This document shows, piece after piece, positions 1-64,000 of a stretch of DNA of 64,000 bases. The position numbers and the translations under genes are program-made. This DNA is from Candidatus Daviesbacteria bacterium (GTDB lineage Bacteria; Patescibacteriota; Microgenomatia; Daviesbacterales; UBA10151). How positions within the stretch are numbered: position 1 is the first letter of the stretch; the number at the start of each line of letters is the position of its first letter. Location of the stretch: assembly GCA_016187035.1 (NCBI GenBank), contig JACPKL010000010.1, positions 26,014-90,013 of the forward strand, read 5' to 3'. Under the pieces are notes generated by a model, which worked only from the letters and a program-made list of their open reading frames with translations, did not search any database and was not told where the DNA came from.

Positions 1-2
1 AA

Positions 3-158
3 CAAAACACTGTTAGTGTAGACACAAAAGATATCACTCTTAAAGCCAACGGCAGGCATGATTGTTGTGTACTGCCCAGGGCAGTTCCAATTGTAGATGC
101 AATGGCAGCACTGGTAATTATAGATCATTACTTAAGGCACAAGGCACAGAATCTATGA
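3..158 (+). CDS. aroC: chorismate synthase, C-terminal fragment (gene continues beyond the left window edge)
   Basis: Frame +3 reads ...[35 protein letters not shown]. This matches the conserved AroC C-terminal block (RHDPCV..RAVP..EAM.A.V..DH.LR). The stop overlaps the next ATG (ATGA at 155-158). It is absent from the ORF track because the window edge truncates it. Confidence 0.75.
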
Positions 159-412
159 TAGGAATTTTACGGGAACAAATTGATATTATTGACGAAAAAC
201 TACTGAAACTTTTGGCAAAAAGGATATCCTTGGTAGAAAAAATCGGAATATACAAAAGACAAAAGAATTTACCAAGCTTTGATGAAAAAAGATGGAATCA
301 GGTTTTAAACTACAGTCTTAAGAAAGCAGAGTCACTTAAACTGTCTAAAGAATTTGTTAAAGAGCTGATGTCTTTAATTCATAAATACTCCTTAAAGACA
401 CAAAAGAGATGA
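155..412 (+). CDS. chorismate mutase, AroQ-type, monofunctional
   Basis: ORF-track 62..412 is trimmed to Met32 (ATG at 155) because the upstream part overlaps the aroC tail. [31 protein letters not shown]... fits the helical AroQ pattern (R..ID.ID..L..LL..R). The gene lies between aroC and tyrA/pheA. Confidence 0.7.
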
Positions 413-1734
413 AGCAAGTTAGCATTGTCGGATTTGGCAGATTTGGCCAAACATTATACAAATTAATCAAAGACGATTTTTTAATTACTCTTTATGATAA
501 AAAAAAGATAGACGTAAGTTCATCAAAAAATACAAAGATTATAAAAAATATCAAGGAAATATATAATAGTGATGTTATTTTTTTCTGTGTTCCGATTAGT
601 TCCTTTGAACAGGTTATTTCTTCACATAAGAAATACTTCCGCGAAAATCAACTTCTTATAGATGTTCTTTCAGTAAAAATGCATCCTGCTAGGGTTTTCG
701 AAAGATATTTAAAAAATAGTCAAACTCAAGCATTACTTACACATCCGATGTTTGGTCCAGACAGTACTAAGTTTGGTTTCGGAGGATTGCCTTTAATCAT
801 GGATCAATTTATGACTGATGGTCTAAATTTTAAATTTTGGAAAGAATATTTTATAAATAAAAAACTTCGTATTATAGAAATGTCTGCAAAGAAACACGAC
901 GAAATGGCAGCAGATTCCCAAGGTTTAACACATTTTATAGGAAGATTACTCAATGCATATCATTTAAAGAAAACTCCAATTGATTCTTTGGGTACAAAAA
1001 AATTATTGGAAGTTGTAGAACAAACATGTAATGACAGCTGGCAGCTATTTACGGACTTGCAGGTATTTAATCCTTACACCAAACAGATGCGTATCAAATT
1101 AGGTAACACTTATGACCAAATATATAGCAAATTATTACCCATGCAGGTTGATCCCGGATTTATTACTTTTGGTATTCAGGGTGGAAAAGGCAGTTTTAAT
1201 GAGGAAGCTTTGCAATATTATATTAAAAAAGAAAAAATAAAGAATTTTAGAATTAAATATTTATATACCTCGGAAAATGTATTCAAAGCTTTGCATAAAG
1301 GAGGTATTGATAGGGGGCAATTTGCTATACATAATTCTGTCGGAGGCATTGTTGGGGAAAGTGTTCATGCCATGGCAAATTATAAATTTAATATTATTGA
1401 AGAATTTGGAATTAAGATTTCACATGCTTTAATGATAAGGAAAGACGCTAACTTTTCTGACATTACAACAATCATTACCCATCCACAAGTCTTAGCCCAG
1501 TGTCAAAGCTCTTTAGCTAAAAAATATCCTCATCTTAAACAAATATCAGGTGAAAAGGAATTAATAGATCATGCAGTGGTAGCAAAACTGCTATCAGAAA
1601 ATAAATTACCAAAAACTATCGCTACCATGGGGAGCAAAGTCTTATCAAGACTTTATAACTTACAAATTATTGAAGATAATCTGCAGGATGCAAAGGAGAA
1701 TTATACCAGTTTCCTTCAAGTTGCAAGAGTTTAG
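409..1734 (+). CDS. fusion protein: arogenate/prephenate dehydrogenase (TyrA) N-terminal domain plus prephenate dehydratase (PheA catalytic) C-terminal domain, no ACT domain
   Basis: The N-terminal ~245 aa carry VGFGRFGQ (NAD fold), THPMFGP and HDEMAADSQGLTHF, as in plant/cyanobacterial-type TyrA. The C-terminal ~190 aa carry GGKGSFNEEA, AIHNSVGGIVGES, THPQVLAQC and NYTSFLQV, as in PDT domains. An ATGA overlap links it to the upstream gene. Confidence 0.7.
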   Translation: MKQVSIVGFGRFGQTLYKLIKDDFLITLYDKKKIDVSSSKNTKIIKNIKEIYNSDVIFFCVPISSFEQVISSHKKYFRENQLLIDVLSVKMHPARVFERYLKNSQTQALLTHPMFGPDSTKFGFGGLPLIMDQFMTDGLNFKFWKEYFINKKLRIIEMSAKKHDEMAADSQGLTHFIGRLLNAYHLKKTPIDSLGTKKLLEVVEQTCNDSWQLFTDLQVFNPYTKQMRIKLGNTYDQIYSKLLPMQVDPGFITFGIQGGKGSFNEEALQYYIKKEKIKNFRIKYLYTSENVFKALHKGGIDRGQFAIHNSVGGIVGESVHAMANYKFNIIEEFGIKISHALMIRKDANFSDITTIITHPQVLAQCQSSLAKKYPHLKQISGEKELIDHAVVAKLLSENKLPKTIATMGSKVLSRLYNLQIIEDNLQDAKENYTSFLQVARV

Positions 1735-3329
1735 ACAATTTGAATATCTTTAACTTTTAACTGTAAATTTTCAAGACCATTAAACCGATTAATTTCTAAA
1801 TAATATGCTAAGTTTATCAATTGGTCTGCCTTTAAAAGAGTTATCCATTCCCCCATGTTAAAAGCAATAGCATCAATTCCCTCTACTTTAAACTTTAAGT
1901 GTTTACCATTCCCAACCGTTCTAATATTAGAAACTTTCATATCCTTTGTTACAAAAATTGGTCTTAAATTCCCAATTCCGAATGGCTCAAACTGTTGTAT
2001 ATCTTTAACCAAATCTTTATTCAATTTATTAAGCTTAATTTCTGCATCAATTATTAAAATTTTTTCTAAATCTGTTGGAAAATTTATTACAAACTTTTCC
2101 AATCTGTTTTTGAATATTTCAATATGTTTACTCTCAATTGTAAATCCTGCTGCTCCAGGATGACCTCCTACATCAATTAATAAATCTTTCTGCTTTCTAA
2201 TTACTTCCACAATATTTATTCCATCTATGGACCTGGCAGACCCCTTAGAAATAACATTACCTACAGATATAGCGATCGTTGGACGAAAATATTCCTCAGT
2301 AATCCTGCCAGCAATCAAACCAATAATTCCAGTCGACCACTCATGGCTATATAACACATGTATTTTTTTTGATACATCAATTAACGTCTTCGCCTGCTCA
2401 ACAGCTATAGTTGTCATTTGTTGACGCATATTATTCTTCTCGCAAAGTAATTGTGCTAATCTGGCAGCTTTAATTGGGTCTTTAGTGCAAAGCAATCTCA
2501 AAGAATCCATAGCATAACCAAGTCTGCCAATAGCGTTTAGTCTTGGACCAATCACAAACCCTATTTCAAAAGAGGATATACTCCCTAAATTAATATTTGC
2601 TTCATTGATCAGTTTTGATAAACCAAGATTTGTTGTTTGATTTAAAACTTTTAACCCTTCAAATACAAATGCTCTTCCTAAACCAATTAATGGAATTAAA
2701 TCACAAACTGTAGCAATTGCTACAAACTGCAGCAATTCCTTTTGTAGATCTTTTTTGATCATTTCTCTTAATAGACACCAGGCAACAGCTGCTCCACACA
2801 TTTTAGTGGAGTGAACAATAGCAAATGCCTCTGGTAAATTATCTTGCGCAAGATGATGGTCAGTAATAATTAAATCTAGACCTATTTCCTTAGCATATTT
2901 AGCTTGTTCAAAAGCAACAATTCCACAATCTACACTAATAACTACTGTAGCGTGCGAGACTTTAGCGAATTCTAAACCTATTCTGGATAAACCATAACCT
3001 TCTTTTTCTCTATGAGGAATATAAGGTAACACTTTTGCACCCAATGAAGTCAAACCCTTATACACGATAGTTGAGGCGCAAATCCCGTCTGCATCATAAT
3101 CTCCATAAACTACAATTAATTCATTGTTTTGTATTGCTCGCTGAATTCTTTTAACAGCTTTACCTATACCTGGTATTTCTAAATTCTTTTTATAGTCTGA
3201 AATCTTAGGATGAAAAAACTTTGTCCTCTCTTTGAGAGTGTTGATACCACGATTCATAAGTAGCTGTTCAGTCAGGTCATTACTCTTAGAAGGTAATATT
3301 TCCCATTTCATATAGCGCAATTGTATCAT
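1731..3329 (-). CDS. recJ: single-stranded-DNA-specific exonuclease RecJ
   Basis: 532 aa with DHH-family motifs GDYDADGI, ITDHH and GGHPGAAGF. Confidence 0.85.
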   Translation of the reverse strand: MIQLRYMKWEILPSKSNDLTEQLLMNRGINTLKERTKFFHPKISDYKKNLEIPGIGKAVKRIQRAIQNNELIVVYGDYDADGICASTIVYKGLTSLGAKVLPYIPHREKEGYGLSRIGLEFAKVSHATVVISVDCGIVAFEQAKYAKEIGLDLIITDHHLAQDNLPEAFAIVHSTKMCGAAVAWCLLREMIKKDLQKELLQFVAIATVCDLIPLIGLGRAFVFEGLKVLNQTTNLGLSKLINEANINLGSISSFEIGFVIGPRLNAIGRLGYAMDSLRLLCTKDPIKAARLAQLLCEKNNMRQQMTTIAVEQAKTLIDVSKKIHVLYSHEWSTGIIGLIAGRITEEYFRPTIAISVGNVISKGSARSIDGINIVEVIRKQKDLLIDVGGHPGAAGFTIESKHIEIFKNRLEKFVINFPTDLEKILIIDAEIKLNKLNKDLVKDIQQFEPFGIGNLRPIFVTKDMKVSNIRTVGNGKHLKFKVEGIDAIAFNMGEWITLLKADQLINLAYYLEINRFNGLENLQLKVKDIQIV

Positions 3330-3405
3330 AGCTTGATAAACGTAAAAACTTCCACCTTCGACGGAGAACCTTTCCTTTTTCTGACGAAAAACGTAAAATT
3401 ACATC

Positions 3406-4800
3406 ATGGTTTATCAATTACCGATCAAAGTAAAAAATATCATGAATCAATTTATTCAGAAAGGATTTCAAATCTATATAGTTGGAGGAGCTATACGTGA
3501 TTTATTAATGGGTAAAAACATTAAAGATTGGGACTTTACAACAGATGCATCTCCGGAGCAAATTCTGAAAATATTTCCAGAAGGATTTTATGACAATAAG
3601 TTTGGTACAGTCGGCCTTTTAGTAAACAAAGAAATCTTTGAAATCACCACAATGAGAAAAGAAGGTATTTATAAAGATTTCCGTCATCCTATAAAAGTTT
3701 CCTGGACTAATAAAGTTGAGGAGGATCTAGCAAGACGGGATTTTACTATCAATGCTATAGCATTAGGTACCCCTAGCAAACACCTTCCAGTCAAAGATAT
3801 GAAGACACCTAGCACACACCTGGAAGGTGAAACACTGGGAATTATAGATCCATTCCAGGGCGAACCAGATATTAAAAATAGAATCATAAGAGCTGTTGGG
3901 AATCCTGATCTTCGCTTTCAAGAAGATGCACTCAGATTAATCAGAGCTATTAGAATTGCCACACAACTGGAATTTGAAATTGAAAAGGCAACAAAAAATG
4001 CGATCGTTCAAAATGTTACCTTAATTAACAATATAGCTAATGAACGAATTAGAGATGAATTATTCAAAATCTTAGCATCTGATAATAGTTACCAAGGGAT
4101 TACTCTCTTAAGAGAGGTTGGACTATTACAAATTATTTTACCTGAACTTGAAAAATGCTTTGGAATAATTCAACAAGGTTCTAAACATGCAAGAATTTAC
4201 GATATCGGTGAACATTCCTTACTTACCCTAAGGTATACACCTTCAAAAAATCCACTAGTGAGACTTTCTGCTTTACTCCATGATATTGGCAAACCAAAGA
4301 CTTACCAGGTTACTGATGACGGTAATGCAACATTCTATAATCATGATGTGATGGGAGGAAATTTAGTCTTAAAGATTGCTAAAAAGTTTAACTTACCAAA
4401 GAAACAATCGGATAAACTTTTTAAATTAATCCGCTTTCATATGTTTACAGTCTCAGAATACCAAACTGATTCAGCTATCAGACGATTTATTAGAAATGTC
4501 GGATTAGAAAATATCGATGATATGATGGCCCTCAGAATTGGTGACAGATTAGGTGGAGGCACTCAAAAAGAAACTTCTTGGAGAATGGAAAAATTTCAAC
4601 AAAGAATAAAGCAAGTTATGCAAAAACCATTCTCAGTTACTGATTTGAAAGTTGACGGCAATGATGTAATGCAGATACTAAAAATTAATCCGTGTCCAAA
4701 AGTTGGTGAAATTTTACAAGAACTTTTTGAAGAGGTCTTAAAAGATGATTCTAAAAATAATCGTGATTATTTGCTACAAAGAATAAAAGCGTTTTCCTGA
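3406..4800 (+). CDS. cca: CCA-adding tRNA nucleotidyltransferase with HD domain
   Basis: GGAIRDLLMG, RRDFTINA and the HD motif LLHDIGKP. A ~20-aa extra segment sits between RRDFTINAIA and IIDPFQG (see repeat 3772..3829). Confidence 0.85.
   Translation: MVYQLPIKVKNIMNQFIQKGFQIYIVGGAIRDLLMGKNIKDWDFTTDASPEQILKIFPEGFYDNKFGTVGLLVNKEIFEITTMRKEGIYKDFRHPIKVSWTNKVEEDLARRDFTINAIALGTPSKHLPVKDMKTPSTHLEGETLGIIDPFQGEPDIKNRIIRAVGNPDLRFQEDALRLIRAIRIATQLEFEIEKATKNAIVQNVTLINNIANERIRDELFKILASDNSYQGITLLREVGLLQIILPELEKCFGIIQQGSKHARIYDIGEHSLLTLRYTPSKNPLVRLSALLHDIGKPKTYQVTDDGNATFYNHDVMGGNLVLKIAKKFNLPKKQSDKLFKLIRFHMFTVSEYQTDSAIRRFIRNVGLENIDDMMALRIGDRLGGGTQKETSWRMEKFQQRIKQVMQKPFSVTDLKVDGNDVMQILKINPCPKVGEILQELFEEVLKDDSKNNRDYLLQRIKAFS
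3772..3829 (+). repeat. palindromic insertion inside cca coding sequence
   Basis: Perfect 10-bp inverted repeat: caccttccag (3781-3790) and ctggaaggtg (3820-3829). Direct repeats cctagcaaacacc (3772-3784) and cctagcacacacc (3808-3820). The block is translated in frame as PSKHLPVKDMKTPSTHLEG. Confidence 0.6.
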
Positions 4801-5685
4801 TCAATGTCCAAGTTTTTCCTCCCACCAGACAAGGAGTGCGGTAGCGTTAAAGATTGAAGAATATGTTCCAGAAATAATCCCTACGAGAAGAGCTACTACA
4901 AACCATCTGATGGTTTCTCCACCAAAAAGAAACAAAGCAATCAATACAAAAATTACTGTTAAAGAAGTATTTAATGATCTACCTAAAGTTTGAATTATAG
5001 ATAAATCAGCAATTGCAATAAATTGTCTCCCTGCATACTTTGTTAAATTTTCCCTAATTCTATCAAAAACAACTATGGTGTCATGAACAGAAAAACCTAT
5101 CACTGTTAAAAGAGCTGTAACAAAAAGACTGTCCACCTCGACAGATAAGAACTTCCCTAAAATAGCGAACACTCCTATAACAACTAAAATGTCATGGATC
5201 AATGCTATCGCTGCAGCTATTCCAAATCTTAATGACGATTGGGGTTTTGGAATCTTTCTAAAGGAAAATGCAATATATATAACTATAGCAATAGATGCTA
5301 ATATCAATGCAATCAAAGCTTTTTGCTCTAGCTCTTTTCCAATGATTGGCCCAACGTTTTCAACCCTTCTCTCCTCAACCTTACCAAATTTCTGATTTAA
5401 GTTAGTTTTTAATATACTAATTTTTGCTTGATCTATTGGTTTTGCTCTAATAGTATAGGTATTATCTGTAACATAGTTAATCGAACTAACCTCAATACCA
5501 TTATTCGCAATCTCTTGTTTCAAAATATCAATATCTATATTCTTTTCAAATTTATACTCGATCAAAGCTCCACCTATAAAATCTATTCCCAATTTTAACC
5601 CTGAGGTTAATAAATAATATAAACCTGGTAATATTACTAGTAGCGAAAAAGCAAAATACCAACCCTTAAATCTCATCAAATTCAT
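4801..5685 (-). CDS. secF: protein translocase subunit SecF
   Basis: 294 aa with six TM segments and the SecD/SecF family pattern (LGIDFIGG, FDRIREN). Confidence 0.85.
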   Translation of the reverse strand: MNLMRFKGWYFAFSLLVILPGLYYLLTSGLKLGIDFIGGALIEYKFEKNIDIDILKQEIANNGIEVSSINYVTDNTYTIRAKPIDQAKISILKTNLNQKFGKVEERRVENVGPIIGKELEQKALIALILASIAIVIYIAFSFRKIPKPQSSLRFGIAAAIALIHDILVVIGVFAILGKFLSVEVDSLFVTALLTVIGFSVHDTIVVFDRIRENLTKYAGRQFIAIADLSIIQTLGRSLNTSLTVIFVLIALFLFGGETIRWFVVALLVGIISGTYSSIFNATALLVWWEEKLGH

Positions 5686-6008
5686 TTAAATTGTTTCGCC
5701 TTTCTTAAATCATCTTCCAATTCTTTTACTAAATTATCAGCTTCTTTTTTTATCATTATTTCTATACCATCAATTTTTTCATTCAAAAATTTCCAAATTT
5801 TTATCTGATCGTTTTCGTGTAGATATTTTATAAATATCTTTTTATCTTCGTTTGATAATTTTGAGAGAACTAAATCTAAAATAGTATGATGTATACTCAA
5901 ATCTACTAACTCAGCAAGGTACAACTGCTCCTTGTAAGAAAACTGCATCCCCTCGAGCTTAAGGTTTATTGATTCTATTTCTATCAAATGAGTGTACCAT
6001 TGTTTCAT
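5682..6008 (-). CDS. hypothetical helical protein between secD and secF
   Basis: 108 aa, charged/helical, with no motif I recognise. It has 4-nt overlaps with both neighbours (5682-5685 and 6005-6008). Confidence 0.5.
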   Translation of the reverse strand: MKQWYTHLIEIESINLKLEGMQFSYKEQLYLAELVDLSIHHTILDLVLSKLSNEDKKIFIKYLHENDQIKIWKFLNEKIDGIEIMIKKEADNLVKELEDDLRKAKQFK

Positions 6009-6901
6009 GCCTGACTCCTCACCTGAATTGACCCTAAAGGAATCCTATCTTTTGGATCATCTACAAAAAAATATAATACAGCTCCTTTTCTTGATCCCTC
6101 AGCCAATCCTAATAAATCTATTACCTCAGGTGAACCACCAAGATGCTTCCCTGTCCACTCTGCAGGACCTGAATCTGCTATAACTGCTACCACCGCCTGC
6201 CCTGTTTTAGGATTTATTATTAACATCTTTCTGTATTTAAAAAAATCTCTGAAACGATCTACGTTTTCGGCATAACCAGGAACTAAAAATGTTTGAATAG
6301 CTAAATAATAACGTTCTCTTAGTTTATCCATCTCTTTAAATTCTACTTTAGAGGGAGAGAAATAACCCCAAGCGCTAAGTCCTGGTGCAATACCAGCTGA
6401 ACCATATTTTGCAAAATCTACAGCGTTTTCTGTATGAGCATATAAATTATCACCTGGATACCTATATAAATGCTGTTCTCCTCCAATTAATCCATAATTC
6501 CTACTTAATCTTATCCCATCAATTTCTGCTACAACCTCAAAACCAAAATCATCAGAAAGAGCTTGAAGGATTCTTGATTCTTCGACAGAATTCAAAGGTC
6601 TAATTTCTTTAGGAATTTCTTTGCCTAATTGTTCTGCTAATAATACATTTTCGTCAAAACCTTTTAGAATATCATCACGACTTTCCACTAAATAAGCTTT
6701 TGGGGCTGAGATAAGATGGGGAGCAGTTAAAAACAGTAGTCCTCCTAAAGATCCTAAAGCTAAGTGTTTTACTGAAGTTTTGACAAACCAATCTAATGAC
6801 TCCTTATGCTTAATCCAAATTTTTTCTTGTAGACCACGATGACGCGCATCCCATCTAGTCTTAAGATATTCATAATGAGGCCTTTTTGATATAAATTTCA
6901 T
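6005..6901 (-). CDS. hypothetical membrane-anchored protein, possible C-terminal RlpA-like double-psi beta-barrel
   Basis: 298 aa with one N-terminal TM segment (LALGSLGGLLFLTAPHLI). The C-terminus NPKTGQAVVAVIADSGPAEWTGKHLGGSPEVIDLLGLAEGSRKGAVLYFFV resembles the RlpA/DPBB pattern (G..V.V.V.D.GP....DLS......G). The domain call is tentative. Confidence 0.5.
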   Translation of the reverse strand: MKFISKRPHYEYLKTRWDARHRGLQEKIWIKHKESLDWFVKTSVKHLALGSLGGLLFLTAPHLISAPKAYLVESRDDILKGFDENVLLAEQLGKEIPKEIRPLNSVEESRILQALSDDFGFEVVAEIDGIRLSRNYGLIGGEQHLYRYPGDNLYAHTENAVDFAKYGSAGIAPGLSAWGYFSPSKVEFKEMDKLRERYYLAIQTFLVPGYAENVDRFRDFFKYRKMLIINPKTGQAVVAVIADSGPAEWTGKHLGGSPEVIDLLGLAEGSRKGAVLYFFVDDPKDRIPLGSIQVRSQA

Positions 6902-6925
6902 ATGTACCTTTCTTAAATCATGTTT

Positions 6926-8224
6926 TTAATTTCGAATAATAAATTTCAGTAAAGTTCTCGTCACCACTATAGCCGTAAACATTGATACCAAAATACCAAT
7001 TGCTAAAGTTACAGCAAAACCACGTACTACTGATTGTCCCATACTATATAAAATTGCAACTGTGATAAGAGAAGATACATTTGAAGCCCATATTGACGAC
7101 CAAGCTCTTTTAAATCCTAAATCTAGGGCTAACACTTTATTTTTACCCCACCTTAGCTCTTCTTTCATTCTTTCGAAAATTAATATATTTGCATCTACTG
7201 CCATCCCAATTGATAGAATGAATCCAGCTATACCTGCCAAAGTTAAAGTTACTTTAAGTTGTGGAATAAAAAATCCAGTTTTAAAAATTGCTAAAACAAG
7301 TAAACTATAAATTACTAATGCTAGGTTAGCTATTAACCCTAGTTTTCCATAGAATATAGCCATATAAGTAAACACAATAAACAAACCAATAACCCCAGCT
7401 GTAAGACTTTTGCTTATTGATTCTTTACCTAAGGAAGGAGGAATAGAAAAGTTGCTTAAGGGAACTAAGGGGACGCGAAGAGCTCCAGCATTAAGTTGGA
7501 TTGCTAAATTCCTTGCTGTCTCAGTTGTAAAATTACCAGTTATAACAGCATTACCTCCTATAATTTCCTGAGAAACTGTTGGAGCCTCAATTGGTTGATT
7601 ATCTAAGAATATAACCAAGGGTCTACCCACATTTCTTTTAGTTATATCAGCAAATTTTTTAGCCCCCTCAGCAGTAAACTCAATTGCAACCTGTGGTCCA
7701 CTCCTTGCACCTTTGTTACCCCCAAAAACAACTTGAGCTTTTTTAACATCAGCACCTGTAAGATCAGTTGGTTTTGCTAGGAATATTGAGGGTAACCCTG
7801 ACTTAGTAGCTTCAATCTCCTGCGCGGATAAGGTTGCCGGCAATTCTCTAAAATCTAATTGGGCAGTCTTCCCCACTAATTCTGCAGCTTGTGAGGACTC
7901 CTTAATCCCGGGCAGTTGCACAAGAATTCTCCGATTCTCTCCTGTTTTAGAAGTTTGAACAATTGCCTCAGAAACACCAAATAAGTTTATACGTCTCTCG
8001 ATCACATTCCGTGCAGACTCTAAAGCATCATCTCGATCTTTCGGATCAATTTTATCCATTTTTGCTTGAAGTACGTATTCTATTCCTCCTTGCAAATCAA
8101 GTCCTAATCGCAAAGGGAAATGAAAAGGAAAAAACTTATTCGCAATGGGTAACTTAGGTAAATCAATGATAATTGAAATTAGAGTGATAAAGATAATAAA
8201 CCATAAAACGAATCTTGGCTTCAT
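6926..8224 (-). CDS. secD: protein translocase subunit SecD
   Basis: 432 aa with an N-terminal TM segment, a periplasmic domain (LGLDLQGG) and a C-terminal six-TM bundle. Confidence 0.85.
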   Translation of the reverse strand: MKPRFVLWFIIFITLISIIIDLPKLPIANKFFPFHFPLRLGLDLQGGIEYVLQAKMDKIDPKDRDDALESARNVIERRINLFGVSEAIVQTSKTGENRRILVQLPGIKESSQAAELVGKTAQLDFRELPATLSAQEIEATKSGLPSIFLAKPTDLTGADVKKAQVVFGGNKGARSGPQVAIEFTAEGAKKFADITKRNVGRPLVIFLDNQPIEAPTVSQEIIGGNAVITGNFTTETARNLAIQLNAGALRVPLVPLSNFSIPPSLGKESISKSLTAGVIGLFIVFTYMAIFYGKLGLIANLALVIYSLLVLAIFKTGFFIPQLKVTLTLAGIAGFILSIGMAVDANILIFERMKEELRWGKNKVLALDLGFKRAWSSIWASNVSSLITVAILYSMGQSVVRGFAVTLAIGILVSMFTAIVVTRTLLKFIIRN

Positions 8225-8231
8225 AATGAGA

Positions 8232-8276
8232 TTAGAAGGTTCCCTTCATTTCCGGAGGAAAGAAGGTTCCCTTCAT
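8232..8276 (-). promoter_or_regulatory. secD leader: tandem 16-nt repeat (two small hairpins) that also forms a 14-codon uORF
   Basis: The minus strand reads ATGAAGGGAACCTTCTttcctccggaaATGAAGGGAACCTTCTAAtctcattATG(secD). Each 16-mer contains the hairpin GAAGG-GAA-CCTTC. Read as an ORF it gives MKGTFFPPEMKGTF*, ending 7 nt before the secD ATG. Confidence 0.45.
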
Positions 8277-8282
8277 AACTAC

Positions 8283-8879
8283 CTATATGATTACCCCTTC
8301 TAAAAGCTCATCTTCGTCACCTATTAACATAATCTTTGACTGAAGTAATACTTTTAAGATAAAAGGGTCGCGTCTTCTAACTCTAAAAGTAAATTCTGCT
8401 TCATCCATAAATGAATAGTTTATCTCTTGCTCTCTTTTAGCTTGCTCATCAGCTATGATAACTTGAAGCTCTGGTAAAACTATGCTTCCTACCACTAGAA
8501 GGTTTACATCCTCAGGATCACTTCGTTCACCTTTCAGAAATTTAGTTGAAATAAAAGAATATTTTATTTTGCCAAGCTTTCCTCTATTTTTAATTAAATT
8601 CCCCCCTAATCCAGAGGTCTTTGCAATTAATGCCAACAACTCTCTATAAAAAATATAGTCTTTTCTAAATCTATACAATCTTCTGTTAGCACGCCACTCA
8701 GAAATAACCATTCCATATTTTTCCATTCTAGCAAGTTCTCGTCTAACAGCATTAATTTCCTCAGAAACTCTCCTTACTATTTCTCGAACATGAAAAAGCG
8801 ACTCTTGAGGAGAAGTTAAAAAAAGTTGTAATATCTTTACCCGGACTCTTGATACGAATAACTCTTCTAACATTGCCAC
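8283..8879 (-). CDS. winged-helix transcriptional regulator
   Basis: 198 aa. The N-terminus SRVRVKILQLFL...FHVREIVRRVSEEINAVRRELARMEKYGMV is typical of ArsR/MarR-like wHTH proteins. Confidence 0.55.
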   Translation of the reverse strand: MAMLEELFVSRVRVKILQLFLTSPQESLFHVREIVRRVSEEINAVRRELARMEKYGMVISEWRANRRLYRFRKDYIFYRELLALIAKTSGLGGNLIKNRGKLGKIKYSFISTKFLKGERSDPEDVNLLVVGSIVLPELQVIIADEQAKREQEINYSFMDEAEFTFRVRRRDPFILKVLLQSKIMLIGDEDELLEGVII

Positions 8880-8903
8880 CTCCTTTCAGGCAGGCAATTA
8901 AGC

Positions 8904-10094
8904 TTAGTAACTCACTTTGGATCCCTCCGGGACAGTTTGAATCCATATTTGCCCTCTGTTAAATTGAATTTCACGACCATTCATATCAACATATTTAGTC
9001 CTTGAAATCCTTGATTGTTTAATCCATTTACCTTCTATGACATTACCATCCATAAAAAATAAGGCTTTACCTGAACCAGTTGTACCATAAAGTAGATGAA
9101 CATTCCCAGGGTAACCATCATTAGCATTTGACTCCCTTTCAAACTGTATTACTATCATCTTAGGTGTTAATTGGGTGTTTTTGTTTAAATCCATATGAGG
9201 AATACCTCCATTGTTCCTTTTATAGGTATTAGTAGTAGCGTCATAGTTCCACTCCACATTATAAGCTGGCTGATTTTCCCAGAAATTAACTTGAATTTTA
9301 TTGGTTTTCCCTTCGGAATTTCTATCCTCTTTAAAACTCCAAGGGGTAAATTTTTTATCCCATTTCATACCTGCTGAATCAGTGGCTGTCCAACCTCTTT
9401 TAGCTCCAATTTCCCATAGTTTCTGAGTGGTAGAATACATGGTATGTTCTGTTGCTACAGAATGACCCAGTCTTTGATAATCCCTCCAAAATACTGGAAA
9501 ACCTATTGAGAACTGATTAAGATCTTTAACCTCATATTTAATAATCCGACCTAAGGCATCTGCCGGTCCAGGAGTATTTGCTCCACCAACATGAGCATAT
9601 AAGGCATCATATTCTCCTAACCAATCCAAAAAATAGGTCCTGGCTGACCTAACTGGTCCAACTTGTGCATCTGATAAATTACAATAAAATAGAGCCATAA
9701 AACGGGTAATCCCCCCCTCAGCTACAGCTTCATATACAACATCAGCTGAAGACAACCCTGATTGAGGTCTAGCTTCAGAATGATTTTCAATCATCACCGC
9801 CAAAGGTCTTCTTTTTTCCCAAAACTCACGGGCTTTTTTAGTGTGCTTAAACCCATTTAAAGGACAAATTTCAGTTTTGGGTTCATTAGGATCTTCTTCT
9901 GTAATACTTGAAGCACTAGGTAATTTTGATTTTGAAGTATCCTGACTTATTGATGGAGTCTGGCTAGCAACTTTGCTAAAAATAGCATAAGAAACACTAG
10001 CAGAACTACCATATAATAAGGTTGATAAAATTATCAATACTAAAATTTTTTGCAAATTTGTTAATCCTTGAAATATTTCTGTTACTTTATTCAT
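8904..10094 (-). CDS. DUF3048-family (YerB-like) secreted or membrane-anchored protein
   Basis: 396 aa with an N-terminal TM/signal segment. RPLAVMIENHSEARPQSGLSSADVVYEAVAEGGITRFMALFY is the characteristic DUF3048 N-terminal block. Confidence 0.7.
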   Translation of the reverse strand: MNKVTEIFQGLTNLQKILVLIILSTLLYGSSASVSYAIFSKVASQTPSISQDTSKSKLPSASSITEEDPNEPKTEICPLNGFKHTKKAREFWEKRRPLAVMIENHSEARPQSGLSSADVVYEAVAEGGITRFMALFYCNLSDAQVGPVRSARTYFLDWLGEYDALYAHVGGANTPGPADALGRIIKYEVKDLNQFSIGFPVFWRDYQRLGHSVATEHTMYSTTQKLWEIGAKRGWTATDSAGMKWDKKFTPWSFKEDRNSEGKTNKIQVNFWENQPAYNVEWNYDATTNTYKRNNGGIPHMDLNKNTQLTPKMIVIQFERESNANDGYPGNVHLLYGTTGSGKALFFMDGNVIEGKWIKQSRISRTKYVDMNGREIQFNRGQIWIQTVPEGSKVSY

Positions 10095-10218
10095 CTCTTA
10101 TTGCTCTTTCCACTACTTGCTGTTCTTCTTTTGATTGTTTCCAAATAAAAAAACTTAGTGCTCCCAACCAAAGCGTTAAAATCCCTAATGCAAACGGGCC
10201 AACCCAATCCGAATACAT
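10087..10218 (-). CDS. small membrane protein (43 aa), not in ORF track
   Basis: The minus-strand ORF reads MYSDWVGPFALGILTLWLGALSFFIWKQSKEEQQVVERAIRDE*, with one TM helix. Its stop overlaps the start of the DUF3048 gene (gATGAATAA). Confidence 0.4.
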   Translation of the reverse strand: MYSDWVGPFALGILTLWLGALSFFIWKQSKEEQQVVERAIRDE

Positions 10219-10301
10219 AAGTTACTCTTTAACTATACCTAGCCCAAAAAAAATTGTCAATGATAACTCTATAAACCCATAGTTTTAGCTTCAACTAGTG
10301 C

Positions 10302-10340
10302 TTGACACGCACAATTGAACATGCTAGGCTCAATTGTGCG
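10302..10340 (+). promoter_or_regulatory. promoter overlapped by an 11-bp perfect inverted repeat (candidate operator)
   Basis: TTGACA (10302-10307), a 17-nt spacer, then TAGGCT (10325-10330). The inverted repeat is cgcacaattga (10308-10318) and tcaattgtgcg (10330-10340). An AAGGGA SD lies 6 nt before the ATG at 10353. Confidence 0.5.
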
Positions 10341-10352
10341 TAAGGGAATTAC

Positions 10353-10649
10353 ATGGCTCTTCACCAGATTAAGAAACAATCAGATTTGGATAAACGATTA
10401 AAATTAATTCGTCAACAAATATATGGCAGAGAAACAGTATTAAGTAAAACTGGACTAACTTCGCAAAATCATTATCAAGCAGCAGTGGAAGACAAAAAAA
10501 ATGCTAAATACATGATATCTAATGTAGAAATAGGCAACTTTTATCAAGATCTTTTCAAAATCGGCATCTTTGCCAGTCTCGCAATAGGCAGCCAAGTTAT
10601 TCTATTTATCTTAATGAAAAATCACGTCTTGAATCTAAATTTCTTTTGA
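10353..10649 (+). CDS. hypothetical small protein with C-terminal TM helix
   Basis: 98 aa with an SD-like AAGGGA upstream and the C-terminal hydrophobic segment IGIFASLAIGSQVILFILM. Confidence 0.5.
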   Translation: MALHQIKKQSDLDKRLKLIRQQIYGRETVLSKTGLTSQNHYQAAVEDKKNAKYMISNVEIGNFYQDLFKIGIFASLAIGSQVILFILMKNHVLNLNFF

Positions 10650-10669
10650 AGGGAGGTGAATTAATAGTT

Positions 10670-10807
10670 ATGCAAATGTATTGTGTTAAATGTAGACAAA
10701 AAAGAGATGCAACAAATGTACAAGAAGTTACCATGAAAAATGGCAAAAAAGCTTCAAAAGGTACTTGTCCAGTTTGTGGAACTTCAATGTTTAAGATTGG
10801 TGGTTAA
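10670..10807 (+). CDS. small zinc-ribbon protein (DUF5679-like), not in ORF track
   Basis: The ORF reads MQMYCVKCRQKRDATNVQEVTMKNGKKASKGTCPVCGTSMFKIGG*, with CxxC...CxxC. A strong SD (GGGAGGTGA, 10651-10659) precedes it and a terminator follows. Confidence 0.7.
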   Translation: MQMYCVKCRQKRDATNVQEVTMKNGKKASKGTCPVCGTSMFKIGG

Positions 10808-10845
10808 ATTTTGGTATTCTAAAGCTTTAGAATTCACCATCTTGA

Positions 10846-10874
10846 AAAAGGGTCTGAGTTCAGACCCTTTTTCG
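10846..10874. terminator. bidirectional rho-independent terminator
   Basis: aaaaaGGGTCTGAgttCAGACCCtttttc lies between the convergent genes ending at 10807 (+) and 10883 (-). Confidence 0.8.
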
Positions 10875-10882
10875 TTAATAAA

Positions 10883-12412
10883 TCATAAATCCTCTCTTGA
10901 TCTATATTGCAAAGCCTCTGCAATATGTTCAGTTAAAATACTCTCTGATGCTGATAAATCAGCAATCGTTCTTCCTAACTTTAGCACACGATGATAACCT
11001 CTAGCAGAAAGGTTCAAAGAAGATACCGCCATCTTCAAAAGTTCTAATCCTTCTTCAGTCACACTACAAAACTCTCTGATGCCAGCATTTGTCATTTCAG
11101 AATTAGTTAAAATTCTGCCTTTAAATCTTTCTTGTTGGATATCTCTTGCTAGTTTCACTCTTGCTCGAATATCTTTAGAACTTTCCATGGTTAGATGTGA
11201 AGACAGTTCATCTACTTCGACTGTCGGCACCTCCAAATAAATATCAATCCTGTCTAAAAGCGGTCCTGAGATTCTTCGTTTATATTTAGCAATTTGTCCA
11301 GGCATACAAGAACAATTCCTTCTTTTATCTCCCAAAAAACCACAAGGACAAGGATTTTGTGCAGCAAATAAAATAAATTGTGCAGGAAAAGTTAAAGAAC
11401 CTGATGAACGAGAAACGGTTATTTTATGATCTTCTAATGGTTGTCTTAAGGACTCTAAAACAGATCTGGGAAACTCTGGCAATTCGTCCAAAAAGAGTAT
11501 ACCTCGATGAGAAAGTGAAATCTCTCCAGGCCTAATTGTATTTCCACCACCTAACAACCCTGCTGCTGAAGCTGTGTGGTGAGGAGTCCTGAAAGGACGT
11601 TGACTAATCAGTGATTTCCCTGAATCTAATAAGCCAGCAATTGAATAAATTTTTGTAACTTCAATTGCCTCATCTAAACTTAAAGACGGCAAGATAGATG
11701 GAAACGCTCTAGCTAACATTGTTTTCCCTGCTCCTGGAGGACCTTTTAACAAAATATTATGCGCTCCAGCTGCAGCAATCTCCAAAGCTCTTTTTGCTTG
11801 CTCTTGACCTTTTATTTGAGAGAAATCATATTCATATTCATCAGTTTCATTGATATTAAGAATATTTCCTTTAATTGGTTCAATATCTAATTGACCTAGT
11901 AAAAATTTAATTAAATCTTGTAAGGAATTAACAGGTAACACTTCCAATCCTCCAATTATACTGGCTTCAACAGCATTATCTTTTGGGACTATTATCCTTT
12001 TTATTTTTCTATTCTTCGCCAAAATTGCCAACGGTAAAATTCCATTAGTTCTCCTTAAAGTTCCATCTAATGACAATTCTCCTATTACTAAACTATTTTG
12101 GATGTCATCGATTTGATTCAGCGGTATTTGCCCAGAAGCAGTTAGAATCCCTAGGGCAATCGGCAAATCGTAAGCTGGTCCTTCTTTTGGTAAATCAGCC
12201 GGAGCCAAATTAACAGTTATCTTTTTAGACGGAAAGTCAGCTTTACAGTTTCTTATTGCAGATCTAACTCTATCTCTACTCTCTTCCACAGCTCTATCAG
12301 CTAATCCAACAATGGTAAAAGAAGGCAACCCAGATGAAGCAATATCTACTTCGCAAACTACAGGCACTGTATCCAATCCTATATTAGCCCCAGAAAGAAC
12401 CTTGGAAAACAT
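10883..12412 (-). CDS. comM: YifB/ComM family Mg-chelatase-like AAA+ ATPase
   Basis: 509 aa with a Lon-like N-terminal domain, Walker A GPPGAGKTMLA, a cysteine cluster (CPCGF...CSC) and a C-terminal ChlI-like domain. Confidence 0.85.
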   Translation of the reverse strand: MFSKVLSGANIGLDTVPVVCEVDIASSGLPSFTIVGLADRAVEESRDRVRSAIRNCKADFPSKKITVNLAPADLPKEGPAYDLPIALGILTASGQIPLNQIDDIQNSLVIGELSLDGTLRRTNGILPLAILAKNRKIKRIIVPKDNAVEASIIGGLEVLPVNSLQDLIKFLLGQLDIEPIKGNILNINETDEYEYDFSQIKGQEQAKRALEIAAAGAHNILLKGPPGAGKTMLARAFPSILPSLSLDEAIEVTKIYSIAGLLDSGKSLISQRPFRTPHHTASAAGLLGGGNTIRPGEISLSHRGILFLDELPEFPRSVLESLRQPLEDHKITVSRSSGSLTFPAQFILFAAQNPCPCGFLGDKRRNCSCMPGQIAKYKRRISGPLLDRIDIYLEVPTVEVDELSSHLTMESSKDIRARVKLARDIQQERFKGRILTNSEMTNAGIREFCSVTEEGLELLKMAVSSLNLSARGYHRVLKLGRTIADLSASESILTEHIAEALQYRSREDL

Positions 12413-12447
12413 TGATAGTAAGACTATTATATAGTAAAATATAGCGG

Positions 12448-12712
12448 CCTAGGAAGAAGGATGATTATCCCGCACTAAATTGATGAGGGAAGGAAAGTCC
12501 AGACAGCGTAGAGTAGGGTGGTTACTGCAAGGTAACGGTCGCAAGATCCAGTTAGAGCAACAGTGACGAACCGAGGTTATGCTCGGGTGAAACGTGGCAA
12601 TCCTCCCCGCTGCAATCCTAGAACCGACAGGACTACTCGTCCATTTGTCGAAGTAAGGAGCATTAGATAAATTATCATCTTGTAACAGAATCTGGCTTAC
12701 TATCTTCCTAGG
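12448..12712 (+). ncRNA. rnpB: RNase P RNA (bacterial type A-like, reduced size ~265 nt)
   Basis: The universally conserved blocks are present: GGAAAGTCCagaC (P4 5' side), GGGTGAAA and ACAGAATCTGGCTTA (P4 3' side). The terminal helix pairs cctaggaagaag with cttcctagg. ORF 12449..12715(-) is an artefact of this RNA. Confidence 0.85.
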
Positions 12713-12714
12713 CA

Positions 12715-13683
12715 CTAAACCTTCTTTCCTTCAATTATTTCATTTACGACAATATATGCAACCACAGCAATAGGTACTGCCAATAATGCTCCCATGAACC
12801 CTAAAAGCCTTGAACCTATTGCGATTGCTAAAATCACAACTAGAGGATTTAATCCCACAGCCCTTTTCATCACCTGGGGGACAATCAAATGGTTTTCCAA
12901 CTGTTGAATTACGAAATACATAGCTGTTGTGCCTATACCCAAGATAGGGGAAATTGTTAATGCTATTAAAATCGTTGGTATTGCTGAAATAATTGGACCA
13001 ATTACCGGAACTACTTCCAAAACTCCTGCAACTACTGCTAGAGGCAAGGCGTATGGAATTCCTAGAATCAATAGTCCAATATAAGTTAATATACCAATAA
13101 CCAAACTTAAGAATAACTGTCCCCTAAACCAACCACCTAGCTTTTCCTCTATTTGAATTATCAATCTTTTAATCCTTACCTCTTTCCCTATAAATAAAGC
13201 GGCAGACCGATCTTCTAAATTTTCTCGCTCTAACATTAGATAGAAGGTTAAAACAAGAAGAAATATAATTGTTAAGAGATTATCAAATATAGAAAGTGTA
13301 ATAGATAAAGCACTTTTTGATAAAGCGCTTAATTGCGCTTGAAGAACTGATTTATCTATTGCTGCCATTTCAAGCAACTGATCTAGATATGGAGGAAGAG
13401 TCAAAAAAAGTTTCCTGGTTTCTTCTAACAGAGGAGGTATCACAAGCACCAGCAACCCTGAGACTAAGGCTATAATAATAATGTAGGTTATAGCAATACT
13501 TAATGATTTAGGAACTCTATATTTAGTCAAAAACTTAACCAAAGGAGATAAAGCAGACATTAAGATTACTGCTATGAATAAAATAATTAGTAAATCCCTA
13601 ATTAAATAGATTAACCAAATACCCAATACGAACACGGCAATAAAAATAACCGTCTTATGAGAAACATCAATCTTTTGCGCCAT
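12715..13683 (-). CDS. AI-2E family transporter (PerM/UPF0118)
   Basis: 322 aa with ~8 TM segments and the C-terminal conserved block VPVIGPIISAIP...IVPQVM...GLNPLVVILA. Confidence 0.8.
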   Translation of the reverse strand: MAQKIDVSHKTVIFIAVFVLGIWLIYLIRDLLIILFIAVILMSALSPLVKFLTKYRVPKSLSIAITYIIIIALVSGLLVLVIPPLLEETRKLFLTLPPYLDQLLEMAAIDKSVLQAQLSALSKSALSITLSIFDNLLTIIFLLVLTFYLMLERENLEDRSAALFIGKEVRIKRLIIQIEEKLGGWFRGQLFLSLVIGILTYIGLLILGIPYALPLAVVAGVLEVVPVIGPIISAIPTILIALTISPILGIGTTAMYFVIQQLENHLIVPQVMKRAVGLNPLVVILAIAIGSRLLGFMGALLAVPIAVVAYIVVNEIIEGKKV

Positions 13684-13689
13684 AGATAT

Positions 13690-14670
13690 TTAAAAAGAAT
13701 CATACCATGAGCGTACTAATTTTTCTATCTTATTCAAATAATTCAAATCTGTAATATCAAACCAATTTACATCTTTTTCTTTTTTAAACCATGTCATTTG
13801 TCTACGAATATAATCATGAATCTTCAATTGTAAAACTTTAATAAGTTCATCCTGAGTCTGAATTCTTCCCTCTAAATAATCAGCTAAAACTCCATATTCT
13901 AACCCTAGTTGTTTCATCCTATCTAAACTCAAACCATTTTTATGAAGATTTTCCGATTCTTCAATCATTCCTAGCTTAATTCTACCCACTACATGCTTAT
14001 CCGACCTTTGGTATAAAATTTCCCTATCAGTAATTAATCCAATTTTTAAAGTATTATAGTTTTGAGATTTGAATTGTAGTTTTGAGTTTTGACATTTGAG
14101 TTTTGAGTTTATCATTATCTCTATTGCTCTGATCAATCTTCTGGGATTTTGCCTATCAGATATATTAAGACTATTCCATTTATCAGGAGAGATATCCTGC
14201 AGTTTTTGTTGTAACTTCTTTACTTTTAAATCGTTTAATTGTTTTCTTAAGTTTTGATCAATAGGTATTGATAAATTAGGCAAACCTTCTAATAATGCTT
14301 TAAGATATAATCCAGTGCCCCCTGCTATTATAGGTAACTTTCTTCTATTAAGAATTCCAAAGATTACTTTATTGGCATCTTTAATATAATCATAAACTGT
14401 ATATTGTTTTTTAGGAACCACCACATCATACTGCCAGATCTTGACCCCCTCCACCTCCCACCTCCCTTTACTTTTTTCCACTCTTAACTGTTTATTGCGT
14501 AAGCAACAAACTTGTTTATTTGGCATTTTCCCTGTACCAAGATCCAATCCCATATAAACCTGCCTTGAATCACAAGAGATTACCTCTCCATCAAACCTTT
14601 TAGCTAAGTATAAAGCTAGATCTGTCTTACCTGTTGAAGTAGGCCCTAAAATTATTAATAATTTTCCCAT
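13690..14670 (-). CDS. miaA: tRNA dimethylallyltransferase MiaA (with two lineage-specific insertions)
   Basis: P-loop GPTSTGKTDLAL, then DSRQVYMGLDLGTGK, PIIAGGTGLY, RRLIRAIE and RRQMTWF. Confidence 0.85.
   Translation of the reverse strand: MGKLLIILGPTSTGKTDLALYLAKRFDGEVISCDSRQVYMGLDLGTGKMPNKQVCCLRNKQLRVEKSKGRWEVEGVKIWQYDVVVPKKQYTVYDYIKDANKVIFGILNRRKLPIIAGGTGLYLKALLEGLPNLSIPIDQNLRKQLNDLKVKKLQQKLQDISPDKWNSLNISDRQNPRRLIRAIEIMINSKLKCQNSKLQFKSQNYNTLKIGLITDREILYQRSDKHVVGRIKLGMIEESENLHKNGLSLDRMKQLGLEYGVLADYLEGRIQTQDELIKVLQLKIHDYIRRQMTWFKKEKDVNWFDITDLNYLNKIEKLVRSWYDSF
14060..14110 (-). repeat. tandem ~7-nt repeat (TTTTGAN units) inside miaA coding sequence
   Basis: The plus strand reads ttttgag atttgaa ttgtag ttttgag ttttgac atttgag ttttgag. 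It is translated as KLKCQNSKLQFKSQN. A related array lies in mltG at 63098-63127. Confidence 0.6.
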
Positions 14671-14684
14671 GAATGTATTATCCT

Positions 14685-15845
14685 TTAAAGAACGTGTCCA
14701 TTTTGAATAAAGATTAGCGAAAGAATTATTAGTAGAACAGAGGACAGCAATATCCAGATATAAAGAAATATCTTATTGTTTGAAAATATGGCTAAAACTA
14801 AATACATAGGAAATAAAGTCAATATATACCTCATCATACATATCCAAAAACTCATTGAATAATAAAAAAACAAATTAATGATCATAAATAATCCATAACT
14901 TATTCTTACTTTTACTAAAACATAGATAGACATAAATAATCCCAAAATAAAAGCTATGATTTGTCCATAACCTAACATAAGTCTATCTATGCCAGAACGC
15001 CAGGATATTGCTTTAAATGCATCTATTAATCCCTGTCCAAACGGAGAAAATCTTTCATACCAATGTTGATTTTGTATGATTGTAAAATAGAAAAAGTTTC
15101 CCCAAAGGTAATAATTAATAGTTAAATAGACTAAGAATCCTGATAAAGAAATCAATAGACCAAATAATAAGATATGCTTATTATTTCGTAATGAAACATT
15201 TAAATAATTAAAAATATTCTTTTTCAAACTACCTTTGTTAAAAATTATTATTTCTAAAAATAAAGCTGGAATCAATGCTAACCCCGCTATTTTAGTTGCA
15301 GAAGCTAACCCTGCACAAATAAAGCTTAACCAGTATCGCTGTCTCCTTACAAAATAAAATGAACTAACAGTCAATGAAATAAATAATGGTTCTGTATATG
15401 GAATGTGAAGAAAAAAAGAGGTAGGAAATATAAATAACATTAAGATAGTCATATTTGCAACTCTTTTTGGGTAATCAATTAAAACCAATTTGTAAAGTAC
15501 AATCGACAGCAATATCGAAAACATAAATGAAGAAAGATATCCAGAAACTAAATAATTTACATTGAACAAAAACTTTAGTAAAAAAATTGATAAAGGAAAG
15601 AGAGGTAAAAGAATAATAAAATTAGCCTCATCTCCTAACTTTTGATATCCAAATTCTGCTACAGATATATAATGAGGCGCATCCCAAACATTCCATAATT
15701 GCCAAATATTTAAATTAGAAGCCCTAGAATTAACAATTAAATTCGTTGATAATTCTGCAATTATAAAGAGAACTATTATTTTGCTAATTAGGGCAATTAG
15801 AATAGGTATATAATATTGTTTGATAAATTGATATAAAACACTCAT
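14685..15845 (-). CDS. GT-C-type polytopic membrane glycosyltransferase (PIG-V-like mannosyltransferase family)
   Basis: 386 aa, multi-TM. The loop motif WNVWDAPHYISVAEFGY resembles the W-D-x2-Y-x-IA-x-GY signature of PIG-V-like enzymes. A paralogous motif occurs in 19979..21376. Confidence 0.6.
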   Translation of the reverse strand: MSVLYQFIKQYYIPILIALISKIIVLFIIAELSTNLIVNSRASNLNIWQLWNVWDAPHYISVAEFGYQKLGDEANFIILLPLFPLSIFLLKFLFNVNYLVSGYLSSFMFSILLSIVLYKLVLIDYPKRVANMTILMLFIFPTSFFLHIPYTEPLFISLTVSSFYFVRRQRYWLSFICAGLASATKIAGLALIPALFLEIIIFNKGSLKKNIFNYLNVSLRNNKHILLFGLLISLSGFLVYLTINYYLWGNFFYFTIIQNQHWYERFSPFGQGLIDAFKAISWRSGIDRLMLGYGQIIAFILGLFMSIYVLVKVRISYGLFMIINLFFYYSMSFWICMMRYILTLFPMYLVLAIFSNNKIFLYIWILLSSVLLIILSLIFIQNGHVL

Positions 15846-17093
15846 ATGAGACTTAATAATAAGTTATTATACCCTTCTATTATCTTTTTCTTAAGTTTTT
15901 CCTTTTATTTTATTTTCGCTGGCAGGTTTAAGTTCGTTTTTCCCACTACCATCTATAATTACTTCAATTTTCTGTCAGAAGCTTTTTTGCACAAAAGTCT
16001 TTCTTTCGTCTCCAGACCTCCTTATTTACATGACCTAATAACTTTTAATAGTAGAATCTATGTATATTGGGGACCAGCACCAGTACTGGTGATAATTCCA
16101 TTTATTATCTTTTTCGGCAGAGAAGTTAGTGATGCTTTATATACATCTTTTATTGCTTCTTTTAATCCGTTAATTTTGTATTTTCTATTACAGCAATTAG
16201 AAAAAATCACTTTGATTAAAACTTCTAATTTCCAAAAATTTATTCTGTGCATTTTTTTTGCATTTGGTACGGTTCATTTTTATTTGTCAATCTTTGGAAC
16301 GGTTTGGTTTACTTCACAAGTTATTTCCATATTTTATTTATTACTGAGTTTACTGAGTATAACAAGATATTCAGATTCAAAAAATTTTATCACTTTACTT
16401 ATTGCAACAATGCTTTTTGGATTAGCCGTAAACGGTCGTTCAGCATTAATATTTTATACACCTCTATTTCTATCTTTATTAATAATCCCTTATCTTATCA
16501 ACAAACATTTTTGCCAACTTGCAAAACATATCATTCTTGTTATGTTTATAGGAATTATCTTCTTGACTGTAAACGCGTTTTATAATTATTTAAGATTTGG
16601 CTCTTTTTTTGAAAATGGCTATCGCTTTCACCGTTTTGCTGCTCATCTAGCCAATGATCAAAAAAGATACGGCTTTTTTAATTTATCCTATGTGCCTAAG
16701 AACTTTTATTACATGTTTACCAACTTTCCTAAACTGGTCGATAAATTCCCTTTCTTTCTATTTGACAAAGAAGGTAATAGCGTATTATTTACTTCACCTT
16801 TAGTTTTGATATCTATTTTTATTGTTAAGAGAAAACATTGGCAAAATAATAAATTAAAATTAATTAATTCCTCAATCCTGATAGGAATGTTATTAACAAT
16901 TGTACTGTTATTATACTTTTGGGGAACAGGATGGGTACAATTTGGTTATAGATACTTGCTAGATATCATACCATTCTTAATCATCCTGCTCGCTGAAGTT
17001 ATCTCTGAAGTTCCCATCATATTAACAATAATCTTATTGACAATATCTATATTAATCAATATTTTAGGAACCTTTTGGTTCCTAAACCTTTAA
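15846..17093 (+). CDS. polytopic membrane protein, GT-C/ArnT-PMT-like glycosyltransferase (by architecture)
   Basis: 415 aa with at least 10 hydrophobic segments and no soluble domain. The call rests on architecture and context only. Its start codon abuts the divergent neighbour (CAT|ATG at 15843-15848). Confidence 0.5.
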   Translation: MRLNNKLLYPSIIFFLSFSFYFIFAGRFKFVFPTTIYNYFNFLSEAFLHKSLSFVSRPPYLHDLITFNSRIYVYWGPAPVLVIIPFIIFFGREVSDALYTSFIASFNPLILYFLLQQLEKITLIKTSNFQKFILCIFFAFGTVHFYLSIFGTVWFTSQVISIFYLLLSLLSITRYSDSKNFITLLIATMLFGLAVNGRSALIFYTPLFLSLLIIPYLINKHFCQLAKHIILVMFIGIIFLTVNAFYNYLRFGSFFENGYRFHRFAAHLANDQKRYGFFNLSYVPKNFYYMFTNFPKLVDKFPFFLFDKEGNSVLFTSPLVLISIFIVKRKHWQNNKLKLINSSILIGMLLTIVLLLYFWGTGWVQFGYRYLLDIIPFLIILLAEVISEVPIILTIILLTISILINILGTFWFLNL

Positions 17094-17097
17094 TCAA

Positions 17098-18351
17098 ATG
17101 TTTATTAAAAGACTTAAACTATTAAATGAAAGGATATTTTGGATTCTAATTTTAATAATTTTGATTAGAGTTCTTTTAGTTTTATTACCTAGTTTCAGAA
17201 TCGATATGACAGATTGGCAAGCATGGACCCAACGACTTGTTCAATTAACTCCTCTTCGGTTTTATTCACCAGATTATTTCTCAGATTACTTCCCTGGTTA
17301 TTTGTATATACTCTGGTTTTTAGGTCTATTTTTTAAAGTATTGTTTCCGCATCTTTCTTTATTCAGCTTTGGATTTGAAATTTATTTGAAATTGCTTACT
17401 AATATCTTTGATTTGGCAACTGCTTATTATATTTATAAAATTATTTCTAGATATAAAAAAGGTCTTGGAATCTCTTCTGCTATTTTTTATTTGATCAATC
17501 CTGCATTAACTTTTAATTCTTCTGTCTGGGGACAAGTTGATGGAATTTTAACTTTTTTCTTAGTTTATTCTTCTTACTGTTTATTGGAACTTAAAAAAAT
17601 CTACCGATTTAGTATCTCTTTCGCTCTGTCTAGTCTGGTCAAACCCCAAGGGACAGCAATATTTCCTATAATGCTGACATATCTAATTACTAATTATAGG
17701 TTTTCAAAATACCTTAGTTTATTAATCATACCCTTATGCTTAATGCTTTTATCTTTACCTTTCTTTTTGAAAGATCCAATATTTGGTCTTTTTCACCTTT
17801 TTCAAAAAAGCACAAGTACATATCCTTATACTTCGATGTTTTCATATAATTTTTGGTCTTTTGCAGGATGGTGGATTCCTGATTCTCACAGTTTCTTAAA
17901 TATACCTTATCGTACTTGGGGAATAATTATCTACTTGTTTTTCTTAATTCTAATTTTATTCCCACTTACTTTCAAAAAGGGTTATAAAAAAAATTCTTTA
18001 GTTTATTTTGCCATATCATTAGCAATTTTTGCTTTCTTCCTCTTTCTAACCAGAATACATCAACGCTATTTATATCCCTTCTTTGCCTTTTTGCTAATTA
18101 CGGCTTTTATTCATAATTCTTTGAGACTTAAGGCCATTTACATCATCTTATCGTTAATCCACTTTATTAACCTATGGTATGTTTACTATTACTATAATTT
18201 TGTATACCCCAATCAACAATTTGCTTCTTTATTTATTTATCAGTTACTAAATCAGTCTTATAACCTTTTTACTTTGTTAAATTTGATTGGTTTTGGAGTA
18301 TTATTGTTAGTATATTATAGATCGAGCTACTCTATAAAAAATTCTAAATAA
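17098..18351 (+). CDS. GT-C membrane glycosyltransferase (DUF2029/GT87 PimE-like)
   Basis: 417 aa. The first loop, RIDMTDWQAWTQRL...FYSPDYFSDYFPGYLY, resembles the D-x3-W...YPP-x-Y loop of polyprenol-phosphate-sugar-dependent GT-C enzymes. Confidence 0.6.
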   Translation: MFIKRLKLLNERIFWILILIILIRVLLVLLPSFRIDMTDWQAWTQRLVQLTPLRFYSPDYFSDYFPGYLYILWFLGLFFKVLFPHLSLFSFGFEIYLKLLTNIFDLATAYYIYKIISRYKKGLGISSAIFYLINPALTFNSSVWGQVDGILTFFLVYSSYCLLELKKIYRFSISFALSSLVKPQGTAIFPIMLTYLITNYRFSKYLSLLIIPLCLMLLSLPFFLKDPIFGLFHLFQKSTSTYPYTSMFSYNFWSFAGWWIPDSHSFLNIPYRTWGIIIYLFFLILILFPLTFKKGYKKNSLVYFAISLAIFAFFLFLTRIHQRYLYPFFAFLLITAFIHNSLRLKAIYIILSLIHFINLWYVYYYYNFVYPNQQFASLFIYQLLNQSYNLFTLLNLIGFGVLLLVYYRSSYSIKNSK

Positions 18352-18354
18352 TTT

Positions 18355-19569
18355 ATGATTAAATCATATCTAAAACCAAAGAATATATTAATCGTAATTT
18401 TACTTTTAACAGCCTTCTTACGATTGTATCGTCTAGATTATCCAAAAAATTACGTCTTTGATGAAGTTTATCATGCTTATACAGCCAAAGAATATTTAAA
18501 AGGTAATAAGGAGGCTTGGAGTCCTTGGGGTAAATCTCCTCCCGGGGTAGCTTTTGAATGGCTGCATCCACCTATAGCTAAGGAATTAATGACATCTTCA
18601 ATGTTTTTATTTAACAGCACAGATGGTTGGGCTTGGAGGTTACCTGGTGTACTTCTCGGGATTTTTGCTGTATTCCTAGTTTATCAACTTGCTCTACTTC
18701 TTTTAAAGAATCAGAATTCTGCTTTAATCTCTGCCTTTATTTTTTCTATAGATGGATTAGTGTTTGTTCAATCCAGAACCGGAATGAATGACGCTTATTT
18801 AGTAGCTTTTATTTTAATCAGTACCATCTTTTTTGTTAAGGAAAGGTTTATACTGTCTGCTCTTTTCATGGGAGTTGCTATAGCCACAAAATGGTCTGGA
18901 ATTTATTTATCATTAATGTATTTTCCAATCCTTTTATACCAGCGCCAATTTAGTAAATTAATATATTTCATTTTAATACCTCCTATCATATATCTAATCA
19001 GTTATACGCCTTACTTTTTAATCGGCTATAAGGTAAGTGATTTTATTGAATTACATCGACAAATATGGTGGTATCAGACACATCTTAAAGCGACTCATGC
19101 ATACTCCTCTCCTTGGTGGTCTTGGCCGCTAAATCTTTATCCTATTTGGTATTTTGTAGATTATCAAAAAAATACTATCGCAAATATTTTTGCTTCGGGC
19201 AATCCAGCTGTTTTTGGAATTGGAAGCATATCTGTAATTCTCACCGCTATTCAAACATTTCAAAAAAAACTATTCAATCTAGTATTAATAGTCCTTGGAT
19301 TTTTAGTTTTTTGGCTGCCTTGGGCGTTTTCTCCAAGAATAATGTTCCTCTATCACCTTAGTCCATCTGTTCCATTCTTAGCGCTATCTTTAGGTCATCA
19401 ACTTGGCTCAAGATTATCAGATAAAAAAGGCCGCCAATTAGTAGTAATCCTATTAATTCTGATGTTAATAAATTTTGTTTTGTTTTTCCCTTTTCTAACT
19501 GGCATACACATTCCTAGAAATTTTATAAATCTTTTTTTTGCTACCAACTTTTCTAAAAATCCTTTTTAA
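18355..19569 (+). CDS. GT39-like protein O-mannosyltransferase (PMT family)
   Basis: 404 aa. YVFDEVYHAYTAKEYL (the DE-motif loop) and WLHPPIAK match bacterial Pmt/PMT_2 signatures. Confidence 0.7.
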   Translation: MIKSYLKPKNILIVILLLTAFLRLYRLDYPKNYVFDEVYHAYTAKEYLKGNKEAWSPWGKSPPGVAFEWLHPPIAKELMTSSMFLFNSTDGWAWRLPGVLLGIFAVFLVYQLALLLLKNQNSALISAFIFSIDGLVFVQSRTGMNDAYLVAFILISTIFFVKERFILSALFMGVAIATKWSGIYLSLMYFPILLYQRQFSKLIYFILIPPIIYLISYTPYFLIGYKVSDFIELHRQIWWYQTHLKATHAYSSPWWSWPLNLYPIWYFVDYQKNTIANIFASGNPAVFGIGSISVILTAIQTFQKKLFNLVLIVLGFLVFWLPWAFSPRIMFLYHLSPSVPFLALSLGHQLGSRLSDKKGRQLVVILLILMLINFVLFFPFLTGIHIPRNFINLFFATNFSKNPF

Positions 19570-19629
19570 GAATCGGGTGAAAGGTTATTTGGATCTTTTA
19601 GACCGAAGGTCACAAGAACCTGTAGGCCC

Positions 19630-19902
19630 TTATTTAATCTGCCTTTTTAAAGTTTTCCCCGCAGTAAAGCCAGGTGTCTTCTTATTAGGGATTTGGATAG
19701 TCTCTCCTGTTTGTGGATTTCTCCCACGCCTGGCTGCCCTTGATCTAATTAAAAAGGTTCCAAAACCTGTAATAACAATTTTTTCTCCTCTGACTAATCC
19801 ATCTTTAATCAAATTAAAGGTTGAATTAACCGCATCAGATGCAGCTCTTTTTGTGAGATTAGCTTTTTTAGCAACCTTTTCAATTAACTCATTTTTTGTC
19901 AT
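19630..19902 (-). CDS. hup: DNA-binding protein HU
   Basis: 90 aa: MTKNELIEKVAKKANLTKRAASDAVNSTF...GFGTF..R.RAARRGRNPQTGETIQIP. Confidence 0.9.
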   Translation of the reverse strand: MTKNELIEKVAKKANLTKRAASDAVNSTFNLIKDGLVRGEKIVITGFGTFLIRSRAARRGRNPQTGETIQIPNKKTPGFTAGKTLKRQIK

Positions 19903-19908
19903 GACATT

Positions 19909-19937
19909 AACTTAGCAAAAGATTAATCTTTTGTAAA
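19909..19937 (-). promoter_or_regulatory. hup promoter with -10 box 6 nt from the ATG (leaderless architecture)
   Basis: The minus strand reads TTTACA-17 nt-TAAGTT-aatgtc-ATG. Confidence 0.45.
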
Positions 19938-19978
19938 GACCCGAAACAATTTAGTAAACTAAGTTATAATTTTATGAG

Positions 19979-21376
19979 ATGGTTTATTTTAAAAAAATTT
20001 TCTTAAACTTAAAGGGACTTTTCATTTTCCCTAAATCTTTTGCAGATAATAAAACCGTACTAAAATATGCAGTATCGCTTTTTTTAATCTGGAGATTGGC
20101 TCTACTTTTTATCGCATTTTTAGGATTAAGTGTCTTCCCAAATCTGGATTTTTATAATAAAAAATTATTCTTCCCTCATATAGGCCTAAATTTTTGGGAC
20201 AGATGGGCTAATTGGGACTCAGGAGCGTTTATGTATATTGCAAAAAACGGATATGTCCCGGGCTGGACAGTCTTTTTCCCATTATACTCAATCTTTATTA
20301 AATTTGTAACACTTTTTGGACTTAATACTTTTTGGGCGGGCTTTCTAATTTCTCAAGTGAGCACCATTATATTTCTATTTTATCTATATAAGATAACCAT
20401 CTTAGATTTTGATACGAAAGTTGCTAAAAGAACACTTTTCGCAATCCTTATTTTCCCCACCAGTTTTTATCTGGGTAGTGTTTATAGCGAATCTTTGTTT
20501 TTAGCAACTTCAATTTCAGCTTGCTATTATGCTAGAAAAGAAAAGTGGTTATTGGCTTCACTATTAGCAGCTTTAGCATCTTCAACTAGACTGGTTGGTC
20601 TCGGAGTAATTCTAGTCATTTTCATTGAGTATTTTACTAAACAACCAAAGATTAATCTTGGTTTCCTCTGGCATAATAGATTCAATAGAGTATCTATCTA
20701 TCTAATTTTAATTATTATTGTTCTAGATATTACTAATAACTCCATTAAAACAAATAACTTACTGATCTCTGGTGTAATAGTTAGTGTAATAGAACTGACT
20801 GCTTGGATTTTGATACTAGTTGGTCTACTTATATTGTCTCAATTTATAAAGTCTATGAAAAGTATAAATATTAATAAAATCTTATCTATTAATTTTGGGT
20901 ATTTATATCTTTCTTTACTTCCTTTTGCTGCTTATCTTCTCTATCAAAAATTTAGATTTGGCTCATATCTAACATTCATTAAAAGTGAGTCCTGGTGGGG
21001 CCGAACACTTAGCGAACCTTGGATAGGACCCTTATATAGTTTCCTGTATCTAATATCAAACTCACCAACTACAACTGAGTTTACTGCTCACATATATGTT
21101 AGGTCTCTAGTTTTTATTATAAGTTTAGTTTGCTTAATAATCTGTTGCTACAAATTACGTCCTTCCTATATTGCCTTTTATTTGATAGCTTTTCTTTTCC
21201 CCTTATTTTCAGGAACCTTGGCCGATTTTCCTAGATATTCTTTAATAATCTTCCCAATGTTTATTATTTTTGGAACAATCAAAAATGAGTTGATCCAAAA
21301 AATGAGTATACTTTTTTCAATACTTCTACTCTCTGTTTTAACTATTCTTTATTTCAACTCTTACTTTTTTATCTAG
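19979..21376 (+). CDS. GT-C-type membrane glycosyltransferase (PIG-V-like), paralog of 14685..15845
   Basis: 465 aa, multi-TM, with the motif WDRWANWDSGAFMYIAKNGY. TATAAT at 19965-19970 lies 8 nt upstream of the ATG. Confidence 0.6.
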   Translation: MVYFKKIFLNLKGLFIFPKSFADNKTVLKYAVSLFLIWRLALLFIAFLGLSVFPNLDFYNKKLFFPHIGLNFWDRWANWDSGAFMYIAKNGYVPGWTVFFPLYSIFIKFVTLFGLNTFWAGFLISQVSTIIFLFYLYKITILDFDTKVAKRTLFAILIFPTSFYLGSVYSESLFLATSISACYYARKEKWLLASLLAALASSTRLVGLGVILVIFIEYFTKQPKINLGFLWHNRFNRVSIYLILIIIVLDITNNSIKTNNLLISGVIVSVIELTAWILILVGLLILSQFIKSMKSININKILSINFGYLYLSLLPFAAYLLYQKFRFGSYLTFIKSESWWGRTLSEPWIGPLYSFLYLISNSPTTTEFTAHIYVRSLVFIISLVCLIICCYKLRPSYIAFYLIAFLFPLFSGTLADFPRYSLIIFPMFIIFGTIKNELIQKMSILFSILLLSVLTILYFNSYFFI

Positions 21377-21440
21377 TTTCTATATGAAACACTCAATAAC
21401 TAAACTAATTAGTCAATGTACGAGTTGGAAACATGCTAAA

Positions 21441-23069
21441 TTAGTATTCCACCTTTTTACCATTTAAAGAGTAAAGTTTAACTCTTGTTAAATCATTGTT
21501 ATATACTAGGATCCAATCCTTAAATTTTTCCGGTAAAGATATACCCTTGGTCAGGATATAATCAAATTTATCGCCTTTTTTAATCCAACTTTCATGGATA
21601 TAAGGAAAGTTAACATAGTATAAATTACTAATCCCGTAGATTAAGACTTTGTTATCAGGTTTTATAGTCCTTGTAAAGAAATTGTCTACATCATAAAAAT
21701 TACCTACATTGTACTCTAAATTATTAGACATAAATGTATCCACATTTTCCTTACCCAAAAAAACAGGAACAAACCGTTTATTGGCAGTGCCGCGGTAGAC
21801 GATAGAACTAAGCGAAACAATCAATACTACTGCCAGAAGAAATTTATATAACAGCTTGCTTTTCAAAAGATTGAGAAGAAGAACAAAAAGCAATGAGAAG
21901 GCCGGCAAATAAGGCATAACGAACCTTCCGCTACTTGCAAGAGGGGTAAAGTAGAGAAGAATGGATCCGAGGGCAAGATATATGAGTAATAAATTAATCA
22001 GTAATCGGGTCTGTTTATTGATTGTTTGAAATAGAATATTGCCAAAATAAAATATTATAAGTGGTAGGGAAATAAAATAAATGGGTGAGAGAGGATCAGG
22101 AGAAAGAAGAAAAATAGACCATGTAGTACTTATAATATCTGTAGGATTAAAAGATGTCGCTTCACCTAAATTTTGATTAATTGGTGAAAAAATAGGATAA
22201 AAAGGATTCCCTGTGTTAAGGTAGGAAAAAATCAACCAGGGAGAAACAATAATGAAAACTATTGTACAAAAAAATAAAGATTGTTTAAGAACAGTAACTA
22301 ATTTAACTTTTTTCAAAAGAGATATATATAGAAGTAAAGTAAGGTAAATAGCAACAGACCATAGGCTTAAAAGTTTGCAAGATGCTGCAAAACCCAGCAT
22401 TGTTGCTGATATTGTCAGCCATTTAGAAAGCCTGTATCTGATAAAGTTAAGAAAACTCCACAAAGCCAAAGTTTCAAAAAAGGTTCTTGCTAAATCAATA
22501 TAGGCTGTTATAGACATCCACCCCACAACCAAATTTGAATAGAAAATAAGGCTGACCAAAAGAGAATCTTTAGATGACAGAAAGCTACGAGATATTTTAT
22601 ATAAAGCAACAAGAGTTGCTATTCCAAATAAAAGATGAATTATTTTAGCAGTGATCTCACTTCCTAAAGCAAGAGCTGCAATATAAAACATCTCAGTAAA
22701 CTTAGGCATGGCTGAATAATAAAGATGTCCGCCTATATAAAAGATAGAGTTTTGTTGCAAATAAATTTTGGGGATTGTTAAATGGTACCAGAGAGCATCA
22801 AAAGCAAGTTCTGGCCCTAAGGCACCAATCAGATTAATCAAGGTTTGAATAATAATTAAAGAGATCAAGAGAATAGAAGATGGCTGATTTTTTCTTATAT
22901 AGATTTTAAAATGCAATAGATCTTTTAATCTTTTCCGAAAGTTTAGAGTTAAAATTAAAAGAAAACTTATCGTACTGATAGAAATAATGTCTTTTTTCAG
23001 AAGATGCAAAAGTCCCAATAAGAATATAAGGTAAGAATAAAGCGCGCTTAAAAGGGCCAATTTAAACAT
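21441..23069 (-). CDS. GT-C membrane glycosyltransferase (ArnT/PMT_2-like) with C-terminal soluble domain
   Basis: 542 aa with ~12 TM segments followed by a ~130-aa C-terminal domain. The loop is ELAFDALWYHLTIPKIY. Confidence 0.6.
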   Translation of the reverse strand: MFKLALLSALYSYLIFLLGLLHLLKKDIISISTISFLLILTLNFRKRLKDLLHFKIYIRKNQPSSILLISLIIIQTLINLIGALGPELAFDALWYHLTIPKIYLQQNSIFYIGGHLYYSAMPKFTEMFYIAALALGSEITAKIIHLLFGIATLVALYKISRSFLSSKDSLLVSLIFYSNLVVGWMSITAYIDLARTFFETLALWSFLNFIRYRLSKWLTISATMLGFAASCKLLSLWSVAIYLTLLLYISLLKKVKLVTVLKQSLFFCTIVFIIVSPWLIFSYLNTGNPFYPIFSPINQNLGEATSFNPTDIISTTWSIFLLSPDPLSPIYFISLPLIIFYFGNILFQTINKQTRLLINLLLIYLALGSILLYFTPLASSGRFVMPYLPAFSLLFVLLLNLLKSKLLYKFLLAVVLIVSLSSIVYRGTANKRFVPVFLGKENVDTFMSNNLEYNVGNFYDVDNFFTRTIKPDNKVLIYGISNLYYVNFPYIHESWIKKGDKFDYILTKGISLPEKFKDWILVYNNDLTRVKLYSLNGKKVEY

Positions 23070-23175
23070 ATACTTTTTCTACATATTAGAAAATAGAAAT
23101 AATAGAGCAAAATGAAAATAACAAACAGAATATAGCAAGTTTGTATTAAAACATCACCCTGCTTTTTGGATAAAT

Positions 23176-24522
23176 TCATTGGGGTAAAGTAGTGATAGTC
23201 TCAGATACCCTAGTCTCTCTGAGAGCTGTAATCCTAACAGAACCCGGCACCATAACATCTCTGGAAATCTGCTCTGCTATATCGTGCGTTAATTTAGGTA
23301 ATCCTTCGTCTGATATTTTATCAGGCATAACAATCACCCTAACTTCTCTACCGGCTTGAACAGCAAAACATTTTTCAACTCCCTCAAAAGATAAAGCAAT
23401 TCTCTCTATGTCAGACAATCTCTTAATATAATCTTCCACATTTTCATGTCTGGCACCAGGCCTTGCTCCAGAAATTGCATCGGCTATATAAACCAAGATT
23501 GATTCAACCGAAGAAAAATCTTTGTCCTCATGATGCTCTGCAATACAATTGATAACTTTTTCCGGCAGGCTAAATTTTTTAGCTAAAGCAACCCCTTTAT
23601 CAACGTGTGAACCTTCATCATCAGCAATAATTTTTCCAATATCATGTAGCAGGCAGCCTAATCTTACTACATTAACATCTGCCTTTAACATATGAGCCAA
23701 AGCTACGCCAATTTGTGTTTCTTCTTGGGTATGTTGAATCAAATTTTGTCCATACGAATATCTATATTTAAATCTTCCAATTAAGTCTACCAATTCAACT
23801 GGTAAATTATATACTCCGATATCATGACATAGTTTTTCTCCAGCCTGCCTCATTATTTTGTTTATGTCTTCTTCTGTTTTAATAACAATCTCTTCAATTC
23901 TTTGAGGTTGAATCCTACCATCTGTAATTAATCTTTCTAAAGCTACCTTGGCAACCTCTCTTCTAACTGGATCAAAAGAAGAAAGAATTAAAGTATCAGG
24001 AATCTCATCATCCATCACTACATCCACGCCTGTTACTTGCTCAAAGGTTCTAACATTTCTCCCTTCTTTGCCAATAATCTTTCCTTTTATATCTTCATCA
24101 GGTAATTTTACTTTTGAGGTGGTAAACTCAGAGATATAATCTGTAACTCCATGCAACATAGAATCTGCAAGAATTTCTTTAGCTAACTTTTCTGATTGAA
24201 GTTTAATTTCGTTCTCAGCTTCTTTAATTTTTTTAGAAATTTCTGCAGTTAAATCTTTCTCAACCTGCTCTAAAAGCAGCTTTTTCGCTTCTTCTGCATT
24301 CAATTTAGAAACCATTTCCAGTTTATCTATTAAATCTATTCTTTTCTTTTCTAAATTTGCTAACTTTTCATCGAAAATTGCCTGTTTTTCCAGCAGTTGT
24401 CTTTCTCTTTCTTCCAGAATACCTTCTCTTTTGGCTAATTCTGCTTCACTGTTAGACAAACTAATATTAGGTGTTGGATTAGATTGTGGACTGAAATTTT
24501 TAGGACCAAATGTACGTTGCAT
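23176..24522 (-). CDS. rny: ribonuclease Y
   Basis: 448 aa with an N-terminal coiled coil, a KH domain (GKIIGKEGRNVRTFE) and an HD domain (LLHDIGK). No obvious N-terminal TM anchor. Confidence 0.85.
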   Translation of the reverse strand: MQRTFGPKNFSPQSNPTPNISLSNSEAELAKREGILEERERQLLEKQAIFDEKLANLEKKRIDLIDKLEMVSKLNAEEAKKLLLEQVEKDLTAEISKKIKEAENEIKLQSEKLAKEILADSMLHGVTDYISEFTTSKVKLPDEDIKGKIIGKEGRNVRTFEQVTGVDVVMDDEIPDTLILSSFDPVRREVAKVALERLITDGRIQPQRIEEIVIKTEEDINKIMRQAGEKLCHDIGVYNLPVELVDLIGRFKYRYSYGQNLIQHTQEETQIGVALAHMLKADVNVVRLGCLLHDIGKIIADDEGSHVDKGVALAKKFSLPEKVINCIAEHHEDKDFSSVESILVYIADAISGARPGARHENVEDYIKRLSDIERIALSFEGVEKCFAVQAGREVRVIVMPDKISDEGLPKLTHDIAEQISRDVMVPGSVRITALRETRVSETITTLPQ

Positions 24523-24531
24523 TTTGCAATT

Positions 24532-25188
24532 TTATCTTTTTTTTAGAAGATTTTCAACAACACCTTTTGTAATCTCATAATCAAACCCTCGTCTTAATAA
24601 AAATTCATAAGCCTTCTTTTTGCTTTCTTGATAAGCTAAGTTTTGCCATCTTGATAACCTCTTATTAACTAGTTGTTCTGCCACTTCTGCTTGCTTGATA
24701 ACTGAAGATTGAGAATTAATGACTTCTTCAATTATTTCTCTATCAATTCCTTTCTTGTATAGTTCTGATTTAATAACTTGAACTCCCTTTTTCTTACTTC
24801 TTGCTTCTATCCAAACCTTAGCAAACTCCTTATCATTTAATAGTCTTTTTTGTTTTAGTTTTTCTATTACTAAATTAACAACTGCCTCAGAAATTTCTTC
24901 CTGCTTTTTGATTTTCCTTTTAAAGGATAAGTTTTTAAGATAATCTTTTATTTCTTTTTCGCTTCTGGCCCTTTTATTAAAAAAAACATAAACTCTCTCC
25001 ATTAACTTACCTATCTCTGCTTCAAAAAGTAATTTTTCTATTAAAGACTGATCAATTATTTTTCCGCTGATCAGACGGTATTCAACCACTAAATCTTCAT
25101 CGGCTCCAAAAGCAAACTGACCATCTAAAAAAATATTAAATCTATGGGGATTCTTCTTTTGGGCTTCAACTGAAGTGATTTTTGGCAT
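24532..25188 (-). CDS. recX: RecX family regulator
   Basis: 218 aa, helical-repeat, immediately downstream of recA with a 1-nt overlap. Confidence 0.7.
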   Translation of the reverse strand: MPKITSVEAQKKNPHRFNIFLDGQFAFGADEDLVVEYRLISGKIIDQSLIEKLLFEAEIGKLMERVYVFFNKRARSEKEIKDYLKNLSFKRKIKKQEEISEAVVNLVIEKLKQKRLLNDKEFAKVWIEARSKKKGVQVIKSELYKKGIDREIIEEVINSQSSVIKQAEVAEQLVNKRLSRWQNLAYQESKKKAYEFLLRRGFDYEITKGVVENLLKKR

Positions 25189-26282
25189 TAAGCTGTCTCT
25201 TGAGTAGATGCATCTTCATCTTCTTCGCCTACAACTAGCCGTTCTTTACCCTCTTTTTGTTTAGCCCAAATTTCTCTTATTTCTTTTTCTAATTTCTCTG
25301 CCTCTTTTTTACTCTGCGCAGCAGAGGAGCTTTGCTCATTTTCTCCTTTAAGATATGCAATTGCAGCAGGCCTACCTTGACCTATTATTTTCTCATCCCA
25401 TTTAATAAAAGCCCCACTCTTTGTTAAAATCCCGAGCTCTATTCCTACATCCAATAACTCTCCTTCATGAGAAATACCGTTTTCATCCATATCAAATTCA
25501 GCAATCCTAAACGGGGGAGCCACTTTATTTTTCACTACTTTAACTCTGTGTCTTGAACCAACAACTGTATCACCTGATTTGATATTTTCTATTTTTCTGA
25601 TATCTAATCTGACTGAGGAATAGAATTTCAGAGCTAAACCGCCGGGAGTAGTCTCTGGATTGCCAAACATTACCCCGATTTTTTGTCTGAGTTGATTGGT
25701 AAAAATAGCAATAGTATTAGTATTTGCAATTGCCCCGGTCAGTTTTCTTAAAGCCTGTGACATTAATCTTGCCTGCACACCAATGGAGGATTCACCCATT
25801 TCACCTTCTAACTCAGAACGGGGAACTAAAGCTGCTACCGAATCAATCACAATTACATCAATTCCTCCAGAACGGATCAAAGCTTCAGCAATTTCTAAAC
25901 CCTGCTCACCAGTATCTGGTTGGGAAATTAACAAATCATCTAATTTAACTCCAATCCTTTGAGCCCTTTGTGGATCTAAAGCATGCTCAGCATCAATAAA
26001 TGCAGCTGCTCCTCCTAGTTTTTGGGCCTCAGCAATTAAATGAAGAGCGATGGAAGTTTTCCCGCTAGCCTCGGGACCAAAGATTTCAATAATTCTTCCT
26101 TTTGGTAAACCACCAACTCCCAAGGCTAAATCTACTGCTAAAGACCCTGTGGAGATAACTTGGGTAGATAGCTTTTCTGCTCTTTCACCAAGCTTCATGA
26201 TGGAACCAGTACCATACTGTTTTTGGATTTGGGCCATAGCGGCAGCAATTGCAGCTTTCTTAGCCTCATTATTTGAAGACAT
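25188..26282 (-). CDS. recA: recombinase RecA (with acidic C-terminal extension)
   Basis: [16 protein letters not shown] and L2/L1 loop regions are present. The start is moved to Met10 (ATG 26282) because a strong promoter lies directly upstream. Confidence 0.9.
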
Positions 26283-26288
26283 AAATTT

Positions 26289-26316
26289 AATATACCAAAT
26301 ATTTCCCAAATGTCAA
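26289..26316 (-). promoter_or_regulatory. recA promoter, -10 box 6 nt from the ATG (leaderless architecture)
   Basis: The minus strand reads TTGACA-16 nt-(TGg)TATATT-aaattt-ATG. Confidence 0.6.
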
Positions 26317-26347
26317 TATCTTAAGTTCAGTAATTATCCTATAGTTG

Positions 26348-26418
26348 TCGGGGAAGAGAGAATCGAACTCTCGATATCGCACCCCCAGCGCGATGTGTTA
26401 CCACTATACCATTCCCCG
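26348..26418 (-). tRNA. tRNA-Pro (anticodon GGG), no encoded CCA
   Basis: The reverse complement is CGGGGAAUGGUAUAGUGGUAACACAUCGCGCUGGGGGUGCGAUAUCGAGAGUUCGAUUCUCUCUUCCCCGA. It has a 7-bp acceptor stem, a T-arm GAGAG/UUCGAUU/CUCUC and the anticodon loop CU-GGG-GG. Confidence 0.9.
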
Positions 26419-26465
26419 TAAGTAGGTTGTATTTTATCATTATGCATTAGTATAATTCCATTGTT

Positions 26466-27170
26466 ATGAAACTTAAAATTGATAATAAAATCTTTGAACG
26501 ATTCCCTGACTTAATATTAGGTGTAGCCAGTATTAATAATATTAATAACAACGGTGATAACCCAGAAATATCAAATTTACTTAGAGAATCTGAAGAGCAA
26601 ATCATGAAAAATTTAGCTAATACTCTAATTATTGAACATCCGCAAATTATTCCCTGGAGAGAAGCTTATAGAAAATTTGGTGCTAAACCAAAAGATTATC
26701 CTTCTTCAATTGAAAATCTATTAAGAAGAACTGTTAAAGGTCAGCAAGTCCGGCACATTAATAAATTAGTAGATATTTATAATATTATTTCTTTAAAATA
26801 TTTACTTCCAGTCGGTGGAGAAGATATTTCAAAAATAAAAGGAGATATCTTTCTTACCTATGCCTCAAGTTCAGAAACCCCAGTCACTCTTTTAGGTGAA
26901 AGCGAACCAAGACCTCCGCACCCAGGAGAAGTAATATATAAAGATGATATCGGTATACTTTGCAGAAGATGGAATTGGAAAGAAGCAGACAGGACTAAGC
27001 TGACAGAAGAAACAAAAAATGCTGTAATTGTTATCGAAGGTCTGCCTCCTGTTGATAAAACAAAAATACAAGAGGCTTTACGCAAGTTAGATGGATTAAT
27101 TAAAAAGTATTGTGGTGGAGAAATTAATTCTTCAGTTTTAGATAAAACAAATCCTCAATTTGAACTATGA
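26466..27170 (+). CDS. stand-alone B3/B4 tRNA-binding domain protein (PheT B3_4-like, COG3382-type)
   Basis: 234 aa. PWREAYRKFGAKPKDYPSSIENLLRR...LVDIYNIISLKYLLPVGGED fits solo B3/4 domain proteins. Confidence 0.65.
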   Translation: MKLKIDNKIFERFPDLILGVASINNINNNGDNPEISNLLRESEEQIMKNLANTLIIEHPQIIPWREAYRKFGAKPKDYPSSIENLLRRTVKGQQVRHINKLVDIYNIISLKYLLPVGGEDISKIKGDIFLTYASSSETPVTLLGESEPRPPHPGEVIYKDDIGILCRRWNWKEADRTKLTEETKNAVIVIEGLPPVDKTKIQEALRKLDGLIKKYCGGEINSSVLDKTNPQFEL

Positions 27171-27436
27171 AACAACATTTAAACATTAAAATCTATGGTT
27201 TAGTCCAGGGAATATTTTTTAGAGCAACAGCTAAGAAGCAAGCTGAAAAATTAAATATCACAGGCTTTGCCAGAAATGAACCAGATGGTTCAGTATATAT
27301 TGAAGCAGAAGGGGAAAAGAACAATTTAGATAAATTCATCAAATGGTGTAATAAAGGTCCTTCCATGGCAGAGGTAGAAAAAGTTATTATTGAAGAAAGT
27401 AAATTACAAAATTTCCCCAACTTCGAAATATATTAA
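27167..27436 (+). CDS. acyP: acylphosphatase
   Basis: 89 aa: YGLVQGIFFRATAKKQAEKLNITGFARNEPDGSVYIEAEGE. Confidence 0.85.
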   Translation: MKQHLNIKIYGLVQGIFFRATAKKQAEKLNITGFARNEPDGSVYIEAEGEKNNLDKFIKWCNKGPSMAEVEKVIIEESKLQNFPNFEIY

Positions 27437-27527
27437 AATACACAATATATAGTATATTGACTGCCAAACATATCAATATGAATTAATTATTAAACTCCTT
27501 AAAAGATATAAACTATATTTAGTTTAA

Positions 27528-27556
27528 TTTGCTCTAATGATACGTATCATCTTAAT
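27528..27556 (-). promoter_or_regulatory. copy 1 of the 28-nt palindrome-centred motif (no gene attached)
   Basis: tttgctctaATGATACGTATCATcttaat sits in the convergent spacer between acyP and metK. In the other copies an ATG follows the motif; here the corresponding triplet is ATT. Confidence 0.5.
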
Positions 27557-27591
27557 CGAATATCAGAACTCCTAGTAATAACTAGTAAATA

Positions 27592-28707
27592 CTAAACTAT
27601 TCTTTCCCAGGGGAATTCTTCCCTACCGAAGTGACCATAGGAAGCTGTAGGAAGATATATTGGCCTTTGCAAATCTAATCCTTTTAATATCCCCGCAACC
27701 GAAGTATCTAAAATTTTCTCCATAAAAGACAAAATAACTTTATGTGATTTTTTAGCTGTCCCAAAAGTCTCTACATCCTGCATAGTTGGTTTTTTTGCCC
27801 CTATAAAATAAGCAAGTCTTACTTCTGCCCTGTCTGCTAATTTTTGTGCCACAATATTTTTAGCTAAATACCTGGCAGCATATGCACCTGAGCGGTCAAC
27901 TTTTGTTGGGTCCTTTCCTGAAAAAGCGCCTCCTCCTACCCTGGCATATCCTCCATATCCATCCACTACAATTTTTCTGCCGGTAACTCCACAATCAGCA
28001 GCAGGACCGCCATGATGCCAAACCCCTGTCCCGTTAACAATTAAGTCTTTAATATCAATTTTGTATCCAAACTGCTCTAAAACTGGCATCACCACTGCAT
28101 TATAGATATCTTTTTTAACTTTATTTAATTTAACTGACTCTTCATGAGGTATCGCAATTACTACTTGTAAAACCTTTTTTGGCTTACCATTTTCATACTC
28201 TACAGTTATCTGGCTTTTGCCATCTGGCCGAAGGTATGGGACTAACTTTTCCTCCCTGACTTGATCCATTCTTTTGGTTAAAGCGTGGGCTATCATAATA
28301 GCTGTTGGCATCAGTTCTTTAGTTTCCGAACAAGCGTATCCGAATTGCATTCCCTGGTCACCAGCTCCTTTATGATCTACCCCCACTGAAATTTCCGGTG
28401 ATTGTTCATGAATATGCAAATCAATTAAAGATTTATCAGAAAAATTATAGATAGAATCCGTATACCCTAATCTTCTGATTTGCTCTCTGGCAACTTTTTT
28501 AAAATCCACTTTAGCATTTGCTGTAATTTCTCCGGAAATTACCACCCTGTTAAAACCTACCAATGTTTCACAGGCCACATGTCCAAATCTGTCCTGGGTT
28601 AAGACTGCATCTAATATTGCATCAGAAATTTGGTCACAGATTTTATCCGGATGACCTGCGCATACTGATTCAGACGTAAATGTTGTAATACCATTACTTT
28701 TTATCAT
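27592..28707 (-). CDS. metK: S-adenosylmethionine synthetase
   Basis: GHPDKICDQISD, GAGDQG and GGGAFSGKD. The start is moved to Met29 (ATG 28707) because the upstream 84 nt belong to the riboswitch/terminator. Confidence 0.9.
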   Translation of the reverse strand: MIKSNGITTFTSESVCAGHPDKICDQISDAILDAVLTQDRFGHVACETLVGFNRVVISGEITANAKVDFKKVAREQIRRLGYTDSIYNFSDKSLIDLHIHEQSPEISVGVDHKGAGDQGMQFGYACSETKELMPTAIMIAHALTKRMDQVREEKLVPYLRPDGKSQITVEYENGKPKKVLQVVIAIPHEESVKLNKVKKDIYNAVVMPVLEQFGYKIDIKDLIVNGTGVWHHGGPAADCGVTGRKIVVDGYGGYARVGGGAFSGKDPTKVDRSGAYAARYLAKNIVAQKLADRAEVRLAYFIGAKKPTMQDVETFGTAKKSHKVILSFMEKILDTSVAGILKGLDLQRPIYLPTASYGHFGREEFPWERIV

Positions 28708-28711
28708 ATCT

Positions 28712-28850
28712 TCAAAAAAACCTCTCAAAAGAGAGGTTGAAAGTTTCCCTTCGATTACGCTCAGGGCACATTGTCCTCTCGGATCTGGCACCTTAACTTA
28801 AGGTTGCCGGCTCACCTTTTTCAGGCAGCACTCTTAATGCTTGTTAATAG
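28712..28850 (-). ncRNA. SAM riboswitch (SAM-I clan, short-P2 SAM-I/IV-like) with terminator expression platform
   Basis: The minus strand reads ...AAGAGUGCUGCCUGAAAAAGGUGAGCCGGCAACCUUAAGUUAAGGUGCCAGAUCC... It contains the SAM-I/IV core strings GAGUGC, GCCGGCAACC-hairpin-GGUGCCA. These are followed by the terminator AACCUCUCuuuuGAGAGGUU+U7 (plus 28714-28738), which ends 6 nt before the metK ATG. An upstream GAGAGG could form an antiterminator with CCUCUC. Confidence 0.6.
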
Positions 28851-28866
28851 TAAACCACAAATCAAA

Positions 28867-30258
28867 CTATTTGTCAAAAACTGCGTGTTTTTCAATAATT
28901 TCTACTATCTCTTTTTTCTTATCATTTACATCCAGATGTTGGTGTGTTTCTATGTTTAATCTAAGTAGCGGTTCAGTATTAGAGGATCTTAAAGAAAACC
29001 TCCACTCAGGATAAGTGATAGCAATTCCGTCTAAATCTGAAAACTCCCCATCAGAGTAGTTTTCTTTTAGTCTTTCCATTATCTCCTCCGCATTTTGGAC
29101 TTTAAAGTTTATCTCACCTGATTCATGAGAAGACCTAACTTCTTCTGCCAGTTGTGACAAAGTTTTATTCTCCCTGCTCATCACTGAAAGAATAAGTAAA
29201 ATCACAGGAAGAGGAGATTCTGCTCCTCCTGTTGCTCCCCAATAAAAATGACCTGATGCTTCACCAGCAAACAAACCCTCATTTTTGTGCATAGCCTCAG
29301 TCACAAATGCATGACCGGTTTTAGTAATCACCAGTTCCCCACCAAATTGTTCAACAGCTTTTTTGGGAGTAAAAACATATTTTAAGTCAACCAAAACTTT
29401 TCCTTTTTCTACTTTTAGCAGTTCCCTAGCTACTAAACTGGTAATAGAGGAAGGTAAAACTATTCCACCTTTTTCATCTATAAAATATAACCTGTCCCCA
29501 TCTCCATCAGGTGCCAGTCCTAAATCTGCTTTTTCTTCAACCACCCTTTTTTGTAAATCCTTTAAAGTATCAAACTGGATAGGATCCGGCTGGTGAACCG
29601 GAAAAGTCCCGTCTAATTCAAAATTCATTTTAATAAGTTCACCTGGAATGTGTTTAAAAAGTTCTTCGATATATAATGCCCCCATGGCATTTGCAGGATC
29701 TGCCACCACCCTAAACTTATTTATCTTAGGATGATGAGCAATTTCTAAAGCATTTTTGACTTCATCTTCTAATACTCCTTCATGTTTTGTTATATTTCCC
29801 TTTTCAGTCTTTTCAAATTCTACTCCTTCTAAAGCCATTTTTTTAATATCATCCATCCCGGTACTTTTACCAATCTTTAAAATGCCTTTGTCGGTTTTTA
29901 AAACAATTTTTAGCCCGTTATATTCTTTGGGATTATGGGAAGCAGAAATTTGAATACCGCAATCATAGCTGTAATTATTTACACAAAAATAGAAAGTAGG
30001 AGTGGAAACCAAACCAGGATCAATTACCTCCGCCCCAACTTCTACTAAAGCTTGTGTCACTTTTTCAAAAAGAATAGGGGAAGATATTCTCATATCCCTG
30101 CCAAGAACCAGTTTTAATGATTTGGCATTTTTATGATTGAGAAAGAATTTATAAATTGCCCTGACAATTGGCACTATATTTTCTTCATTTATTTCAGAAG
30201 GATAAATACCTCTGATATCATAACTTTTAAAGATTTTTTCAGGAGGCATACTTTGCAT
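28867..30258 (-). CDS. phosphomannomutase/phosphoglucomutase family enzyme
   Basis: 463 aa with the active-site loop ISASHNPKEYNGLK, the metal loop APDGDGDRL and the sugar loop GEASGH. Confidence 0.8.
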   Translation of the reverse strand: MQSMPPEKIFKSYDIRGIYPSEINEENIVPIVRAIYKFFLNHKNAKSLKLVLGRDMRISSPILFEKVTQALVEVGAEVIDPGLVSTPTFYFCVNNYSYDCGIQISASHNPKEYNGLKIVLKTDKGILKIGKSTGMDDIKKMALEGVEFEKTEKGNITKHEGVLEDEVKNALEIAHHPKINKFRVVADPANAMGALYIEELFKHIPGELIKMNFELDGTFPVHQPDPIQFDTLKDLQKRVVEEKADLGLAPDGDGDRLYFIDEKGGIVLPSSITSLVARELLKVEKGKVLVDLKYVFTPKKAVEQFGGELVITKTGHAFVTEAMHKNEGLFAGEASGHFYWGATGGAESPLPVILLILSVMSRENKTLSQLAEEVRSSHESGEINFKVQNAEEIMERLKENYSDGEFSDLDGIAITYPEWRFSLRSSNTEPLLRLNIETHQHLDVNDKKKEIVEIIEKHAVFDK

Positions 30259-30306
30259 CTTAAGATTAGTATTGTATCAAACTCATGCAACAATTACACT
30301 GGTATA

Positions 30307-30696
30307 TTAACGTTTTGGAGACTGCTTTTTGGCTCTGGCTTTTTGAGCATTACCGTATTTTCTTCTTTCTTTTACCCTGGCATCCCTGGTCAGGAACCCT
30401 TCTCTTTTTAAAGTAACTTTAAGCTCAGGTTCCGCCTTTGCAATAGCCCTGGCTAAACCATGTATTACTGATCCTAATTGAGACACTTTCCCCCCACCCT
30501 CTACTTTCACAGAAACTGCATACTTATTAACTGTTTTTGTTAGTTCTAAGGGTTTGCTAATTTGTTTTTGAAATATTGTACCAAGAAAATATTCTGTAAC
30601 TGGTTTACCATTAATAGTAATTTGCCCATTTCCAGGCAGTAGTCTCACTCTAGCAATTGCTTCTTTTCTTCTTCCAACCGTAGAAACATTACTCAT
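30307..30696 (-). CDS. rpsI: 30S ribosomal protein S9
   Basis: [12 protein letters not shown]...ends [11 protein letters not shown]. Confidence 0.9.
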
Positions 30697-31090
30697 TTAA
30701 CTTCTCCTCTGCTGGAAAAACTTTCAATTTCTTAATCATCTTCCTACCTAACTTATTTTGCGGTAACATTCCTTTAACAGCATGTTCCAAGATATATTCT
30801 GGTCTTCTTGATAATATTTTATCAAAAGTTTCCACCCTAAGTCCTCCGGGATAACCTGAATGTCTTGTGTATGTTTTTTCTGCAGTTTTTCTACCAGTTA
30901 ACTTGACTTTACTAGCATTTGTCACCACCACAAAATCTCCAGTATCTAAGTAAGATACAAAGTTTAGTTTGTTTTTTCCCATTAAAATAGTTGCTATTTC
31001 AGTTGCTAATCTTCCTAAAATTTTGCCACTAGCATCAATACGGTGATATTCTCTTTTAATTTCTTTTGCTGAAACTACGTTGGTACTCAT
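30689..31090 (-). CDS. rplM: 50S ribosomal protein L13
   Basis: Typical L13 blocks [14 protein letters not shown] and [10 protein letters not shown]. Confidence 0.9.
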
Positions 31091-31092
31091 AA

Positions 31093-31470
31093 TTATTTAG
31101 TTTTCAATGGTTTTAATTGTTCTACCCCTATTAAACTCATCCTCACTAAAGTTGTTCTGTCTCCCTCTCTTACACCAATTCTTACCGTAGTTGTATACCC
31201 AGAAACTCTAGAATTTAGCTTGGGAATAATTTCTTTGACTAGTCTTTCTTGCAAAAGTCCGTTAGTAAAATAGGATTGTAGAAGTCTTTGGGAGTTTTTG
31301 TCTTTTGCTAGATTTATAACTTTATCTACCAAACCTTTTATTGCTTTTGCCTTACTCTCTGAAGTAATTATCGTCCCATGTAAAATTAACAGCTGCACTA
31401 AACTTTTAAAAAGTGCCTCTCGTTCATTTTTATTTCGTCCCAGCTTTTTACCATAAACTCTATGCCTCAC
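31093..31470 (-). CDS. rplQ: 50S ribosomal protein L17
   Basis: [24 protein letters not shown], downstream of rpoA. Confidence 0.9.
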
Positions 31471-32365
31471 TAAGAGTTAACCTCCTCTCTAAAAGCTTTT
31501 CAGATATTAGACTTAGTGATTTAGTACCTAAGTTCTTTGTTTTAAGAAGTTGATTTTTTGGAATATTTATTAAATCTGCAATGGTATTTATCTCAATAGC
31601 TTTTAAAGCATTAGTGATCCTGACTGGCAAATCTAATTCTTCTATTGTAAGTTTTAATACTTCATCTGAGACTTTTAAATCTGTTTCTATTACTTCTTCT
31701 TCTAAAACAGGTTCATAGATTTTATGAAAAGCATCTGATAAAATCCTTGCTGCTTCATTTAAAGCGTCGAGAGGAGTTATAGCACCATTAGTAGCTATGT
31801 CCAAAATCAGCTTATCAAAATTTGTACTCCTGCCAACACGTGTTGGTTCAACAGAATAATTAACAGATATAATTGGAGGAAACAAAGCATCTACAGCAAT
31901 TACTCCTACTTCATTTATTTTTCTTTCTTCAGCGATCGAGTACCCCTGTCCCGACTCTGCAGTCATCTCCATATTTAATCTCGATTTATTGTCAGTTAGA
32001 CTAGCAACTATCTGATCCTTGTTAATTACCTCACCATCCCCTTCTATCTCAAAATCTCCTGCTCTAACAACTTTTTTTCCTGAAGCTTTAATAGATAATT
32101 TGATTGGCTTTTCTGAATTAACACGAAGATGGATTTTTTTGATATTCAAAATTATCTCGATTACATCTTCTAATACACCATCTATCGTTGAAAACTGATG
32201 AGGTACGCCCTCAATTTTGACAGAAGTTACAGCTGCACCCTTAAGTGATGTTAGTAATATCCTTCTTAGACTATTTCCCAAAGTATGACCAAATCCAGCC
32301 TCAAGAGGCTCTATGGTAATTGTGGCAAGATTATCTATTTCTTTTTCAACTTTTACTTTGAACAT
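31460..32365 (-). CDS. rpoA: DNA-directed RNA polymerase subunit alpha
   Basis: 301 aa. The N-terminal domain carries GFGHTLGNSLRRILL; the C-terminal domain carries ELDLPVRITNALK. Confidence 0.9.
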   Translation of the reverse strand: MFKVKVEKEIDNLATITIEPLEAGFGHTLGNSLRRILLTSLKGAAVTSVKIEGVPHQFSTIDGVLEDVIEIILNIKKIHLRVNSEKPIKLSIKASGKKVVRAGDFEIEGDGEVINKDQIVASLTDNKSRLNMEMTAESGQGYSIAEERKINEVGVIAVDALFPPIISVNYSVEPTRVGRSTNFDKLILDIATNGAITPLDALNEAARILSDAFHKIYEPVLEEEVIETDLKVSDEVLKLTIEELDLPVRITNALKAIEINTIADLINIPKNQLLKTKNLGTKSLSLISEKLLERRLTLSEA

Positions 32366-32379
32366 ATTCTTCTAATCAA

Positions 32380-32982
32380 TTATCGAGAATAATACCCAAC
32401 AATAAGCTGTTCGTCTATTGATTGCTCCATTTCTTCCCTATTTGGAATTCTTAAAACCTTGCCTACTGTAGCTTTTCTATCAAGCCACTCTGGCAAGGTC
32501 GTCAAATCCTCTAAGCTCATTTTAACCTGTGTATTATCTCTTAATTTGTCAGATATTGCAATAGTTTCTCCAATCTTCACCTTATATGAAGGTATAGTCA
32601 TTTTTTTATCCATTACTTTAATATGACCATGAGAAACTAATTGTCTTGCTTCGGCACGACTTTTAACAAAACCTAACCTATACACTACATTATCTAATCT
32701 GGTTTCTAGCAGTTCAAGAAGACTTAAACCTGTAGCTCCTTTAACTTTGCTGGCTGAAGTTAGATAATTTTTAAATTGCTTCTCAAGTACACCATATAAC
32801 CTTTTAGCTTTTTGTTTTTCTCGAAGCTGCAATCCATATTCAGAAAGCCTTCTCCTCATCTTACCCCCATGTTGACCAGGAGGAAGAGCGCCTTTCTGCT
32901 CGATAGCTCTAATATCTTTTGATGTTAAAGCTATCCCCTCACGTCTGGATAACCTTCTTTTAGGACCGGTATACCTAGCCAT
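32380..32982 (-). CDS. rpsD: 30S ribosomal protein S4
   Basis: MARYTGPKRRLSRREG with an S4 RNA-binding domain (RLDNVVYRLGF). Confidence 0.9.
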   Translation of the reverse strand: MARYTGPKRRLSRREGIALTSKDIRAIEQKGALPPGQHGGKMRRRLSEYGLQLREKQKAKRLYGVLEKQFKNYLTSASKVKGATGLSLLELLETRLDNVVYRLGFVKSRAEARQLVSHGHIKVMDKKMTIPSYKVKIGETIAISDKLRDNTQVKMSLEDLTTLPEWLDRKATVGKVLRIPNREEMEQSIDEQLIVGYYSR

Positions 32983-33375
32983 TTATACTCTTCTCCTTTT
33001 CTTAGGCCTTGGACCGTTATGTGGGATAGGAGTTACATCAGCAATCATAGTAATATTTATACCAGCACTCCTTAAAGCCTTAATAGTGGCATCTCTGCCT
33101 GATCCTGGACCTTTGATGTAAACTTCACATGCAGTTATACCTAAAGCTTTAGCCTTTTGAGCTACTGTTTCCATAGCAGAAATAGCTGCATAGGGGGTGG
33201 CTTTTCTTGCACCTTTAAATCCAGAATTACCTGATGAACCCCAAGCTACAGTATTACCCTTAGTATCAGTTAAAGTAACTAAGGTATTATTAAATGTAGC
33301 AGTCACATAGACTCTACCGTTTGTAAACCTTTTTTCTACCTTTTTTGATTTAGATGTTATCTGTTTCTTTGCCAT
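32983..33375 (-). CDS. rpsK: 30S ribosomal protein S11
   Basis: The S11 core is GRVYVTATFNNTLVTLTD. Met3 (33375) is preferred because the SD AAGGGAG lies 6 nt upstream; an alternative start is at 33381. Confidence 0.9.
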   Translation of the reverse strand: MAKKQITSKSKKVEKRFTNGRVYVTATFNNTLVTLTDTKGNTVAWGSSGNSGFKGARKATPYAAISAMETVAQKAKALGITACEVYIKGPGSGRDATIKALRSAGINITMIADVTPIPHNGPRPKKRRRV

Positions 33376-33403
33376 AGTCATCTCCCTTATGAGTCCGCTT
33401 ACC

Positions 33404-33838
33404 TCACTTAGTCTCCTTTCTTACAGGAGGGGGAGCAGAAGCTGTTGTTGATCCCCCTGTTTTTGCTACAACTTCTTTCCTAACAGTACCAACAGTCTTT
33501 CTTTTTCCTCGTTTAGTTCTAGCATTAGATCTAGTTCTTTGACCTCTAACCGGTAAACCTCTTTTGTGTCTAGTACCTTTATAGCTTCCAATTTCTACTA
33601 ATCTTCTAATATTTTGCTCAATCTCTTGCCTCAAATCTCCTTCAACCTTAAATTGTTCTACTCTCTTTTGCAATTTATTGATCTCGTCTTCTGTTAAATC
33701 TTTAATTCTGGTAGCTGCATCTACACCAGCATCTTTTATTATCTGGGCCACATTAGAACGACCTATACCAAAGATATAAGTTAATCCAATATCTACCCTC
33801 TTATTCTCTGGAAGATCTACACCAGCAATACGTGCCAT
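33404..33838 (-). CDS. rpsM: 30S ribosomal protein S13 (with C-terminal extension)
   Basis: [10 protein letters not shown]... The start is trimmed to Met7 (33838), which has a GGGGGA SD upstream. Confidence 0.9.
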
Positions 33839-33889
33839 GTTAGATATTCCCCCCAAATTTAAAATTTAAAATTGATATAGAATTCATAC

Positions 33890-34006
33890 TTATCCCTGAC
33901 GTTGTTTATGTCTTGGGTCACGTGGGCATATTATATACAAGATGCCTTCACGCTTAACCACTTTGCAAAACTTACATCTCACTTTAATTGACGCTGCAAC
34001 TTTCAT
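33890..34006 (-). CDS. rpmJ: 50S ribosomal protein L36 (not in ORF track)
   Basis: [38 protein letters not shown]. Its ATG overlaps the infA stop (ATGA). Confidence 0.9.
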
Positions 34007-34245
34007 TTTAGTCTAAATATTATCCTTCCTTTATCCAAATCATATTTTGGACTCATCTCCACCCTCACTGCATCTCCTTCCAATAGTCTAATATAATGCA
34101 TTCTCATTTTCCCAGAGATATGACACAAAATGATCCTACCCTGAAGCTCTGGCAGCTCATCACTCCGTTCAACTTCTATTCTAAATAAGGTATTGGGCAA
34201 AACTTCTACAACTTTACCCACTACCTCTATCACATCTTTAGCCAC
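34003..34245 (-). CDS. infA: translation initiation factor IF-1
   Basis: 80 aa S1-like OB fold with a GTG start. It carries a short insert (SDELPELQG) relative to typical IF-1. Confidence 0.85.
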
Positions 34246-34277
34246 GTTTTTTTAGTCCTTTCTAAAAAAAGGCAAGT

Positions 34278-34321
34278 CTTCGACTCTGAGGTCTGACGAC
34301 TTTCGTCGCTCAGACTCGAAG
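34278..34321. repeat. GC-rich imperfect long hairpin in the infA-map spacer
   Basis: cttcga-ctctgag-gtctgacgac-tttc-gtcgctcagac-tcgaag. The outer and inner stems are complementary. It shares the words cttcgact and gctcag with the rplC/fusA repeat. Confidence 0.6.
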
Positions 34322-34371
34322 AGGTTCTGCAGTATTTTAACAGAACTAGCTTCAGTTTACAACCCATAATA

Positions 34372-35118
34372 TTATATTTTAGTCAAAACTTCTGCCTTCT
34401 CTTTTCCTACTATTACAGTCATCTCGAATAATCCACCCCAAGATCCATCAGAGGCAGAAAAAGTCCAATTATCAGAACCTAAAACTACTTCAGATGTATT
34501 TTTAGTATAAATTACTTCTATTGCTAAAGTCATGCCTTGTTTTAAAATTACTCCTGTACCTTTATCACCAAAACCTGGAACTTCTGGATCTTCATGCAAA
34601 CTTCTGCCTATTCCATGCCCAACTAAACTTCTAACTATATGGTACCCTGCCTTTTCCACTCTAGATTGAATCGCATAGGAAATATCACCAATTCTATTTC
34701 CTAATTTAGCTTGATAAATTCCATCCCATAAAGCTTCTTCCCCCACTTTCAAAAACCGTTGTTTTTCCCGATGCTCTGATGTACCAACCAACACACTCCA
34801 GGCACAATCAGTATGCCAACCTTTATACATAACAGCTAAATCAACACTGACCAAATCCCCTTCTTTAAACTTTCGTTCAGTCGGCAAACCATGAACCACT
34901 TGATCGTTAACTGTTATACATGTTGCATACTTATAATCTGGGACTGTTTTATAAGACAAATCCCCTCCTAATTTATAAATTTCCTCTTCAGCAGCTTTAT
35001 CAACTTCAATTTCAGATACTCCTATATTTATAGTCTCTAATGATTTCCTTAATGCTGAACCAGCAATACTACCGGACTTTTTCATCAAATTTAATTCATA
35101 CGAATTTCTTGATTTCAT
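34372..35118 (-). CDS. map: type I methionine aminopeptidase
   Basis: 248 aa with metal-ligand blocks DLVSVDLAV, GHGIG and TLAIE. Confidence 0.9.
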   Translation of the reverse strand: MKSRNSYELNLMKKSGSIAGSALRKSLETINIGVSEIEVDKAAEEEIYKLGGDLSYKTVPDYKYATCITVNDQVVHGLPTERKFKEGDLVSVDLAVMYKGWHTDCAWSVLVGTSEHREKQRFLKVGEEALWDGIYQAKLGNRIGDISYAIQSRVEKAGYHIVRSLVGHGIGRSLHEDPEVPGFGDKGTGVILKQGMTLAIEVIYTKNTSEVVLGSDNWTFSASDGSWGGLFEMTVIVGKEKAEVLTKI

Positions 35119-35620
35119 TTTGGACTGTTTGGATATCTCCCATACCCTCCACTTCCACTAATATACCCTGCTTTCTATAATAATCCAGTAACGGCCGGGT
35201 TTGTCGATAATACAAATCTAGTCTAGTTTTAATCGACTTTGGTGCATCATCACTACGACCTCTACCCATCAATCTCCTCATTACTTCTTTTTCTGGAACA
35301 TCTAAGTAAATAACACGATCAAATTTTGGATCAAAAAGCCTTAATTGCTCCATGTTTCTAGGATAACCATCCATTACAAATCCACTTTTACAGTCAGGTT
35401 GACTTAATCTATCCTTAACAATCTTATATGTTGTTTTGTCATCTACCAGATGACCTTCTTCTAAAATTGTTTTAACTATTTGTCCAAAACCGACTTTCTC
35501 TTGTGATAATTTACGAAATATTTCTCCGGTTGAAATATAAGGGACTTGCAAATATTGTGCTAGAAACCTACCCTGTGTAGATTTTCCTGAACCTTGTGGT
35601 CCAATAAGTAATACTTTCAT
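35096..35620 (-). CDS. adk: adenylate kinase (short form, no zinc lid)
   Basis: [15 protein letters not shown] and RSDD. Only 174 aa. Confidence 0.85.
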
Positions 35621-36909
35621 CTTCTAGCAAATACCTCATAACTTCTTTCTATTAGCTTACTTTCAAACTGCTTAGCAGTATCTAAAATTACAGAAACCAC
35701 GATTAGAAGTCCTGTTCCTCCTAAAATTAAAGTTTTAATACCGGTAACTTGCGATGCAATTGAAGGTAATATAGCAATCGCTCCTAAAAAAATTGCTCCG
35801 GCTAATGTTACCCTAACCATAATATAATTAAGGTAAGCGGCTGTTTGACTGCCAGGTCTAATGCCTGGAATAAATCCTCCATATTTTTTAATCTCATCAG
35901 ATACTTTGGTTGGATTAAAAATCACTGCGGTATAAAAGAAAGTGAAACCAACAACTAGTACAAAATAAACTAAATTATATATAAGACTACCGGGGTTAAA
36001 GTTTGCAGCTAAAGTTCGTCCTAAGAAAGACAATTGTGGTTGATTAAGATTAGCTAAATACGAACCTGCAAAAGAAGGAACCAGTACTAAAGAAACCGCA
36101 AATATAATTGGAATTACTCCAGCTTGATTAACACGAAGAGGTAAATAAGTTTGTGCTCCGCTGCTACTTTCCTTTCCAGCGATAAATCTTCTAGCATATG
36201 CAATAGTAATTTGCCTTCTGCCTTCATTAATGAACACTATTCCAGCGATAACTAAAACCGCCATGATTAGAAAAAATAGTACATTTAAAATTTGTGTTTG
36301 GTCTAAAGTAGATACTGCTTGTGACAAAACTACAGGTAAACGGCTAACAATTCCTGCAAAGATTAAAAGCGAAATACCGTTCCCAATACCATATTCAGTA
36401 ATTAATTCTCCCAACCATACTAAAAAAACAGTCCCAGCGCTCATTCCAACTATAATAGCTGCCATTTGAATTGGTGTTGTAGATGACAAAATACCCTGAT
36501 TCCGGAGCAGAAGAAACATACCGATTGATTGTAAAAAGGCTAGAGGGACACAAAGGTATCTCGTATATTGATCAATCATCTGTCTACCATACTCCCCCTC
36601 TTTTGATAAAGCCTCCAGTGACGGAATAATCATTGTTAGAAGTTGAATAATAATTGAAGCGTTAATATAAGGATTAAGACCTAAAGCAATTATAGAAAAG
36701 TTGGCAAGAGTTCCACCAGAAAAAATATCCAGTAATCCTAAAAATTGGTTTGAAGTAAATAATTGTTGTAATGCTACTAAATCTACACCAGAAACAGGGA
36801 TATGAGATACAATTCTAAAAATAATAACAATGAGGGCAGTAATTAATATTTTAGTTCTTAATTCCTTAATCTTAAAAGCCTTCAGGATTGGGGCAAAAAC
36901 ATCAAGCAT
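35617..36909 (-). CDS. secY: preprotein translocase subunit SecY
   Basis: 430 aa, 10 TM segments, in the canonical position between rplO and adk. Confidence 0.9.
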
Positions 36910-37339
36910 ACTCTACCTTTCCACCCTTATGTTCAATTTCCATCTTAGCTTTTTTAGAAACCGGTAATTTAACTACCAAAGACACAGTTAGTCCGCCATC
37001 TGCTAATATTTTTACTCCTTTAGCAAGATCCTCTTTATCAATAATATTGACTTTGAAAAGTTGTTCTAAATCAACTAATGAGTTTTTCTTAAAGATGTTC
37101 AATTTGCTAAGAGTAATTGGTTTAGGTTTTACAGACACTCTACGATTTCCCAAACCAACTCTTTTGGGAAGTTTTTTAAAGGTTGGTAATCCAGCTCCAG
37201 GTAAACCTACTGGGATTTTACCTCTTGCTTTCTGACCTTTAGTTCCACGTCCGGCTGTTTTACCTTTACCGGATCCTACTCCCCTCCCTATTCTTTTGTT
37301 ACTTCTGCGTTTTGATTTTAAAACTTGGTGTAATTTCAT
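36902..37339 (-). CDS. rplO: 50S ribosomal protein L15
   Basis: [25 protein letters not shown]. Confidence 0.9.
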
Positions 37340-37833
37340 GTGTTCACCTTTCTTAATTGGCTCAATGCTTTTAAGGTTGCATAAACATTAGATGCTTTGT
37401 TCTTAGTGCCTAAAGATTTTGAAACAACATCATGTATACCAGCTGCCTCTACTACCACCCTTACAGCTCCTCCTGCAATTACTCCGCTGCCAATTGGCGC
37501 AGGTTTTAACAAAACCTGGGCTGCACCATATTTAACTAGGATTGGATGCGGGATAGTTCTACCTTTTAATGCGACATCAATTAAATGTTTTTTAGCATAA
37601 GTTGTAGCCTTCCTAATTGCTGATTGAACTTCAGTAGCTTTACCTAAACCAACCCCGACTTTCCCTTTTCTATCCCCCACCACCACCAAAACAGAAAGAG
37701 ATCTTTTATCTCCCCCTTGGGTCTTTTTAGAAACACGGTTAACTTGCACAACCCTTTCAAAAAACTCTGAATCAAATCCTAGTGAGTTTTTGTTATTTTG
37801 ATACCTTCTGTTAAATCTTCTATTTTGATCCAT
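37336..37833 (-). CDS. rpsE: 30S ribosomal protein S5
   Basis: The S5 dsRBD and C-terminal domain are present. It overlaps rplO directly, so no rpmD (L30) lies between them. Confidence 0.9.
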   Translation of the reverse strand: MDQNRRFNRRYQNNKNSLGFDSEFFERVVQVNRVSKKTQGGDKRSLSVLVVVGDRKGKVGVGLGKATEVQSAIRKATTYAKKHLIDVALKGRTIPHPILVKYGAAQVLLKPAPIGSGVIAGGAVRVVVEAAGIHDVVSKSLGTKNKASNVYATLKALSQLRKVNT

Positions 37834-37837
37834 AACT

Positions 37838-38185
37838 TTAAAATTTTAGTCCTCCTTCTCTTGCTCCTCTTGCCAACTCACTTATTCTACCTTGATATAC
37901 AAAACCACCCCTATCAAATACCACTGCTTTGATTTTAGCTTTAATTGCTTTGTCTGCTAATTGCCGACCTATTTTGTAAGCCTTTTCAATTTTAGCACCT
38001 GTCTCTTTCATATCAGATACAGCAACTACAGTTTTTCCTATATTATCATCAATGATTTGTGCATATATATGCTGATTAGATTTAAACACGGCAAGTCTTG
38101 GACGTTTTGCAGTTCCAGTTAAATATTTTCTTATCTTTGTATGTTTCTTTACTCTTAAATCTTTATTCATATAGATCTTTGTCAT
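37838..38185 (-). CDS. rplR: 50S ribosomal protein L18
   Basis: RPRLAVFKSNQHIYAQIIDD...FDRGGFVYQGRISELARGAREGGLKF. Confidence 0.9.
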   Translation of the reverse strand: MTKIYMNKDLRVKKHTKIRKYLTGTAKRPRLAVFKSNQHIYAQIIDDNIGKTVVAVSDMKETGAKIEKAYKIGRQLADKAIKAKIKAVVFDRGGFVYQGRISELARGAREGGLKF

Positions 38186-38245
38186 TCCTGCGAAGGCAGG
38201 AATCCATACAAATTATTTATGGATCCCGTATCAAGTACGGGATGA
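38181..38245. repeat. multi-hairpin GC-rich palindromic element in the rplF-rplR spacer, overlapping the rplR start codon
   Basis: gtcat-TCCTGCgaagGCAGGA-ATCCATAcaaattattTATGGAT-CCCGTAtcaagTACGGG-atgac. It comprises three local hairpins closed by the outer stem gtcat/atgac. It belongs to the widely seen repeat type that yields spurious SFLRRQESI / SRIKYGMT peptides, as in ORF 38098..38331. Confidence 0.7.
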
Positions 38246-38258
38246 CTCGCTTTGCTCA

Positions 38259-38822
38259 TCACTTAGCTCCTACTCCAGCAGCTCCTACTTTTGCGCTTTT
38301 TCCTACTTTCTTCCTGATATATTCTCCTTGATATCTGATACCTTTGCCTTTATAAGCATCCGGCATTTTAACTTTTTTTAGGTTAGCGGCAATTTGCCCG
38401 ACCAGTTGTTTATCAATCCCCGATACTTTTATTTTTGTATTATCTGTTACTTCAAAATTTATCCCCTCAATTGCCTCGATTTCAACAGGGTGAGAATACC
38501 CTACATTTAACACTAATTTTTGGCCATTAATTTGTGCTCTAAATCCTACACCCACTAGCTCTAAGTCTTTACTCCAACCCTGGACCACACCTATAACCAT
38601 ATTTGCTATTAAACTTCTTATTAGACCGTGCAAAGCCTTTACATTTTTTTGATCATCTTTTCTGCTAACTTTAATTTTCTCTCCTTCGATTTTCACCTCA
38701 ATGCCTGAATCTATTTTGAGATCAAGTTTACCTTTTGGACCTAAGACAGTGATCAGACCATTATTTTTTTCAACAGTTACTCCTGAAGGTATTAATATAA
38801 TTGAATTACCAATTCTACTCAT
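38259..38822 (-). CDS. rplF: 50S ribosomal protein L6
   Basis: MSRIGNSIILIPSGVTV...two L6 alpha/beta repeats. Confidence 0.9.
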   Translation of the reverse strand: MSRIGNSIILIPSGVTVEKNNGLITVLGPKGKLDLKIDSGIEVKIEGEKIKVSRKDDQKNVKALHGLIRSLIANMVIGVVQGWSKDLELVGVGFRAQINGQKLVLNVGYSHPVEIEAIEGINFEVTDNTKIKVSGIDKQLVGQIAANLKKVKMPDAYKGKGIRYQGEYIRKKVGKSAKVGAAGVGAK

Positions 38823-38834
38823 TTAACTTTAGAA

Positions 38835-39209
38835 TTACCAAACAAAGGCTAATACTTCTCCTCCTATTTTATTTTTTCTTGCTTGCTTATCAGTCATCAG
38901 GCCCCTTGGAGTAGAAATAATTGCAATACCTAAACCGCTTAATACATAAGGTAAATCAGCTACTCTTTTATAAATACGGAGTGATGGCTTAGAAATCCTT
39001 TTGATATCACTAATTGCTGGTTTCCTAGTAATATATTTCAAGGTCACAACAATCTCCCTATCTTTGCATTGGACACCTTCCAAAAATCCCTCATCTTTTA
39101 AGAGCTGCATTAGGTTGAAAATGAGTTTTGAATATCTCACCACCACAGATTGTTTACCTATCTGATAGCCATTTTTTATTCTAATTAATGCATCTGCAAC
39201 TATATCCAT
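38835..39209 (-). CDS. rpsH: 30S ribosomal protein S8
   Basis: DIVADALIRIKNG...GGEVLAFVW. Confidence 0.9.
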   Translation of the reverse strand: MDIVADALIRIKNGYQIGKQSVVVRYSKLIFNLMQLLKDEGFLEGVQCKDREIVVTLKYITRKPAISDIKRISKPSLRIYKRVADLPYVLSGLGIAIISTPRGLMTDKQARKNKIGGEVLAFVW

Positions 39210-39213
39210 TAGA

Positions 39214-39393
39214 TTACCAACTCGCTTTCTTTACTCCAGGCAACAATCCAAGATGTGCCAATTCTCGAAAACAAAGTCTACATAAACCGAATTTACGTAT
39301 ATACCCTCTAGGTCTTCCGCATCGCATACATCGGTTTCTCTTTTGAACTTCATATTTAAATTCATTTTTAACAATGTTACTTACTTTAGCCAT
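39214..39393 (-). CDS. rpsN: 30S ribosomal protein S14 type Z (zinc-binding; not in ORF track)
   Basis: [59 protein letters not shown]. Confidence 0.9.
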
Positions 39394-39398
39394 ATATT

Positions 39399-39938
39399 TT
39401 ATGCTTTAAAAGGCATTCCTAAATATTCCAATAATTTCTTGCCAGTATCTTTATTTCTTGCTGTGGTAGTAATCGTTACTGCCATTCCCCTTGTTTTATC
39501 AATTGTTTTGTAATCTACTTCTGGAAAAATGGTTTGTTCTTTTAAACCAATATTTAAATTGCCATTATTATCAAAGGATTTTTCAGAAATCCCTCTAAAA
39601 TCTCTAACCTTTGGTAAAACTATATTGGTCAACTTGTCTAAGAAAGCATACATTCTATCCCCTCGCAACGTTACCATGACCCCTATTGATTGTCCTTTTG
39701 TAACTTTAAATGTTGCTATAGATTTTTTTGCATAAGTTGTGATTGGTGTTTGTCCAACTAAAGCCTTTATGTATACTTTAACTTTATCAAGCACCGAATG
39801 ATTATCCTTAGCCTCACCTAAGCCAACACTAATAACTATTTTTGATAACTTAGGTACTGCCAACTTATTCTTCAAAGCTAACTCTTGCTGTAATTTATCT
39901 CTGACTTCCTTGATGTATTTTTCTTTTAAACGATTCAT
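39399..39938 (-). CDS. rplE: 50S ribosomal protein L5
   Basis: 179 aa with the L5 blocks [15 protein letters not shown] and [14 protein letters not shown]. Confidence 0.9.
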
Positions 39939-39943
39939 GGGTT

Positions 39944-40252
39944 TTATTTATTTATCTCCTTTTTGCATTTTCTGCATATTCTAACTTTTGTTTTGTTTAT
40001 TATTTCAAAACCTACTCTTGCTACCTTATTGCAGTTAGGACAAACTAATCCTATATTTGATATATCTAAAGGCTTTGGAATATCAATTATTCCACCTTCT
40101 GCGCCTTGCATTTTTCTAACATGCCTTTTATAAAGATTTATTCCACCTACAAATACTCTGCTTTTCTTTGCTAAAACATATTCCACTTTACCTTCTTTTC
40201 CTCTATCTTTACCAAGTAAAATTTTCACTTTATCTCCTTTTTTTATCCTCAT
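39944..40252 (-). CDS. rplX: 50S ribosomal protein L24 (with Cys4 zinc-ribbon-like insert)
   Basis: The KOW motif is IKKGDKVKILLGKDRGKEG. CPNC...CRKC is present. Confidence 0.9.
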   Translation of the reverse strand: MRIKKGDKVKILLGKDRGKEGKVEYVLAKKSRVFVGGINLYKRHVRKMQGAEGGIIDIPKPLDISNIGLVCPNCNKVARVGFEIINKTKVRICRKCKKEINK

Positions 40253-40253
40253 A

Positions 40254-40622
40254 TCACCATACCTCCTGTGCTAAAGAAACTATTTTTGTATACCCTGCAT
40301 CTCTAACTTCTCTAGCAATTGGGCCAAATATACGTGTTGATCTAAGATTTCCTTCATCATCAATTAAGACAGCTGCATTATCATCAAATTTGATATAAGA
40401 ACCATCATCGCGTCTTGTCTCTTTTCTGCATCTGACTATAACCGCCTTTACTACTTCATGATCTTTAGCTTGTCCGTTAGAATCTGCTCCCTTAACAACT
40501 GCTACCACTCTTTGACCTAAAGCAGCTTTTCTTTTTTTAGATCCCCCCAGCGGTTGTATCACCTGCAAAACCTTAGCTCCACTATTATCTGCCACTGTTA
40601 ATCTACTCCTGTGTTGGACCAT
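40254..40622 (-). CDS. rplN: 50S ribosomal protein L14
   Basis: [17 protein letters not shown]... Confidence 0.9.
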
Positions 40623-41048
40623 TTATTTTGTCTCCTTCTTTTTACTAGCTTTCTTCTTTTCAGAACGCCTCAGAGTATCAGTGTTTTCAAATTTATCAGA
40701 TCCACCGGAATTCTGATTTACTGGTTTTCCTAAGTTTTCAGAGTTTGCCGAACTTTCCTCTGGCATTACTTCAGAAATTATTTCTTCTGCCGCTTCTTTT
40801 AGTTCAATCCCGGCAATCTCTGCGATATCTTTACCTAATACTTTGACTACTCTCCAAGCCTTTCTTTTGGAAACAGGCTTACAGTTTATGAAACTGACTA
40901 TATCTCCTATTTTGACTCCAATCGGATCATCCACTAAGTAAGTTTTAGTTCTTACAAAGGTCTTTTTATACAAAGGGTGTATAGCAGTTCTTTCAACTAA
41001 AACAGCAGCAGTTTTAATAGAACTTGTAGAAACAACTCTTCCTATCAT
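40623..41048 (-). CDS. rpsQ: 30S ribosomal protein S17 (with ~60-aa C-terminal extension)
   Basis: An S17 OB core (GRVVS...HPLYKK..VRTKTY.V.D) is followed by an acidic and then a Lys-rich tail. Confidence 0.85.
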   Translation of the reverse strand: MIGRVVSTSSIKTAAVLVERTAIHPLYKKTFVRTKTYLVDDPIGVKIGDIVSFINCKPVSKRKAWRVVKVLGKDIAEIAGIELKEAAEEIISEVMPEESSANSENLGKPVNQNSGGSDKFENTDTLRRSEKKKASKKKETK

Positions 41049-41329
41049 TTTTGATCTCCTCGTTTTACCCGAAACTCAGATTGGCTTTCTGACTTTTCTG
41101 AGTTTTTCTGAACTTTTGACTCTAGTTCCATCAAAAGTTCTTTCTGTTTTAGAACAGTCAAAACCTTTGCTAAATCTTTTTTCTTTTTACTGATAGATTT
41201 TAAGTCCTTTAATTTTTTCATATTTTTATCCACTACTAAATCCATAAGCTCTTTTTTAAAAACCTCTACTTTTCCTTTTAGTTCTTTTAAATCTAAACCT
41301 TTAATTTCTATAAATTCCTGTCTTTTCAT
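41045..41329 (-). CDS. rpmC: 50S ribosomal protein L29 (extended)
   Basis: A helical hairpin protein in the canonical position between rplP and rpsQ. Confidence 0.8.
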   Translation of the reverse strand: MKRQEFIEIKGLDLKELKGKVEVFKKELMDLVVDKNMKKLKDLKSISKKKKDLAKVLTVLKQKELLMELESKVQKNSEKSESQSEFRVKRGDQK

Positions 41330-41356
41330 ATTTTTTTGACTCCTGTCAAAATATTT

Positions 41357-41770
41357 TTAGCTCTTTTCTACAAACTTGGTGCCAACTGGTAATTTATGTG
41401 CTGCCAATCTTAAAGCTTCTTCCGCAATCTCTTTTGTTACTGCTCCCATTTCAAAAAGCAACTGTCCTCTTCTTATAACAGCCACATACCCTTCTACATC
41501 TCCTTTGCCAGAGCCCATTCTTGATTCTGCTGGATGTTTGGTAACAGGTTTATCAGGAAAAATCCTTATCCAAATACGCCCGCCTCTTTGGGTATAATGA
41601 GCCATAGCCCTTCTTGCTGACTCAATTTGTTTGGCACTAATCCACCCAGCTGCCATAGCCTTTAACCCAAACACTCCAAAAGCCAGATTATTACCTCTGG
41701 TAGCAACACCAGTTCTCTTACCTTTAAACATTTTTCTGTGTTTACTTCTTTTCGGTTGTAATAGTGCCAT
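41357..41770 (-). CDS. rplP: 50S ribosomal protein L16
   Basis: [21 protein letters not shown]... Confidence 0.9.
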
Positions 41771-41833
41771 ACTAAATCTTAAGTTCTCCTTTACGTTTTT
41801 GGCGGAGACAAAAAGACAAAGGTGAGTTTATAA

Positions 41834-42475
41834 TCATAATTTTACCTCACCTTTATTTATCCAAACTTTTACTCCAACATATCCAGATTTGGTTAAGCTC
41901 GGGTAAACTGCAAAATCTATATCTGCTCTTAAAGTATGTAACGGCATTGTACCAGTTGCTTTCCATTCACGCCTGGCGATTTCTGCTCCACCAATCCTGC
42001 CAGATAAAACAATCCTAACCCCTTTTGCTCCAGCTCTCATTACCCGATCAATTGCTTGATTCATTACTCTTTGTGCTGGTAATCTTTTAGCTAACTGTTC
42101 TGCTATTGACTGGGCTACTAAATAAGCTGATGAGTCTGCTGATCTTAACTCCATCGGTGAAACTTCCAGATTATTTCCGTCTTTTATATTTAATGCTGAA
42201 AGTAAAAACTTTTTGGTTTCTGTTAAACCACTACCGCCTCTACCGATTAAAATCCCTGGTCTAGAAACAAAAATTATAACTTTTGTCTTATTAACTGCTC
42301 TTTCTATTTCTACGGATTGAATACCGGCAGGTCGAAGCTTTTTCATCAAAAGATCTCTAATTTTTATATCCTGACAAACAAACTGTTTATATTTAATCCC
42401 CTTGGCAAACCAGCGTGATTTCCATAGAGTTCCAATACCCATTCTAAAACCAACCGGGTGAATCTTTTGTCCCAT
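41834..42475 (-). CDS. rpsC: 30S ribosomal protein S3
   Basis: MGQKIHPVGFRMGI, with the KH domain and C-terminal domain. Confidence 0.9.
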   Translation of the reverse strand: MGQKIHPVGFRMGIGTLWKSRWFAKGIKYKQFVCQDIKIRDLLMKKLRPAGIQSVEIERAVNKTKVIIFVSRPGILIGRGGSGLTETKKFLLSALNIKDGNNLEVSPMELRSADSSAYLVAQSIAEQLAKRLPAQRVMNQAIDRVMRAGAKGVRIVLSGRIGGAEIARREWKATGTMPLHTLRADIDFAVYPSLTKSGYVGVKVWINKGEVKL

Positions 42476-42819
42476 TATTTTGCCTCCTTTACACTATCTG
42501 AAAGCACTATCTTGATATGACTCATTCTTTTTTTGTATGGCTTGACCCTTCCCCTTGTTCCAGCATGAAAGCGGCGCATCTTCATGCTTTCATTAACTTC
42601 AATCTTTTTAAAACCTATTTTCATGACGTCCGCACCGGCCTGCTTTGCATTAGCTAAACTTACTTCCAAAGCTTTTGCCAAATCTCTTGAAGCAGACTTT
42701 GGTGTAACCCGAAGTACATCCAGAGCCTTTAATGGATTCATTTTTCTCACCAAGTCAACCACTAGCCGCAGTTTTCTTGGTGAAGTATGAATATATTTCT
42801 GTATTGCAACTATTTCCAT
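42475..42819 (-). CDS. rplV: 50S ribosomal protein L22
   Basis: IHTSPRKLRLVVDLVR. Confidence 0.9.
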   Translation of the reverse strand: MEIVAIQKYIHTSPRKLRLVVDLVRKMNPLKALDVLRVTPKSASRDLAKALEVSLANAKQAGADVMKIGFKKIEVNESMKMRRFHAGTRGRVKPYKKRMSHIKIVLSDSVKEAK

Positions 42820-42823
42820 GTTT

Positions 42824-43108
42824 TTAAGTCTTTGATGTTGACTTTTCTGTCACCTTTCCGTGTGATCTAAATATTCTGGTTGGAGCAAACTCACCTAATC
42901 TATGACCAACCATTGATTCAGATACAAAAACTGTCACAAAATTTTTACCCTGATGTACTAAAAAAGTTAGTCCTACAAATTCCGGTGGAATTTGTGATTT
43001 TCTAGCCCAAGTTTTTATTGAGGTTTTTGCTCCTCCAGCTTTTTGAGCTAGCACTTTTTCCATTAGTTTTTTATCTATATATGGTCCTTTTTTAGTACTT
43101 CTAGACAT
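42824..43108 (-). CDS. rpsS: 30S ribosomal protein S19
   Basis: [12 protein letters not shown]...[11 protein letters not shown]. Confidence 0.9.
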
Positions 43109-43161
43109 AAATCTTAGATCCTTTGTCGCCTTTATGGCTCCTCAGGATGACGCAAAGCGTC
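43109..43161. repeat. GC-rich structured element filling the rplB-rpsS spacer
   Basis: gatcctttgtcgcctttatggctcctcaggatGACGCaaaGCGTC. It has a terminal hairpin gacgc/gcgtc overlapping the rplB stop, and ctttg/caaag complementarity. Confidence 0.5.
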
Positions 43162-43894
43162 ACTTTCTCCTTTTTAAAATATATTTATCACTCCATTTAC
43201 CTTTAACTCTTGTTTTACCAACTGCTGATCTACCATATTTTGTCATAGGATTCCTGCCTATTCCGGAACGGCCTTCTCCCCCACCGTGCGGATGAGAATC
43301 AGGATCTTGCGCTACTCCCCTAACTGTTGGCTTAATTCCCATATGGCGCGCTCTACCAGCCTTACCAATTACTCTTTGTTTAACTTCTTCATTGCCTAAT
43401 GCTCCAATTGTTGCTAAAGAATCTAAATTTACTTTTCTAACCTCCCCTGAAGGCAATTTTAAATGTGCAAACCCACCTTCTTTAGCTAAAAGCTGTAAAG
43501 CTACACCTGCACTTCTTCCTAGCTGTCCTCCTTTACCAGGAGAAAGCTCCACGTTATGAACCAAATTACCAATAGTGATATTTTTTAGCCTCATAGCATT
43601 TCCTATTTTTATCTCAGTTCTATCTGAAGAGACAATTTTATCTCCCAAGTTCAAACCTTTTGGAGCCAAAATATATCTGTATTCCCCATCTGCGTATTTA
43701 ATTAGAGCAATCTCAACATTCCTATTTGGATCATATTCTAACCCTACTACTTCACCTGTAACTCCAAATTTATCCCTTCTAAAATCTATGTTGCGGTAAT
43801 ATCTTTTATGCCTGCCTCCCTGGTGGCGGACTGTAATCATTCCGCCGGATCCTCTACCAGAATGTTTTTTCAGCAATACTTTTAATTTGTTCAT
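43160..43894 (-). CDS. rplB: 50S ribosomal protein L2 (N-terminally short, 244 aa)
   Basis: RHQGGRHKR.YR.IDF...GGGEGRS. About 30 N-terminal residues are missing relative to E. coli L2. Its start overlaps the rplW stop (TAATG), so no upstream coding room exists. Confidence 0.9.
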   Translation of the reverse strand: MNKLKVLLKKHSGRGSGGMITVRHQGGRHKRYYRNIDFRRDKFGVTGEVVGLEYDPNRNVEIALIKYADGEYRYILAPKGLNLGDKIVSSDRTEIKIGNAMRLKNITIGNLVHNVELSPGKGGQLGRSAGVALQLLAKEGGFAHLKLPSGEVRKVNLDSLATIGALGNEEVKQRVIGKAGRARHMGIKPTVRGVAQDPDSHPHGGGEGRSGIGRNPMTKYGRSAVGKTRVKGKWSDKYILKRRK

Positions 43895-44325
43895 TATTTT
43901 CCAGTAATTACCTTTCTTTGTGTTGTTGGAGCAGCTCCTACTGCAGATTTCTCCACTTTTACTTTTGTCCTGCCCAAAATATCCTTCTTCTCCTTCAGTT
44001 TAATTGGCTCTGCTTCGGCTGTGGTGACTACTGCTTCCTCTTCTTTTGGTGTCTCAAACAGGGGAATCTTAGTCTGTTTTCCGGTTTGAACAATAGCTTT
44101 TTTATAACCAGTGGTTTTATATAATTTTCTCACCCTTCTTTGGGATTTAACCTCACCTTTCACATTAAGGGTTTTAACAGAAATAACCTTGACATTAAAT
44201 TTCCCAGCTACAGCTTTGGCAATAGCTGCTTTATTGGCTTTCTTATCTACTTCAAAAGTATACTGGTGAACCTTTGCCAGCTCCATCGATTTCTCAGTTA
44301 TAATAGGCCGTTTAATTACAATCAT
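43894..44325 (-). CDS. rplW: 50S ribosomal protein L23 (with C-terminal extension)
   Basis: An L23 core (IKRPIITEKS...) is followed by a ~45-aa tail. Confidence 0.85.
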   Translation of the reverse strand: MIVIKRPIITEKSMELAKVHQYTFEVDKKANKAAIAKAVAGKFNVKVISVKTLNVKGEVKSQRRVRKLYKTTGYKKAIVQTGKQTKIPLFETPKEEEAVVTTAEAEPIKLKEKKDILGRTKVKVEKSAVGAAPTTQRKVITGK

Positions 44326-44984
44326 TTTTTTAATCCTTCCAAGGCATCTTTTGTAAGCAGCAATCTTGCATGTTTTAATACATCCAAGGCATTTATTAAA
44401 TTGATTGGTAAAACATCAACACCCGGGATGTTCTTAACTGCCCTTGCTAAATTATCCTGTTTTTTATCAGTTACAATTAAAGCGCTCTTAACAGCCAGTT
44501 TTTGCATTAATCTGGCTATTTCTTTAGTTTTTCCAGAGGCCTTATCTGTCCCTGATATTCCCAGAACTTCTTTGCCTTTTGCTTTTGACGAGAGAGCAGA
44601 GAATAAGGCTGCTTTTTTCATTTTCTTTGGTAAATCCAATCTAACTTTTCTACTCTTAGGACCAAAGACAATTCCTCCTCCCACAAAAATCGGCGCCCTG
44701 ATTGCACCGTGTCTAGCCCGCCCTGTTCCTTTTTGTCTATAGATTTTGGCTGTTGAACCAACTACTTCACCCCTAGTTTTAGTTGAACCATTAAGTTGCT
44801 TTTGATTAGTTGTATAAACCCTAATCGCTTGGGATAAAAGTTGTTTATTTACTTTAGCTCCAAAAATGTCTTTTGGTAAAGTTAAAGTAGTAGTACTTTT
44901 TTGACCACTTAAAGTATAAACAGGAATAGATAAATTACTCGTTGCCCGCGTACTTATTGATGATTCTTTCTTAACTCTTGGCAT
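44322..44984 (-). CDS. rplD: 50S ribosomal protein L4
   Basis: The start is trimmed to MPRVKKE (ATG 44984) with the SD GAAGGAGGGGA upstream. The L4 block is RQKGTGRARHGAIRAPIFVGGG. Confidence 0.9.
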   Translation of the reverse strand: MPRVKKESSISTRATSNLSIPVYTLSGQKSTTTLTLPKDIFGAKVNKQLLSQAIRVYTTNQKQLNGSTKTRGEVVGSTAKIYRQKGTGRARHGAIRAPIFVGGGIVFGPKSRKVRLDLPKKMKKAALFSALSSKAKGKEVLGISGTDKASGKTKEIARLMQKLAVKSALIVTDKKQDNLARAVKNIPGVDVLPINLINALDVLKHARLLLTKDALEGLKK

Positions 44985-45780
44985 TTTCCCCTCCTTCGTT
45001 ATTTGGTGTATCAGATGAAATCGGAGTATCAGTAGTTTGCTTGTCCGCCGACTCACTAACTTCTGATTTATCTGAAGCTCCTTCCTCTTCCTCGTCTACT
45101 TTTTCTTCAGGTGGTGGGGTATAACCTTTAACCCGACCAAATTTAGTTACTGTAACCAAACCTCCAATTGGGCCTGGCACAGCACCTTTAACAATTAAAT
45201 ACCCCTTAACTTTATCTATTCCAACAACTTCTAAATTCCTGACGCTGACTGACGCGCTGCCCATATGCCCTGCCATTTTCTTCCCTTTATATACCCTTCC
45301 CGGAGTAGTTCCGGAACCAATTGCCCCTGGAGCTCTTTGTCTATCTGATTGACCGTGAGTCCTTGGTCCACCATGGAATCCATGACGTTTAACAACTCCA
45401 GCAAATCCCCTGCCTTTTGAGACGCCGCTGACTTTAATTGAATCACCGATTGAAAAAACCTGGTCCAGCTTAATCTCTGTTCCAGGCTGTATAGTCCCGA
45501 GCGGACCTGTCCTGAGCGAAGTCGAAGGAGTCGAGGGATCTTCCATAATTTCGATTTCTCTAAACCAGCGAAGGGGTTGTTCAATACCAGCTTTTTTACC
45601 ATGTCCAATTTGAGGTTTTTTAACTGACTTTTTAGTACCAAACCCAAGTTGGACTGAGTTAGAATTAACTTGAGTTACAAAATTAGGACCTATCTGCAAA
45701 GCAGTAGCCCCTACTCTTCTACCCCGAGAGTCATAAGTACTAGTCATATTCTTTTTAATACCAAACAATGTGTTAAACAT
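44971..45780 (-). CDS. rplC: 50S ribosomal protein L3 (with in-frame repeat insertion and acidic C-terminal tail)
   Basis: The start is trimmed to MFNTLFGIKKNMT (ATG 45780), which aligns with the E. coli L3 N-terminus. FAGVVKRHGFHGGPRTHGQSDRQRAPGAIG is present. Confidence 0.9.
   Translation of the reverse strand: MFNTLFGIKKNMTSTYDSRGRRVGATALQIGPNFVTQVNSNSVQLGFGTKKSVKKPQIGHGKKAGIEQPLRWFREIEIMEDPSTPSTSLRTGPLGTIQPGTEIKLDQVFSIGDSIKVSGVSKGRGFAGVVKRHGFHGGPRTHGQSDRQRAPGAIGSGTTPGRVYKGKKMAGHMGSASVSVRNLEVVGIDKVKGYLIVKGAVPGPIGGLVTVTKFGRVKGYTPPPEEKVDEEEEGASDKSEVSESADKQTTDTPISSDTPNNEGGENAKS
45494..45540 (-). repeat. GC-rich mini-repeat inserted in frame in rplC
   Basis: The plus strand gtcccgagcggacctgtcctgagcgaagtcgaaggagtcgagggatc is read on the minus strand as [16 protein letters not shown]. 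The same core, with unit expansions, lies in fusA at 49314-49393. Confidence 0.8.
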
Positions 45781-45814
45781 AAAAAAGAGTGACCTGCCAA
45801 AGGCATAGTCACTC
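45781..45814 (-). terminator. terminator/attenuator-like hairpin plus U6 immediately upstream of the rplC ATG
   Basis: The minus strand reads GAGTGAC-ta-TGCC-ttt-GGCA-g-GTCACTC-TTTTTT-ATG. Confidence 0.55.
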
Positions 45815-45830
45815 AGTAATTGTGCCTTCA

Positions 45831-45867
45831 ATTGTCGTATCCTTCGACTTTGCTCAGGACGCACAAT
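45831..45867. repeat. inverted partial copy of the rplC/fusA repeat core, flanked by a short inverted repeat, in the rpsJ-rplC spacer
   Basis: attgtcg-tatccttcgactttgctcaggacg-cacaat. The core ccttcgactTtgctcaggac matches the reverse complement of the coding copies (ccttcgactTcgctcaggac) apart from a T/C difference. Confidence 0.6.
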
Positions 45868-45955
45868 CTACTGAAATTTTTATTAATCATTAATTAACCA
45901 CTTGAAATGGTCATGTAGGGGAATTGTAACAAAGCTAGAGGTTAAATGCAAGCTG

Positions 45956-46264
45956 CTACATCTTAACTTCAATGTCAACACCTGCAGGAATCTCAAGGTG
46001 CATTAAAGAGTCTATGGTTTTTTGGGTGGGCTCAACAATGTCAACCATTCTTTTGTGGGTCCTAATTTCAAATGCTTCTCTGGCATTTTTATCAGTATGA
46101 GGAGATTTTAAAACTGTCATTCTTTCAGTCTTAGTAGGTAGGGGAATAGGACCAACTATTTTGGCTCCTGTTCTTAAAGCTGTATCCAAAAGAGAATCAC
46201 AGGTATTATCAAGTACCCTATGATCGTAACTTTTAAGTTTAACACGTATTCTGCCTCTTGGCAT
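45956..46264 (-). CDS. rpsJ: 30S ribosomal protein S10
   Basis: [14 protein letters not shown]...PLPTK...SPH.DK..REQFE-like blocks. Confidence 0.9.
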
Positions 46265-46301
46265 ATAAAGCTTATTCCCCTTTCAATGTGCACAACAAAA
46301 C

Positions 46302-47486
46302 TTAGGCTATTATCTTGGTAATTACCCCGGCGCCAACTGTTTTACCGCCTTCTCTAACAGCAAATCTTAAACCTTCTTCCATCGCTACAGGTGTAATTAA
46401 TTTCCCCGTCACTTTAACAGTATCTCCTGGCATAGCCATTTCCACACCTTCAGGAAGTTGAACTTCACCAGTTACATCAGTGGTTCTAATATAGAATTGT
46501 GGTCTGTAACCTTTGAAAAATGGAGTATGTCTTCCTCCTTCTTCCTTAGATAAGATGTAAACTTCTGCTTCAAATTCAGAATGCGGAGTGATTGAGCCGG
46601 GTTTAGCAAGTACCTGACCTCTTTCAACATCATCCTTTTCAATACCTCTTAGTAAAATTCCTGCATTGTCTCCGGCCTGACCTTCATCAAGAAGTTTATG
46701 AAACATCTCAATACCTGTGACTACACTTTTCTTAGTTGATCTTATACCCACAATTTCTATCTCCTCATTAAGTTTAACTTTTCCTCTTTCAATTCTGCCT
46801 GTTACTACTGTTCCACGGCCTTTAATCGAGAATACATCTTCAACCGCCATCAAAAATGGCTTATCCACATCTCTTACTGGTGTGGGAATCCACTCATCAA
46901 CTTTAGCCATCAATTCTTCAATTGCTTTAATCGCTTCAGGATCACCATTCAAGGCTTTTAAGGCTGAGCCTCTAACTATTGGGGAATTTGGATCATAATT
47001 GTATTTCTTTAAAAGGTCTTTAATTTCTTCTTCTACTAAATCAATTAATTCTGGATCTGATACTTGATCAATTTTATTTAGGAAAACTACAATTGCTGGA
47101 ACTCCTACTTGGTAAGCAAGCAATAAATGCTCTCTTGTTTGAGGCATTGGACCGTCTGGAGCAGAAACAACCAAAATAGCACCATCGGTTTGAGCAGCAC
47201 CGGTAATCATATTCTTGATGTAATCTGCATGGCCTGGCATGTCAATATGGGCATAGTGCCTTTTTTCTGTTTCATATTCTTGGTGAGAAATATTAATGGT
47301 AATACCACGGGCTTTTTCTTCCGGAGCATTATCAATTTGGTCAACTGATCTTTTTTCTGCCATTCCTTTAGCAGCTAAAACACTGGTTATTGCAGCAGTT
47401 AAAGTAGTTTTACCATGGTCAACATGACCCATGGTACCAACGTTCACATGTGGTTTTGATCTGTCAAATTTTTTTGCCTCAGCCAT
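46302..47486 (-). CDS. tuf: elongation factor Tu
   Basis: [18 protein letters not shown] and NKID. 394 aa. Confidence 0.95.
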
Positions 47487-47498
47487 AATTTAGTCTTT

Positions 47499-47521
47499 AA
47501 AAACAGCGTTCTCTTACGCTG
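47499..47521 (-). terminator. hairpin plus U5 in the 75-nt spacer upstream of tuf
   Basis: The minus strand reads CAGCGtaagagaaCGCTG-TTTTT, 13 nt before the tuf ATG. Confidence 0.45.
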
Positions 47522-47529
47522 CCTTTAAT

Positions 47530-47558
47530 AATATACATAAATCTTACATAAAATGCAA
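47530..47558 (-). promoter_or_regulatory. candidate tuf promoter
   Basis: The minus strand reads TTGCAT-17 nt-TATATT, located upstream of the hairpin at 47499-47521. Confidence 0.4.
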
Positions 47559-47561
47559 TAG

Positions 47562-47783
47562 TTAAGTTAAAGGGGGGGGTTTTGGTTTAAGATAATTTGT
47601 TGTTAATCTTAAAGTTAAATCAGCTGCCCTTAATACACCTCCCATTAATGTATCATACTCATCTGGATCATCAGATGGCTCGGTTGTGTTTAGTCTTTGA
47701 AGCATCCTTACTGTTAGTAATTCCGCAGCTTCTATCAAAGGTGTTTCGATTGTCCCCGGAAATCGATCAGGGCTTAAAGCCAT
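47562..47783 (-). CDS. hypothetical small acidic protein between fusA and tuf
   Basis: The 73-aa ORF is co-directional with the operon: MALSPDRFPGTIETPLIEAAELLTVRMLQRL...DDPDEYDTLMGG... It ends KPKPPPLT across a C8 run (plus-strand G8 at 47572-47579). No recognisable family. Confidence 0.4.
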   Translation of the reverse strand: MALSPDRFPGTIETPLIEAAELLTVRMLQRLNTTEPSDDPDEYDTLMGGVLRAADLTLRLTTNYLKPKPPPLT

Positions 47784-47824
47784 ACTTTATAGAAATATCA
47801 TATTTAAAAAACAGTTGTCAACCA

Positions 47825-49999
47825 TTAGCGCTCAACCCGGCCGGTAAAGCCTGAGGACTCGACAATTTTTTGAGTAATATTTTGTGGAACCGGTTCATAA
47901 TGGTCTGCTTCCATATAATAAGTAGCCCTGCCCTGAGACATACTCCTGATAGCTGTAGCATATCCATGCATTTCAGCCAGAGGCACTAAGGCCAATACCA
48001 CCCTGGCATTTCCCCTTGACTCAGATGATAAAATCTGAGCTCTTTTTGAGGATAAATCACCAATAATCTCACCTAAAAATTCATCGGGAGTGGTTACTTC
48101 CACTTTCATTATTGGCTCAAGTAAAATCATATCTGCAATTTTGGCTGCCTCAGACAAGCCTAAAGAGGCTGCAATTTTAAAAGCTATCTCAGAGGAATCA
48201 ACATCATGAAAAGAACCGTCATAAACAGTCACTTTAATATCTGTAACAGGGAAGCCTGCTAAAATCCCTGTATCTTCTTTTTCAATCACTCCTTTTTCAA
48301 TTGGCGGTATAAACTCTCTTGGAATGGCTCCGCCAACCACCTCTGAAACAAATTCCCTGCCTTGCCCTCTTGGCAATGGTTCAATCTTCAAAAGACAATG
48401 TCCATATTGACCCCTGCCACCTGTCTGCCTGATATATTTACCCTCTCCTTCAGCATATTTAGTAATAGTCTCTTTATAAGCTACCTGCGGCTGGCCAACA
48501 TTAGCATCAACTTTAAACTCTCTTTTCATTCTATCTACTAAAATTTCCAGTTGTAATTCTCCCATGCCGGCAATAATAGTTTGGCCTGTTTCAGCATCAG
48601 ACTTAACCCTGAAAGTAGGATCTTCCTCAGCCAGTCTTTGTAAAGACAATCCCAGTCTCTCCTGATCTGATTTAGTTTTGGGTTCAATAGCCAAAGAAAT
48701 GACCGGATCTGGAAAAGTGATAGACTCTAAAATAATTGGCGAAGTTTCATCGCATAAAGTATCTCCGGTAATAGTATCTTTAAGCCCAACAGCTGCCACA
48801 ATTTCTCCGGCAAAAGCCTCTTCAATTTCTTCCCTGTCATTAGCATGCATTAAAAGCAGCCTGCCTACCCGTTCTTTAATTTGTTTGGTAGAGTTATAAA
48901 CATAAGAACCGCTCTTTAAAGTTCCTGAGTAAACTCTAATATAAGTTAATTTCCCCACATGAGGATCAACCTGAATTTTAAAAGCCAAAGCAGATAAAGA
49001 AGCTTTAGGATCTGTTTTCTCAATATCCTGGGGAGAAGGCAGATATTCCACCACACAATCTAACATTTTTTGGACACCTTTATTTCTTAGAGATGACCCT
49101 GCTAAAACTGGAACAATCTTACTCCCAATGACAGCTCTTCTTAAAGCAAGTTTCAACTCTTCAACGGACATATCTTGCCCGCCCAAGTATTTTTCCATTA
49201 AGATATCATCAGTACCGGCAATTTCTTCAACTAATTTTTCCCTGGCTGCTTTAACTTCTTCCGCCATATCAGCAGGAATTTCTACTTCATTAAATTTAGC
49301 GCCGGTATCACTTGTCCCGAGCGGACCTGTCCTGAGCGGACCTGTCCTGAGCGAAGTCGAAGGAGTCGAAGGAGTCGAAGGAGCCGAGGGATCACCTTCC
49401 CAAATATAGGCTTTTTCAGTCAGTAAATCTACCACACCTTTAAAATCATTTTCCCGTCCAATGGGTAAATTGTAGGCAATGGCATTGGCCCCTAACCTAT
49501 CCCTGGCAGACTGGATTGTAGCCTGAAAATCTGCACCCACCACATCCATTTTATTGGAAAAAGCAATCAAAGGCACATTGTATTTGTTAGCCTGCCTCCA
49601 GACAGTCTCTGTTTGAGACTGCACTCCTGAGGAAGAATCCAACACAATTACCGCACCATCTAATACTCTCAAAGACCTTTCCACCTCAGCAGTAAAATCT
49701 ACATGTCCGGGAGTATCAATTAAATTAATTCTATTTTCCAAAGACTCAAAAAGACCCTGTTTAACTGTCCAAAAGGCAGTAATTGCAGCAGATACAATGG
49801 TGATACCACGTTCCCTTTCCTGCTCCATCCAGTCAGTAGTAGTAGTTCCCTCGTCAATATCACCAATTTTATAAGTTCTGCCCGTATAAAAAAGAATTCT
49901 TTCAGTGGTGGTGGTCTTCCCTGCATCAATGTGAGCGATTATCCCAATGTTTCTAATCCTATCTAAGGGGAAATCTCTGTTAGTCTTTTGTAAGCCCAT
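47825..49999 (-). CDS. fusA: elongation factor G (with in-frame repeat insertion in the G' region)
   Basis: [20 protein letters not shown] and NKMD, with domains II-V present. 724 aa. Confidence 0.95.
49314..49393 (-). repeat. expanded copy of the GC-rich mini-repeat inserted in frame in fusA
   Basis: The plus strand is gtcccga-(gcggacctgtcctga)x2-gcgaa-(gtcgaagga)x3-gccgagggatc. It is read on the minus strand as [27 protein letters not shown]. Confidence 0.8.
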
Positions 50000-50221
50000 T
50001 TAATTTTTCTCCAATTCCTTAATAATCTTTTTTACCTGCTCAATCTGCACTCTTAAAGTTGTTGCATCCTCAATAGCCATAGAATAGGCTGCATTTTCAG
50101 ACAAATCCCCTTCTTGAGCAGCCAAGCCCTTTTTTTGCTGAACTGCAACCAGCTGCTCTTCCAGCTTTTTGAGGTTATCCTGCCACATTTTTAGTTTTTC
50201 TTGTTTTAAATTTTCGTCCAT
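50000..50221 (-). CDS. GreA/GreB N-terminal coiled-coil-only protein (no C-terminal globular domain)
   Basis: 73 aa. EGDLSENAAYSMAIED matches the Gre-factor finger tip (GDLSENAEY). The stop abuts the fusA ATG with no gap. Confidence 0.6.
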   Translation of the reverse strand: MDENLKQEKLKMWQDNLKKLEEQLVAVQQKKGLAAQEGDLSENAAYSMAIEDATTLRVQIEQVKKIIKELEKN

Positions 50222-50224
50222 ATC

Positions 50225-50249
50225 TAAAAAACCTCCCTCAAGGGAGGTC
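50225..50249 (-). terminator. rho-independent terminator downstream of the toxin gene; its 3' arm doubles as a GGGAGG SD-like element
   Basis: The minus strand reads ACCTCCCttgAGGGAGGT-TTTTT-agat-ATG(50221). Confidence 0.55.
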
Positions 50250-50314
50250 CCATTGGTAAATATTAAGTAATCCGATCCTAAAAGTCAAATACACCTATCC
50301 TTCAAAGTTTTGTT

Positions 50315-50581
50315 TTACTGGTAATGATCATTAATATCTACAACTTCTATCTCACCTACCTCAATCATACCAAATATGGCTCTATATTTGTGATCGATTC
50401 TAAATGAATATAGATTAAGATCTTTGGGTTCTAGTTTTTCTGTATTAAGAGAGGGATGGGAAATATTTTCTTCAAGTAATTTAATTTGTTTGGTGTATTT
50501 TTCACTTAAATTGCGCTTGGTCAAATATTTAGCTAGCCTTACTTTAAGAGGTTTTATCTTCATAAAAAGAAGAGTCTTCAA
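50315..50581 (-). CDS. RelE/ParE-superfamily type II toxin
   Basis: 88 aa. NISHPSLNTEKLEPKDLNLYSFRIDHKYRAIFGMIEVGEIEVVDINDHY fits the RelE/YafQ-like pattern (HPSL..+KL.....YS.RI...YRAIF......I.V..I..H). It overlaps the upstream RHH gene. An alternative start is Met7 at 50563. Confidence 0.65.
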   Translation of the reverse strand: MKTLLFMKIKPLKVRLAKYLTKRNLSEKYTKQIKLLEENISHPSLNTEKLEPKDLNLYSFRIDHKYRAIFGMIEVGEIEVVDINDHYQ

Positions 50582-50819
50582 GTCCTCGTATTATACTTTT
50601 AATGAACTTTTGGTTATATTTACCTGTTTTGAGCAGATCTGTTTCAACCTCTTCTAAGGGCTTTCTTACAAAGGATCTAAACTCAATTTCTCCGCTGGAG
50701 AAATATCTTCTTAGTAAACTTCTGATAAATTCAGAACGGGTTGCGAAACCCCGCCTTTTTGTCTCAGAATCAACGTTCTTTGCTATTTGATCTGGAAGAG
50801 AAATAGTGACGGTTGTCAT
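50544..50819 (-). CDS. ribbon-helix-helix (CopG/ParD-like) antitoxin
   Basis: Trimmed to MTTVTISLPDQIAKNVDSETKRRGFATRSEFIRSLLRRYF (ATG 50819), which has the classic RHH beta-strand plus two helices. Confidence 0.65.
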   Translation of the reverse strand: MTTVTISLPDQIAKNVDSETKRRGFATRSEFIRSLLRRYFSSGEIEFRSFVRKPLEEVETDLLKTGKYNQKFIKSIIRGLEDSSFYEDKTS

Positions 50820-50828
50820 ATTACTAAT

Positions 50829-50857
50829 ATTTAACAATATTTGTGAATTTTTGTCAA
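50829..50857 (-). promoter_or_regulatory. candidate promoter of the TA pair
   Basis: The minus strand reads TTGACA-17 nt-TTAAAT-attagtaat-ATG(50819). Confidence 0.45.
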
Positions 50858-50878
50858 GGTTTGGATAGATTCCAAAAG

Positions 50879-51409
50879 TCAACCCAACTGATAACTCCAT
50901 CCTGGTTGCCACTTAAATAGGGTTGTTGTCAAGGTTTCTAATGATACTCCTTTTATCCAATGCTCTAATCCAAATCGAGTGGCACGATGCCCAATAATCA
51001 TTACCTTTTTATCCTCATAATTTATCTTTAAATCATCCAAGAAATCCTTTATTCTTTTAGATGACTGTTCATAACTCTCACCATTCGGGAATGGTTCTGT
51101 TATATAATTAATCAGTTGGGGTTCCACTTCACTACTTGGATGCCTGGTTAAATCACCGTAATCACATTCCCTAAGTCTTGGATCTTTAATAATTGGAAAC
51201 TTTTTTCCAAAAGCAATTTCTGCGGTTTTGTATGACCTTTGTAAATCAGAGCAAAAGATAGTATCGAACTTTTGATCTTTATATCTTCTACCTAATTGTT
51301 TCGCTTGTTGCTCACCAAGTGATGAAAGCGTTATATCATTGTGTCCAGATGATAAGTAATTCTCATTATCCAAACTAGTAGCGTGGGTTTCAAAAATGAT
51401 TGTTATCAT
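50879..51409 (-). CDS. histidine phosphatase superfamily protein (PGAM-like) with non-canonical first motif
   Basis: 176 aa. SDLQRSYKTAEI and IIGHRATR fit the family. The N-terminal motif reads FETHATSLDN where RHGxT..N is expected (Arg to Thr, Gly to Ala). Confidence 0.6.
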   Translation of the reverse strand: MITIIFETHATSLDNENYLSSGHNDITLSSLGEQQAKQLGRRYKDQKFDTIFCSDLQRSYKTAEIAFGKKFPIIKDPRLRECDYGDLTRHPSSEVEPQLINYITEPFPNGESYEQSSKRIKDFLDDLKINYEDKKVMIIGHRATRFGLEHWIKGVSLETLTTTLFKWQPGWSYQLG

Positions 51410-51412
51410 ATA

Positions 51413-51441
51413 CTTGCTCTAATGATTCGTATCATCTTAAT
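51413..51441 (-). promoter_or_regulatory. copy 2 of the 28-nt palindrome-centred motif, 12 nt upstream of the phosphatase ATG
   Basis: cttgctctaATGATtCGTATCATcttaat, with one central mismatch in the palindrome. Confidence 0.55.
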
Positions 51442-51446
51442 AGATG

Positions 51447-51893
51447 CTAAAAAGCCTTTTTGTCTTTGGATTTTTTCTCAAGTTCTTTTTTTAAATATCT
51501 CCATGCCCCACTACCTTTTCCTCTGGTTGCTGGAGTTATTAATACTTGAGCAGTTTTGTTAAGAATCTCTTTTAATTTTTCATCTCTTAAAATTCTGCTT
51601 ACAGCCTTTTTATAACCATTACTCCCATATTTTATAGCATTATTAACCACAGCCACCGTTTGGAAACTGACATGCAAAACTTTATTTATTTCCCGATATT
51701 CATATCCTTGAGTTAAAAGGAAAGCGATAGCTAATCTTTTAGTTAGCATTATTCGTTCTGTAGGGGTAAGTAAATCACTAACAATTTCATCTGCATCTTG
51801 AGAATTTTTAATCCCAATTAAAGTCTTCGTAAATATTTCCCAACATCTGTCATAAACATCTTTGGAGATTGGATATTTTGAAACTTGGGTCAT
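51447..51893 (-). CDS. YerC/YecD-like TrpR-family DNA-binding protein
   Basis: 148 aa. LLTPTERIMLTKRLAIAFLLTQGYEYREINKVLHVSFQTVAVVNN matches the TrpR-related YerC pattern. Confidence 0.6.
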   Translation of the reverse strand: MTQVSKYPISKDVYDRCWEIFTKTLIGIKNSQDADEIVSDLLTPTERIMLTKRLAIAFLLTQGYEYREINKVLHVSFQTVAVVNNAIKYGSNGYKKAVSRILRDEKLKEILNKTAQVLITPATRGKGSGAWRYLKKELEKKSKDKKAF

Positions 51894-51921
51894 TTGCTTT
51901 GATGATACGTATCATCTTAAT
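51893..51921 (-). promoter_or_regulatory. copy 3 of the 28-nt palindrome-centred motif, abutting the yerC-like start codon
   Basis: caTTTGCTTTGATGATACGTATCATCTTAAT. On the minus strand, the TATCAT of the palindrome lies 8 nt upstream of the ATG. Confidence 0.55.
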
Positions 51922-51975
51922 AATAGTAAGAAAAATATACTATGTCAATAATTTTGAGTATTTTGATATTGGAGT

Positions 51976-52146
51976 TTATTTTTTACTTTCGGATTTTCTA
52001 AATAAAGCAACTGCAATTTCTGCATTTGATGCACCCTGCTGGCTTAAGATAAGGATATTTTCTGCAAGCTCCCTTACTGATTGGACAGTATTATACCCAC
52101 TTTCTGGTAGAATGTCATAGCAGGTTCTGGGGCAGTTCTTAATCCA
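51976..52146 (-). pseudogene. start-less reading frame encoding a truncated LuxR-type HTH remnant
   Basis: The frame -1 relative to ORF 52074..52367 reads ...SVRELAENILILSQQGASNAEIAVALFRKSESKK*. This matches G-x-SN-x-EIA-x2-L of LuxR/FixJ HTHs but stops before the recognition helix ends. There is no ATG/GTG/TTG start in the open frame. Confidence 0.35.
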
Positions 52147-52367
52147 TTAACTCCTTCTTGTCTAAGGTAAGCCTCTATTCCTTTTAGAATCTCACTTCCA
52201 GCAACAGCTGCATCTCCTTCATTTAGATCGTCTGGGGGAAACTTTGATAATTCTAAAGCCCTAGCAATTAAAGGATGGGATTGTCTATTGATTGGCCCAT
52301 TAGGAGATCTATGTTTAGCAACTTTTAGGGCAACAATTAGTCCCTCTACTTTTCTTTCTATTGGCAC
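52074..52367 (-). CDS. hypothetical protein (possibly degenerate)
   Basis: 97 aa. The C-terminal ...AMTFYQKVGI weakly recalls a GNAT C-terminal strand (A..FY.K.GF). No confident family. Confidence 0.35.
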   Translation of the reverse strand: MPIERKVEGLIVALKVAKHRSPNGPINRQSHPLIARALELSKFPPDDLNEGDAAVAGSEILKGIEAYLRQEGVNGLRTAPEPAMTFYQKVGIILSNQ

Positions 52368-52462
52368 TTCAACTTGGATTGGATCATCAAACCACTGTTG
52401 GAGTGTACTTAATTTGGTTTACTGCTCTGGCTAATCTTCTAGTGGCAGCAAAATCTATAGGA

Positions 52463-52939
52463 TCACCAACGGAAGTGGGAGAATGCACGATTAGCAGCAG
52501 CTTGCCGTTGAACATCTTCTTTCTTCTTGATAGCAGCTCCAGCGCTATTTGCTGCCTCCATTAATTCTTTGGCTAATTTCTCATTAAAAGTATGAAACTG
52601 CTTATTTGATCTAGACTTTGCTGCTGCTAAAATCCACCTGATTGCCAAGGCTTCTTTTCTATCACCTCTAACCTCTACTGGCACCTGATAAGATGCACCA
52701 CCTACTCTTCTGGGTCTAACCTCCATTTTAGGAGATACATTTTGGATAGCTTTTTCCAGGATAGTTACTGGCTCTTGTTTTGTTTGCTCTTTGATTACCT
52801 TTAAAGCACCGTAAACAAGATCTTGGGCAATAGATTTTTTACCATCCATCATTATTTTATTTATCATCCTGGAGACTAATCTGGATCCATAAAGAGGATC
52901 AGGTGATAACAATTTCTTTGGAGCTTTTTTACTTCTCAT
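52463..52939 (-). CDS. rpsG: 30S ribosomal protein S7
   Basis: 158 aa: DPLYGSRLVSRMINKIMMDGKKS... Confidence 0.9.
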   Translation of the reverse strand: MRSKKAPKKLLSPDPLYGSRLVSRMINKIMMDGKKSIAQDLVYGALKVIKEQTKQEPVTILEKAIQNVSPKMEVRPRRVGGASYQVPVEVRGDRKEALAIRWILAAAKSRSNKQFHTFNEKLAKELMEAANSAGAAIKKKEDVQRQAAANRAFSHFRW

Positions 52940-52942
52940 GTT

Positions 52943-53407
52943 TTAGGCTGCTGGTGTGGGTGTTACTTTAGGAGCAGCTGCTCTAGGAACAACCCCAGCA
53001 CCTCCTTTCTTAGTACCATATATGCTTCTACCTCTTTTTCTACCTACTACTCCGGCCAAATCCAGCTTGCCTCTAATTAAATGATATTTAACTCCAGGCA
53101 AATCTTTAACCCTGCCTCCCCGAACCAAAACTATACCATGTTCTGCTAAGCTGTGGCCTTCACCTTGGATATATGCTGTAACCTCTGTTCTGTTAGACAG
53201 CCTGACCCTGGCTACTTTTCTTAAAGCAGAGTTTGGTTTTTTAGGAGTCATAGTTTTGACTAAAGTAACTACACCCCTTTTTTGAGGGTTAAAATCTTGA
53301 GTATAATGTCTGTCTTTAGCATTAAAGCTACGACGCAGCGCAGTAGCTTTAATTTTTTTAGTCAGTCTTTTCCGACCTTTTCGAATTAATTGGTTAATTG
53401 TTGGCAT
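52943..53407 (-). CDS. rpsL: 30S ribosomal protein S12 (with Ala/Pro-rich C-terminal extension)
   Basis: [12 protein letters not shown]...[10 protein letters not shown]... Confidence 0.9.
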
Positions 53408-53410
53408 ATT

Positions 53411-56400
53411 TTATGATTCTATCTTAGCCCTTTCAGGACTGGTTGGTATTAAACGCCCAATTATAACATTCTCCTTTAATCCCACTAATCTATCAATCTT
53501 ACCTGACATAGCTGCATCTGATAAAACCGAGGTGGTTTCCTGGAATGATGCTGAAGACAAGAAACTCTCAGTCTGCAAAGATGCCCTGGTAATACCCAGG
53601 ATAATCACTTCTGCGGTAGCTGGTTCACCACCCCCTGCTAAAACTCGTTCATTCTCTTCCTCAAATCTTAATTTATCAATTACTTCTCCTGGTAACAGAT
53701 TAGTGTCACCTTGTGATTCAATTCTTACTTTATCAGACATTTTTCTAACAATTACTTCAAAATGCTTCTCGTTAATAGGCACACCTTGAGATTCATAAAC
53801 AGAACAGACTTCATCAACAATATATCGCTGAGCTGCTTGTAAACCTTGAGTCCGCAGTATTTCTTTTACATCAACATGCCCTGTTGCTAAAACTGTCCCA
53901 GCATCGATCAATTGATCCTCTCCCACTAGAAGAGTTGCTGTTGCGGGAATAACATATTCTCTTTCTTCGTGAGGTTTTTGGGTAGTCTTAACCCTAACTC
54001 TTATGCCTAGCTCTGTTTCGACAATAGAGATTTTACCAGCAATCTCTGCCAAAGGAGCTACCACTTTAGGCGTTCTAGCTTCAAACAGCTCTTCAACCCT
54101 AGGAAGTCCTTGAGTAATATCTAATCCCACAATACCTCCAGTATGAAAAGTACGCATAGTAAGCTGTGTGCCTGGCTCACCAATTGCTTGTGCAGCCACT
54201 ACTCCTACTGGGGTTCCTAATTTCACAAGCTCCCTTGTAGTTAAATCATACCCATAACAATAGCTGCATATGCCATATTTTGCCTCACAAGTCAATGGAG
54301 ATCGAGCCATCACGCTAGTCACACCTTCTTTAAGAAGTTTTTGAATAGTTTCCTCAGTTAATATTGTTCCCTCTTTAATTAATACTTTGCGACTACCTGG
54401 TTCTTTGATCTCTCCCAAAACCATTCTACCCAAAAGCTCTTCTCTGGCATGATTAAAGCTGCTTTTTGAGATAATGTATTCTAAACCAACCCTTGTCCCA
54501 CAATCCTCTATTCTGATTATCACATCATGTGCCACATCAACTAATCTTCTTGTTAAATAACCAGCATCTGCTGTTTTTAAAGCTTTATCAGCTACACCTT
54601 TTCTAGCGCCCCTAGCTGAGGTAAAGTATTCAAATACCGATAAACCTTGTCTATAATTTGACTTAGTCGGCAACTCAACTATTTTACCTGTTGGATCAGT
54701 AGATAATCCTCTCATAGCAGAAAGTTGCTTAGCTTGATCTCTTGAACCCCTAGCTCCAGCCTCTACCATCATCCTAATTGGGTTATCTGATCCTAAATGA
54801 TCCCAGGTAGCTGCTGATAAATCTTCTGTTGTCTTAATCCAAACCATTTGGGAGAGTTGTGATTTTTCTTGTGGAGTTATTAAACCTTTGATTACATTAG
54901 ATTCAATTTTTTGAATCTCCAACTCTGCCTCATCTAAATATCTTTGTTTATCAGGGACAATTTTAGCATCAAAAATAGAAATTGAAACCCCCGCAATAGT
55001 GGCTCCCCAAAAACCAATACTCTTGATATTATCAACTAATTCGGATACAGCTTCTTTATCCATCATATCCATAGCCTTTAATATAATGTCACGGATAGTT
55101 ACTCCTTTAATAGTCGAATTAAGAAATCTCATCTGAGATGGAAGCACTTGGTTAAATAAAATTCTACCAATTGATGTCTCAATAACTTCTTTGCCAATTC
55201 TAACTTGAATTCTTTGCTGGATTTTTACTTGCTTTACATGATAAGCTCTAATCGCATCCTCCTCGTTAGCAAAAAACTTTATCTTAGCAAAAGATGCTCT
55301 TTTCTCGCTTTCTTTTACCTCTGGAAGCGATGTAATATAGTAACAACCTAAAGCCATTTCTCTATTTGGCACAGTAATTGGTTGGGCATTAGCTGGACCA
55401 AAGATGTTTTCTCTTGCCAGCATTAAACTTTTTGCTTCCTCTTGGGCTTTGGCAGCAAGCGGAACATGAACTGCCATTTGGTCTCCGTCAAAATCAGCAT
55501 TAAATCCAGCACAGATACAAGGATGTATTTGAATCGCATGTCCATCTACCAATACAGGAAAAAATGCCTGAATACCTAATCTATGTAAAGTAGGGGCACG
55601 ATTAACTAAAATCGGATGGCCTTCTATAATCTCTTCTAGAATATCCCAAACCTCAGCAGAACGAGCTTCTAAAACATTTTTAGCCCCCTTAACATTAGAA
55701 GCTAAACCTCTGGCAATCATTTCCCTTAAAACAAATGGCTTAAACATTTCTAAAGCCATTTCTTTTGGCAAACCCACTTGGTTAAGTTTTAATCTTGGTC
55801 CAACCACAATCACAGATCTTCCTGAATAATCAACTCTTTTACCTAACAAGTTTTGTCTAAATCGACCTTGTTTTCCTCGAAGCATATCAGACAATGATCT
55901 CAAAACATGTGTCGTAGCTGGTCCACCCCTTCTAGATGTTCTTGAAGACGAATCTATTAATGAATCTACAGCTTCTTGTAACATTCTTTTTTCATTACGT
56001 AAAATAATTTCTGGAGCGCCTAAGTTTATTAATCTATTTAAGCGGTTATTTCTGTTAATTACTCTTCTGTATAAATCATTCAAGTCAGAAGTGGCAAAAC
56101 GCCCTCCAGGCAGTTGCACCATTGGACGAAGGTCCGGAGGCAAAACTGGTAGAACTCGCAAGATTAACCATTCTGGTTGGACTTGAGCAGAACGCATTCC
56201 TTCAATTAATCTCAACCTCTTAGTTGATTTAATATGTTTTTGGCCAGTTGATTTTCTAATTTCCTCCCGAAGAGTAGCTGACAGCTTATCCAAATCTAAT
56301 TTTTGTAAAACCTCAAGCAAGCTTTCAGCTCCCATTCCTACCTTAACAAAATCAGATACTCCATATTCTGACAATTTATAATATTCTTCCTCTGATAATA

Positions 56401-57121
56401 ACTTTAAAGGAGTAACACTTTTGACTAGATCTGACACAGCTTTAAATATTCCTTCAATTTGACCAACTTCAACCACTTGGTTATCTCTTAGTTTTTGAAT
56501 CTCATGTCTGTTTTTTATACTTAGCTCCTGAGATTCCAATTCAAACTTCTCTTTATCTAGTCTTTTTTTCAAATCAGTCAAATCTTTTTTCAACTGCTCT
56601 TCTAATCCTTTAATGCTTTTATCCAAATTAACCTTTGATTGTGCAAGCTTACTTGCCAAATCTTTCCCCAGTTTTTCTAAAGCAGCTCCTTTTTTTGTAG
56701 AATCAATACTAATAACTAAATAGGAAGCAAAATAAACCACAGCTTCTAAATTCTTAGGAGAAATATCTAAAATTAAGGATAATTTCGAAGGAGCGCCTTT
56801 GACAAACCAGGAATGAGCAACAGGTGAAGCCAAACTAATATGTCCCATTCTCTCGCGTCTAACTTTATTTTGAGTAACTTCAACACCGCATTTATCACAA
56901 ATTACCCCTCTAAATCTGATTCTCTTATATTTTCCACAATAACACTCATAATCTTTAGTGGGGCCGAAGATGTTCTCTGAAAAAAGTCCATCTTTCTCAG
57001 CTTTCAGGGTTCTATAGTTTATAGTTTCAGGCTTGGTAACCTCGCCAAAAGACCAGCTGCGGATTTGTTCTGGACTAGCTACTGTAAGTTTTAAAGCTTC
57101 AAAATCTAATAAATCATTCAT
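53411..57121 (-). CDS. rpoC: DNA-directed RNA polymerase subunit beta'
   Basis: 1236 aa with a zinc-binding CxC..CxxC, the NADFDGD active site and the trigger-loop region. Confidence 0.95.
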   Translation of the reverse strand: MNDLLDFEALKLTVASPEQIRSWSFGEVTKPETINYRTLKAEKDGLFSENIFGPTKDYECYCGKYKRIRFRGVICDKCGVEVTQNKVRRERMGHISLASPVAHSWFVKGAPSKLSLILDISPKNLEAVVYFASYLVISIDSTKKGAALEKLGKDLASKLAQSKVNLDKSIKGLEEQLKKDLTDLKKRLDKEKFELESQELSIKNRHEIQKLRDNQVVEVGQIEGIFKAVSDLVKSVTPLKLLSEEEYYKLSEYGVSDFVKVGMGAESLLEVLQKLDLDKLSATLREEIRKSTGQKHIKSTKRLRLIEGMRSAQVQPEWLILRVLPVLPPDLRPMVQLPGGRFATSDLNDLYRRVINRNNRLNRLINLGAPEIILRNEKRMLQEAVDSLIDSSSRTSRRGGPATTHVLRSLSDMLRGKQGRFRQNLLGKRVDYSGRSVIVVGPRLKLNQVGLPKEMALEMFKPFVLREMIARGLASNVKGAKNVLEARSAEVWDILEEIIEGHPILVNRAPTLHRLGIQAFFPVLVDGHAIQIHPCICAGFNADFDGDQMAVHVPLAAKAQEEAKSLMLARENIFGPANAQPITVPNREMALGCYYITSLPEVKESEKRASFAKIKFFANEEDAIRAYHVKQVKIQQRIQVRIGKEVIETSIGRILFNQVLPSQMRFLNSTIKGVTIRDIILKAMDMMDKEAVSELVDNIKSIGFWGATIAGVSISIFDAKIVPDKQRYLDEAELEIQKIESNVIKGLITPQEKSQLSQMVWIKTTEDLSAATWDHLGSDNPIRMMVEAGARGSRDQAKQLSAMRGLSTDPTGKIVELPTKSNYRQGLSVFEYFTSARGARKGVADKALKTADAGYLTRRLVDVAHDVIIRIEDCGTRVGLEYIISKSSFNHAREELLGRMVLGEIKEPGSRKVLIKEGTILTEETIQKLLKEGVTSVMARSPLTCEAKYGICSYCYGYDLTTRELVKLGTPVGVVAAQAIGEPGTQLTMRTFHTGGIVGLDITQGLPRVEELFEARTPKVVAPLAEIAGKISIVETELGIRVRVKTTQKPHEEREYVIPATATLLVGEDQLIDAGTVLATGHVDVKEILRTQGLQAAQRYIVDEVCSVYESQGVPINEKHFEVIVRKMSDKVRIESQGDTNLLPGEVIDKLRFEEENERVLAGGGEPATAEVIILGITRASLQTESFLSSASFQETTSVLSDAAMSGKIDRLVGLKENVIIGRLIPTSPERAKIES

Positions 57122-57153
57122 AAGTCACCTGCTTAAATTACTTAAGATATCTC

Positions 57154-60100
57154 CTACTTCTTTTCCATCTCACTAGCATCTATCACTTCAAAATTACTTG
57201 ATTCAGCTTCTAATTCTGATTCGTTGGCAGTAGGCTGCATTTCTAAAGTTTGCTCCAATTGAGCAACTTCCTGTTTTATCTCTGCCTTTTCCTCAGTTTC
57301 CTGAGTCTGGATCAATTTAGCTCCAATAGTGTCTACTGATAATCCTAATGCCTGAAGCTCTTTCACTAACACTTTAAACGATTCAGGAATTAAAGCCTGA
57401 GGAATTTCAATCCCCTTAACGATTGCCTCAAAAGCTTTAGCGCGTCCAACTACATCATCACTTTTAAGAGTTAACATTTCTTGTAGGATATGCGCTGCAC
57501 CATATGCTTCAAGCGCCCAGACTTCCATCTCTCCTAATCTTTGTCCGCCCATTTGGGCTTTTCCGCCTAGGGGTTGTTGAGTAACCAATGAATATGGACC
57601 AGTTGAGCGGGCATGGATTTTTTCTTCCACCATGTGGATTAATTTCAAAATGTAATTTCTGCCAACCACAATAGTTCTATCAAAAGGTTCACCAGTTTTT
57701 CCGTTAATTAATTTAACTTTACCATCAACTGGTAAATTAGCTTTTTTAAGCTCTTCAACCAACTTTTCCTCGGATAGCTTCTCAAAAACTGGCGCAGCTA
57801 CGTGATAACCTAATCTGGTGGCTGCAAATCCCCAATGAGTTTCTAAAAGTTGTCCCAGATTCATCCTTGATAGAACTGATAAAGGTGAGATGATAATATC
57901 AACTGGAGTACCGTCCTCTAAATGAGGCATGTCTGCAATAGGCACAATTTTTGAGATGACTCCTTTGTTTCCATGTCTGCCTGCTAGCTTATCGCCTTCG
58001 GTCACTTTTCTGATTTGAGCTACTTTAACTTTAATCCTCATTAAGATTCCTGTATCCAACTCATCTCCTTCTTCTCGGGATAGAATTTGTACTCCGATCA
58101 CAGTACCTCTTTCGCCGTGAGGAATCCTCAAAGAAGTATCTCTGATCTCTTTAGCTTTTTCTCCAAAGATAGCACGAAGCAACCTTTCTTCTGCAGTTAA
58201 TTCTGTTTCACCTTTTGGTTGCACTTTACCAACCAAAATATCATTTGGTCCAACCTCTGCACCAATTCTGACTATTCCTCTTTCATCTAAATTAGCCAAA
58301 GATTCTTCTGAAACATTCGGAATGTCGCGGGTTAATTCTTCAGGTCCTAACTTAGTTTCTACTACATCTATCTCATATTCTTCAATATGAATACTTGTTA
58401 AAAGATCCTCTTTGACTAATCTATCTGAAATGACAATGGCATCCTCGTATCCTAATCCCTCAAAGCTCATATAAGCAATCAGCAGGTTTTGGCCTAAGGC
58501 TAACTCTCCATTCTTTGTGGCAGCTCCATCAATCAACAGATCTCCTTTTTTGACCTTAGCTCCAATTTCTACCACTCCTTTTTGGGAATAACAAGTACCT
58601 TGAGGTGAATGAACAAATTTTTTAATTTCATATTTATATTCATTTTTTACAGCTTTCAAGATTAATTTTTTCCCATCAACATAAGTAACTACCCCATCCT
58701 CAGGTGCTTTTACTATCCTACCCATATTTTCTGCCACAATTTTTTCCATCCCTGTTCCTACCACAGGAGCAGAAGGAAGCAATAATGGAACTGCTTGGCA
58801 CTGCATCTGAGTACCCATTAAAGCCCTGTTAGCATCATCATTGGCTAAAAATGGAATAAGCGAAGCGGAAATTCCAAAAATCTGTTGAGGAGATATATCA
58901 ATTAAAGAAATATCTGAAGCTTTACCTTCATAGAAAACACCTTGATAACGGGTAGGTACCCGATCAGGAATGATATTGCCTCTATCATCAATTTCCACTG
59001 TAGCCTCAGTAATATGGAAATTCTCTTCATCATCAGCTGATAAGTAAATTATCTCATCTGTTACTTTATTTTTTCCTTTTTGCTGTATTATTTTTCTATA
59101 GGGAGTTTCCAAAAATCCGTATTCATTTATTCTGCAGAAAAGCGCCAAATAGGTAACCAATCCAATATTTTGCCCTTCTGGTGATCTGATTGGATCAATT
59201 CTGCCATACTGAGAATGATTAATATCTCTGACTGAGAAAGAAGCCCGATCTCTAGTTATTCCTCCAACACCCATAACAGACAATCTTCTTAAGTGGTCTA
59301 ATTCAGACAAAGGATTAACCTGATCTAAAATGCTAGAAAGTTGAGAGGAACGGAAAAATTCATTAATTGCCGCAATTACTGGCTTGGCATTGATTAAACC
59401 CCCAGGGGTCACTTCTTGATCCTGAGCCGTTAAACTCATTCTCTCTTTAATAATTCGTTCAAGTCTTAATACTCCAATCCTAAAAGCGTTTTGCTGTACT
59501 AATTCTCCAGCACATCTAACACGCCTGTTTGCTAAATGATCAATATCGTCTAATTTACCTTCTCTATTACTTAATCTAATTAGATATTTCAAAGCAGCGA
59601 TTATATCTGTTTTAGTTAAAATCCAATTCTCTTCAGTATTTGATAAGTCTAGATTTAATCTTTTATTAATTTTAAAACGGCCTACCTTGGTTAAATTATA
59701 TCGACGAGAGGCAAAAAACATGCCTTCGAGCAAAGCTTTAGCATTATCTAAAACAACCGGATCTCCTGGCCTCATTTTTCTAAAAATCTCAAGTAAAGCT
59801 TCCTCGCTATTTTCAGTTGGATCTTTAGATAAAGTAACCTCAATGAATTTGTTCTCACCATTATCAACATCCTTAAACTGCTCAATTATTGCATCAGTTT
59901 CAGAAACTCCAATTGCTCGAAGAAAGGTAGTTGCAGCAAATTTTCTTCTTCTATCAATCTTGGCAGTTAAAACACCTGTTCTAGAAACAGAAAACTCTAA
60001 CCAAGAACCTCGATAAGGACGGATTTCTGCAGAATATAATCTTTTACCAGTAATTGGATCATCCATTGCTGAAAAAAATACACCAGGTGAACGAACTAAT

Positions 60101-60507
60101 TGATTAATAATTACTCTTTCAACACCGTTAATAATGAATGTACCTTTATCAGTCATTTGTGGTATGTCTCCCAAAAACACTTCCTGCAAACTTTTCTGAC
60201 CTGTTTGTTTATTAATTAGAGTCGCTTCTATTTTCAGAGGAGCATCAAAGGTAACTCCTTTTTCTCTAGCTTGCTCAGCAGTATATTTACCTTTACCGAA
60301 ATAAAAGGACCCTAATTCTAGGGTCCAATTTTTTCCTGTAAAGTCCTCCACAGGAGAAATTTCAGCAAGGACTTCTTTAATACCTTCTTTAATAAACCAA
60401 TTATATGAATCTAGTTGAATTTGGATTAAATTCAATTGAGGAACCAAGTTTGGTGATTTACTCCAATATTTACGTTCGTTTTTCTGTATATCTAATTTCG
60501 CTGACAT
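57154..60507 (-). CDS. rpoB: DNA-directed RNA polymerase subunit beta
   Basis: 1117 aa. A Rif-region-like FFGSSQLSQF variant (FFRSSQLSSILDQ), GRHGNKGV and GGQRLGEMEVWALEAYGA. Confidence 0.95.
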   Translation of the reverse strand: MSAKLDIQKNERKYWSKSPNLVPQLNLIQIQLDSYNWFIKEGIKEVLAEISPVEDFTGKNWTLELGSFYFGKGKYTAEQAREKGVTFDAPLKIEATLINKQTGQKSLQEVFLGDIPQMTDKGTFIINGVERVIINQLVRSPGVFFSAMDDPITGKRLYSAEIRPYRGSWLEFSVSRTGVLTAKIDRRRKFAATTFLRAIGVSETDAIIEQFKDVDNGENKFIEVTLSKDPTENSEEALLEIFRKMRPGDPVVLDNAKALLEGMFFASRRYNLTKVGRFKINKRLNLDLSNTEENWILTKTDIIAALKYLIRLSNREGKLDDIDHLANRRVRCAGELVQQNAFRIGVLRLERIIKERMSLTAQDQEVTPGGLINAKPVIAAINEFFRSSQLSSILDQVNPLSELDHLRRLSVMGVGGITRDRASFSVRDINHSQYGRIDPIRSPEGQNIGLVTYLALFCRINEYGFLETPYRKIIQQKGKNKVTDEIIYLSADDEENFHITEATVEIDDRGNIIPDRVPTRYQGVFYEGKASDISLIDISPQQIFGISASLIPFLANDDANRALMGTQMQCQAVPLLLPSAPVVGTGMEKIVAENMGRIVKAPEDGVVTYVDGKKLILKAVKNEYKYEIKKFVHSPQGTCYSQKGVVEIGAKVKKGDLLIDGAATKNGELALGQNLLIAYMSFEGLGYEDAIVISDRLVKEDLLTSIHIEEYEIDVVETKLGPEELTRDIPNVSEESLANLDERGIVRIGAEVGPNDILVGKVQPKGETELTAEERLLRAIFGEKAKEIRDTSLRIPHGERGTVIGVQILSREEGDELDTGILMRIKVKVAQIRKVTEGDKLAGRHGNKGVISKIVPIADMPHLEDGTPVDIIISPLSVLSRMNLGQLLETHWGFAATRLGYHVAAPVFEKLSEEKLVEELKKANLPVDGKVKLINGKTGEPFDRTIVVGRNYILKLIHMVEEKIHARSTGPYSLVTQQPLGGKAQMGGQRLGEMEVWALEAYGAAHILQEMLTLKSDDVVGRAKAFEAIVKGIEIPQALIPESFKVLVKELQALGLSVDTIGAKLIQTQETEEKAEIKQEVAQLEQTLEMQPTANESELEAESSNFEVIDASEMEKK

Positions 60508-60699
60508 GAGTAGATGGCCTATTTACTCCCTTTTTTAAAGGGTAATTGGACAGTTTAGATTCCGTCTTGTATAGGGTCAACAAAAAGAAAGCATACGTAC
60601 TCGTACGCCTTTAAGTTTTTTATTTGACTATTGGCAGTTTATCACAACAATCTCTATCCGTCAATAGGCCTATAATTATGTCAACGAATAGCGTACTTA

Positions 60700-60728
60700 T
60701 TGATTTCTAATGGGTAGGTCTCTAAAAT
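60700..60728 (+). promoter_or_regulatory. promoter of the orphan gene, -10 box 7 nt from the ATG (leaderless architecture)
   Basis: TTGATT (60700-60705), 17 nt, TAAAAT (60723-60728), aaagcta, ATG (60736). Confidence 0.5.
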
Positions 60729-60735
60729 AAAGCTA

Positions 60736-62073
60736 ATGGCAGAATCCCAATCTTCCCCTGAACAATCAACCACAGTTATGCAACATACTTCCTCATCTAA
60801 TGATCGTCAAGAGATACGAGAGTTTTCTAAATTAACTCCAGAAGGCAGACAGACAAGAAGTGAAACAGCATTAGCAGTTTTATCAGCAAGAAGAGATACT
60901 CGTGCTGCGGACGCTAGAATTGCTGAACTTAAATCAATCATTAATAGCATCTCAGCAGATTCTGAACAAAGGAGGGAAAGGATAGCGAGTCTGCAAGCTG
61001 AATTAGATACAGAAAGAGAGGATTTAGCACAAACAGAAGCTTCATTGGTAAGTAAGATCTATCATTTGTTAGGACAAAAGTCTCAAGCAGTCGATGTTAG
61101 AGAACATCAAGTCAAAGTTACGGAAGGGTTCACTCAATATCACCATGAAGAAATCGCTAGAAACGATAAGCAGTTAAGAGAGTCTGGAGAAACTTTAAAG
61201 AGATTTCAAGAAAGAAAAGTTGGTTTAAGAAGTGCAAAGAGCCTTCTTGATGATTTTTATACAGAACAGGCAGGCAGATTTGAAGAATATCGGAAAGATC
61301 AAGAACGAAGGAAGATGATTTCTCAAATTACAGATATAGCAAATGTTGCAGATGAGTATGGGGTGTATTTTATACATGGAATTTTACCTGCATTCGCTGA
61401 GGATGTAATGGGTGGTGAAGCAATGTCGCAACGAAACCCTTTGCTTAAATGGAATGCAGGATGGCGCCAGCGTACTGCAATCGTTGTGGGATTGCAGCCT
61501 GATATATCAGTATCAGCCATAAAACCTGGAGATACACCTGTCAATATGTGGTCAAGAATGGGAGTTATTATAAATGGAGGGAATCTCGTTAACGCTCATC
61601 CTAGGGATGCATCTACCGTAGTGAAAGGAATTCAAGAACAGCAATCAGCCCACCATGACAAAACATTTTATGAAATGCAACCTGAGGAAGTAGGAGAAAA
61701 CATTCGAGCAGCTATCGAAGGTCGAGGACCAAAGGACTATAATGAATTTGTTGTTCGAGATCCAGAAATAGCTGGTTTTTATTTATGTCTAGATGCTGAC
61801 GATCCAGAAAGGATAGTATATAGAACACCTATTAATAAATATATCGAAGGAATTATTGGCTATCTAACAGAAAACAATATTCCTCTCTATATCGTTCATA
61901 ATGGAGCTGTATATGAAGGAGAACCTATTTTAGATAGTTCAGGGAAAATCATTATTCAACGCGTGGGTGAACCACTTAGTCCTTCAGACATAATCAGGAG
62001 AAAGATTACAATTGATTATTCCCATCAAGAGACAATGAAGCAAGAAGGACTAGCCTCTTTAAATCTTTCTTAA
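60736..62073 (+). CDS. orphan protein: ~200-aa N-terminal coiled coil plus ~240-aa C-terminal globular domain of unknown family
   Basis: 445 aa and the only plus-strand gene in a ~33-kb minus-strand block. The N-terminal half is rich in R/E/Q/A heptad-like sequence. The C-terminal half (GVYFIHGILPAF...YNEFVVRDPEIAGFYLCLD...) matches nothing I recognise. It has its own promoter and terminator. Confidence 0.6.
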   Translation: MAESQSSPEQSTTVMQHTSSSNDRQEIREFSKLTPEGRQTRSETALAVLSARRDTRAADARIAELKSIINSISADSEQRRERIASLQAELDTEREDLAQTEASLVSKIYHLLGQKSQAVDVREHQVKVTEGFTQYHHEEIARNDKQLRESGETLKRFQERKVGLRSAKSLLDDFYTEQAGRFEEYRKDQERRKMISQITDIANVADEYGVYFIHGILPAFAEDVMGGEAMSQRNPLLKWNAGWRQRTAIVVGLQPDISVSAIKPGDTPVNMWSRMGVIINGGNLVNAHPRDASTVVKGIQEQQSAHHDKTFYEMQPEEVGENIRAAIEGRGPKDYNEFVVRDPEIAGFYLCLDADDPERIVYRTPINKYIEGIIGYLTENNIPLYIVHNGAVYEGEPILDSSGKIIIQRVGEPLSPSDIIRRKITIDYSHQETMKQEGLASLNLS

Positions 62074-62075
62074 CG

Positions 62076-62098
62076 TACCCGCTCGCGGGTATGGTTTT
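62076..62098 (+). terminator. rho-independent terminator of the orphan gene
   Basis: tACCCGctcgCGGGTa-tggtttt begins 3 nt after the stop codon. Confidence 0.6.
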
Positions 62099-62166
62099 GG
62101 CTGATTTTGAGGCTAAATTTATTAAAAGTCTGCTTCTTTATTCCTCTAAATACATATAAGAGGAGT

Positions 62167-62538
62167 TTATAGGCAAGTATCGCCAAAATATTTTCTTGCT
62201 ATTTGTTTATCTTTTTTTATTTGCGTTATCAGCTTATCAACACTGTGGAATTTTTTATTTTCCCTGATCTTTTTTAAAAGTTTTACCGTAATCCACTGAT
62301 TGTAAATATTTTTATCAAAGTCCAAAATATAAGTTTCAGCCTGGTATTTTTTTTCATTAAAAGTTTCAGCTTTACCTATAAAAGTTAGGGCAGGATAAAT
62401 AGATCTACTTAGTTTGATTTGAGAGATGTATATCCCTTCAGGAATATTTTTAGTTAAATTAATATTAGCTGTAGGAAAACCCAACTTTTTCCCTCTTTGT
62501 TGATGTTTTCGGACTTTCCCCCAAAATTTATACCTCAT
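62167..62538 (-). CDS. monofunctional riboflavin kinase (RibF C-terminal domain type)
   Basis: 123 aa: GKVRKHQQRGKKLGFPTANINL...YPALTFIG. No FAD-synthetase domain. Confidence 0.75.
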   Translation of the reverse strand: MRYKFWGKVRKHQQRGKKLGFPTANINLTKNIPEGIYISQIKLSRSIYPALTFIGKAETFNEKKYQAETYILDFDKNIYNQWITVKLLKKIRENKKFHSVDKLITQIKKDKQIARKYFGDTCL

Positions 62539-63494
62539 TATGGATTGCTTGCTACGTTTTGGTTATGCTCTTCTAATGTTTTTGCATAATATGAGTTACC
62601 TTTGGGATCATGGTAATAGTATAAATAAGGAGTATTAGAATCAGCATTAGCTACAGCTTTTAGGCTAGAGAGGGATGGGTTACAAATAGGTCCAGGCGGT
62701 AAACCTCTATATAAATAAGTATTGTAAGGAGAGGGTATTTTTAAATCATCTTGAGTTAAATTTCTTTTCCACCAGCTTTTTTCCTTTTCCTGATACCCTA
62801 AAGCATATTGGATTGTTGCATCAGCATTTAAACCCATGCCTATTTTTAATCTTTTAAGCAAAATGCTGGCTACTTCTGTCCTGACTTTATCTGAACGGGC
62901 TTCTCTTTCCACAATAGAAGCTAAAATGACTCCCTGCTGTTCAGTTAACCCTAAAGACTTAATTTTTGATTTTAGATCATCAGAGTATTTTTCATCAAAG
63001 GTACTTTTGAGCCTTATAGCTATCTGGTCTTCTGCTACATCAATGGGGAATAAATATGTATCCGGAAACATATACCCTTCTTTTGCCGCCGCTATAAATT
63101 TTGACTTTTGACTTTTGAATTTTGAACTTAATACATCTGCCATTTCTTCTACCCTCCATCCTTCTAAAAGAGTCACCCAAACGTCTAGAGGTTTCTCAGT
63201 TAAGGTTTTAAGTGTCTGTTGAGCAGAAAAAGAAGAAGAGAGTCTAAAAGTGCCAGCTTGAACCTGATTTGCTAATCCTGATTGCTTACCATAAAGAGTA
63301 AAAGCCCAAGATGATTTTATTAAACCCATTTTTTTAAGGTTTTCTACAACTTTAGAAAAATCCTCTCCCTTATCGACTACAAATATCCTGGCGGATTTAT
63401 CAGAAGAAGGTGAGGAAAGCTGAGAAGACCAAAAGAGTTTAATTATAAAGATTATAATGGTTATAATTATTATAAATTTTATACTTTTTTTCAT
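62538..63494 (-). CDS. mltG: endolytic murein transglycosylase MltG (YceG-like)
   Basis: An N-terminal TM segment, then ILASIVEREA, GLNADATIQYALG and YNTYLYRGLPPGPICNP. Met6 (63494) is preferred for its ATGA overlap with the ruvX stop. An alternative start is at 63509. Confidence 0.85.
   Translation of the reverse strand: MKKSIKFIIIITIIIFIIKLFWSSQLSSPSSDKSARIFVVDKGEDFSKVVENLKKMGLIKSSWAFTLYGKQSGLANQVQAGTFRLSSSFSAQQTLKTLTEKPLDVWVTLLEGWRVEEMADVLSSKFKSQKSKFIAAAKEGYMFPDTYLFPIDVAEDQIAIRLKSTFDEKYSDDLKSKIKSLGLTEQQGVILASIVEREARSDKVRTEVASILLKRLKIGMGLNADATIQYALGYQEKEKSWWKRNLTQDDLKIPSPYNTYLYRGLPPGPICNPSLSSLKAVANADSNTPYLYYYHDPKGNSYYAKTLEEHNQNVASNP
63098..63127 (-). repeat. tandem 7-nt repeat (TTTTGAN x4) inside mltG coding sequence
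   Basis: The plus strand reads attttgac ttttgac ttttgaa ttttgaa. It is translated as KFKSQKSKF. The unit is the same as in the miaA array at 14060-14110. Confidence 0.6.
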
Positions 63495-63868
63495 CTTGAA
63501 TCTAACCAATCTTGAAGAATTATAGCAGCTGCAGTAGCATCATTTTTACGCCGTTTTTCTTTAGAAATGTTTGACTCAATCATTTGCATAGTTGCCTTCT
63601 GAGAAGATAATGTCTCATCGAAAGTTAATACATCTAACCCCAGTTTTTGTAAGGCTTTCACAAAACCTAATACCGCCTGGCTCATCTTCCCTTCTGGTAA
63701 ACCAACAATTATTTGATCAAACTTCTCCTGCCGTACTAATTCTCCAATTTGCATTACAGCATCTTTGAAAGATCTAACTTCAATTATTTTAAAAGGAGAA
63801 GTAAAACTACCCTCAGAAGTTGCCAAACCAACTCTTTTTAATCCAAAATCAACTCCTAAATACCTCAT
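63491..63868 (-). CDS. ruvX: putative pre-16S rRNA nuclease / Holliday junction resolvase-like YqgF (RuvX)
   Basis: 125 aa, MRYLGVDFGLKRVGLATSEG..., in the canonical position upstream of mltG. Confidence 0.85.
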   Translation of the reverse strand: MRYLGVDFGLKRVGLATSEGSFTSPFKIIEVRSFKDAVMQIGELVRQEKFDQIIVGLPEGKMSQAVLGFVKALQKLGLDVLTFDETLSSQKATMQMIESNISKEKRRKNDATAAAIILQDWLDSR

Positions 63869-63871
63869 GTA

Positions 63872-64000
63872 TCAAATCATTTTACCCAAAACTACTAACC
63901 TTTTATAGTTTAAACCTGGAGGTACACAAGTCATTAATGAAATATATCGACCTTGTGGATCAGAAGGAGCTATTACAGATAGATCGCTGGGGTCTACCAC
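63872..64000 (-). CDS. sortase, C-terminal fragment (gene continues beyond the right window edge)
   Basis: The minus frame reads VVDPSDLSVIAPSDPQGRYISLMTCVPPGLNYKRLVVLGKMI*. L-x-TC with the catalytic Cys, followed by R-L-V-V, is the sortase C-terminal signature. Confidence 0.6.
   Translation of the reverse strand: MVDPSDLSVIAPSDPQGRYISLMTCVPPGLNYKRLVVLGKMI

Follow-up and report, generated by a model that had tools for sequence, protein, structure and literature searches.

Why is the str gene order of this Daviesbacteria genome interrupted between rpsG and fusA, and does the interrupting DNA have one history or several? The window, by which we mean the whole 64,000-nt stretch of Candidatus Daviesbacteria DNA that was analyzed, carries on its minus strand rpoB, rpoC, rpsL, rpsG, a gap, fusA, tuf and rpsJ in this order. 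The gap (50000-52462) extends over 2,463 nt from the rpsG stop at 52463 to the fusA ATG at 49999, and the interruption of the str order by the genes in Table 1 is thus borne out. The initial annotation regarded these genes as one old or decayed island. We will argue that the gap probably consists of two parts with different histories, namely a conserved core (50288-50000) and a cargo slot between the rpsG stop and the promoter (52462-50289). The core would comprise a sigma-70-type promoter, a GC-rich hairpin with a U-run, and a small gene abutting fusA, called mini-Gre below.

A misassembly of the gap is unlikely, because independent Logan assemblies and the NCBI proteins agree. The whole rpsG-to-fusA arrangement is identical in three independent Logan assemblies, a fourth contains hisP through fusA, and the mini-Gre (locus tag HYW41_04215) and hisP proteins are filed at NCBI under Candidatus Daviesbacteria (longest contig 176 kb). 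Base composition gives no hint of foreign DNA, the insert having 32-37% GC compared with a window mean of 35%.

Table 1. Features of the rpsG-fusA gap and its borders, in the order of transcription.
Feature	Position	Strand	Evidence or remark
rpsG (ribosomal protein S7), upstream border of the gap	52463-52939	-	Pfam Ribosomal_S7 3e-58; TIGR01029 2e-58
orf97, doubtful ORF, GTG start	52074-52367	-	no family match
start-less frame, faint HTH resemblance	51976-52146	-	HTH_38 E = 0.03, 14 bits (cutoff 27)
trpR promoter and candidate operator O1	51901-51948	-	promoter scan 11/12; repeat family D1
TrpR/YerC-like DNA-binding regulator, 148 aa	51447-51893	-	Pfam Trp_repressor 1.5e-15, 57.5 bits (cutoff 27)
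candidate operator O2 AATGATTCGTATCATC	51421-51436	-	12 nt upstream of hisP ATG
hisP, histidine-phosphatase-superfamily protein, 176 aa	50879-51409	-	His_Phos_1 E = 1e-30
degenerate left 15-mer copy TTGACTTTTGGAATC	50868-50882	-	repeat family D11; left border of the cassette
RHH (CopG-type) antitoxin, 91 aa	50544-50819	-	RHH_1 30.9 bits (cutoff 20.5)
RelE/YoeB-like toxin candidate, 82 aa, ending ...DHYQ	50315-50563	-	sub-threshold matches
conserved mini-Gre-fusA promoter	50260-50288	-	promoter scan, alignment of 34 loci
leader hairpin and U6	50226-50251	-	core stem ACCUCCC/GGGAGGU; -14.3 kcal/mol
mini-Gre, 73-aa stand-alone Gre-factor N-terminal coiled coil	50000-50221	-	GreA_GreB_N 1.7e-7
fusA (EF-G), downstream border of the gap	47825-49999	-	TIGR00484 1.6e-300

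The mini-Gre ORF consists of the GreA_GreB_N domain alone (31.8 bits, cutoff 24.5), and its stop codon directly abuts the fusA ATG. It is found immediately before fusA in all 41 rpsG-anchored loci of the Daviesbacteria clade and in none of 34 outgroup loci. Metagenome loci retrieved with a mini-Gre query, which are additional to the rpsG-anchored ones, have fusA as the next gene in 41 of 41 informative cases, as do two divergent relatives, and in most loci at most 16 nt separate the mini-Gre stop from the fusA start. The median dN/dS is 0.10 (941 pairs). In an alignment of 33 diverse sequences 32 of 73 columns are invariant, among them the whole tip motif GDLSENAAY (G38, D39, L40, S41, E42, N43, A44, A45, Y46). 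On these alignments, mini-Gre is under strong purifying selection. It is a lineage-wide gene, previously undescribed. Among 1.84 billion proteins, searched exhaustively with the family profile, only 40 matched, some 30 of them 48-126 aa long, and full-length GreAs are far from the profile, with only about nine at E < 1e-3.

These data bear directly on the view that the gap is a single old, decaying island in an otherwise intact str operon, with the GreA-like ORF as a truncated remnant and the hairpin as its terminator. Such a history would fit the absence of a recombinase, the degenerate look of orf97 and the HTH-like frame, the loss of half of a normal GreA, and the rpsG-fusA gaps of outgroup CPR lineages, which are mostly 8-214 nt. 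However, the supposed remnant is present in every clade member sampled, at the dN/dS given above and with an invariant catalytic tip; the promoter and hairpin are conserved alongside it; and the other content differs from genome to genome, with at least three separate histories. The mini-Gre loci, at 62-87% protein identity, also argue against a single recently spread mobile element. We consider the single island highly improbable, and for mini-Gre, promoter and hairpin the conserved position and dN/dS rule it out. Rather than one decayed island, the gap is layered, and the GreA-coiled-coil ORF and the hairpin are neither island content nor products of decay, but form with the conserved promoter a clade-wide unit tied to fusA.

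What mini-Gre does can be approached by comparison with GreA/GreB (PF03449 + PF01272), with which it has the N-terminal antiparallel coiled coil in common. Its AF2 model is a helical hairpin (pLDDT 88) that superimposes on E. coli GreA (1grj) to 1.3 Angstrom over 60 residues. Residues D39, E42, N43 and Y46 are spaced as D43, E46, N47 and Y50 of Mycobacterium tuberculosis Gre, and these Gre-factor residues have been assigned to Mg2+ coordination and contact with backtracked RNA (PMC3132773). Unlike GreA/GreB, mini-Gre lacks the entire C-terminal globular domain (73 vs ~158 aa), and its gene has a fixed place immediately before fusA. The C-terminal domain of Gre factors is their anchor on RNA polymerase. 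Mini-Gre is thus most likely, judging from its sequence, an RNA polymerase secondary-channel factor without the usual anchoring domain, and binding in the channel is an extrapolation, since that domain is gone. Having entered the channel, it would either stimulate transcript cleavage or outcompete other channel factors, and a low affinity might be offset by high expression linked to EF-G. The TraR protein of conjugative plasmids, a cut-down DksA homologue of ~70 aa, still acts on RNA polymerase. Mini-Gre would likewise be a small, reduced member of a channel-binding family, but the families differ, and TraR retains the zinc-finger globular part of DksA whereas mini-Gre retains the coiled coil only (for secondary-channel factors such as DksA, Gfh1 and Rnk, see PMC4598747).

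The strict linkage to fusA suits a translation-related role equally well. The partner could then be EF-G or the ribosome instead of RNA polymerase, with mini-Gre as a stoichiometric partner or a means of translation coupling and its Gre-like tip co-opted. This would agree with the constant, mostly very close adjacency to fusA, with the missing polymerase-anchoring domain, and with two divergent members (P0257 and P0271) in which the D-x-x-E tip is gone although the gene still sits beside fusA. However, all 33 diverse sequences of the main family have exactly the tip residues of Gre factors (D, E, N, Y), and this invariance is hard to account for without a function at the RNA polymerase active site. 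Moreover, the gene lies in the rpoB-rpoC-rpsL-rpsG-...-fusA cluster, so that its adjacency is equally compatible with RNA polymerase as partner. To our knowledge, EF-G has no coiled-coil partner of this kind, and we consider the exclusively translational role quite unlikely compared with the channel factor.

The promoter of mini-Gre-fusA starts with the 15-mer TTGACTTTTAGGATC (50288-50274), which includes the -35 hexamer, followed by 8 more spacer nucleotides and the -10 hexamer TAATAT (50265-50260). Across the 34 aligned loci, TTGACTT and TA..AT do not vary in any column. With at most one mismatch the 15-mer occurs solely in the rpsG-mini-Gre interval (~1.5 Mb examined), and with at most two the same holds, apart from seven scattered 2-mismatch matches. 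The leader hairpin begins 9 nt past the -10 hexamer, which places it ~2-4 nt downstream of the predicted transcript start; the GGAGG in its 3' arm also serves as a Shine-Dalgarno sequence, 10 nt ahead of the mini-Gre ATG. All 34 aligned leaders have a hairpin with a U-run (U5-8), and in four of them (L025, L039, L042, L046) the stem shows compensatory changes; the hairpin of the window by itself folds only modestly better than shuffled sequence (z = -1.9). An automatic scan of 71 loci found both promoter and hairpin in 56 and just one of them in a further 7. Every gap longer than 170 nt has the element at least in part, and six compact loci (gap 17-24 nt) have neither element nor cargo. The tuf gene is preceded by an analogous conserved promoter-hairpin-ATG layout of different sequence.

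The hairpin had been taken for an intrinsic terminator. Stem and U-run are indeed there, but they sit past the conserved promoter and cannot simply be the terminator of the toxin-antitoxin pair. The hairpin may halt transcripts coming from rpoBC-rpsLG and the cargo, and on transcripts from the conserved promoter it would be a 5'-terminal stem-loop or a partial attenuator. It is important to note that a terminator at this place should also stop that promoter's own transcripts, so that some leakage through it, or a wrongly predicted start site, has to be assumed. The in silico data fit a terminator, a stabilizer and an attenuator alike.

A more specific option is a Gre-responsive attenuator, in which premature termination sets mini-Gre-fusA output. 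There is a precedent in E. coli greA, where about two-thirds of the transcripts from strong promoters end at a terminator in the leader and GreA autoregulates via its leader, GraL (PMC2836576, PMC6829880). Here as there, a terminator-like hairpin lies within a few tens of nucleotides after a strong promoter with a Gre-family gene downstream, and the canonical stem and U-run follow the promoter in all aligned leaders. On the other hand, the Rfam search of the leader region gave no family match, GraL included, there is no sequence similarity to the E. coli leader, and the present hairpin starts already at ~+3. The layout at tuf suggests a general 5'-UTR design of highly expressed genes, and the six compact loci manage without the element. 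A GraL-like attenuator is possible, but we find it doubtful.

We now consider the cargo slot. The corresponding gap in relatives ranges from 17 to 5,136 nt, and its ORFs form 61 clusters, mostly singletons, with families such as GNAT, Gp49+HTH, GIY-YIG, Sua5, SDR, HAD, NUDIX and DegV. The interrupting DNA is thus mostly accessory, as originally supposed, since its content varies between relatives, and the reported lack of a recombinase also stands: none was found among 20 representatives of the cargo ORF clusters. By these sequence comparisons, the slot upstream of mini-Gre appears to receive and lose accessory genes from one relative to the next. With mini-Gre-fusA, like tuf, having its own promoter, inserted DNA should not starve the essential genes; in our reading the spacers for this reason tolerate insertions, and lineages would gain and lose unrelated genes at the slot. 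Conservation at this position differs by gene: it holds for mini-Gre, partly for the phosphatase, and neither for the toxin-antitoxin pair nor for orf97, both of which are strain-specific.

In the present genome the slot holds three things, namely the orf97 segment, a recurrent TrpR-phosphatase module and a recent toxin-antitoxin cassette. The first, at 51928-52462, is a segment of 535 nt found in this strain only, and neither tblastn nor blastn found an orf97 homologue in 120+ related loci. The truncated LuxR-type HTH frame proposed within it is unsupported, its best Pfam match being to HTH_38 and below cutoff.

The TrpR-like protein scores 39.7 against TIGR02531 (YerC/YecD), just below the cutoff of 42.2, and matches the "putative Trp repressor" PDB entries 3frw, 3g1c and 3kor. 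Its promoter (TTGACA at 51948-51943, a 17-nt spacer, TATTAT at 51925-51920) is followed by the palindrome GATGATACGTATCATC (51916-51901), candidate operator O1. The palindromic motif said to be shared by two genes is real, with two 29-nt copies (51414-51442 and 51894-51922; 26/29 identical) around a 16-nt core, but it lies in promoter and 5' untranslated regions, a short way ahead of both start codons and outside the genes. Six other loci whose sequence covers the 5' end of trpR have an equivalent of O1 ahead of the gene. In the eight loci with trpR, as far as their sequence extends, one palindrome lies upstream of the gene and another downstream; the two match within a locus and co-vary between loci. 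The gene right after the downstream copy is mostly hisP, but L111 has a short additional ORF there and L120 a HAD hydrolase. No palindrome accompanies hisP where trpR is absent. The regulator may thus bind this palindrome (14-16 bp) at its own promoter and ahead of hisP, and would control both itself and the phosphatase. YerC/YecD is similar in its Trp_repressor fold and in a palindrome that overlaps its own promoter right after the -10 hexamer; the protein here differs in ~45 extra C-terminal residues, in its score under the curated cutoff, and in its predicted target, which is no trp gene but one for a phosphatase (of the histidine type, or HAD in L120).

The non-canonical THA of hisP, where RHG is usual, is confirmed. 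The protein has 2,935 homologues; among the 120 matches listed, E-x-H-x-x is present in all and the motif is almost always E[AST]H[AGS]T. With hisP at this position in 22/71 loci, the TrpR-phosphatase pair is recurrent cargo.

The remaining cassette resembles type II RHH-RelE/YoeB modules in having the antitoxin first, a 20-nt overlap of the two genes, products of 91 and 82 aa, an RHH DNA-binding antitoxin, and a YoeB-like toxin C-terminus. Unlike them, its toxin falls under every curated threshold, and it sits inside a promoter in the str gene cluster. The RelE/YoeB-like identity of the toxin is a candidate assignment from sub-threshold matches to the RelE/ParE superfamily (HigB, YoeB, ParE; E = 0.004-0.006), TIGR02116 (E = 2.7e-4) and, as best solved structure, YoeB (PDB 7v5y, E = 0.0015). 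No antitoxin homologue was found in any related locus. Copies of the 15-mer lie on both sides of the cassette, the left one overlapping the hisP stop codon; nucleotide homology to relatives ends at 50868-50874 and restarts at ~50291-50297, and in L014, L026, L035 and L053 the hisP stop leads straight into an intact promoter. A ~580 bp cassette would thus have landed in the -35/spacer block of the promoter, duplicating the 15-mer, as the most recent event. Perfect 16- and 19-nt duplications surround other promoter-proximal cargo in L011 and L041.

Could TTGACTTTTAGGATC then serve a site-specific recombinase acting in trans, or a cassette-exchange system, as attachment site, and did most cargo arrive in this way? 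Three independent loci (the window, L011 and L041) do have different cargo between the same 15-19 nt copies, two of these pairs being perfect, the 15-mer is confined to the interval as described, and a comparable duplication at the tuf promoter is seen in 0/40 loci. However, only 3 of 52 loci with a gap above 250 nt show the duplication, which therefore cannot account for most cargo. No enzyme for it is visible, and no recombinase genes, attC-like elements or terminal inverted repeats were found. Selection that keeps only insertions regenerating the -35 block would also mimic site specificity. We regard the attachment site as rather unlikely. The slot does resemble integration hot spots and islets (tRNA, tmRNA, integron attI) in its fixed position, in cargo that varies by lineage and includes many toxin-antitoxin modules and small enzymes, and in the newest cargo adjoining a conserved short sequence that is sometimes duplicated. 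It differs from them in having no integrase, attC-like element or tRNA, in lying inside the rpoBC-str cluster, and in that its conserved sequence belongs to the promoter of an essential gene, as the -35/spacer block.

Finally, coupling of cargo expression to translation-factor transcription, which the initial annotation had raised, is unlikely to be the point of this arrangement, because trpR has a promoter-like site and an operator, hisP has its own operator, and the promoter and terminator-like hairpin lie between the cargo and fusA.

The initial annotation had taken the 2.4 kb between rpsG and fusA for an accessory island, old or decayed, that splits the str operon, and the comparison of synteny in relatives is the decisive test of this reading. 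Two samples of loci were used. The first was anchored on S7 and comprised 80 loci from species-representative genomes, in which the proteins of the window were placed by tblastn. In all 41 loci of the Daviesbacteria clade that reach fusA, mini-Gre, the 73-residue ORF that corresponds to the N-terminal part of GreA and had been counted among the pieces of the decayed insert, is the gene immediately ahead of fusA, its stop and the fusA start being mostly ≤16 nt apart. It was found in none of the 34 outgroup loci (Woesebacteria, Woykebacteria, other CPR, Firmicutes and others), where the rpsG-fusA gaps are mostly 8-214 nt long and the ORFs in the larger gaps are not Gre-like. The second sample consisted of 44 further loci on metagenome contigs anchored on mini-Gre itself, and fusA is the next gene in each of the 41 that extend far enough to show it. 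Two distant relatives, obtained by an exhaustive profile search, occupy the same site: rpsG and one cargo gene precede them, and fusA follows. The distance from rpsG to mini-Gre in relatives ranges from 17 nt to 5.1 kb. With a median dN/dS of 0.10 over 941 pairs and this clade-wide position, mini-Gre is not debris; judged by synteny, the str cluster has gained in it a conserved gene that marks out the clade.

Some variants of the site deserve mention. The distant relative L167 has two tandem small GreA_N-like ORFs before fusA (4835-5246). Some divergent mini-Gre proteins (P0257, P0271) no longer have the D-x-x-E tip, e.g. ...TNLGDDSALQSL..., but are still encoded upstream of fusA. In the Woykebacteria outgroup locus L047, where the rpsG-fusA gap is 3.3 kb, a 131-residue ORF (9218-9613) displays a DksA/TraR-type C4 zinc-finger motif, CSSCG...CVPCS; if this identification, made by eye, holds, a further factor of the secondary-channel type would lie between these two genes.

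The coordinates of the features discussed here are collected in the following table.

Features of the window in and around the str cluster, with the RNA genes of the window
Feature	Position	Strand	Remark
rpoB	57154-60507	minus	
rpoC	53411-57121	minus	
rpsL	52943-53407	minus	
rpsG	52463-52939	minus	
rpsG-fusA gap	50000-52462	minus-strand order	2,463 nt
trpR (TrpR-like regulator)	51447-51893	minus	
hisP (histidine phosphatase)	50879-51409	minus	
RHH antitoxin	50819-50544	minus	
Toxin candidate	50563-50315	minus	
mini-Gre promoter, -35 hexamer	50288-50283	minus	
mini-Gre promoter, -10 hexamer	50265-50260	minus	
Leader hairpin and U-run	50251-50226	minus	
mini-Gre	50000-50221	minus	
fusA	47825-49999	minus	
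fusA-tuf spacer	47487-47824		338 nt
orf73	47562-47783		in fusA-tuf spacer
tuf	46302-47486	minus	
rpsJ	45956-46264	minus	
tRNA-Pro(GGG)	26347-26418		Rfam/ARAGORN
RNase P RNA, bacterial class A	12449-12715		Rfam, 108 bits

The arrangement is not an assembly artefact, since the whole rpsG-to-fusA interval is identical in three independent Logan assemblies and the part from hisP through fusA is so in a fourth. With few exceptions, the nearest relatives by S7 (62-79% identity) are MAGs that are either labelled Candidatus Daviesbacteria or are unclassified or evidently mislabelled but have the same locus architecture as the window. The mini-Gre protein (locus tag HYW41_04215; its longest contig measures 176 kb) and the hisP protein are both filed at NCBI under Candidatus Daviesbacteria. 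Every element that had been listed for the gap exists where it was placed, and the TrpR-like ORF, the histidine phosphatase, the RHH protein and the GreA_GreB_N-only ORF each score above the curated Pfam cutoff. The LuxR-type HTH identity proposed for a start-less frame is not supported, the best and only match being HTH_38 with E = 0.03. For orf97, a further ORF of the gap, Pfam/TIGRFAM profiles assigned no family and tblastn over the related loci found no relative. The gap is empty in Rfam scans, GraL and ribosomal leaders included, both at the gathering threshold over the window and permissively over 49900-52600, and the PADLOC defence models gave no meaningful match.

We now turn to mini-Gre as a protein. 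It matches PF03449, the N-terminal antiparallel coiled coil of Gre factors, with 31.8 bits (cutoff 24.5). Across 33 diverse members, 32 of the 73 columns are invariant, including the block K30-K31-G32...E37-G38-D39-L40-S41-E42-N43-A44-A45-Y46, so that the tip GDLSENAAY, with its acidic D-x-x-E and the N and Y, is unchanged in all of them. At this spacing, D, E, N and Y are the Gre residues for Mg2+ coordination and contact with the backtracked RNA (PMC3132773). The AF2 model is a two-helix hairpin (helices 3-35 and 44-72, pLDDT 88) that overlays on E. coli GreA (1grj) at 1.3 Angstrom. The fold alone is no evidence, however, because helical hairpins are too generic: in a fold search with the model GreA ranked third, all E-values were above 0.1, and generic helical hairpins scored equally.

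Mini-Gre thus shares the coiled coil and the tip residues with GreA and GreB but lacks their C-terminal globular, RNA polymerase-binding domain (PF01272), as it ends at residue 73 and fusA begins with the next base. In Gre factors the N-terminal domain holds the nucleolytic and anti-arrest activities, while the C-terminal domain binds the beta' coiled coil (PMC3132773; PMC4598747). The listed family members have about 70-109 residues. A mini-Gre profile run against 1.84 billion representative proteins found no more than 40 proteins with E < 1e-3, and some 30 of these are 48-126 residues long; all the named ones are from Daviesbacteria and all are annotated as 'hypothetical protein'. Nothing on the family was found in the literature searched. 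The conserved tip suggests that mini-Gre acts in the secondary channel of RNA polymerase. In the textbook view, a Gre factor needs its C-terminal domain to stay on RNA polymerase; here, a family found throughout a CPR lineage has only the catalytic coiled coil, with an invariant tip. This raises the question of whether a Gre coiled coil can work alone at high dosage or has another partner.

Neither the window nor 84 fetched loci gave a match to full-length GreA, and cluster names offered no lead. A homologue search from the nearest full-length GreA gave 15 proteins, all unnamed or present in JGI only, and two of their contigs, L168 and L169, are CPR-like. They could not be tied to Daviesbacteria, because a YceG gene (about 43% identity) is all that L168 has in common with the window, and no similarity to it was detected in L169. 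In L168, the full-length greA is two genes away from yceG. In the window, ruvX, mltG (YceG) and a riboflavin-kinase gene are consecutive (62167-63868), and it is the riboflavin kinase that takes the place corresponding to the L168 greA; this neighbourhood contains no greA.

The hairpin in front of mini-Gre had been described as a terminator of the insert. It belongs instead to a promoter-leader element that is conserved in the 34 loci aligned upstream of mini-Gre, and that consists of TTGACTTTTAGGATC, 8-10 nt, TAATAT, 8-10 nt, a GC-rich stem of 7-10 bp and U5-8. No variation is seen in this alignment in the -35 hexamer, in TA..AT of the -10 hexamer or in the 17-nt spacing, and the stems change compensatorily (CCUCCC/GGGAGG; CCCCGC/GCGGGG in L025; UCCCAA/UUGGGA in L046). 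All 34 leaders have the GC-rich stem followed immediately by the U-run, i.e. the sequence form of an intrinsic terminator. The 3' arm GGGAGG doubles as a Shine-Dalgarno sequence, 10 nt ahead of the mini-Gre ATG. Scored automatically, promoter and hairpin occur together in 56 of 71 loci, and a further 7 show either the one or the other. Of the 8 loci with neither, six are compact, with 17-24 nt from rpsG to mini-Gre and no cargo.

The layout at tuf is analogous and also conserved: TTGCAT, 17 nt, TATATT, 6-9 nt, a hairpin, a U-rich tract and the ATG. The fusA-tuf spacer varies from roughly 15 nt to 3.3 kb in relatives, and orf73, which lies in it in the window, has no homologue that we could find anywhere. 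Because mini-Gre and tuf have analogous promoter-hairpin layouts, the str cluster of the Daviesbacteria clade appears to be split into separately promoted units, where the hairpin would stop incoming transcription and also fold into a stem-loop right at the 5' terminus of the newly started transcript. The leader hairpin would then have an insulating role. A precedent for a promoter-proximal terminator ahead of a Gre gene is the leader of E. coli greA (GraL; PMC2836576, PMC6829880), and the mini-Gre leader likewise has its hairpin and U-run just after the promoter. Since tuf has the parallel layout, a general 5' design is likelier than a Gre-specific attenuation. In a reduced genome, a near-universal operon would have been cut into separately promoted units, and accessory genes would have accumulated preferentially in its neutral spacers.

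Upstream of the mini-Gre promoter the picture is one of variation. Among relatives the gap measures 17-5,136 nt and its content is unrelated; clustering of the ORFs that lie between rpsG and the promoter gave 61 groups, most of them with a single member. The families include GNAT acetyltransferases, a GIY-YIG nuclease, Sua5/YrdC, SDR, HAD hydrolases, NUDIX and DegV, and in L016 and L043 a toxin like Gp49/HigB together with an HTH antitoxin. No gene is found here more often than that of the histidine phosphatase, which 22 of 71 loci have and of which other loci contain pseudogene fragments; eight loci, the window among them, have the TrpR-like gene. From this comparison, the slot is insertion-tolerant and its contents are ordinary accessory genes. 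The idea of a mobile island is borne out in so far as presence varies among close relatives, but mobility genes and a deviant base composition, as expected of such an island, are missing. In the gap, Pfam/TIGRFAM profiles recognize no integrase or transposase nor, as had been noted from the start, a recombinase; there is also no recombinase among 20 scanned representatives of the cargo clusters of relatives. The GC content of the insert (32-37%) does not deviate from the window mean of 35.1%, which gives no sign of foreign origin. No direct repeats surround the whole 2.4 kb, and only the toxin-antitoxin (TA) cassette is flanked, by a 13/15-nt repeat.

A GC-rich small ORF of 60-113 residues with a loose 'IEALxRMxP' motif recurs next to the promoter in about 12 loci (L006, L007, L009, L015-L018, L028, L034, L041, L043, L067) and could be a coding sequence or a structured RNA. 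It does not occur in the window, and neither orf97 nor orf73 matches this family.

The history of the window cargo can be read from nucleotide comparison with the relatives. The stretch 52462-51928 is unique to the window; 51927-50868, which holds an operator, trpR, a second operator and hisP, has homology in L011, L035 and L067, and its part from hisP onward in many more loci; about 50867-50297, with the RHH antitoxin and the toxin, is again unique. Homology returns at about 50297-50291 and continues through promoter, hairpin and mini-Gre into fusA. In L014, L026, L035 and L053 the hisP stop lies inside or directly beside the promoter TTGACT. In the window, a degenerate copy of the 15-mer that forms the -35/spacer block of the promoter, TTGACTTTTGGAATC (50882-50868), holds the position at the hisP stop, and the intact 15-mer (50288-50274) follows 594 nt downstream. 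From the degenerate copy at the hisP stop and the intact one beyond the cassette, we conclude that the TA cassette entered this block of the promoter and duplicated it. Similarly, L011 has 4.8 kb of cargo, and L041 a gene for a 554-residue surface protein, between perfect repeats of 16 and 19 nt, which makes three cases of such a duplication. Searched with ≤2 mismatches in about 1.5 Mb of related sequence, the 15-mer is confined to the rpsG-mini-Gre interval save for seven scattered matches with 2 mismatches; no comparable duplication was seen at the tuf promoter in 40 loci. Microhomology-mediated Campbell-type insertion, a long target-site duplication or a trans-acting recombinase would be candidate mechanisms.

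The two cassette genes overlap by 20 nt with the antitoxin first, as in type II systems of RHH and RelE/YoeB type, and the antitoxin matches RHH_1 with 30.9 bits (cutoff 20.5). The toxin candidate, in contrast, stays below all curated thresholds (HigB 18.1, YoeB 17.2 and ParE 17.5 bits; TIGR02116 21.1 against 51.8), and its match in the PDB, to YoeB, is marginal (E = 0.0015). No relatives of either protein were found in viral contigs.

We consider it rather improbable that two proposals hold jointly, namely that an anchor-less 73-residue coiled coil with a dosage tied to EF-G has replaced or supplemented the canonical Gre factor in Daviesbacteria, and that the 15-mer is a dedicated landing site for recombinase-less cassettes within the gene cluster that is the most conserved of the genome. 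If the replacement or supplement were true, mini-Gre would amount to a secondary-channel factor of minimal size, and it might even connect RNA polymerase directly and physically with the elongating ribosome or EF-G.

The remaining cargo of the window is a regulatory module. The TrpR-like protein matches PF01371 (Trp_repressor) with 57.5 bits (cutoff 27) and falls slightly below the YerC/YecD equivalog TIGR02531 (39.7, cutoff 42.2). The motif that had been reported at the 5' ends of two genes is real (29 nt, 26/29 identical, with a palindromic core), but it sits directly upstream of the trpR and hisP starts and not inside the genes. Its candidate operator palindrome is GATGATACGTATCATC, and palindromes of the ATGAT-N4-ATCAT type are found in the trpR loci, i.e. 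the window, L011, L035, L067, L111, L120 and the 5'-truncated L123. The first overlaps the region right after the trpR -10 hexamer; the second, downstream of trpR, stands directly before hisP in most loci and in L111 before a short extra ORF that is itself ahead of hisP. The two palindromes match within a genome and differ between genomes, and hisP has none in loci without trpR. By this comparison, paired operators flank trpR, and the TrpR-like protein, which shares the Trp_repressor domain and palindromes at candidate regulated promoters with the TrpR and YerC/YecD regulators, probably binds them as a repressor. Repressor, operator and phosphatase would form a clean regulon defined by comparative genomics, with a regulator from an uncharacterised family. 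In L120 (3153-3788), the gene behind the second operator is that of a HAD-type hydrolase and not hisP, which looks like a non-orthologous replacement of the regulated phosphatase and suggests that phosphatase activity is the controlled function.

The hisP protein has a His_Phos_1 domain (E = 1e-30) and belongs to a family of 2,935 proteins. Like branch 1 histidine phosphatases, it has the catalytic histidine, H9, which every one of the 120 listed homologues keeps; in place of the RHG Arg, by contrast, all 120 have A, S or T (one has V), and the window reads T-H-A. The motif is almost always E[AST]H[AGS]T among these 120, and, by eye, the alignment shows that the family keeps its second Arg, the Glu and the second His. 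The hisP protein is an atypical histidine phosphatase without the motif Arg, of a kind common among CPR bacteria. Within this family (P0121-P0240), a protein as distant as one from Buchananbacteria (Parcubacteria) is still about 70% identical, which points to strong constraint or to lateral spread among CPR.

Two minor observations concern the window outside the gap. The RNase P RNA and tRNA-Pro(GGG) are its only RNA genes by Rfam/ARAGORN. Inside fusA, 15-nt and 9-nt tandem repeats code for a low-complexity insertion of 27 residues in EF-G (49313-49391); it is missing in the co-occurring strain L004, which is identical upstream, and in most relatives, and some relatives have an 8-residue version.

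Follow-up and report, generated by a model that had tools for sequence, protein, structure and literature searches.

In this study, we describe a 28-nt motif that is very probably the operator of a TrpR/HisR-family repressor encoded directly beside it, in a 64,000-nucleotide stretch of DNA from a Candidatus Daviesbacteria bacterium (the window). Judged by sequence comparison, copies 3 and 2 of the motif, which flank the gene of this 148-aa protein, are one instance of an operator-gene-operator arrangement that recurs phylum-wide. Autoregulation through a cognate operator is strongly supported, and the complete reading, in which the motif would be an operator, the repressor would control its own gene, two operators would bracket that gene and a third copy would be an orphan site, is in our view likely to be right.

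Results

Three copies of a palindromic motif

The window is a low-GC (~35%) bacterial region in which the genes follow the order rpoB-rpoC-rpsL-rpsG, six extra genes, fusA-tuf-S10-spc. The degenerate 28-mer TTGCTYTRATGATWCGTATCATCTTAAT is matched exactly three times in these 64 kb (Table 1), against an expectation of 0.00, and no match was obtained in 100 shuffles. All copies have the same orientation, the minus strand reading ATTAAGATGATACGTATCATYARAGCAA, as had been claimed in the sequence-only reading, which placed each start one base too low. A scan of the window located the perfect palindromic 14-mer ATGATACGTATCAT at 27537-27550 and 51902-51915, whereas the core of copy 2 (51422-51435) reads ATGATTCGTATCAT on the plus strand, with a single central mismatch; this distribution, two perfect palindromes and one imperfect, had also been recognized correctly. 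With up to two mismatches allowed, the 14-mer is found 3 times where 0.21 matches are expected, a number reached in 0 of 100 shuffles. When the flanks of the three copies are aligned, their likeness breaks off sharply at either edge of the 28-mer.

Copies 3 and 2 lie 480 bp apart on either side of the 148-aa gene, which, like the phosphatase gene, is encoded on the minus strand. The stop codon of the 148-aa gene is followed after 5 nt by the beginning of copy 2, which ends 4 nt ahead of the ATG of the phosphatase gene (51409). For the palindromes themselves, the distance to the start codon is 8 nt at the 148-aa gene (ATG at 51893) and 12 nt at the 176-aa phosphatase gene, in agreement with the values given earlier. 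Neither the bracketing of the gene nor the setting of copy 1 had been pointed out in the sequence-only reading; copy 1 lies between the 3' ends of the convergent metK (minus strand, stop 27592) and acylphosphatase (plus strand, end 27436) genes, with no start codon nearby.

Table 1. Features of the window discussed in the text (coordinates count from the first letter of the window; operator and promoter assignments are predictions)
Feature	Position	Strand	Remarks
TrpR/HisR-family repressor gene, 148 aa	51447..51893	-	PF01371; six-helix core at residues ~11-102 (predicted) plus ~45-residue C-terminal extension
Histidine-phosphatase-superfamily gene, 176 aa	50879..51409	-	PF00300, 107 bits; downstream of operator 2
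Sigma-70-like promoter TTGACA-N17-TATTAT	51920..51948	-	-35 at 51948-51943, -10 at 51925-51920; 11/12 matches
Operator 1 (copy 3), ATTAAGATGATACGTATCATCAAAGCAA	51894..51921	-	Directly abuts the ATG of the TrpR-like gene; exact 28-nt match; orthologous palindromes upstream
Perfect 14-bp palindromic core of operator 1, ATGATACGTATCAT	51902..51915		Promoter-distal half TATCAT at 51907-51902 on the minus strand
Operator 2 (copy 2), ATTAAGATGATACGAATCATTAGAGCAA	51414..51441	-	Exact 28-nt match; follows the stop of the repressor gene, lies ahead of the phosphatase ATG
Orphan operator (copy 1), ATTAAGATGATACGTATCATTAGAGCAA	27529..27556	-	35 nt past the metK stop; faces the 3' end of the acylphosphatase/B3_4 operon

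A TrpR/HisR-family protein with a C-terminal extension

The 148-aa protein matches PF01371 (Trp_repressor) over residues 18-100 with 57.5 bits, the gathering cutoff being 27, and its score of 39.7 bits for NCBIfam TIGR02531 (YerC/YecD) falls just under the cutoff of 42.2. A profile of the family matches only the HisR/YerC-type structures 3KOR, 3G1C and 3FRW (E~1e-11; residues 16-105). In the AF2 model (mean pLDDT 77, core 82-95), helices are predicted at residues 11-26, 31-41, 44-61, 66-73, 77-89 and 93-102, as in the six-helix TrpR fold with its helix-turn-helix, and a Foldseek search with this model returned 3FRW, 3KOR and 3G1C with target-normalised TM values of 0.76-0.86, followed by E. 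coli TrpR at 0.55-0.71. Beyond this core, residues ~105-148 constitute a conserved extension (GKGSGxWRYLKxEL...), for which the model gives two helices of low confidence. The YerC/TrpR-like identity proposed earlier can thus be kept at the level of the TrpR family, by PF01371 and by fold, but not as membership of YerC/YecD, in view of the score below that cutoff and of the extra ~45 residues. Approximately 300 homologs were found, of 146-152 aa and all with PF01371; every named one comes from Daviesbacteria, Levybacteria or other Microgenomates/Patescibacteria.

Palindromes follow the protein across lineages

A comparative set of 80 orthologous loci was taken from reference genomes of Microgenomates/Patescibacteria. 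A palindrome stands 0-30 nt ahead of the ATG in nearly all orthologs, and arms of at least 9 bp are present within 90 nt upstream in 52 of 79 orthologs, as compared with 8 of 374 random positions. The core changes with lineage yet keeps its symmetry: ATGATTTAAATCAT is the commonest form, next to ATGATTCGAATCAT, ATGATACGTATCAT, ATGTACCGTTACAT, ATGTATTAATACAT, ATGTTTTAAAACAT and ATACTTTAAAGTAT, and several relatives carry perfect palindromes of 24-38 bp, such as TGCTTTAATGATTTAAATCATTAAAGCA, which has the 28 bp of the window's block. Over the 28-nt sites compared, the two operators that flank a gene show a mean of 3.0 differences in 28 positions, against 10.7 between loci, and genomes with two paralogs have a separate site around each of them (for example, L061 versus L076, and L048 versus L077). 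In L081, the 84% relative, 26 of 28 positions of operator 1 are identical while the flanks have diverged. Such covariation, together with the paralog-specific sites, is the signature expected of a protein that co-evolves with its own binding site, and it is this phylum-wide co-occurrence with lineage- and paralog-specific palindromes that lends strong support to a cognate operator and to autoregulation. The co-occurrence of the motif with yerC-like genes in relatives, proposed earlier as a check, is thereby confirmed.

The same comparison bears on the identity of the binding protein. A gene for a CopG-type ribbon-helix-helix (RHH) protein lies two genes downstream (50544-50912), and RHH proteins such as MetJ also bind palindromic or 8-bp tandem sites, so that this neighbor might be thought to recognize the motif. 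However, the 80 orthologous loci are devoid of any detectable RHH homolog, while the sites always bracket the TrpR-like gene, and we reject the RHH protein as the binder, a role for it, or for any other protein, being extremely improbable.

Direct repeats that bracket a gene so exactly also call to mind the ends of a mobile cassette or recombination sites, 28-bp dif- or attC-like elements with the TrpR-like gene as their cargo. In this regard, the location of the gene does vary: the module lies inside the str operon throughout the clade of the window, and elsewhere the gene is found upstream of recA or between homologs of the window genes 3406-4800 and 4801-5685, which in the window abut each other. 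These positional classes, however, correspond to old paralogs (58% versus 68% identity) rather than to recent moves. No recombinase or transposase was found among the annotated neighbors, and the motif is present in very few copies. Its sequence co-varies with that of the protein and stays distinct between paralogs, and the promoter elements beside operator 1 are conserved. A cassette origin was consequently discarded, and we consider it very unlikely.

Equally, the palindrome could act in the RNA, where it might end transcription as a hairpin, mark a site of processing or influence translation, a reading invited by the presence of copies at both the 5' and 3' ends of the gene and by the long palindromes of some relatives, which could form stems of 12-19 bp. 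With energies of -3.2 to -6.0 kcal/mol and z values between -1.8 and +0.3, the hairpins of the window are nonetheless weak or not significant. The fold of copy 2 is not that of the palindrome, and the mismatch found both in this copy and in L081 is A-A, not G-U. The palindromes have neither loop nor U-tract, a terminator scan gave nothing at the sites, and the Rfam search of the window returned RNase P RNA and tRNA-Pro only, neither of them at the sites. Moreover, the ATG...CAT bases of the palindrome are kept as sequence, beyond mere pairing, and operator 1 would be untranscribed in a clade whose -10 lies downstream of the palindrome. On the strength of the weak folds, the absent loop and U-tract and the A-A mismatch, the hairpin was dismissed as an explanation that has very little chance of being correct.

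Extended sites with an 8-bp repeat

In TrpR, the half-sites of the operator are spaced 8 bp and the dimers bind in tandem (PMC9413887; tandem binding also in PDB 1TRR), and the palindromic orthologous sites described here show the 8-bp spacing in their sequence. The inner 8-mer agrees with the sequence 8 bp further out at an identity of 0.55, as opposed to 0.21-0.36 at the other offsets (4-15), and when the outer arms are permuted among sites the identity at the 8-bp offset is 0.466 +/- 0.008. The periodicity can be read directly in L070 (ATGTTTCG.ATGTATCG|CGATACAT.CGAAACAT) and in L065 (TGTATTAA.TGTATTAA.TACATTAA). From these patterns we infer that the 24-30-bp sites may hold two overlapping dimers. 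The tandem-dimer reading is weaker for the window than for the relatives with perfect 24-38-bp palindromes, the arms of the window site being asymmetric beyond the 14-16-bp core; these arms are nevertheless under selection, since they are conserved across the three copies and with the 84% relative.

The proposed operator 1 overlaps a predicted promoter of the repressor gene

Just upstream of the TrpR-like gene there is a near-consensus promoter, TTGACA-N17-TATTAT, which the sequence-only reading had not mentioned; it overlaps operator 1 by 2 nt and stands 26 nt upstream of the ATG. Its position is kept in L081, L001, L003 and L005. Among six related genomes the -10 TAT(C/T)AT is invariant while the spacers have diverged; three of these genomes carry TTGACA as the -35, L001 has TAGACA and L005 has TTGACT. 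From its sequence, this promoter is predicted to start transcription inside the operator core and to give an SD-less leader of about 20 nt.

Another proposal had been that the TATCAT half of the palindrome is itself the -10 of a leaderless mRNA, its AATCAT counterpart in copy 2 serving the phosphatase gene with a short leader, and that the repressor covers this -10. The spacing is indeed that of a leaderless start, with a -10 ending ~6-9 nt ahead of the start codon and no SD (TATCAT-N8-ATG), and such an organization would not be out of place in this genome, where an SD is present in only 16 of 68 window genes and strong -10-like hexamers 6-10 nt ahead of start codons are found in 13 of 70, a ~4-fold enrichment that includes rpsL (TAGAAT-N8-ATG); most of these hexamers lack a good -35. 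Across orthologs, the distances from core to ATG peak sharply at 8 nt. A good -35 precedes the TATCAT of the palindrome by 17-18 nt in L031 and L060, and L016 has a 30-nt block that is common to three sites and abuts three ATGs. At operator 1, however, this alternative promoter (CTTACT-17-TATCAT, score 8.5) has a poor -35 and competes with the conserved TTGACA-N17-TATTAT just upstream. In the 84% relative the palindrome is 14 nt from the ATG, not 8, the hexamer at the position of TATCAT is AATCAT or worse in most lineages, and copy 1 carries the same TATCAT with no ATG downstream. We regard a leaderless start from TATCAT, with the repressor acting on that -10, as a tentative and rather doubtful alternative for the window. 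A different layout is found in the clade formed by L007, L011, L012, L017, L018 and L028, where the palindrome contains the -35 (TTGATT) and the -10 precedes the ATG by only 6-8 nt; by sequence, these promoters are clearly of the leaderless type.

As the operator overlaps core promoter elements in every layout, autorepression would follow in either promoter model. In the reading that we favor, a repressor dimer, and probably two overlapping tandem dimers, would bind ATGATACGTATCAT and its flanking arms. Operator 1 would then cover the predicted start of the TTGACA-N17-TATTAT promoter as well as the alternative -10 TATCAT, and the bound repressor would block RNA polymerase at either promoter, resulting in negative autoregulation. 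By analogy with TrpR and HisR, a small-molecule corepressor presumably tunes this repression.

A probable second operator past the stop codon

Just beyond the end of the TrpR-like gene, 53 of 68 loci contain the lineage-specific 14-mer of operator 1 a second time. The median distance is 9.5 nt from the stop codon to this core and 485 bp between the centers of operators 1 and 2. Of 48 loci evaluated for the gene that follows, 34 have it in the same direction and 11 in convergent orientation, and 3 have none; its identity changes between lineages. The histidine phosphatase occupies this place in the window, L001, L003 and L005; in the 84% relative L081 it is replaced by a B3_4-domain gene, in L041, L044, L047, L051 and L069 recA lies directly past operator 2, and other loci have TatD-like hydrolases, lamin-tail/PT-rich surface proteins or a Mur ligase. 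Since the following gene is variable, convergent or missing, operator 2 seems to belong to the regulator gene's own module and not simply to be an operator of the neighbor. A search for a conserved downstream target, by tblastn and inspection, found different neighbors in different lineages, and stable-RNA genes were discarded as a shared target, tRNA-Leu(CAA) following operator 2 in three loci only (L046, L065 and L075) and no rRNA being found.

These observations go beyond the earlier suggestion that the repressor occludes the -10 of its neighbor as well as its own. Such a role would fit ~13 loci in which operator 2 stands 7-16 nt ahead of the next ATG, in the layout of operator 1, but it is too narrow as a general account, because copy 2 is retained where the next gene is convergent (11/48) or absent (3/48) and because no -10 was found to be conserved upstream of operator 2 in the relatives examined. 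The histidine-phosphatase gene would be a probable co-regulated target, in this clade only. In the window, the most likely function of operator 2 would be to limit how much transcription enters that gene, through a roadblock to read-through or through occlusion of a weak promoter.

The idea of a roadblock can be taken further, with operator 2 and the orphan sites acting as regulated roadblocks or insulators at gene boundaries that would stop RNA polymerase from running into or out of neighboring genes; in the window, they would modulate read-through within the rpsL-rpsG...fusA-tuf operon. The closeness of operator 2 to the stop codon in more than 50 loci, irrespective of the gene that follows, is consistent with this, as are the lack of a conserved promoter upstream of it, the fact that copy 1 and the orphan sites of L089, L093, L098 and L007 fall on gene junctions or stop codons, and the residence of the module inside the str operon in the whole clade. 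This evidence is positional, however, and in compact genomes any intergenic site falls at a gene boundary, and the ~13 loci mentioned above fit a promoter-operator role. We therefore hold a general roadblock function to be a tentative alternative, less probable than the operator reading given above. As for a loop between the two operators, their distances are spread evenly modulo 10.5, which neither supports nor excludes it.

Orphan sites and a probable small regulon

In a scan of a metagenome collection with TTAARATGATWCGWATCATYA, only 14 stretches were matched. Among them are the two operators of the 84% relative. Four others are orphan sites with the extended arm ...ATCATTAGAGCAA in common: those of L089 and L093 overlap stop codons, that of L098 is at a gene junction and that of L099 lies inside alaS. 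The reference loci contain additional sites at a frequency of about one in 70 kb, located at gene boundaries. These low counts, in the window (3 copies in 64 kb), in the metagenome collection and in the reference loci, point to a small regulon and not to the high-copy dispersed repeat that the sequence-only reading had named as its possible refutation.

We propose that copy 1 is a third, orphan site of this regulon. No gene is placed so that this site could control it in the conventional way, and it resembles the orphan sites found at stop codons in relatives (L089 and L093). B3_4 and recA, which in other genomes directly follow operator 2, lie near copy 1 in the window; recA, together with tRNA-Pro, is ~1.1 kb beyond the copy on the same strand. 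The metagenome scan yielded no relative with the motif beside metK, acylphosphatase or B3_4 in the arrangement of copy 1. A small ORF or a known RNA after copy 1 was also considered and set aside, the candidates being a doubtful 29-aa ORF with a TTG start and a promoter-like match of 9 of 12 positions.

The genes beside the sites (phosphatase, B3_4, RecA, TatD-like, surface proteins, tRNA-Leu and TsaB-like) have no functional theme in common, and no his gene was found beside a site in any of the neighborhoods examined.

Discussion

As a class of mechanism, the autoregulated repressor proposed here is conventional and of the TrpR/HisR type. The nearest relatives of the protein in sequence and structure are of the HisR/YerC type (3KOR, 3G1C and 3FRW). 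The YerC protein of B. subtilis has been identified as HisR, which belongs to the TrpR family, responds to histidine and represses from the 20-bp palindromic operator cacTTTA-N6-TAAAgtg; autoregulation by HisR has been described in 183 genomes (PMC9413887). The two systems have in common palindromic operators, a lineage-specific consensus and frequent autoregulation (PMC9413887), the last proposed here from the sites. The outer arms CACTTTA...TAAAGTG of L051, L069 and L008 are HisR half-sites, and a 24-bp site also admits a reading as two TTTA-N6-TAAA sites that overlap with an offset of 8 bp. They differ, however, in several respects. In some relatives the CACTTTA and TAAAGTG arms are 14 bp apart, the operators measure 24-38 bp instead of 20 bp, and the site of the window, ATTAAGATGATACGTATCATYARAGCAA, does not fit cacTTTA-N6-TAAAgtg. 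The proteins have 148-150 aa with a conserved C-terminal extension of ~45 residues, in contrast to less than 100 aa in HisR, a histidine-gene regulon is not seen at the sites examined, and a second operator past the stop codon is not described for HisR.

With E. coli TrpR and its trpR, aroH and trp operators, the present system shares the fold, as modelled, autoregulation, an operator placed over the promoter, the 8-bp repeat of half-sites and tandem dimers, all but the fold being proposed here from the sequence of the sites (PDB 1TRR; PMC9413887). It is set apart from TrpR by an identity of only ~22% and a TM of 0.55-0.71, by half-sites of the type ATGAT/ATGTA as opposed to GNACT, and by the sites that bracket the gene, which are not a feature of TrpR.

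The bracket also brings to mind the auxiliary or downstream operators of classical repressors, such as lac O2, gal OI and deo, and the roadblocks that bound proteins can pose to transcription. The likeness lies in a second cognate site that follows the promoter-proximal operator at a distance of some hundreds of bp. Here, unlike in those systems, the second site is conserved across the phylum just past the coding region of the regulator, and signs of helical phasing or looping are missing.

What would be new with respect to TrpR and HisR is a CPR-specific, C-terminally extended subfamily with 8-bp-periodic operators of 24-38 bp that bracket the gene of the regulator; both the second operator past the stop and the extended periodic sites go beyond the descriptions of those two repressors. 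Binding, repression, stoichiometry, the effector and the role of operator 2 are what we infer from the patterns in the DNA.

The CPR/Patescibacteria, ultra-small bacteria that are uncultivated, have tiny genomes with few recognizable regulators. The literature that we searched contained nothing relevant on TrpR-type or leaderless systems in CPR, Patescibacteria or Microgenomates, and no characterized transcription factor-operator pair for CPR/Patescibacteria was found in it. The 148-aa TrpR/HisR-like protein and its 28-bp site provide a concrete candidate for such a pair in the CPR, conserved and diversified across lineages of Microgenomates/Patescibacteria. The natural variants in specificity, among them paralog pairs within the same genome, could help to work out a recognition code. 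As a side observation, visual comparison of the recognition helix with the type of core hints at co-variation; it is confounded by phylogeny, and we make no claim of it.

That this clade has the module within its str operon suggests that a metabolite signal may be tied to the expression of translation factors. A more far-reaching idea, which we put forward as speculative and rather unlikely, is that the bracket is a self-contained CPR/Microgenomates module in which the repressor, through its C-terminal extension and tandem binding, would also serve as a metabolite-controlled roadblock or insulator, and whose ~30-nt block would be portable. If this were true, the module, acting on boundary sites of 28-30 bp, would gate read-through from rpsL-rpsG into fusA-tuf in this clade and thus couple the supply of translation factors to that of nutrients from the host or the environment. 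The ~30-nt promoter-operator-start block would also have been copied before new genes, as in the near-identical triplets of the window and of L016.

Genomic context of the TrpR-like gene

The rpsL-rpsG-fusA-tuf operon is compact as a rule. In the window it is split by six extra genes between rpsG and fusA (Table): the TrpR-like and phosphatase genes and four others, at positions 50000-50912 and 52074-52367. Four related loci (L002-L005) retain both the GreA_N and the TrpR-like gene at the same operon position. EF-G (window 47825-49999) carries a low-complexity insertion after the G domain and is 724 aa long, versus 712 aa in the 84% relative. Ribosomal protein S12 (154 aa, window 52943-53407) is extended at its C-terminus by about 30 residues, rich in Gly, Ala and Pro.

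Table. Features of the window and operator sites in two Patescibacteria genomes
Feature	Location	Strand	Remark
TrpR-like gene and phosphatase gene	rpsG-fusA interval		Two of the six extra genes
97-aa ORF	rpsG-fusA interval		Without family match
CopG-type RHH gene, 122 aa	rpsG-fusA interval		Overlaps the toxin gene
RelE/ParE/YoeB-like toxin gene, 88 aa	rpsG-fusA interval		Overlaps the CopG-type RHH gene
73-aa protein gene	rpsG-fusA interval		GreA/GreB N-terminal coiled-coil domain and nothing else
Class A bacterial RNase P RNA	12449-12715	+	Rfam match
88-aa ORF, GTG start	12449-12715	-	Same coordinates as RNase P RNA, opposite strand
Operator sites	L016: 3979, 4457 and 6060
Operator site	L013: 6714

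A second TrpR-like paralog exists among the relatives. The window genes at 3406-4800 (+) and 4801-5685 (-) are convergent, with zero spacer at 4800/4801; in five related loci (L007, L011, L012, L025 and L028) the paralog lies between their homologs, flanked by palindromes of its own, which are of the TTGATTTAAATCAT type in four of the five. The two paralogs can be found in one genome (L002 and L012).

Additional putative operator sites and possible regulon members

In two Patescibacteria genomes (L016 and L013), a third copy of the operator is located 8-11 nt upstream of the ATG of a TsaB-like gene of about 100 aa (MxLYIDTSDN...), which comes after a TsaE-like gene; this TsaB-like gene is a putative conserved additional member of the regulon in that lineage. 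In three Gottesmanbacteria-like loci (L046, L065 and L075), tRNA-Leu(CAA) is next after operator 2, the copy that follows the stop of the TrpR-like gene, and lies 40-75 nt downstream of the palindrome. In these loci the regulon may therefore include a stable-RNA gene.

Among the metagenome orphan-site loci, L098 (2270-2290) has a palindrome whose ATG apparently serves as start codon for a PMT-like glycosyltransferase gene (product MIRIIRAK...), where two tandem paralogs meet, and L099 (1832-1852) holds a 27/28 match to the window motif within an alanyl-tRNA synthetase coding region, translated as ...FALMIRIIL... on the strand of that gene.

The opening codons of the window's phosphatase gene, ATGATAACAATCAT, encoding MITII (51396-51409), closely resemble the operator core, at a centre-to-centre distance of 26 bp from operator 2, and weaker versions occur in L001 and L003. 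This resemblance may be a mere coding coincidence.

Gene starts and RNase P RNA

A core Shine-Dalgarno sequence precedes only 16 of the 68 window genes, and strong -10-like hexamers, mostly without a recognisable -35, are over-represented 6-10 nt upstream of the start codons (70 gene starts, window-wide), including those of rpsL and of the genes at 19979, 26466, 50315, 60736 and 62538. Together, these features suggest that this organism commonly makes leaderless or near-leaderless mRNAs.

The RNase P RNA of the window is, to judge from its Rfam match, a reduced form, because it spans only 267 nt, where the model has 367 positions, and its score of 108 bits is barely above the threshold of 100. 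Given this match, the ORF on the opposite strand is probably spurious.

Follow-up and report, generated by a model that had tools for sequence, protein, structure and literature searches.

EnvC and PcsB combine a long antiparallel coiled coil with a globular domain at the C-terminus, and parts of this layout recur in other described proteins. An antiparallel coiled coil brings the N- and C-terminal segments together at its base in the SMC, Rad50 and Lamassu LmuB proteins, a coiled-coil hairpin separates the disordered N-terminus of the nuclease colicins E3 and E9 from their C-terminal catalytic domain, and in HP0958 and CT398 (3na7, 4ilo) a coiled-coil hairpin precedes a small C-terminal domain. 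Here we describe a 445-aa protein encoded in a 64,000-nt stretch of a Candidatus Daviesbacteria bacterium contig (the window), which resembles each of these in outline. EnvC gave the best E-value in Foldseek comparisons with its predicted structure, and division or wall genes are found close to some family members, but the query has neither a LytM (M23) nor a CHAP domain (no Pfam or NCBIfam match at E ≤ 10) nor a signal peptide, the conserved residues of its head differ, and its gene is accessory and rare in the lineage. Unlike SMC and Rad50, it carries no Walker A, Walker B or signature motifs, its N-terminal segment being a single basic helix without a glycine-rich loop rather than a half-ATPase; the weak matches to SMC_prok_B (12.8 bits against a cut-off of 567), LmuB and Rad50 were sub-threshold and confined to the coiled coil. 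The colicin E3 and E9 stalks matched with Foldseek probabilities of 0.72-0.96 and the C-terminal domain looks catalytic, whereas the query lacks an immunity gene, homology to translocation or receptor domains and a plasmid context, and its family is chromosomal and mostly from CPR. In contrast to HP0958 and CT398, its C-terminal domain is a 245-residue α/β domain without zinc-ribbon cysteines. Finally, the motifs FVHG and YNE(F/L)VV resemble HGS and YNEYIVY of PARP1, in the PARP/diphtheria-toxin class of ADP-ribosyltransferases (ARTs), but this likeness has no statistical support from sequence or structure.

The gene is flanked by rpoB (57154-60507, minus strand) on one side and by the flavokinase, YceG, RuvX and sortase genes on the other, and the locus comprises the following features.

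60508..60665, minus strand: conserved rpoB promoter and leader, kept in two relatives (L210 and L211, alignment A8; promoter/terminator scan)
60666..62166, no strand: accessory segment of ~1.5 kb (promoter, gene and terminator) between the conserved rpoB promoter and the flavokinase stop codon, boundaries approximate
60700..60728, plus strand: promoter-like site TTGATT-17-TAAAAT ending 7 nt before the ATG (consensus scan, 9/12 matches)
60736..62073, plus strand: coding sequence, 445 aa plus stop codon, with a start codon that agrees with the homologue alignment
62074..62103, plus strand: terminator-like GC hairpin (CGTACCCGC-TCGC-GGGTATG) followed by a short U-rich stretch; the 3' end of the flavokinase gene converges on it

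We found that the product of the coding sequence is identical to the NCBI entry 'hypothetical protein HYW41_04265' of Candidatus Daviesbacteria, and that the ATG at 60736 is the sole start codon past an in-frame stop at 60718. As the initial annotation had described, it is the only credible plus-strand gene within a ~33-kb minus-strand run: from 27 kb onward the window has 42 minus-strand ORFs against 2 plus-strand ones, namely this gene and an ORF that overlaps the ribosomal-protein operon and is probably spurious. The window holds no paralogue, and a search for an adjacent immunity or antitoxin gene found no ORF in 60508-60735 or 62074-62166. A merely hypothetical annotation and the absence of library matches could speak for a non-functional chance ORF or a decaying remnant, but the full-length ORF is present and identical in four samples, its invariant residues are shared by hundreds of homologues, its structure is predicted with high confidence and its codon usage is native. 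These conservation data refute a chance or decaying ORF, which we consider practically out of the question; the gene genuinely codes for a protein and is under purifying selection.

The gene had also been credited with its own promoter and terminator. The promoter-like site is present as described, but taken alone it is weak evidence because the region contains 11 such sites, where shuffled sequence has 7.0±2.7, and its promoter function is a prediction from the letters of the sequence. If this site is used, the mRNA would be leaderless or near-leaderless; no Shine-Dalgarno-like sequence occurs in 60718-60735. The terminator claim holds, with a hairpin at 62074-62093 that begins 1 nt past the stop codon and has a folding energy of -18.5 kcal/mol (z = -2.6). 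On the other side, the rpoB promoter (TTGACG at 60664-60659, a 17-nt spacer and the extended -10 TGTGATAAACT) and its leader, which carries a hairpin and U-run at 60611-60588, are left intact by the insertion and form its context rather than part of the inserted unit. No Rfam family matched around the locus, the rpoB leader included. We also confirm that rplKAJL are not beside rpoB, which, according to the relatives' gene maps, is typical of the lineage and not due to the insertion.

Upon comparing the locus with relatives, we observe that the sortase-ruvX-yceG…rpoB backbone is retained by those with 84-88% identical RpoB; the relatives in which the content of the slot before rpoB was compared include three with 86-88% identical RpoB that also retain flavokinase. 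The slot is empty in two relatives (87-88% identical RpoB), with only 128-140 nt between flavokinase and rpoB, and two others have it occupied by a HepT/MNT toxin-antitoxin pair or a DDE transposase. When the window is aligned with the empty-site relative L211 and with L210, positions 60666-62166 appear as an insertion, although we found no convincing flanking direct or inverted repeats or target-site duplication. More than 100 Daviesbacteria RpoB homologues exist at 75-88% identity, yet the word index of ~5.8 billion protein clusters returned two homologues of the gene. The nearest homologue in that collection (P0002, 54% identical) is encoded between ftsA and ftsZ on the same strand. The gene is thus no part of the conserved backbone and constitutes a self-contained accessory unit of ~1.5 kb; the slot that holds this cassette is variable and lies between flavokinase and the intact rpoB promoter. 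Since the slot varies among relatives and the nearest homologue lies in another context, lineage-specific acquisition, or repeated loss, of the gene is well supported.

The composition of the gene is native. Its GC content of 0.387 compares with a window mean of 0.351 (z = +0.97) and is on par with rpoB (0.369), rpoC (0.374) and tuf (0.389), while its GC3 of 0.236 (z = -0.39) and synonymous-codon log-likelihood (z = -0.08) match the window. CGN codons account for 34% of its arginine codons and for 31% of those in rpoB. The suggestions that the gene is GC-richer than its flanks and unusual in its arginine codons therefore fall away, and of its proposed horizontal acquisition the accessory, inserted status is borne out by the relatives, whereas a foreign composition is not.

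The gene had been called an orphan, and word-index searches gave the same impression, with three proteins found by the query and three matches by a core profile. In contrast, exhaustive profile searches recovered 486, 303 and 88 clusters (at 50% identity) at E ≤ 1e-3, 1e-10 and 1e-30, respectively, so that the orphan label no longer applies; the apparent status was an artefact of the word index, because identity within the family is low (20-35%), which is also a methodological point. The clusters are mostly from Patescibacteria/CPR, with verified matches in Komeili-, Taylor-, Giovannoni-, Nomura-, Falkow-, Magasanik- and Tagabacteria, in other Parcubacteria, in Saccharibacteria and in Omnitrophota. 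The protein had no match in the Pfam, NCBIfam, PADLOC, PHROG and PDB-sequence libraries, and searches with a core-only profile or consensus sequence found no relative of the head in Pfam or PDB, in agreement with the earlier statement that no motif could be placed in the C-terminal domain. Full and core-only profiles against PDB sequences returned only noise from the coiled coil, plus an OPRTase match by chance (E = 0.052). No match to the family was obtained in GenBank phages, PLSDB plasmids, IMG/VR or PHROGs, and we found nothing relevant in the literature on Patescibacteria coiled-coil or cell-division proteins. This is, overall, a large and mostly CPR/Patescibacteria family that is unnamed in any curated library.

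Next, we investigated the architecture of the protein. An AlphaFold model from a 3-sequence alignment was unusable (pLDDT 44), which an alignment of 143 sequences remedied (pLDDT 92.1, pTM 0.80; model m3b3961a8ba30). The resulting layout, with helices over residues 21-198 and an α/β domain over residues 200-445, agrees with the proposed order of a Ser/Thr/Gln-rich start, a coiled coil and a C-terminal domain. A disordered, Ser/Thr/Gln-rich N-terminal tip is one of four parts, the other three being encoded as follows.

60805..60891, plus strand: conserved motif of the basic N-terminal helix, (I/V)RxF(S/T)K…G…R…TA…R, at residues 24-52 (alignments A1, A4, A5)
60838..61329, plus strand: antiparallel coiled-coil stalk, residues 35-198 (~165; AlphaFold model and Foldseek matches)
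61333..62070, plus strand: α/β head, residues 200-445 (~245; alignments A3 and A6, pLDDT mostly >90)

In the N-terminal helix (pLDDT 96-98), R28, F30, G37, R41 and R52 are invariant among close relatives, and the motif [IVL][RK]x[FYW][ST][KR] is found in 84/151 family members. In the model, the stalk runs outward along helix 35-108, the longest at 74 residues, turns at a tip (109-116) and returns through helices 117-163 and 167-198, a topology by which the N-terminal basic helix would adjoin the head. Foldseek matches to the stalk include EnvC, HP0958, SMC arms, YscO and colicin E3 stalks. Within the head, the (near-)invariant residues are H214 (61375-61377), S258/S260 (61507-61515), D291 (61606-61608) and Y335-N336-E337 (61738-61746), along with N234, K/R246, P255, G265-D266, W272, G276, G282, A287 and G390. 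A Foldseek search of the whole model against PDB and BFVD, dominated by the coiled coil, gave no match at E < 1e-3. The head is without a detectable sequence relative in the libraries searched and without a match in whole-model fold searches; since these used the whole model against PDB and BFVD, a known fold for the head may have been missed.

Regarding localisation, TM-like segments occur in 2/151 family members and a signal peptide in 1/151, and in the query hydropathy over 19 residues peaks at 0.93. The sequence thus points to a cytoplasmic protein, and the surface role once suggested is unlikely, with one relative in 151 carrying a signal peptide.

We located related loci with a hand-made degenerate DNA pattern built from the GD…W…G…G…A…D motif and examined their neighbours. 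Across ~26 independent contexts there is no conserved neighbour, housekeeping genes predominate, no conserved small neighbour recurs, and all-against-all BLAST of the neighbours found no conserved operon partner. An HD-like domain is fused N-terminally in P0004, P0058 and P0150 and C-terminally in P0098; these fusions are rare, their matches are sub-threshold (Pfam HD E = 0.0048, HDIG E = 0.0036-0.01), and the query itself has no domain with the H…HD…D motif. In P0096 two XRE-type HTH domains immediately precede the head, and in one locus (L012) HsdR adjoins the family gene. By eye, the N-terminal extensions of P0009 and P0012 look ART-like and kinase-like; they have no Pfam, NCBIfam or PHROG support. 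Metallophosphoesterase, HKD, SxxK, HNH and sirtuin motifs were also compared by eye and rejected, because key residues are absent or not conserved (e.g. K263).

Our leading reading, which we advance tentatively and at somewhat less than even confidence, is that the protein is a cytoplasmic enzyme-like head on a stalk with an accessory, conflict-type (defence- or toxin-like) rather than housekeeping role. Judging by the hairpin topology and the confidence scores, the N-terminal basic helix would return to the side of the head, and the two may together form a catalytic or ligand-binding pocket, to which the head would contribute H214, N234, S258/S260, D266, D291 and Y335-N336-E337 and the helix R28, K32, R41 and R52. 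The substrate would most likely be phosphorylated or of nucleotide type (a nucleotide, an NAD-like compound or nucleic acid), and the stalk could serve for oligomerisation or as a sensing or lever arm. The effector or defence role first proposed may hold on circumstantial grounds, namely a patchy spread among genomes, a position in a hot spot and a small number of neighbours and fusions of conflict type, and the gene would then be accessory and defence-like or toxin-like. The hints towards nucleotides and conflict are the HD-like and XRE-type HTH fusions, HsdR beside the family gene in L012, the VirD4/TrwB-like ATPase genes at its start in L027 and nearby in L007, and the HepT/MNT pair or transposase that fills the slot in sister genomes. 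Other observations run against a conflict role: PADLOC-DB v2 defence models gave only coiled-coil noise (LmuB at E = 0.0079, BnzB, DruC), no immunity or antitoxin candidate is adjacent, and the composition is native; equally, the phage, plasmid and IMG/VR collections yielded no family member, and no neighbour is conserved.

The EnvC likeness raises the alternative of a housekeeping-type protein that acts as a cytoskeletal element or scaffold in cell division or in making peptidoglycan, a cytoplasmic analogue of EnvC, PcsB, EzrA or GpsB whose stalk would dock onto the division or wall machinery while its head regulates an enzyme. The top Foldseek E-values belong to EnvC in the FtsEX complex (8tzl_E, E = 8.5e-3, probability 0.82) and PcsB (4cgk), with RipA and RipC stalks also among the matches, but the coiled coil drives these matches, with TM-scores of 0.23-0.28 and, for EnvC, an rmsd of 31 Å over 390 columns. 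The ftsA-ftsZ position of the closest homologue's gene favours such a role, as do Mur ligase and Ddl (L019/L036), Mur ligase (L068), Alr (L056/L129) and PBP (L054/L216) as neighbours elsewhere and YceG/MltG and sortase in the window. This association was promising in the first loci and was diluted by further contexts: wall or division genes occur in only ~6/26 independent contexts, and the later ones added none bar Alr in L129, which repeats the arrangement of L056, and L216, from the same organism as L054. The lack of a LytM or CHAP domain and of a signal peptide also counts against it, and a core division factor is a poor fit because the closest relatives lack the gene, which is rare in Daviesbacteria. 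We therefore demoted this explanation to a rival and judge it quite unlikely.

The colicin-like layout, in which a coiled-coil hairpin links a disordered N-terminus to a C-terminal catalytic domain, would, by analogy, suit an exported effector that an episymbiont directs against its host or competitors by a non-Sec route, such as a VirD4-coupled type IV-like system. Consistent with this are the Ser/Thr/Gln-rich disordered start, the resemblance of the stalk to the receptor-binding hairpins of colicins E3/E9 (2b5u, 5ew5), a VirD4/TrwB-like ATPase gene that overlaps the family gene's start in L027, two such genes downstream of it in L007, and the occurrence of the head inside giant Omnitrophota proteins (L020, L183) and multi-domain fusions. 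However, the VirD4-like neighbours account for only 2/~26 contexts, no immunity gene or conserved small neighbour is adjacent, and no colicin or toxin Pfam entry matches. Signals for type IV secretion are usually C-terminal, whereas in this family the N-terminal motif is the conserved end and the C-terminus is variable. Export as an effector is accordingly improbable in our judgement.

The identity of the head itself invites a further alternative, that it is a very divergent ART-like, NAD-using domain. In this mapping, H214 would end β1 (FVHG), an STS-like motif would lie on β2 (L-S-T-S-T-I in many members), and the catalytic Glu would fall in Y-N-E-(F/L)-V-V, comparable to Y-N-E-Y-I-V-Y around E988 of PARP1 (the comparison sequence matches PDB entries at 100% identity). 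Alignments A3 and A6 show the motifs in this order, and by predicted secondary structure they stand at strand ends as in ARTs; H214, S258-x-S260 and E337 are invariant and on strands in ART order, a pattern that is short and non-specific. The intervals of ~45 residues from H to STS and ~77 from STS to E lie within the range of pertussis-toxin-like ARTs. Conversely, when hhalign compared the core profile with the catalytic domain of PARP1, the alignment spanned only 22 columns around YNE and had a probability of 1.3%, the consensus sequence matched no ART, PARP or DarT Pfam family at E ≤ 10, no ART structure was among the 50 best Foldseek matches of the whole model, and no macro, ARH or antitoxin partner was found. 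An ART-like head is improbable on this evidence. Returning to the conflict-type reading, a more specific version, in which the head is either a new enzymatic fold or an unrecognisably diverged ART-like domain, carried on the stalk as a stand-alone, single-gene conflict module (defence- or toxin-like), largely CPR-specific and gained and lost at intergenic hot spots, is unlikely but deserves statement; these hot spots would adjoin core genes, for example at the rpoB promoter, between ftsA and ftsZ and downstream of recA.

The locus marks a natural insertion hot spot before the Daviesbacteria rpoB promoter, and a slot that is found empty or filled by a toxin-antitoxin pair, a transposase or the 445-aa gene is useful for studying accessory-gene turnover in reduced genomes. 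Much of bacterial diversity belongs to the CPR/Patescibacteria, whose small genomes are in large part unannotated. With hundreds of clusters, a confident predicted structure, sharply conserved candidate catalytic residues and no Pfam, NCBIfam or PDB relative, this family is therefore a clean and tractable target for defining a new domain and possibly a new activity.

We found that the open reading frame beside rpoB lies where the initial annotation had placed it and encodes 445 aa, with an in-frame stop at 60718 followed by a single possible start codon, the ATG at 60736. Its product is identical to the NCBI entry 'hypothetical protein HYW41_04265' of Candidatus Daviesbacteria. Beyond 27 kb, the rest of the window has 42 minus-strand ORFs and two plus-strand ones, namely this gene and an ORF overlapping the ribosomal-protein operon that looks spurious. 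One flank carries rpoB and rpoC, and the other the genes for a flavokinase-only RibF, YceG/MltG, RuvX and a sortase. The features of the region are as follows.

60307-60326, in the 5' portion of the rpoB reading frame: 8-bp inverted repeat, GC-rich and perfect, GGACCCTA-ATTC-TAGGGTCC
60508-60665, minus strand: rpoB promoter and hairpin/U-run leader
60666-62166: inserted segment of ~1.5 kb, delimited by alignment with relatives
60700-60728, plus strand: promoter-like TTGATT-17-TAAAAT, its 3' edge 7 nt upstream of the ATG
60736-62073, plus strand: the gene under study
62074-62093, plus strand: GC hairpin beginning 1 nt past the stop codon (-18.5 kcal/mol, z = -2.6)
62167-62538, minus strand: 'ribF', encoding a 123-aa flavokinase (PF01687) without the FAD-synthetase domain

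The -35/-10 elements and GC hairpin ascribed to the gene are both present as sequences. Promoter-like sites number 11 in the region against 7.0 ± 2.7 in shuffles, a slight enrichment that makes the promoter plausible but unproven; its use would give a leaderless mRNA. This is a real, conserved gene, and the chance that the ORF is no gene at all is negligible. Additionally, the repeat within rpoB has T-runs on both strands and scores as a bidirectional terminator-like site, and flavokinase-only RibF proteins of 120-125 aa also occur in relatives.

Next, we compared the rpoB-upstream synteny across Daviesbacteria loci selected by RpoB identity (84-88%). The backbone sortase-ruvX-yceG…rpoB-rpoC-rpsL-rpsG is kept in all five informative relatives, preceded by alaS and a large ORF wherever the locus reaches so far, and a flavokinase gene precedes rpoB in four of the five. 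A sixth locus (L209, RpoB 88%) is uninformative, its contig stopping just upstream of rpoB. The interval between the flavokinase gene and rpoB is occupied as follows.

L213 (RpoB 88%): empty, 128 nt
L211 (RpoB 87%): empty, 140 nt
L210 (RpoB 87%), L210:5053-5944, opposite strand: HepT and MNT toxin-antitoxin pair
L214 (RpoB 86%), L214:4444-5679, opposite strand: 411-aa DDE/rve-like transposase, not belonging to the family
L212 (RpoB 84%): no insertion, a PMT_2 glycosyltransferase in place of the flavokinase
Window, opposite strand: the gene under study

None of the five informative relatives has the gene in this slot, and all inserts are encoded on the opposite strand from the backbone. In Daviesbacteria the slot ahead of the rpoB promoter acts as a hot spot for insertions, and this locus is an accessory insertion in it, in agreement with the earlier proposal of an inserted or acquired gene, the slot being empty in L213 and L211 and otherwise filled in L210 and L214. 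The rpoB promoter and leader are conserved and intact beside the insert, whose edges showed no flanking repeats. Daviesbacteria RpoB homologues at 75-88% identity number more than 100 in the database; by contrast, the best homologue of the gene product reaches 54% identity. Together with the empty or otherwise filled slots, this indicates an accessory gene that is rare and lineage-specific, either gained here or repeatedly lost elsewhere.

The rpoB upstream region itself (60588-60665, minus strand) is strongly conserved in L210 and L211, with TTGAC(G/T), a 17-nt spacer and an extended -10 TGTGATAAACT, followed by a GC hairpin AAGGCGTACGAGTACGTATGCTTT and a U-run that look like a leader or attenuator; Rfam holds no family for it. 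Between rpsG and fusA, Daviesbacteria relatives carry 63-74-aa ORFs matching only the GreA/GreB N-terminal coiled-coil domain (L209:9146-9337, L211:14768-14989, L214:14044-14268), and the window counterpart (~50.0-52.4 kb) holds several small ORFs.

Upon examining composition, we observed that the gene is native, not foreign. Its GC content is 0.387 (window mean 0.351, z = +0.97; rpoB 0.369, rpoC 0.374, tuf 0.389), its GC3 0.236 (z = -0.39), and its synonymous-codon log-likelihood -0.972 (z = -0.08), with lower values in 31 of 68 other ORFs. CGN codons make up 34% of its arginine codons against 22% in the window and 31% in rpoB, so the GC-richness and CGN usage first remarked upon do not set it apart from its neighbours.

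Searches of Pfam, NCBIfam, PADLOC and PDB sequences with the protein returned nothing but sub-threshold coiled-coil noise, and a word-index search only two homologues, P0002 (54% identity) and P0003 (26%). An exhaustive HMMER search with a profile built from these three sequences recovered 486 representative clusters at E ≤ 1e-3, of which 303 pass E ≤ 1e-10 and 88 pass E ≤ 1e-30. The initial observation was largely right, except that the gene is neither an orphan nor compositionally foreign. A degenerate DNA pattern from the family motif GD…W…G…G…A…D, with recovered loci verified by hmmsearch, matched genomes of Komeili-, Taylor-, Giovannoni-, Nomura-, Falkow-, Magasanik- and Tagabacteria and other Parcubacteria, and 22 more loci in metagenomes. 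Members also occur in three divergent Saccharibacteria, one Omnitrophota genome and a few MAGs with doubtful labels; none was found in the phage, plasmid and IMG/VR collections. Between lineages, cores share 18-42% identity in a star-like pattern; the copies from the three Saccharibacteria resemble one another no more than they resemble those of Parcubacteria. This large family carries no annotation and lies outside every curated library searched. Two loci in MAGs labelled Taylorbacteria and Nomurabacteria (L019, L036) have heads 99% identical and share neighbours (Mur ligase upstream, Ddl downstream), and their labels probably describe near-identical organisms. Members on contigs assigned to Gammaproteobacteria or Bacteroidota bins (L012, GC 0.43; L088, GC 0.58; L077) are either mis-binned CPR contigs or genuine occurrences outside CPR.

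The AlphaFold model from a 143-sequence alignment (mean pLDDT 92.1, pTM 0.80; pLDDT only 44 with a 3-sequence alignment) reveals a stalk and head design, in keeping with the coiled coil plus C-terminal domain first described.

Residues 1-20: disordered N-terminus
Residues 21-33: helix with the conserved motif (I/V)RxF(S/T)K…G…R…TA…R, from model and alignments
Residues 35-198: antiparallel coiled coil (out, helix 35-108; tip, 109-116; back, helices 117-163 and 167-198)
Residues 200-445: alpha/beta head

From this topology, the N-terminal motif is predicted to come back to the stalk base, beside the head. In the head, H214, N234, K/R246, P255, S258/S260, G265-D266, W272, G276, G282, A287, D291, Y335-N336-E337 and G390 are invariant or nearly so. 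There are two main forms, a short one (~410-530 aa, as here) and a long one (~600-650 aa) with an extra C-terminal domain of ~230 aa terminating in LAFHLYGFAEQA…GD. Furthermore, head-only proteins of 266 aa occur (L035/L109), as do rare fusions with a sub-threshold HD-like domain (N-terminal in P0004, P0058 and P0150, C-terminal in P0098), a 2129-aa protein with two XRE-type HTH domains immediately N-terminal of the head (P0096), and heads set within giant Omnitrophota proteins (L020, L183). TM-like segments were predicted in 2/151 members and a signal peptide in 1/151, which suggests an essentially cytoplasmic family and makes the initially considered surface role unlikely. That the protein is an exported effector is quite doubtful.

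Foldseek with the whole model found no match at E < 1e-3 in PDB or BFVD. The top match, EnvC (8tzl_E; E = 8.5e-3, TM 0.23), and those following (HP0958, PcsB, SMC/Rad50 arms, YscO, colicin E3) are coiled-coil driven. No match came from searching PDB sequences and Pfam with a profile of the core alone, from the family consensus against Pfam, or from PHROGs, and the head is, after a fold search with the whole model, a candidate new fold. Its motifs FVHG, STS-like and YNE(F/L)VV resemble those of PARP1, but hhalign against the PDB-verified PARP1 catalytic domain gave a probability of 1.3%, and a diverged ADP-ribosyltransferase is improbable.

No neighbour of the family genes is conserved across ~26 independent contexts. 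Mur ligase/Ddl, Alr, a PBP, FtsA/FtsZ and YceG, including the P0002 gene between ftsA and ftsZ, gave an early impression of peptidoglycan/division linkage, which was diluted by added loci with SmpB, PyrG, RNR, ArgRS/IleRS, Tag, RNase Y, PolA and a PD-(D/E)XK protein, Fpg and FKBP/BipA; the P0003 gene follows recA. A division or cell-wall scaffold is accordingly an unlikely reading. Conflict-type neighbours are few: the L012 gene is flanked by SulP transporter and type I restriction HsdR genes, a VirD4/TrwB-like gene overlaps the start of the L027 gene, and two such genes lie near that of L007. Separately, L149:7850-11473 (plus strand) encodes a 1208-aa IleRS-type class I tRNA synthetase with a His_Phos_1 (histidine-phosphatase) domain within its catalytic domain (residues 526-692), an unusual fusion.

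We tentatively favour a cytoplasmic protein whose role may be accessory and conflict-type, possibly as the effector or in the defence first suggested. In it, the basic N-terminal helix and the head would jointly shape a pocket for catalysis or ligand binding; the substrate would probably be phosphorylated or of the nucleotide type. Overall, the family represents a tractable dark-matter target of moderate interest.
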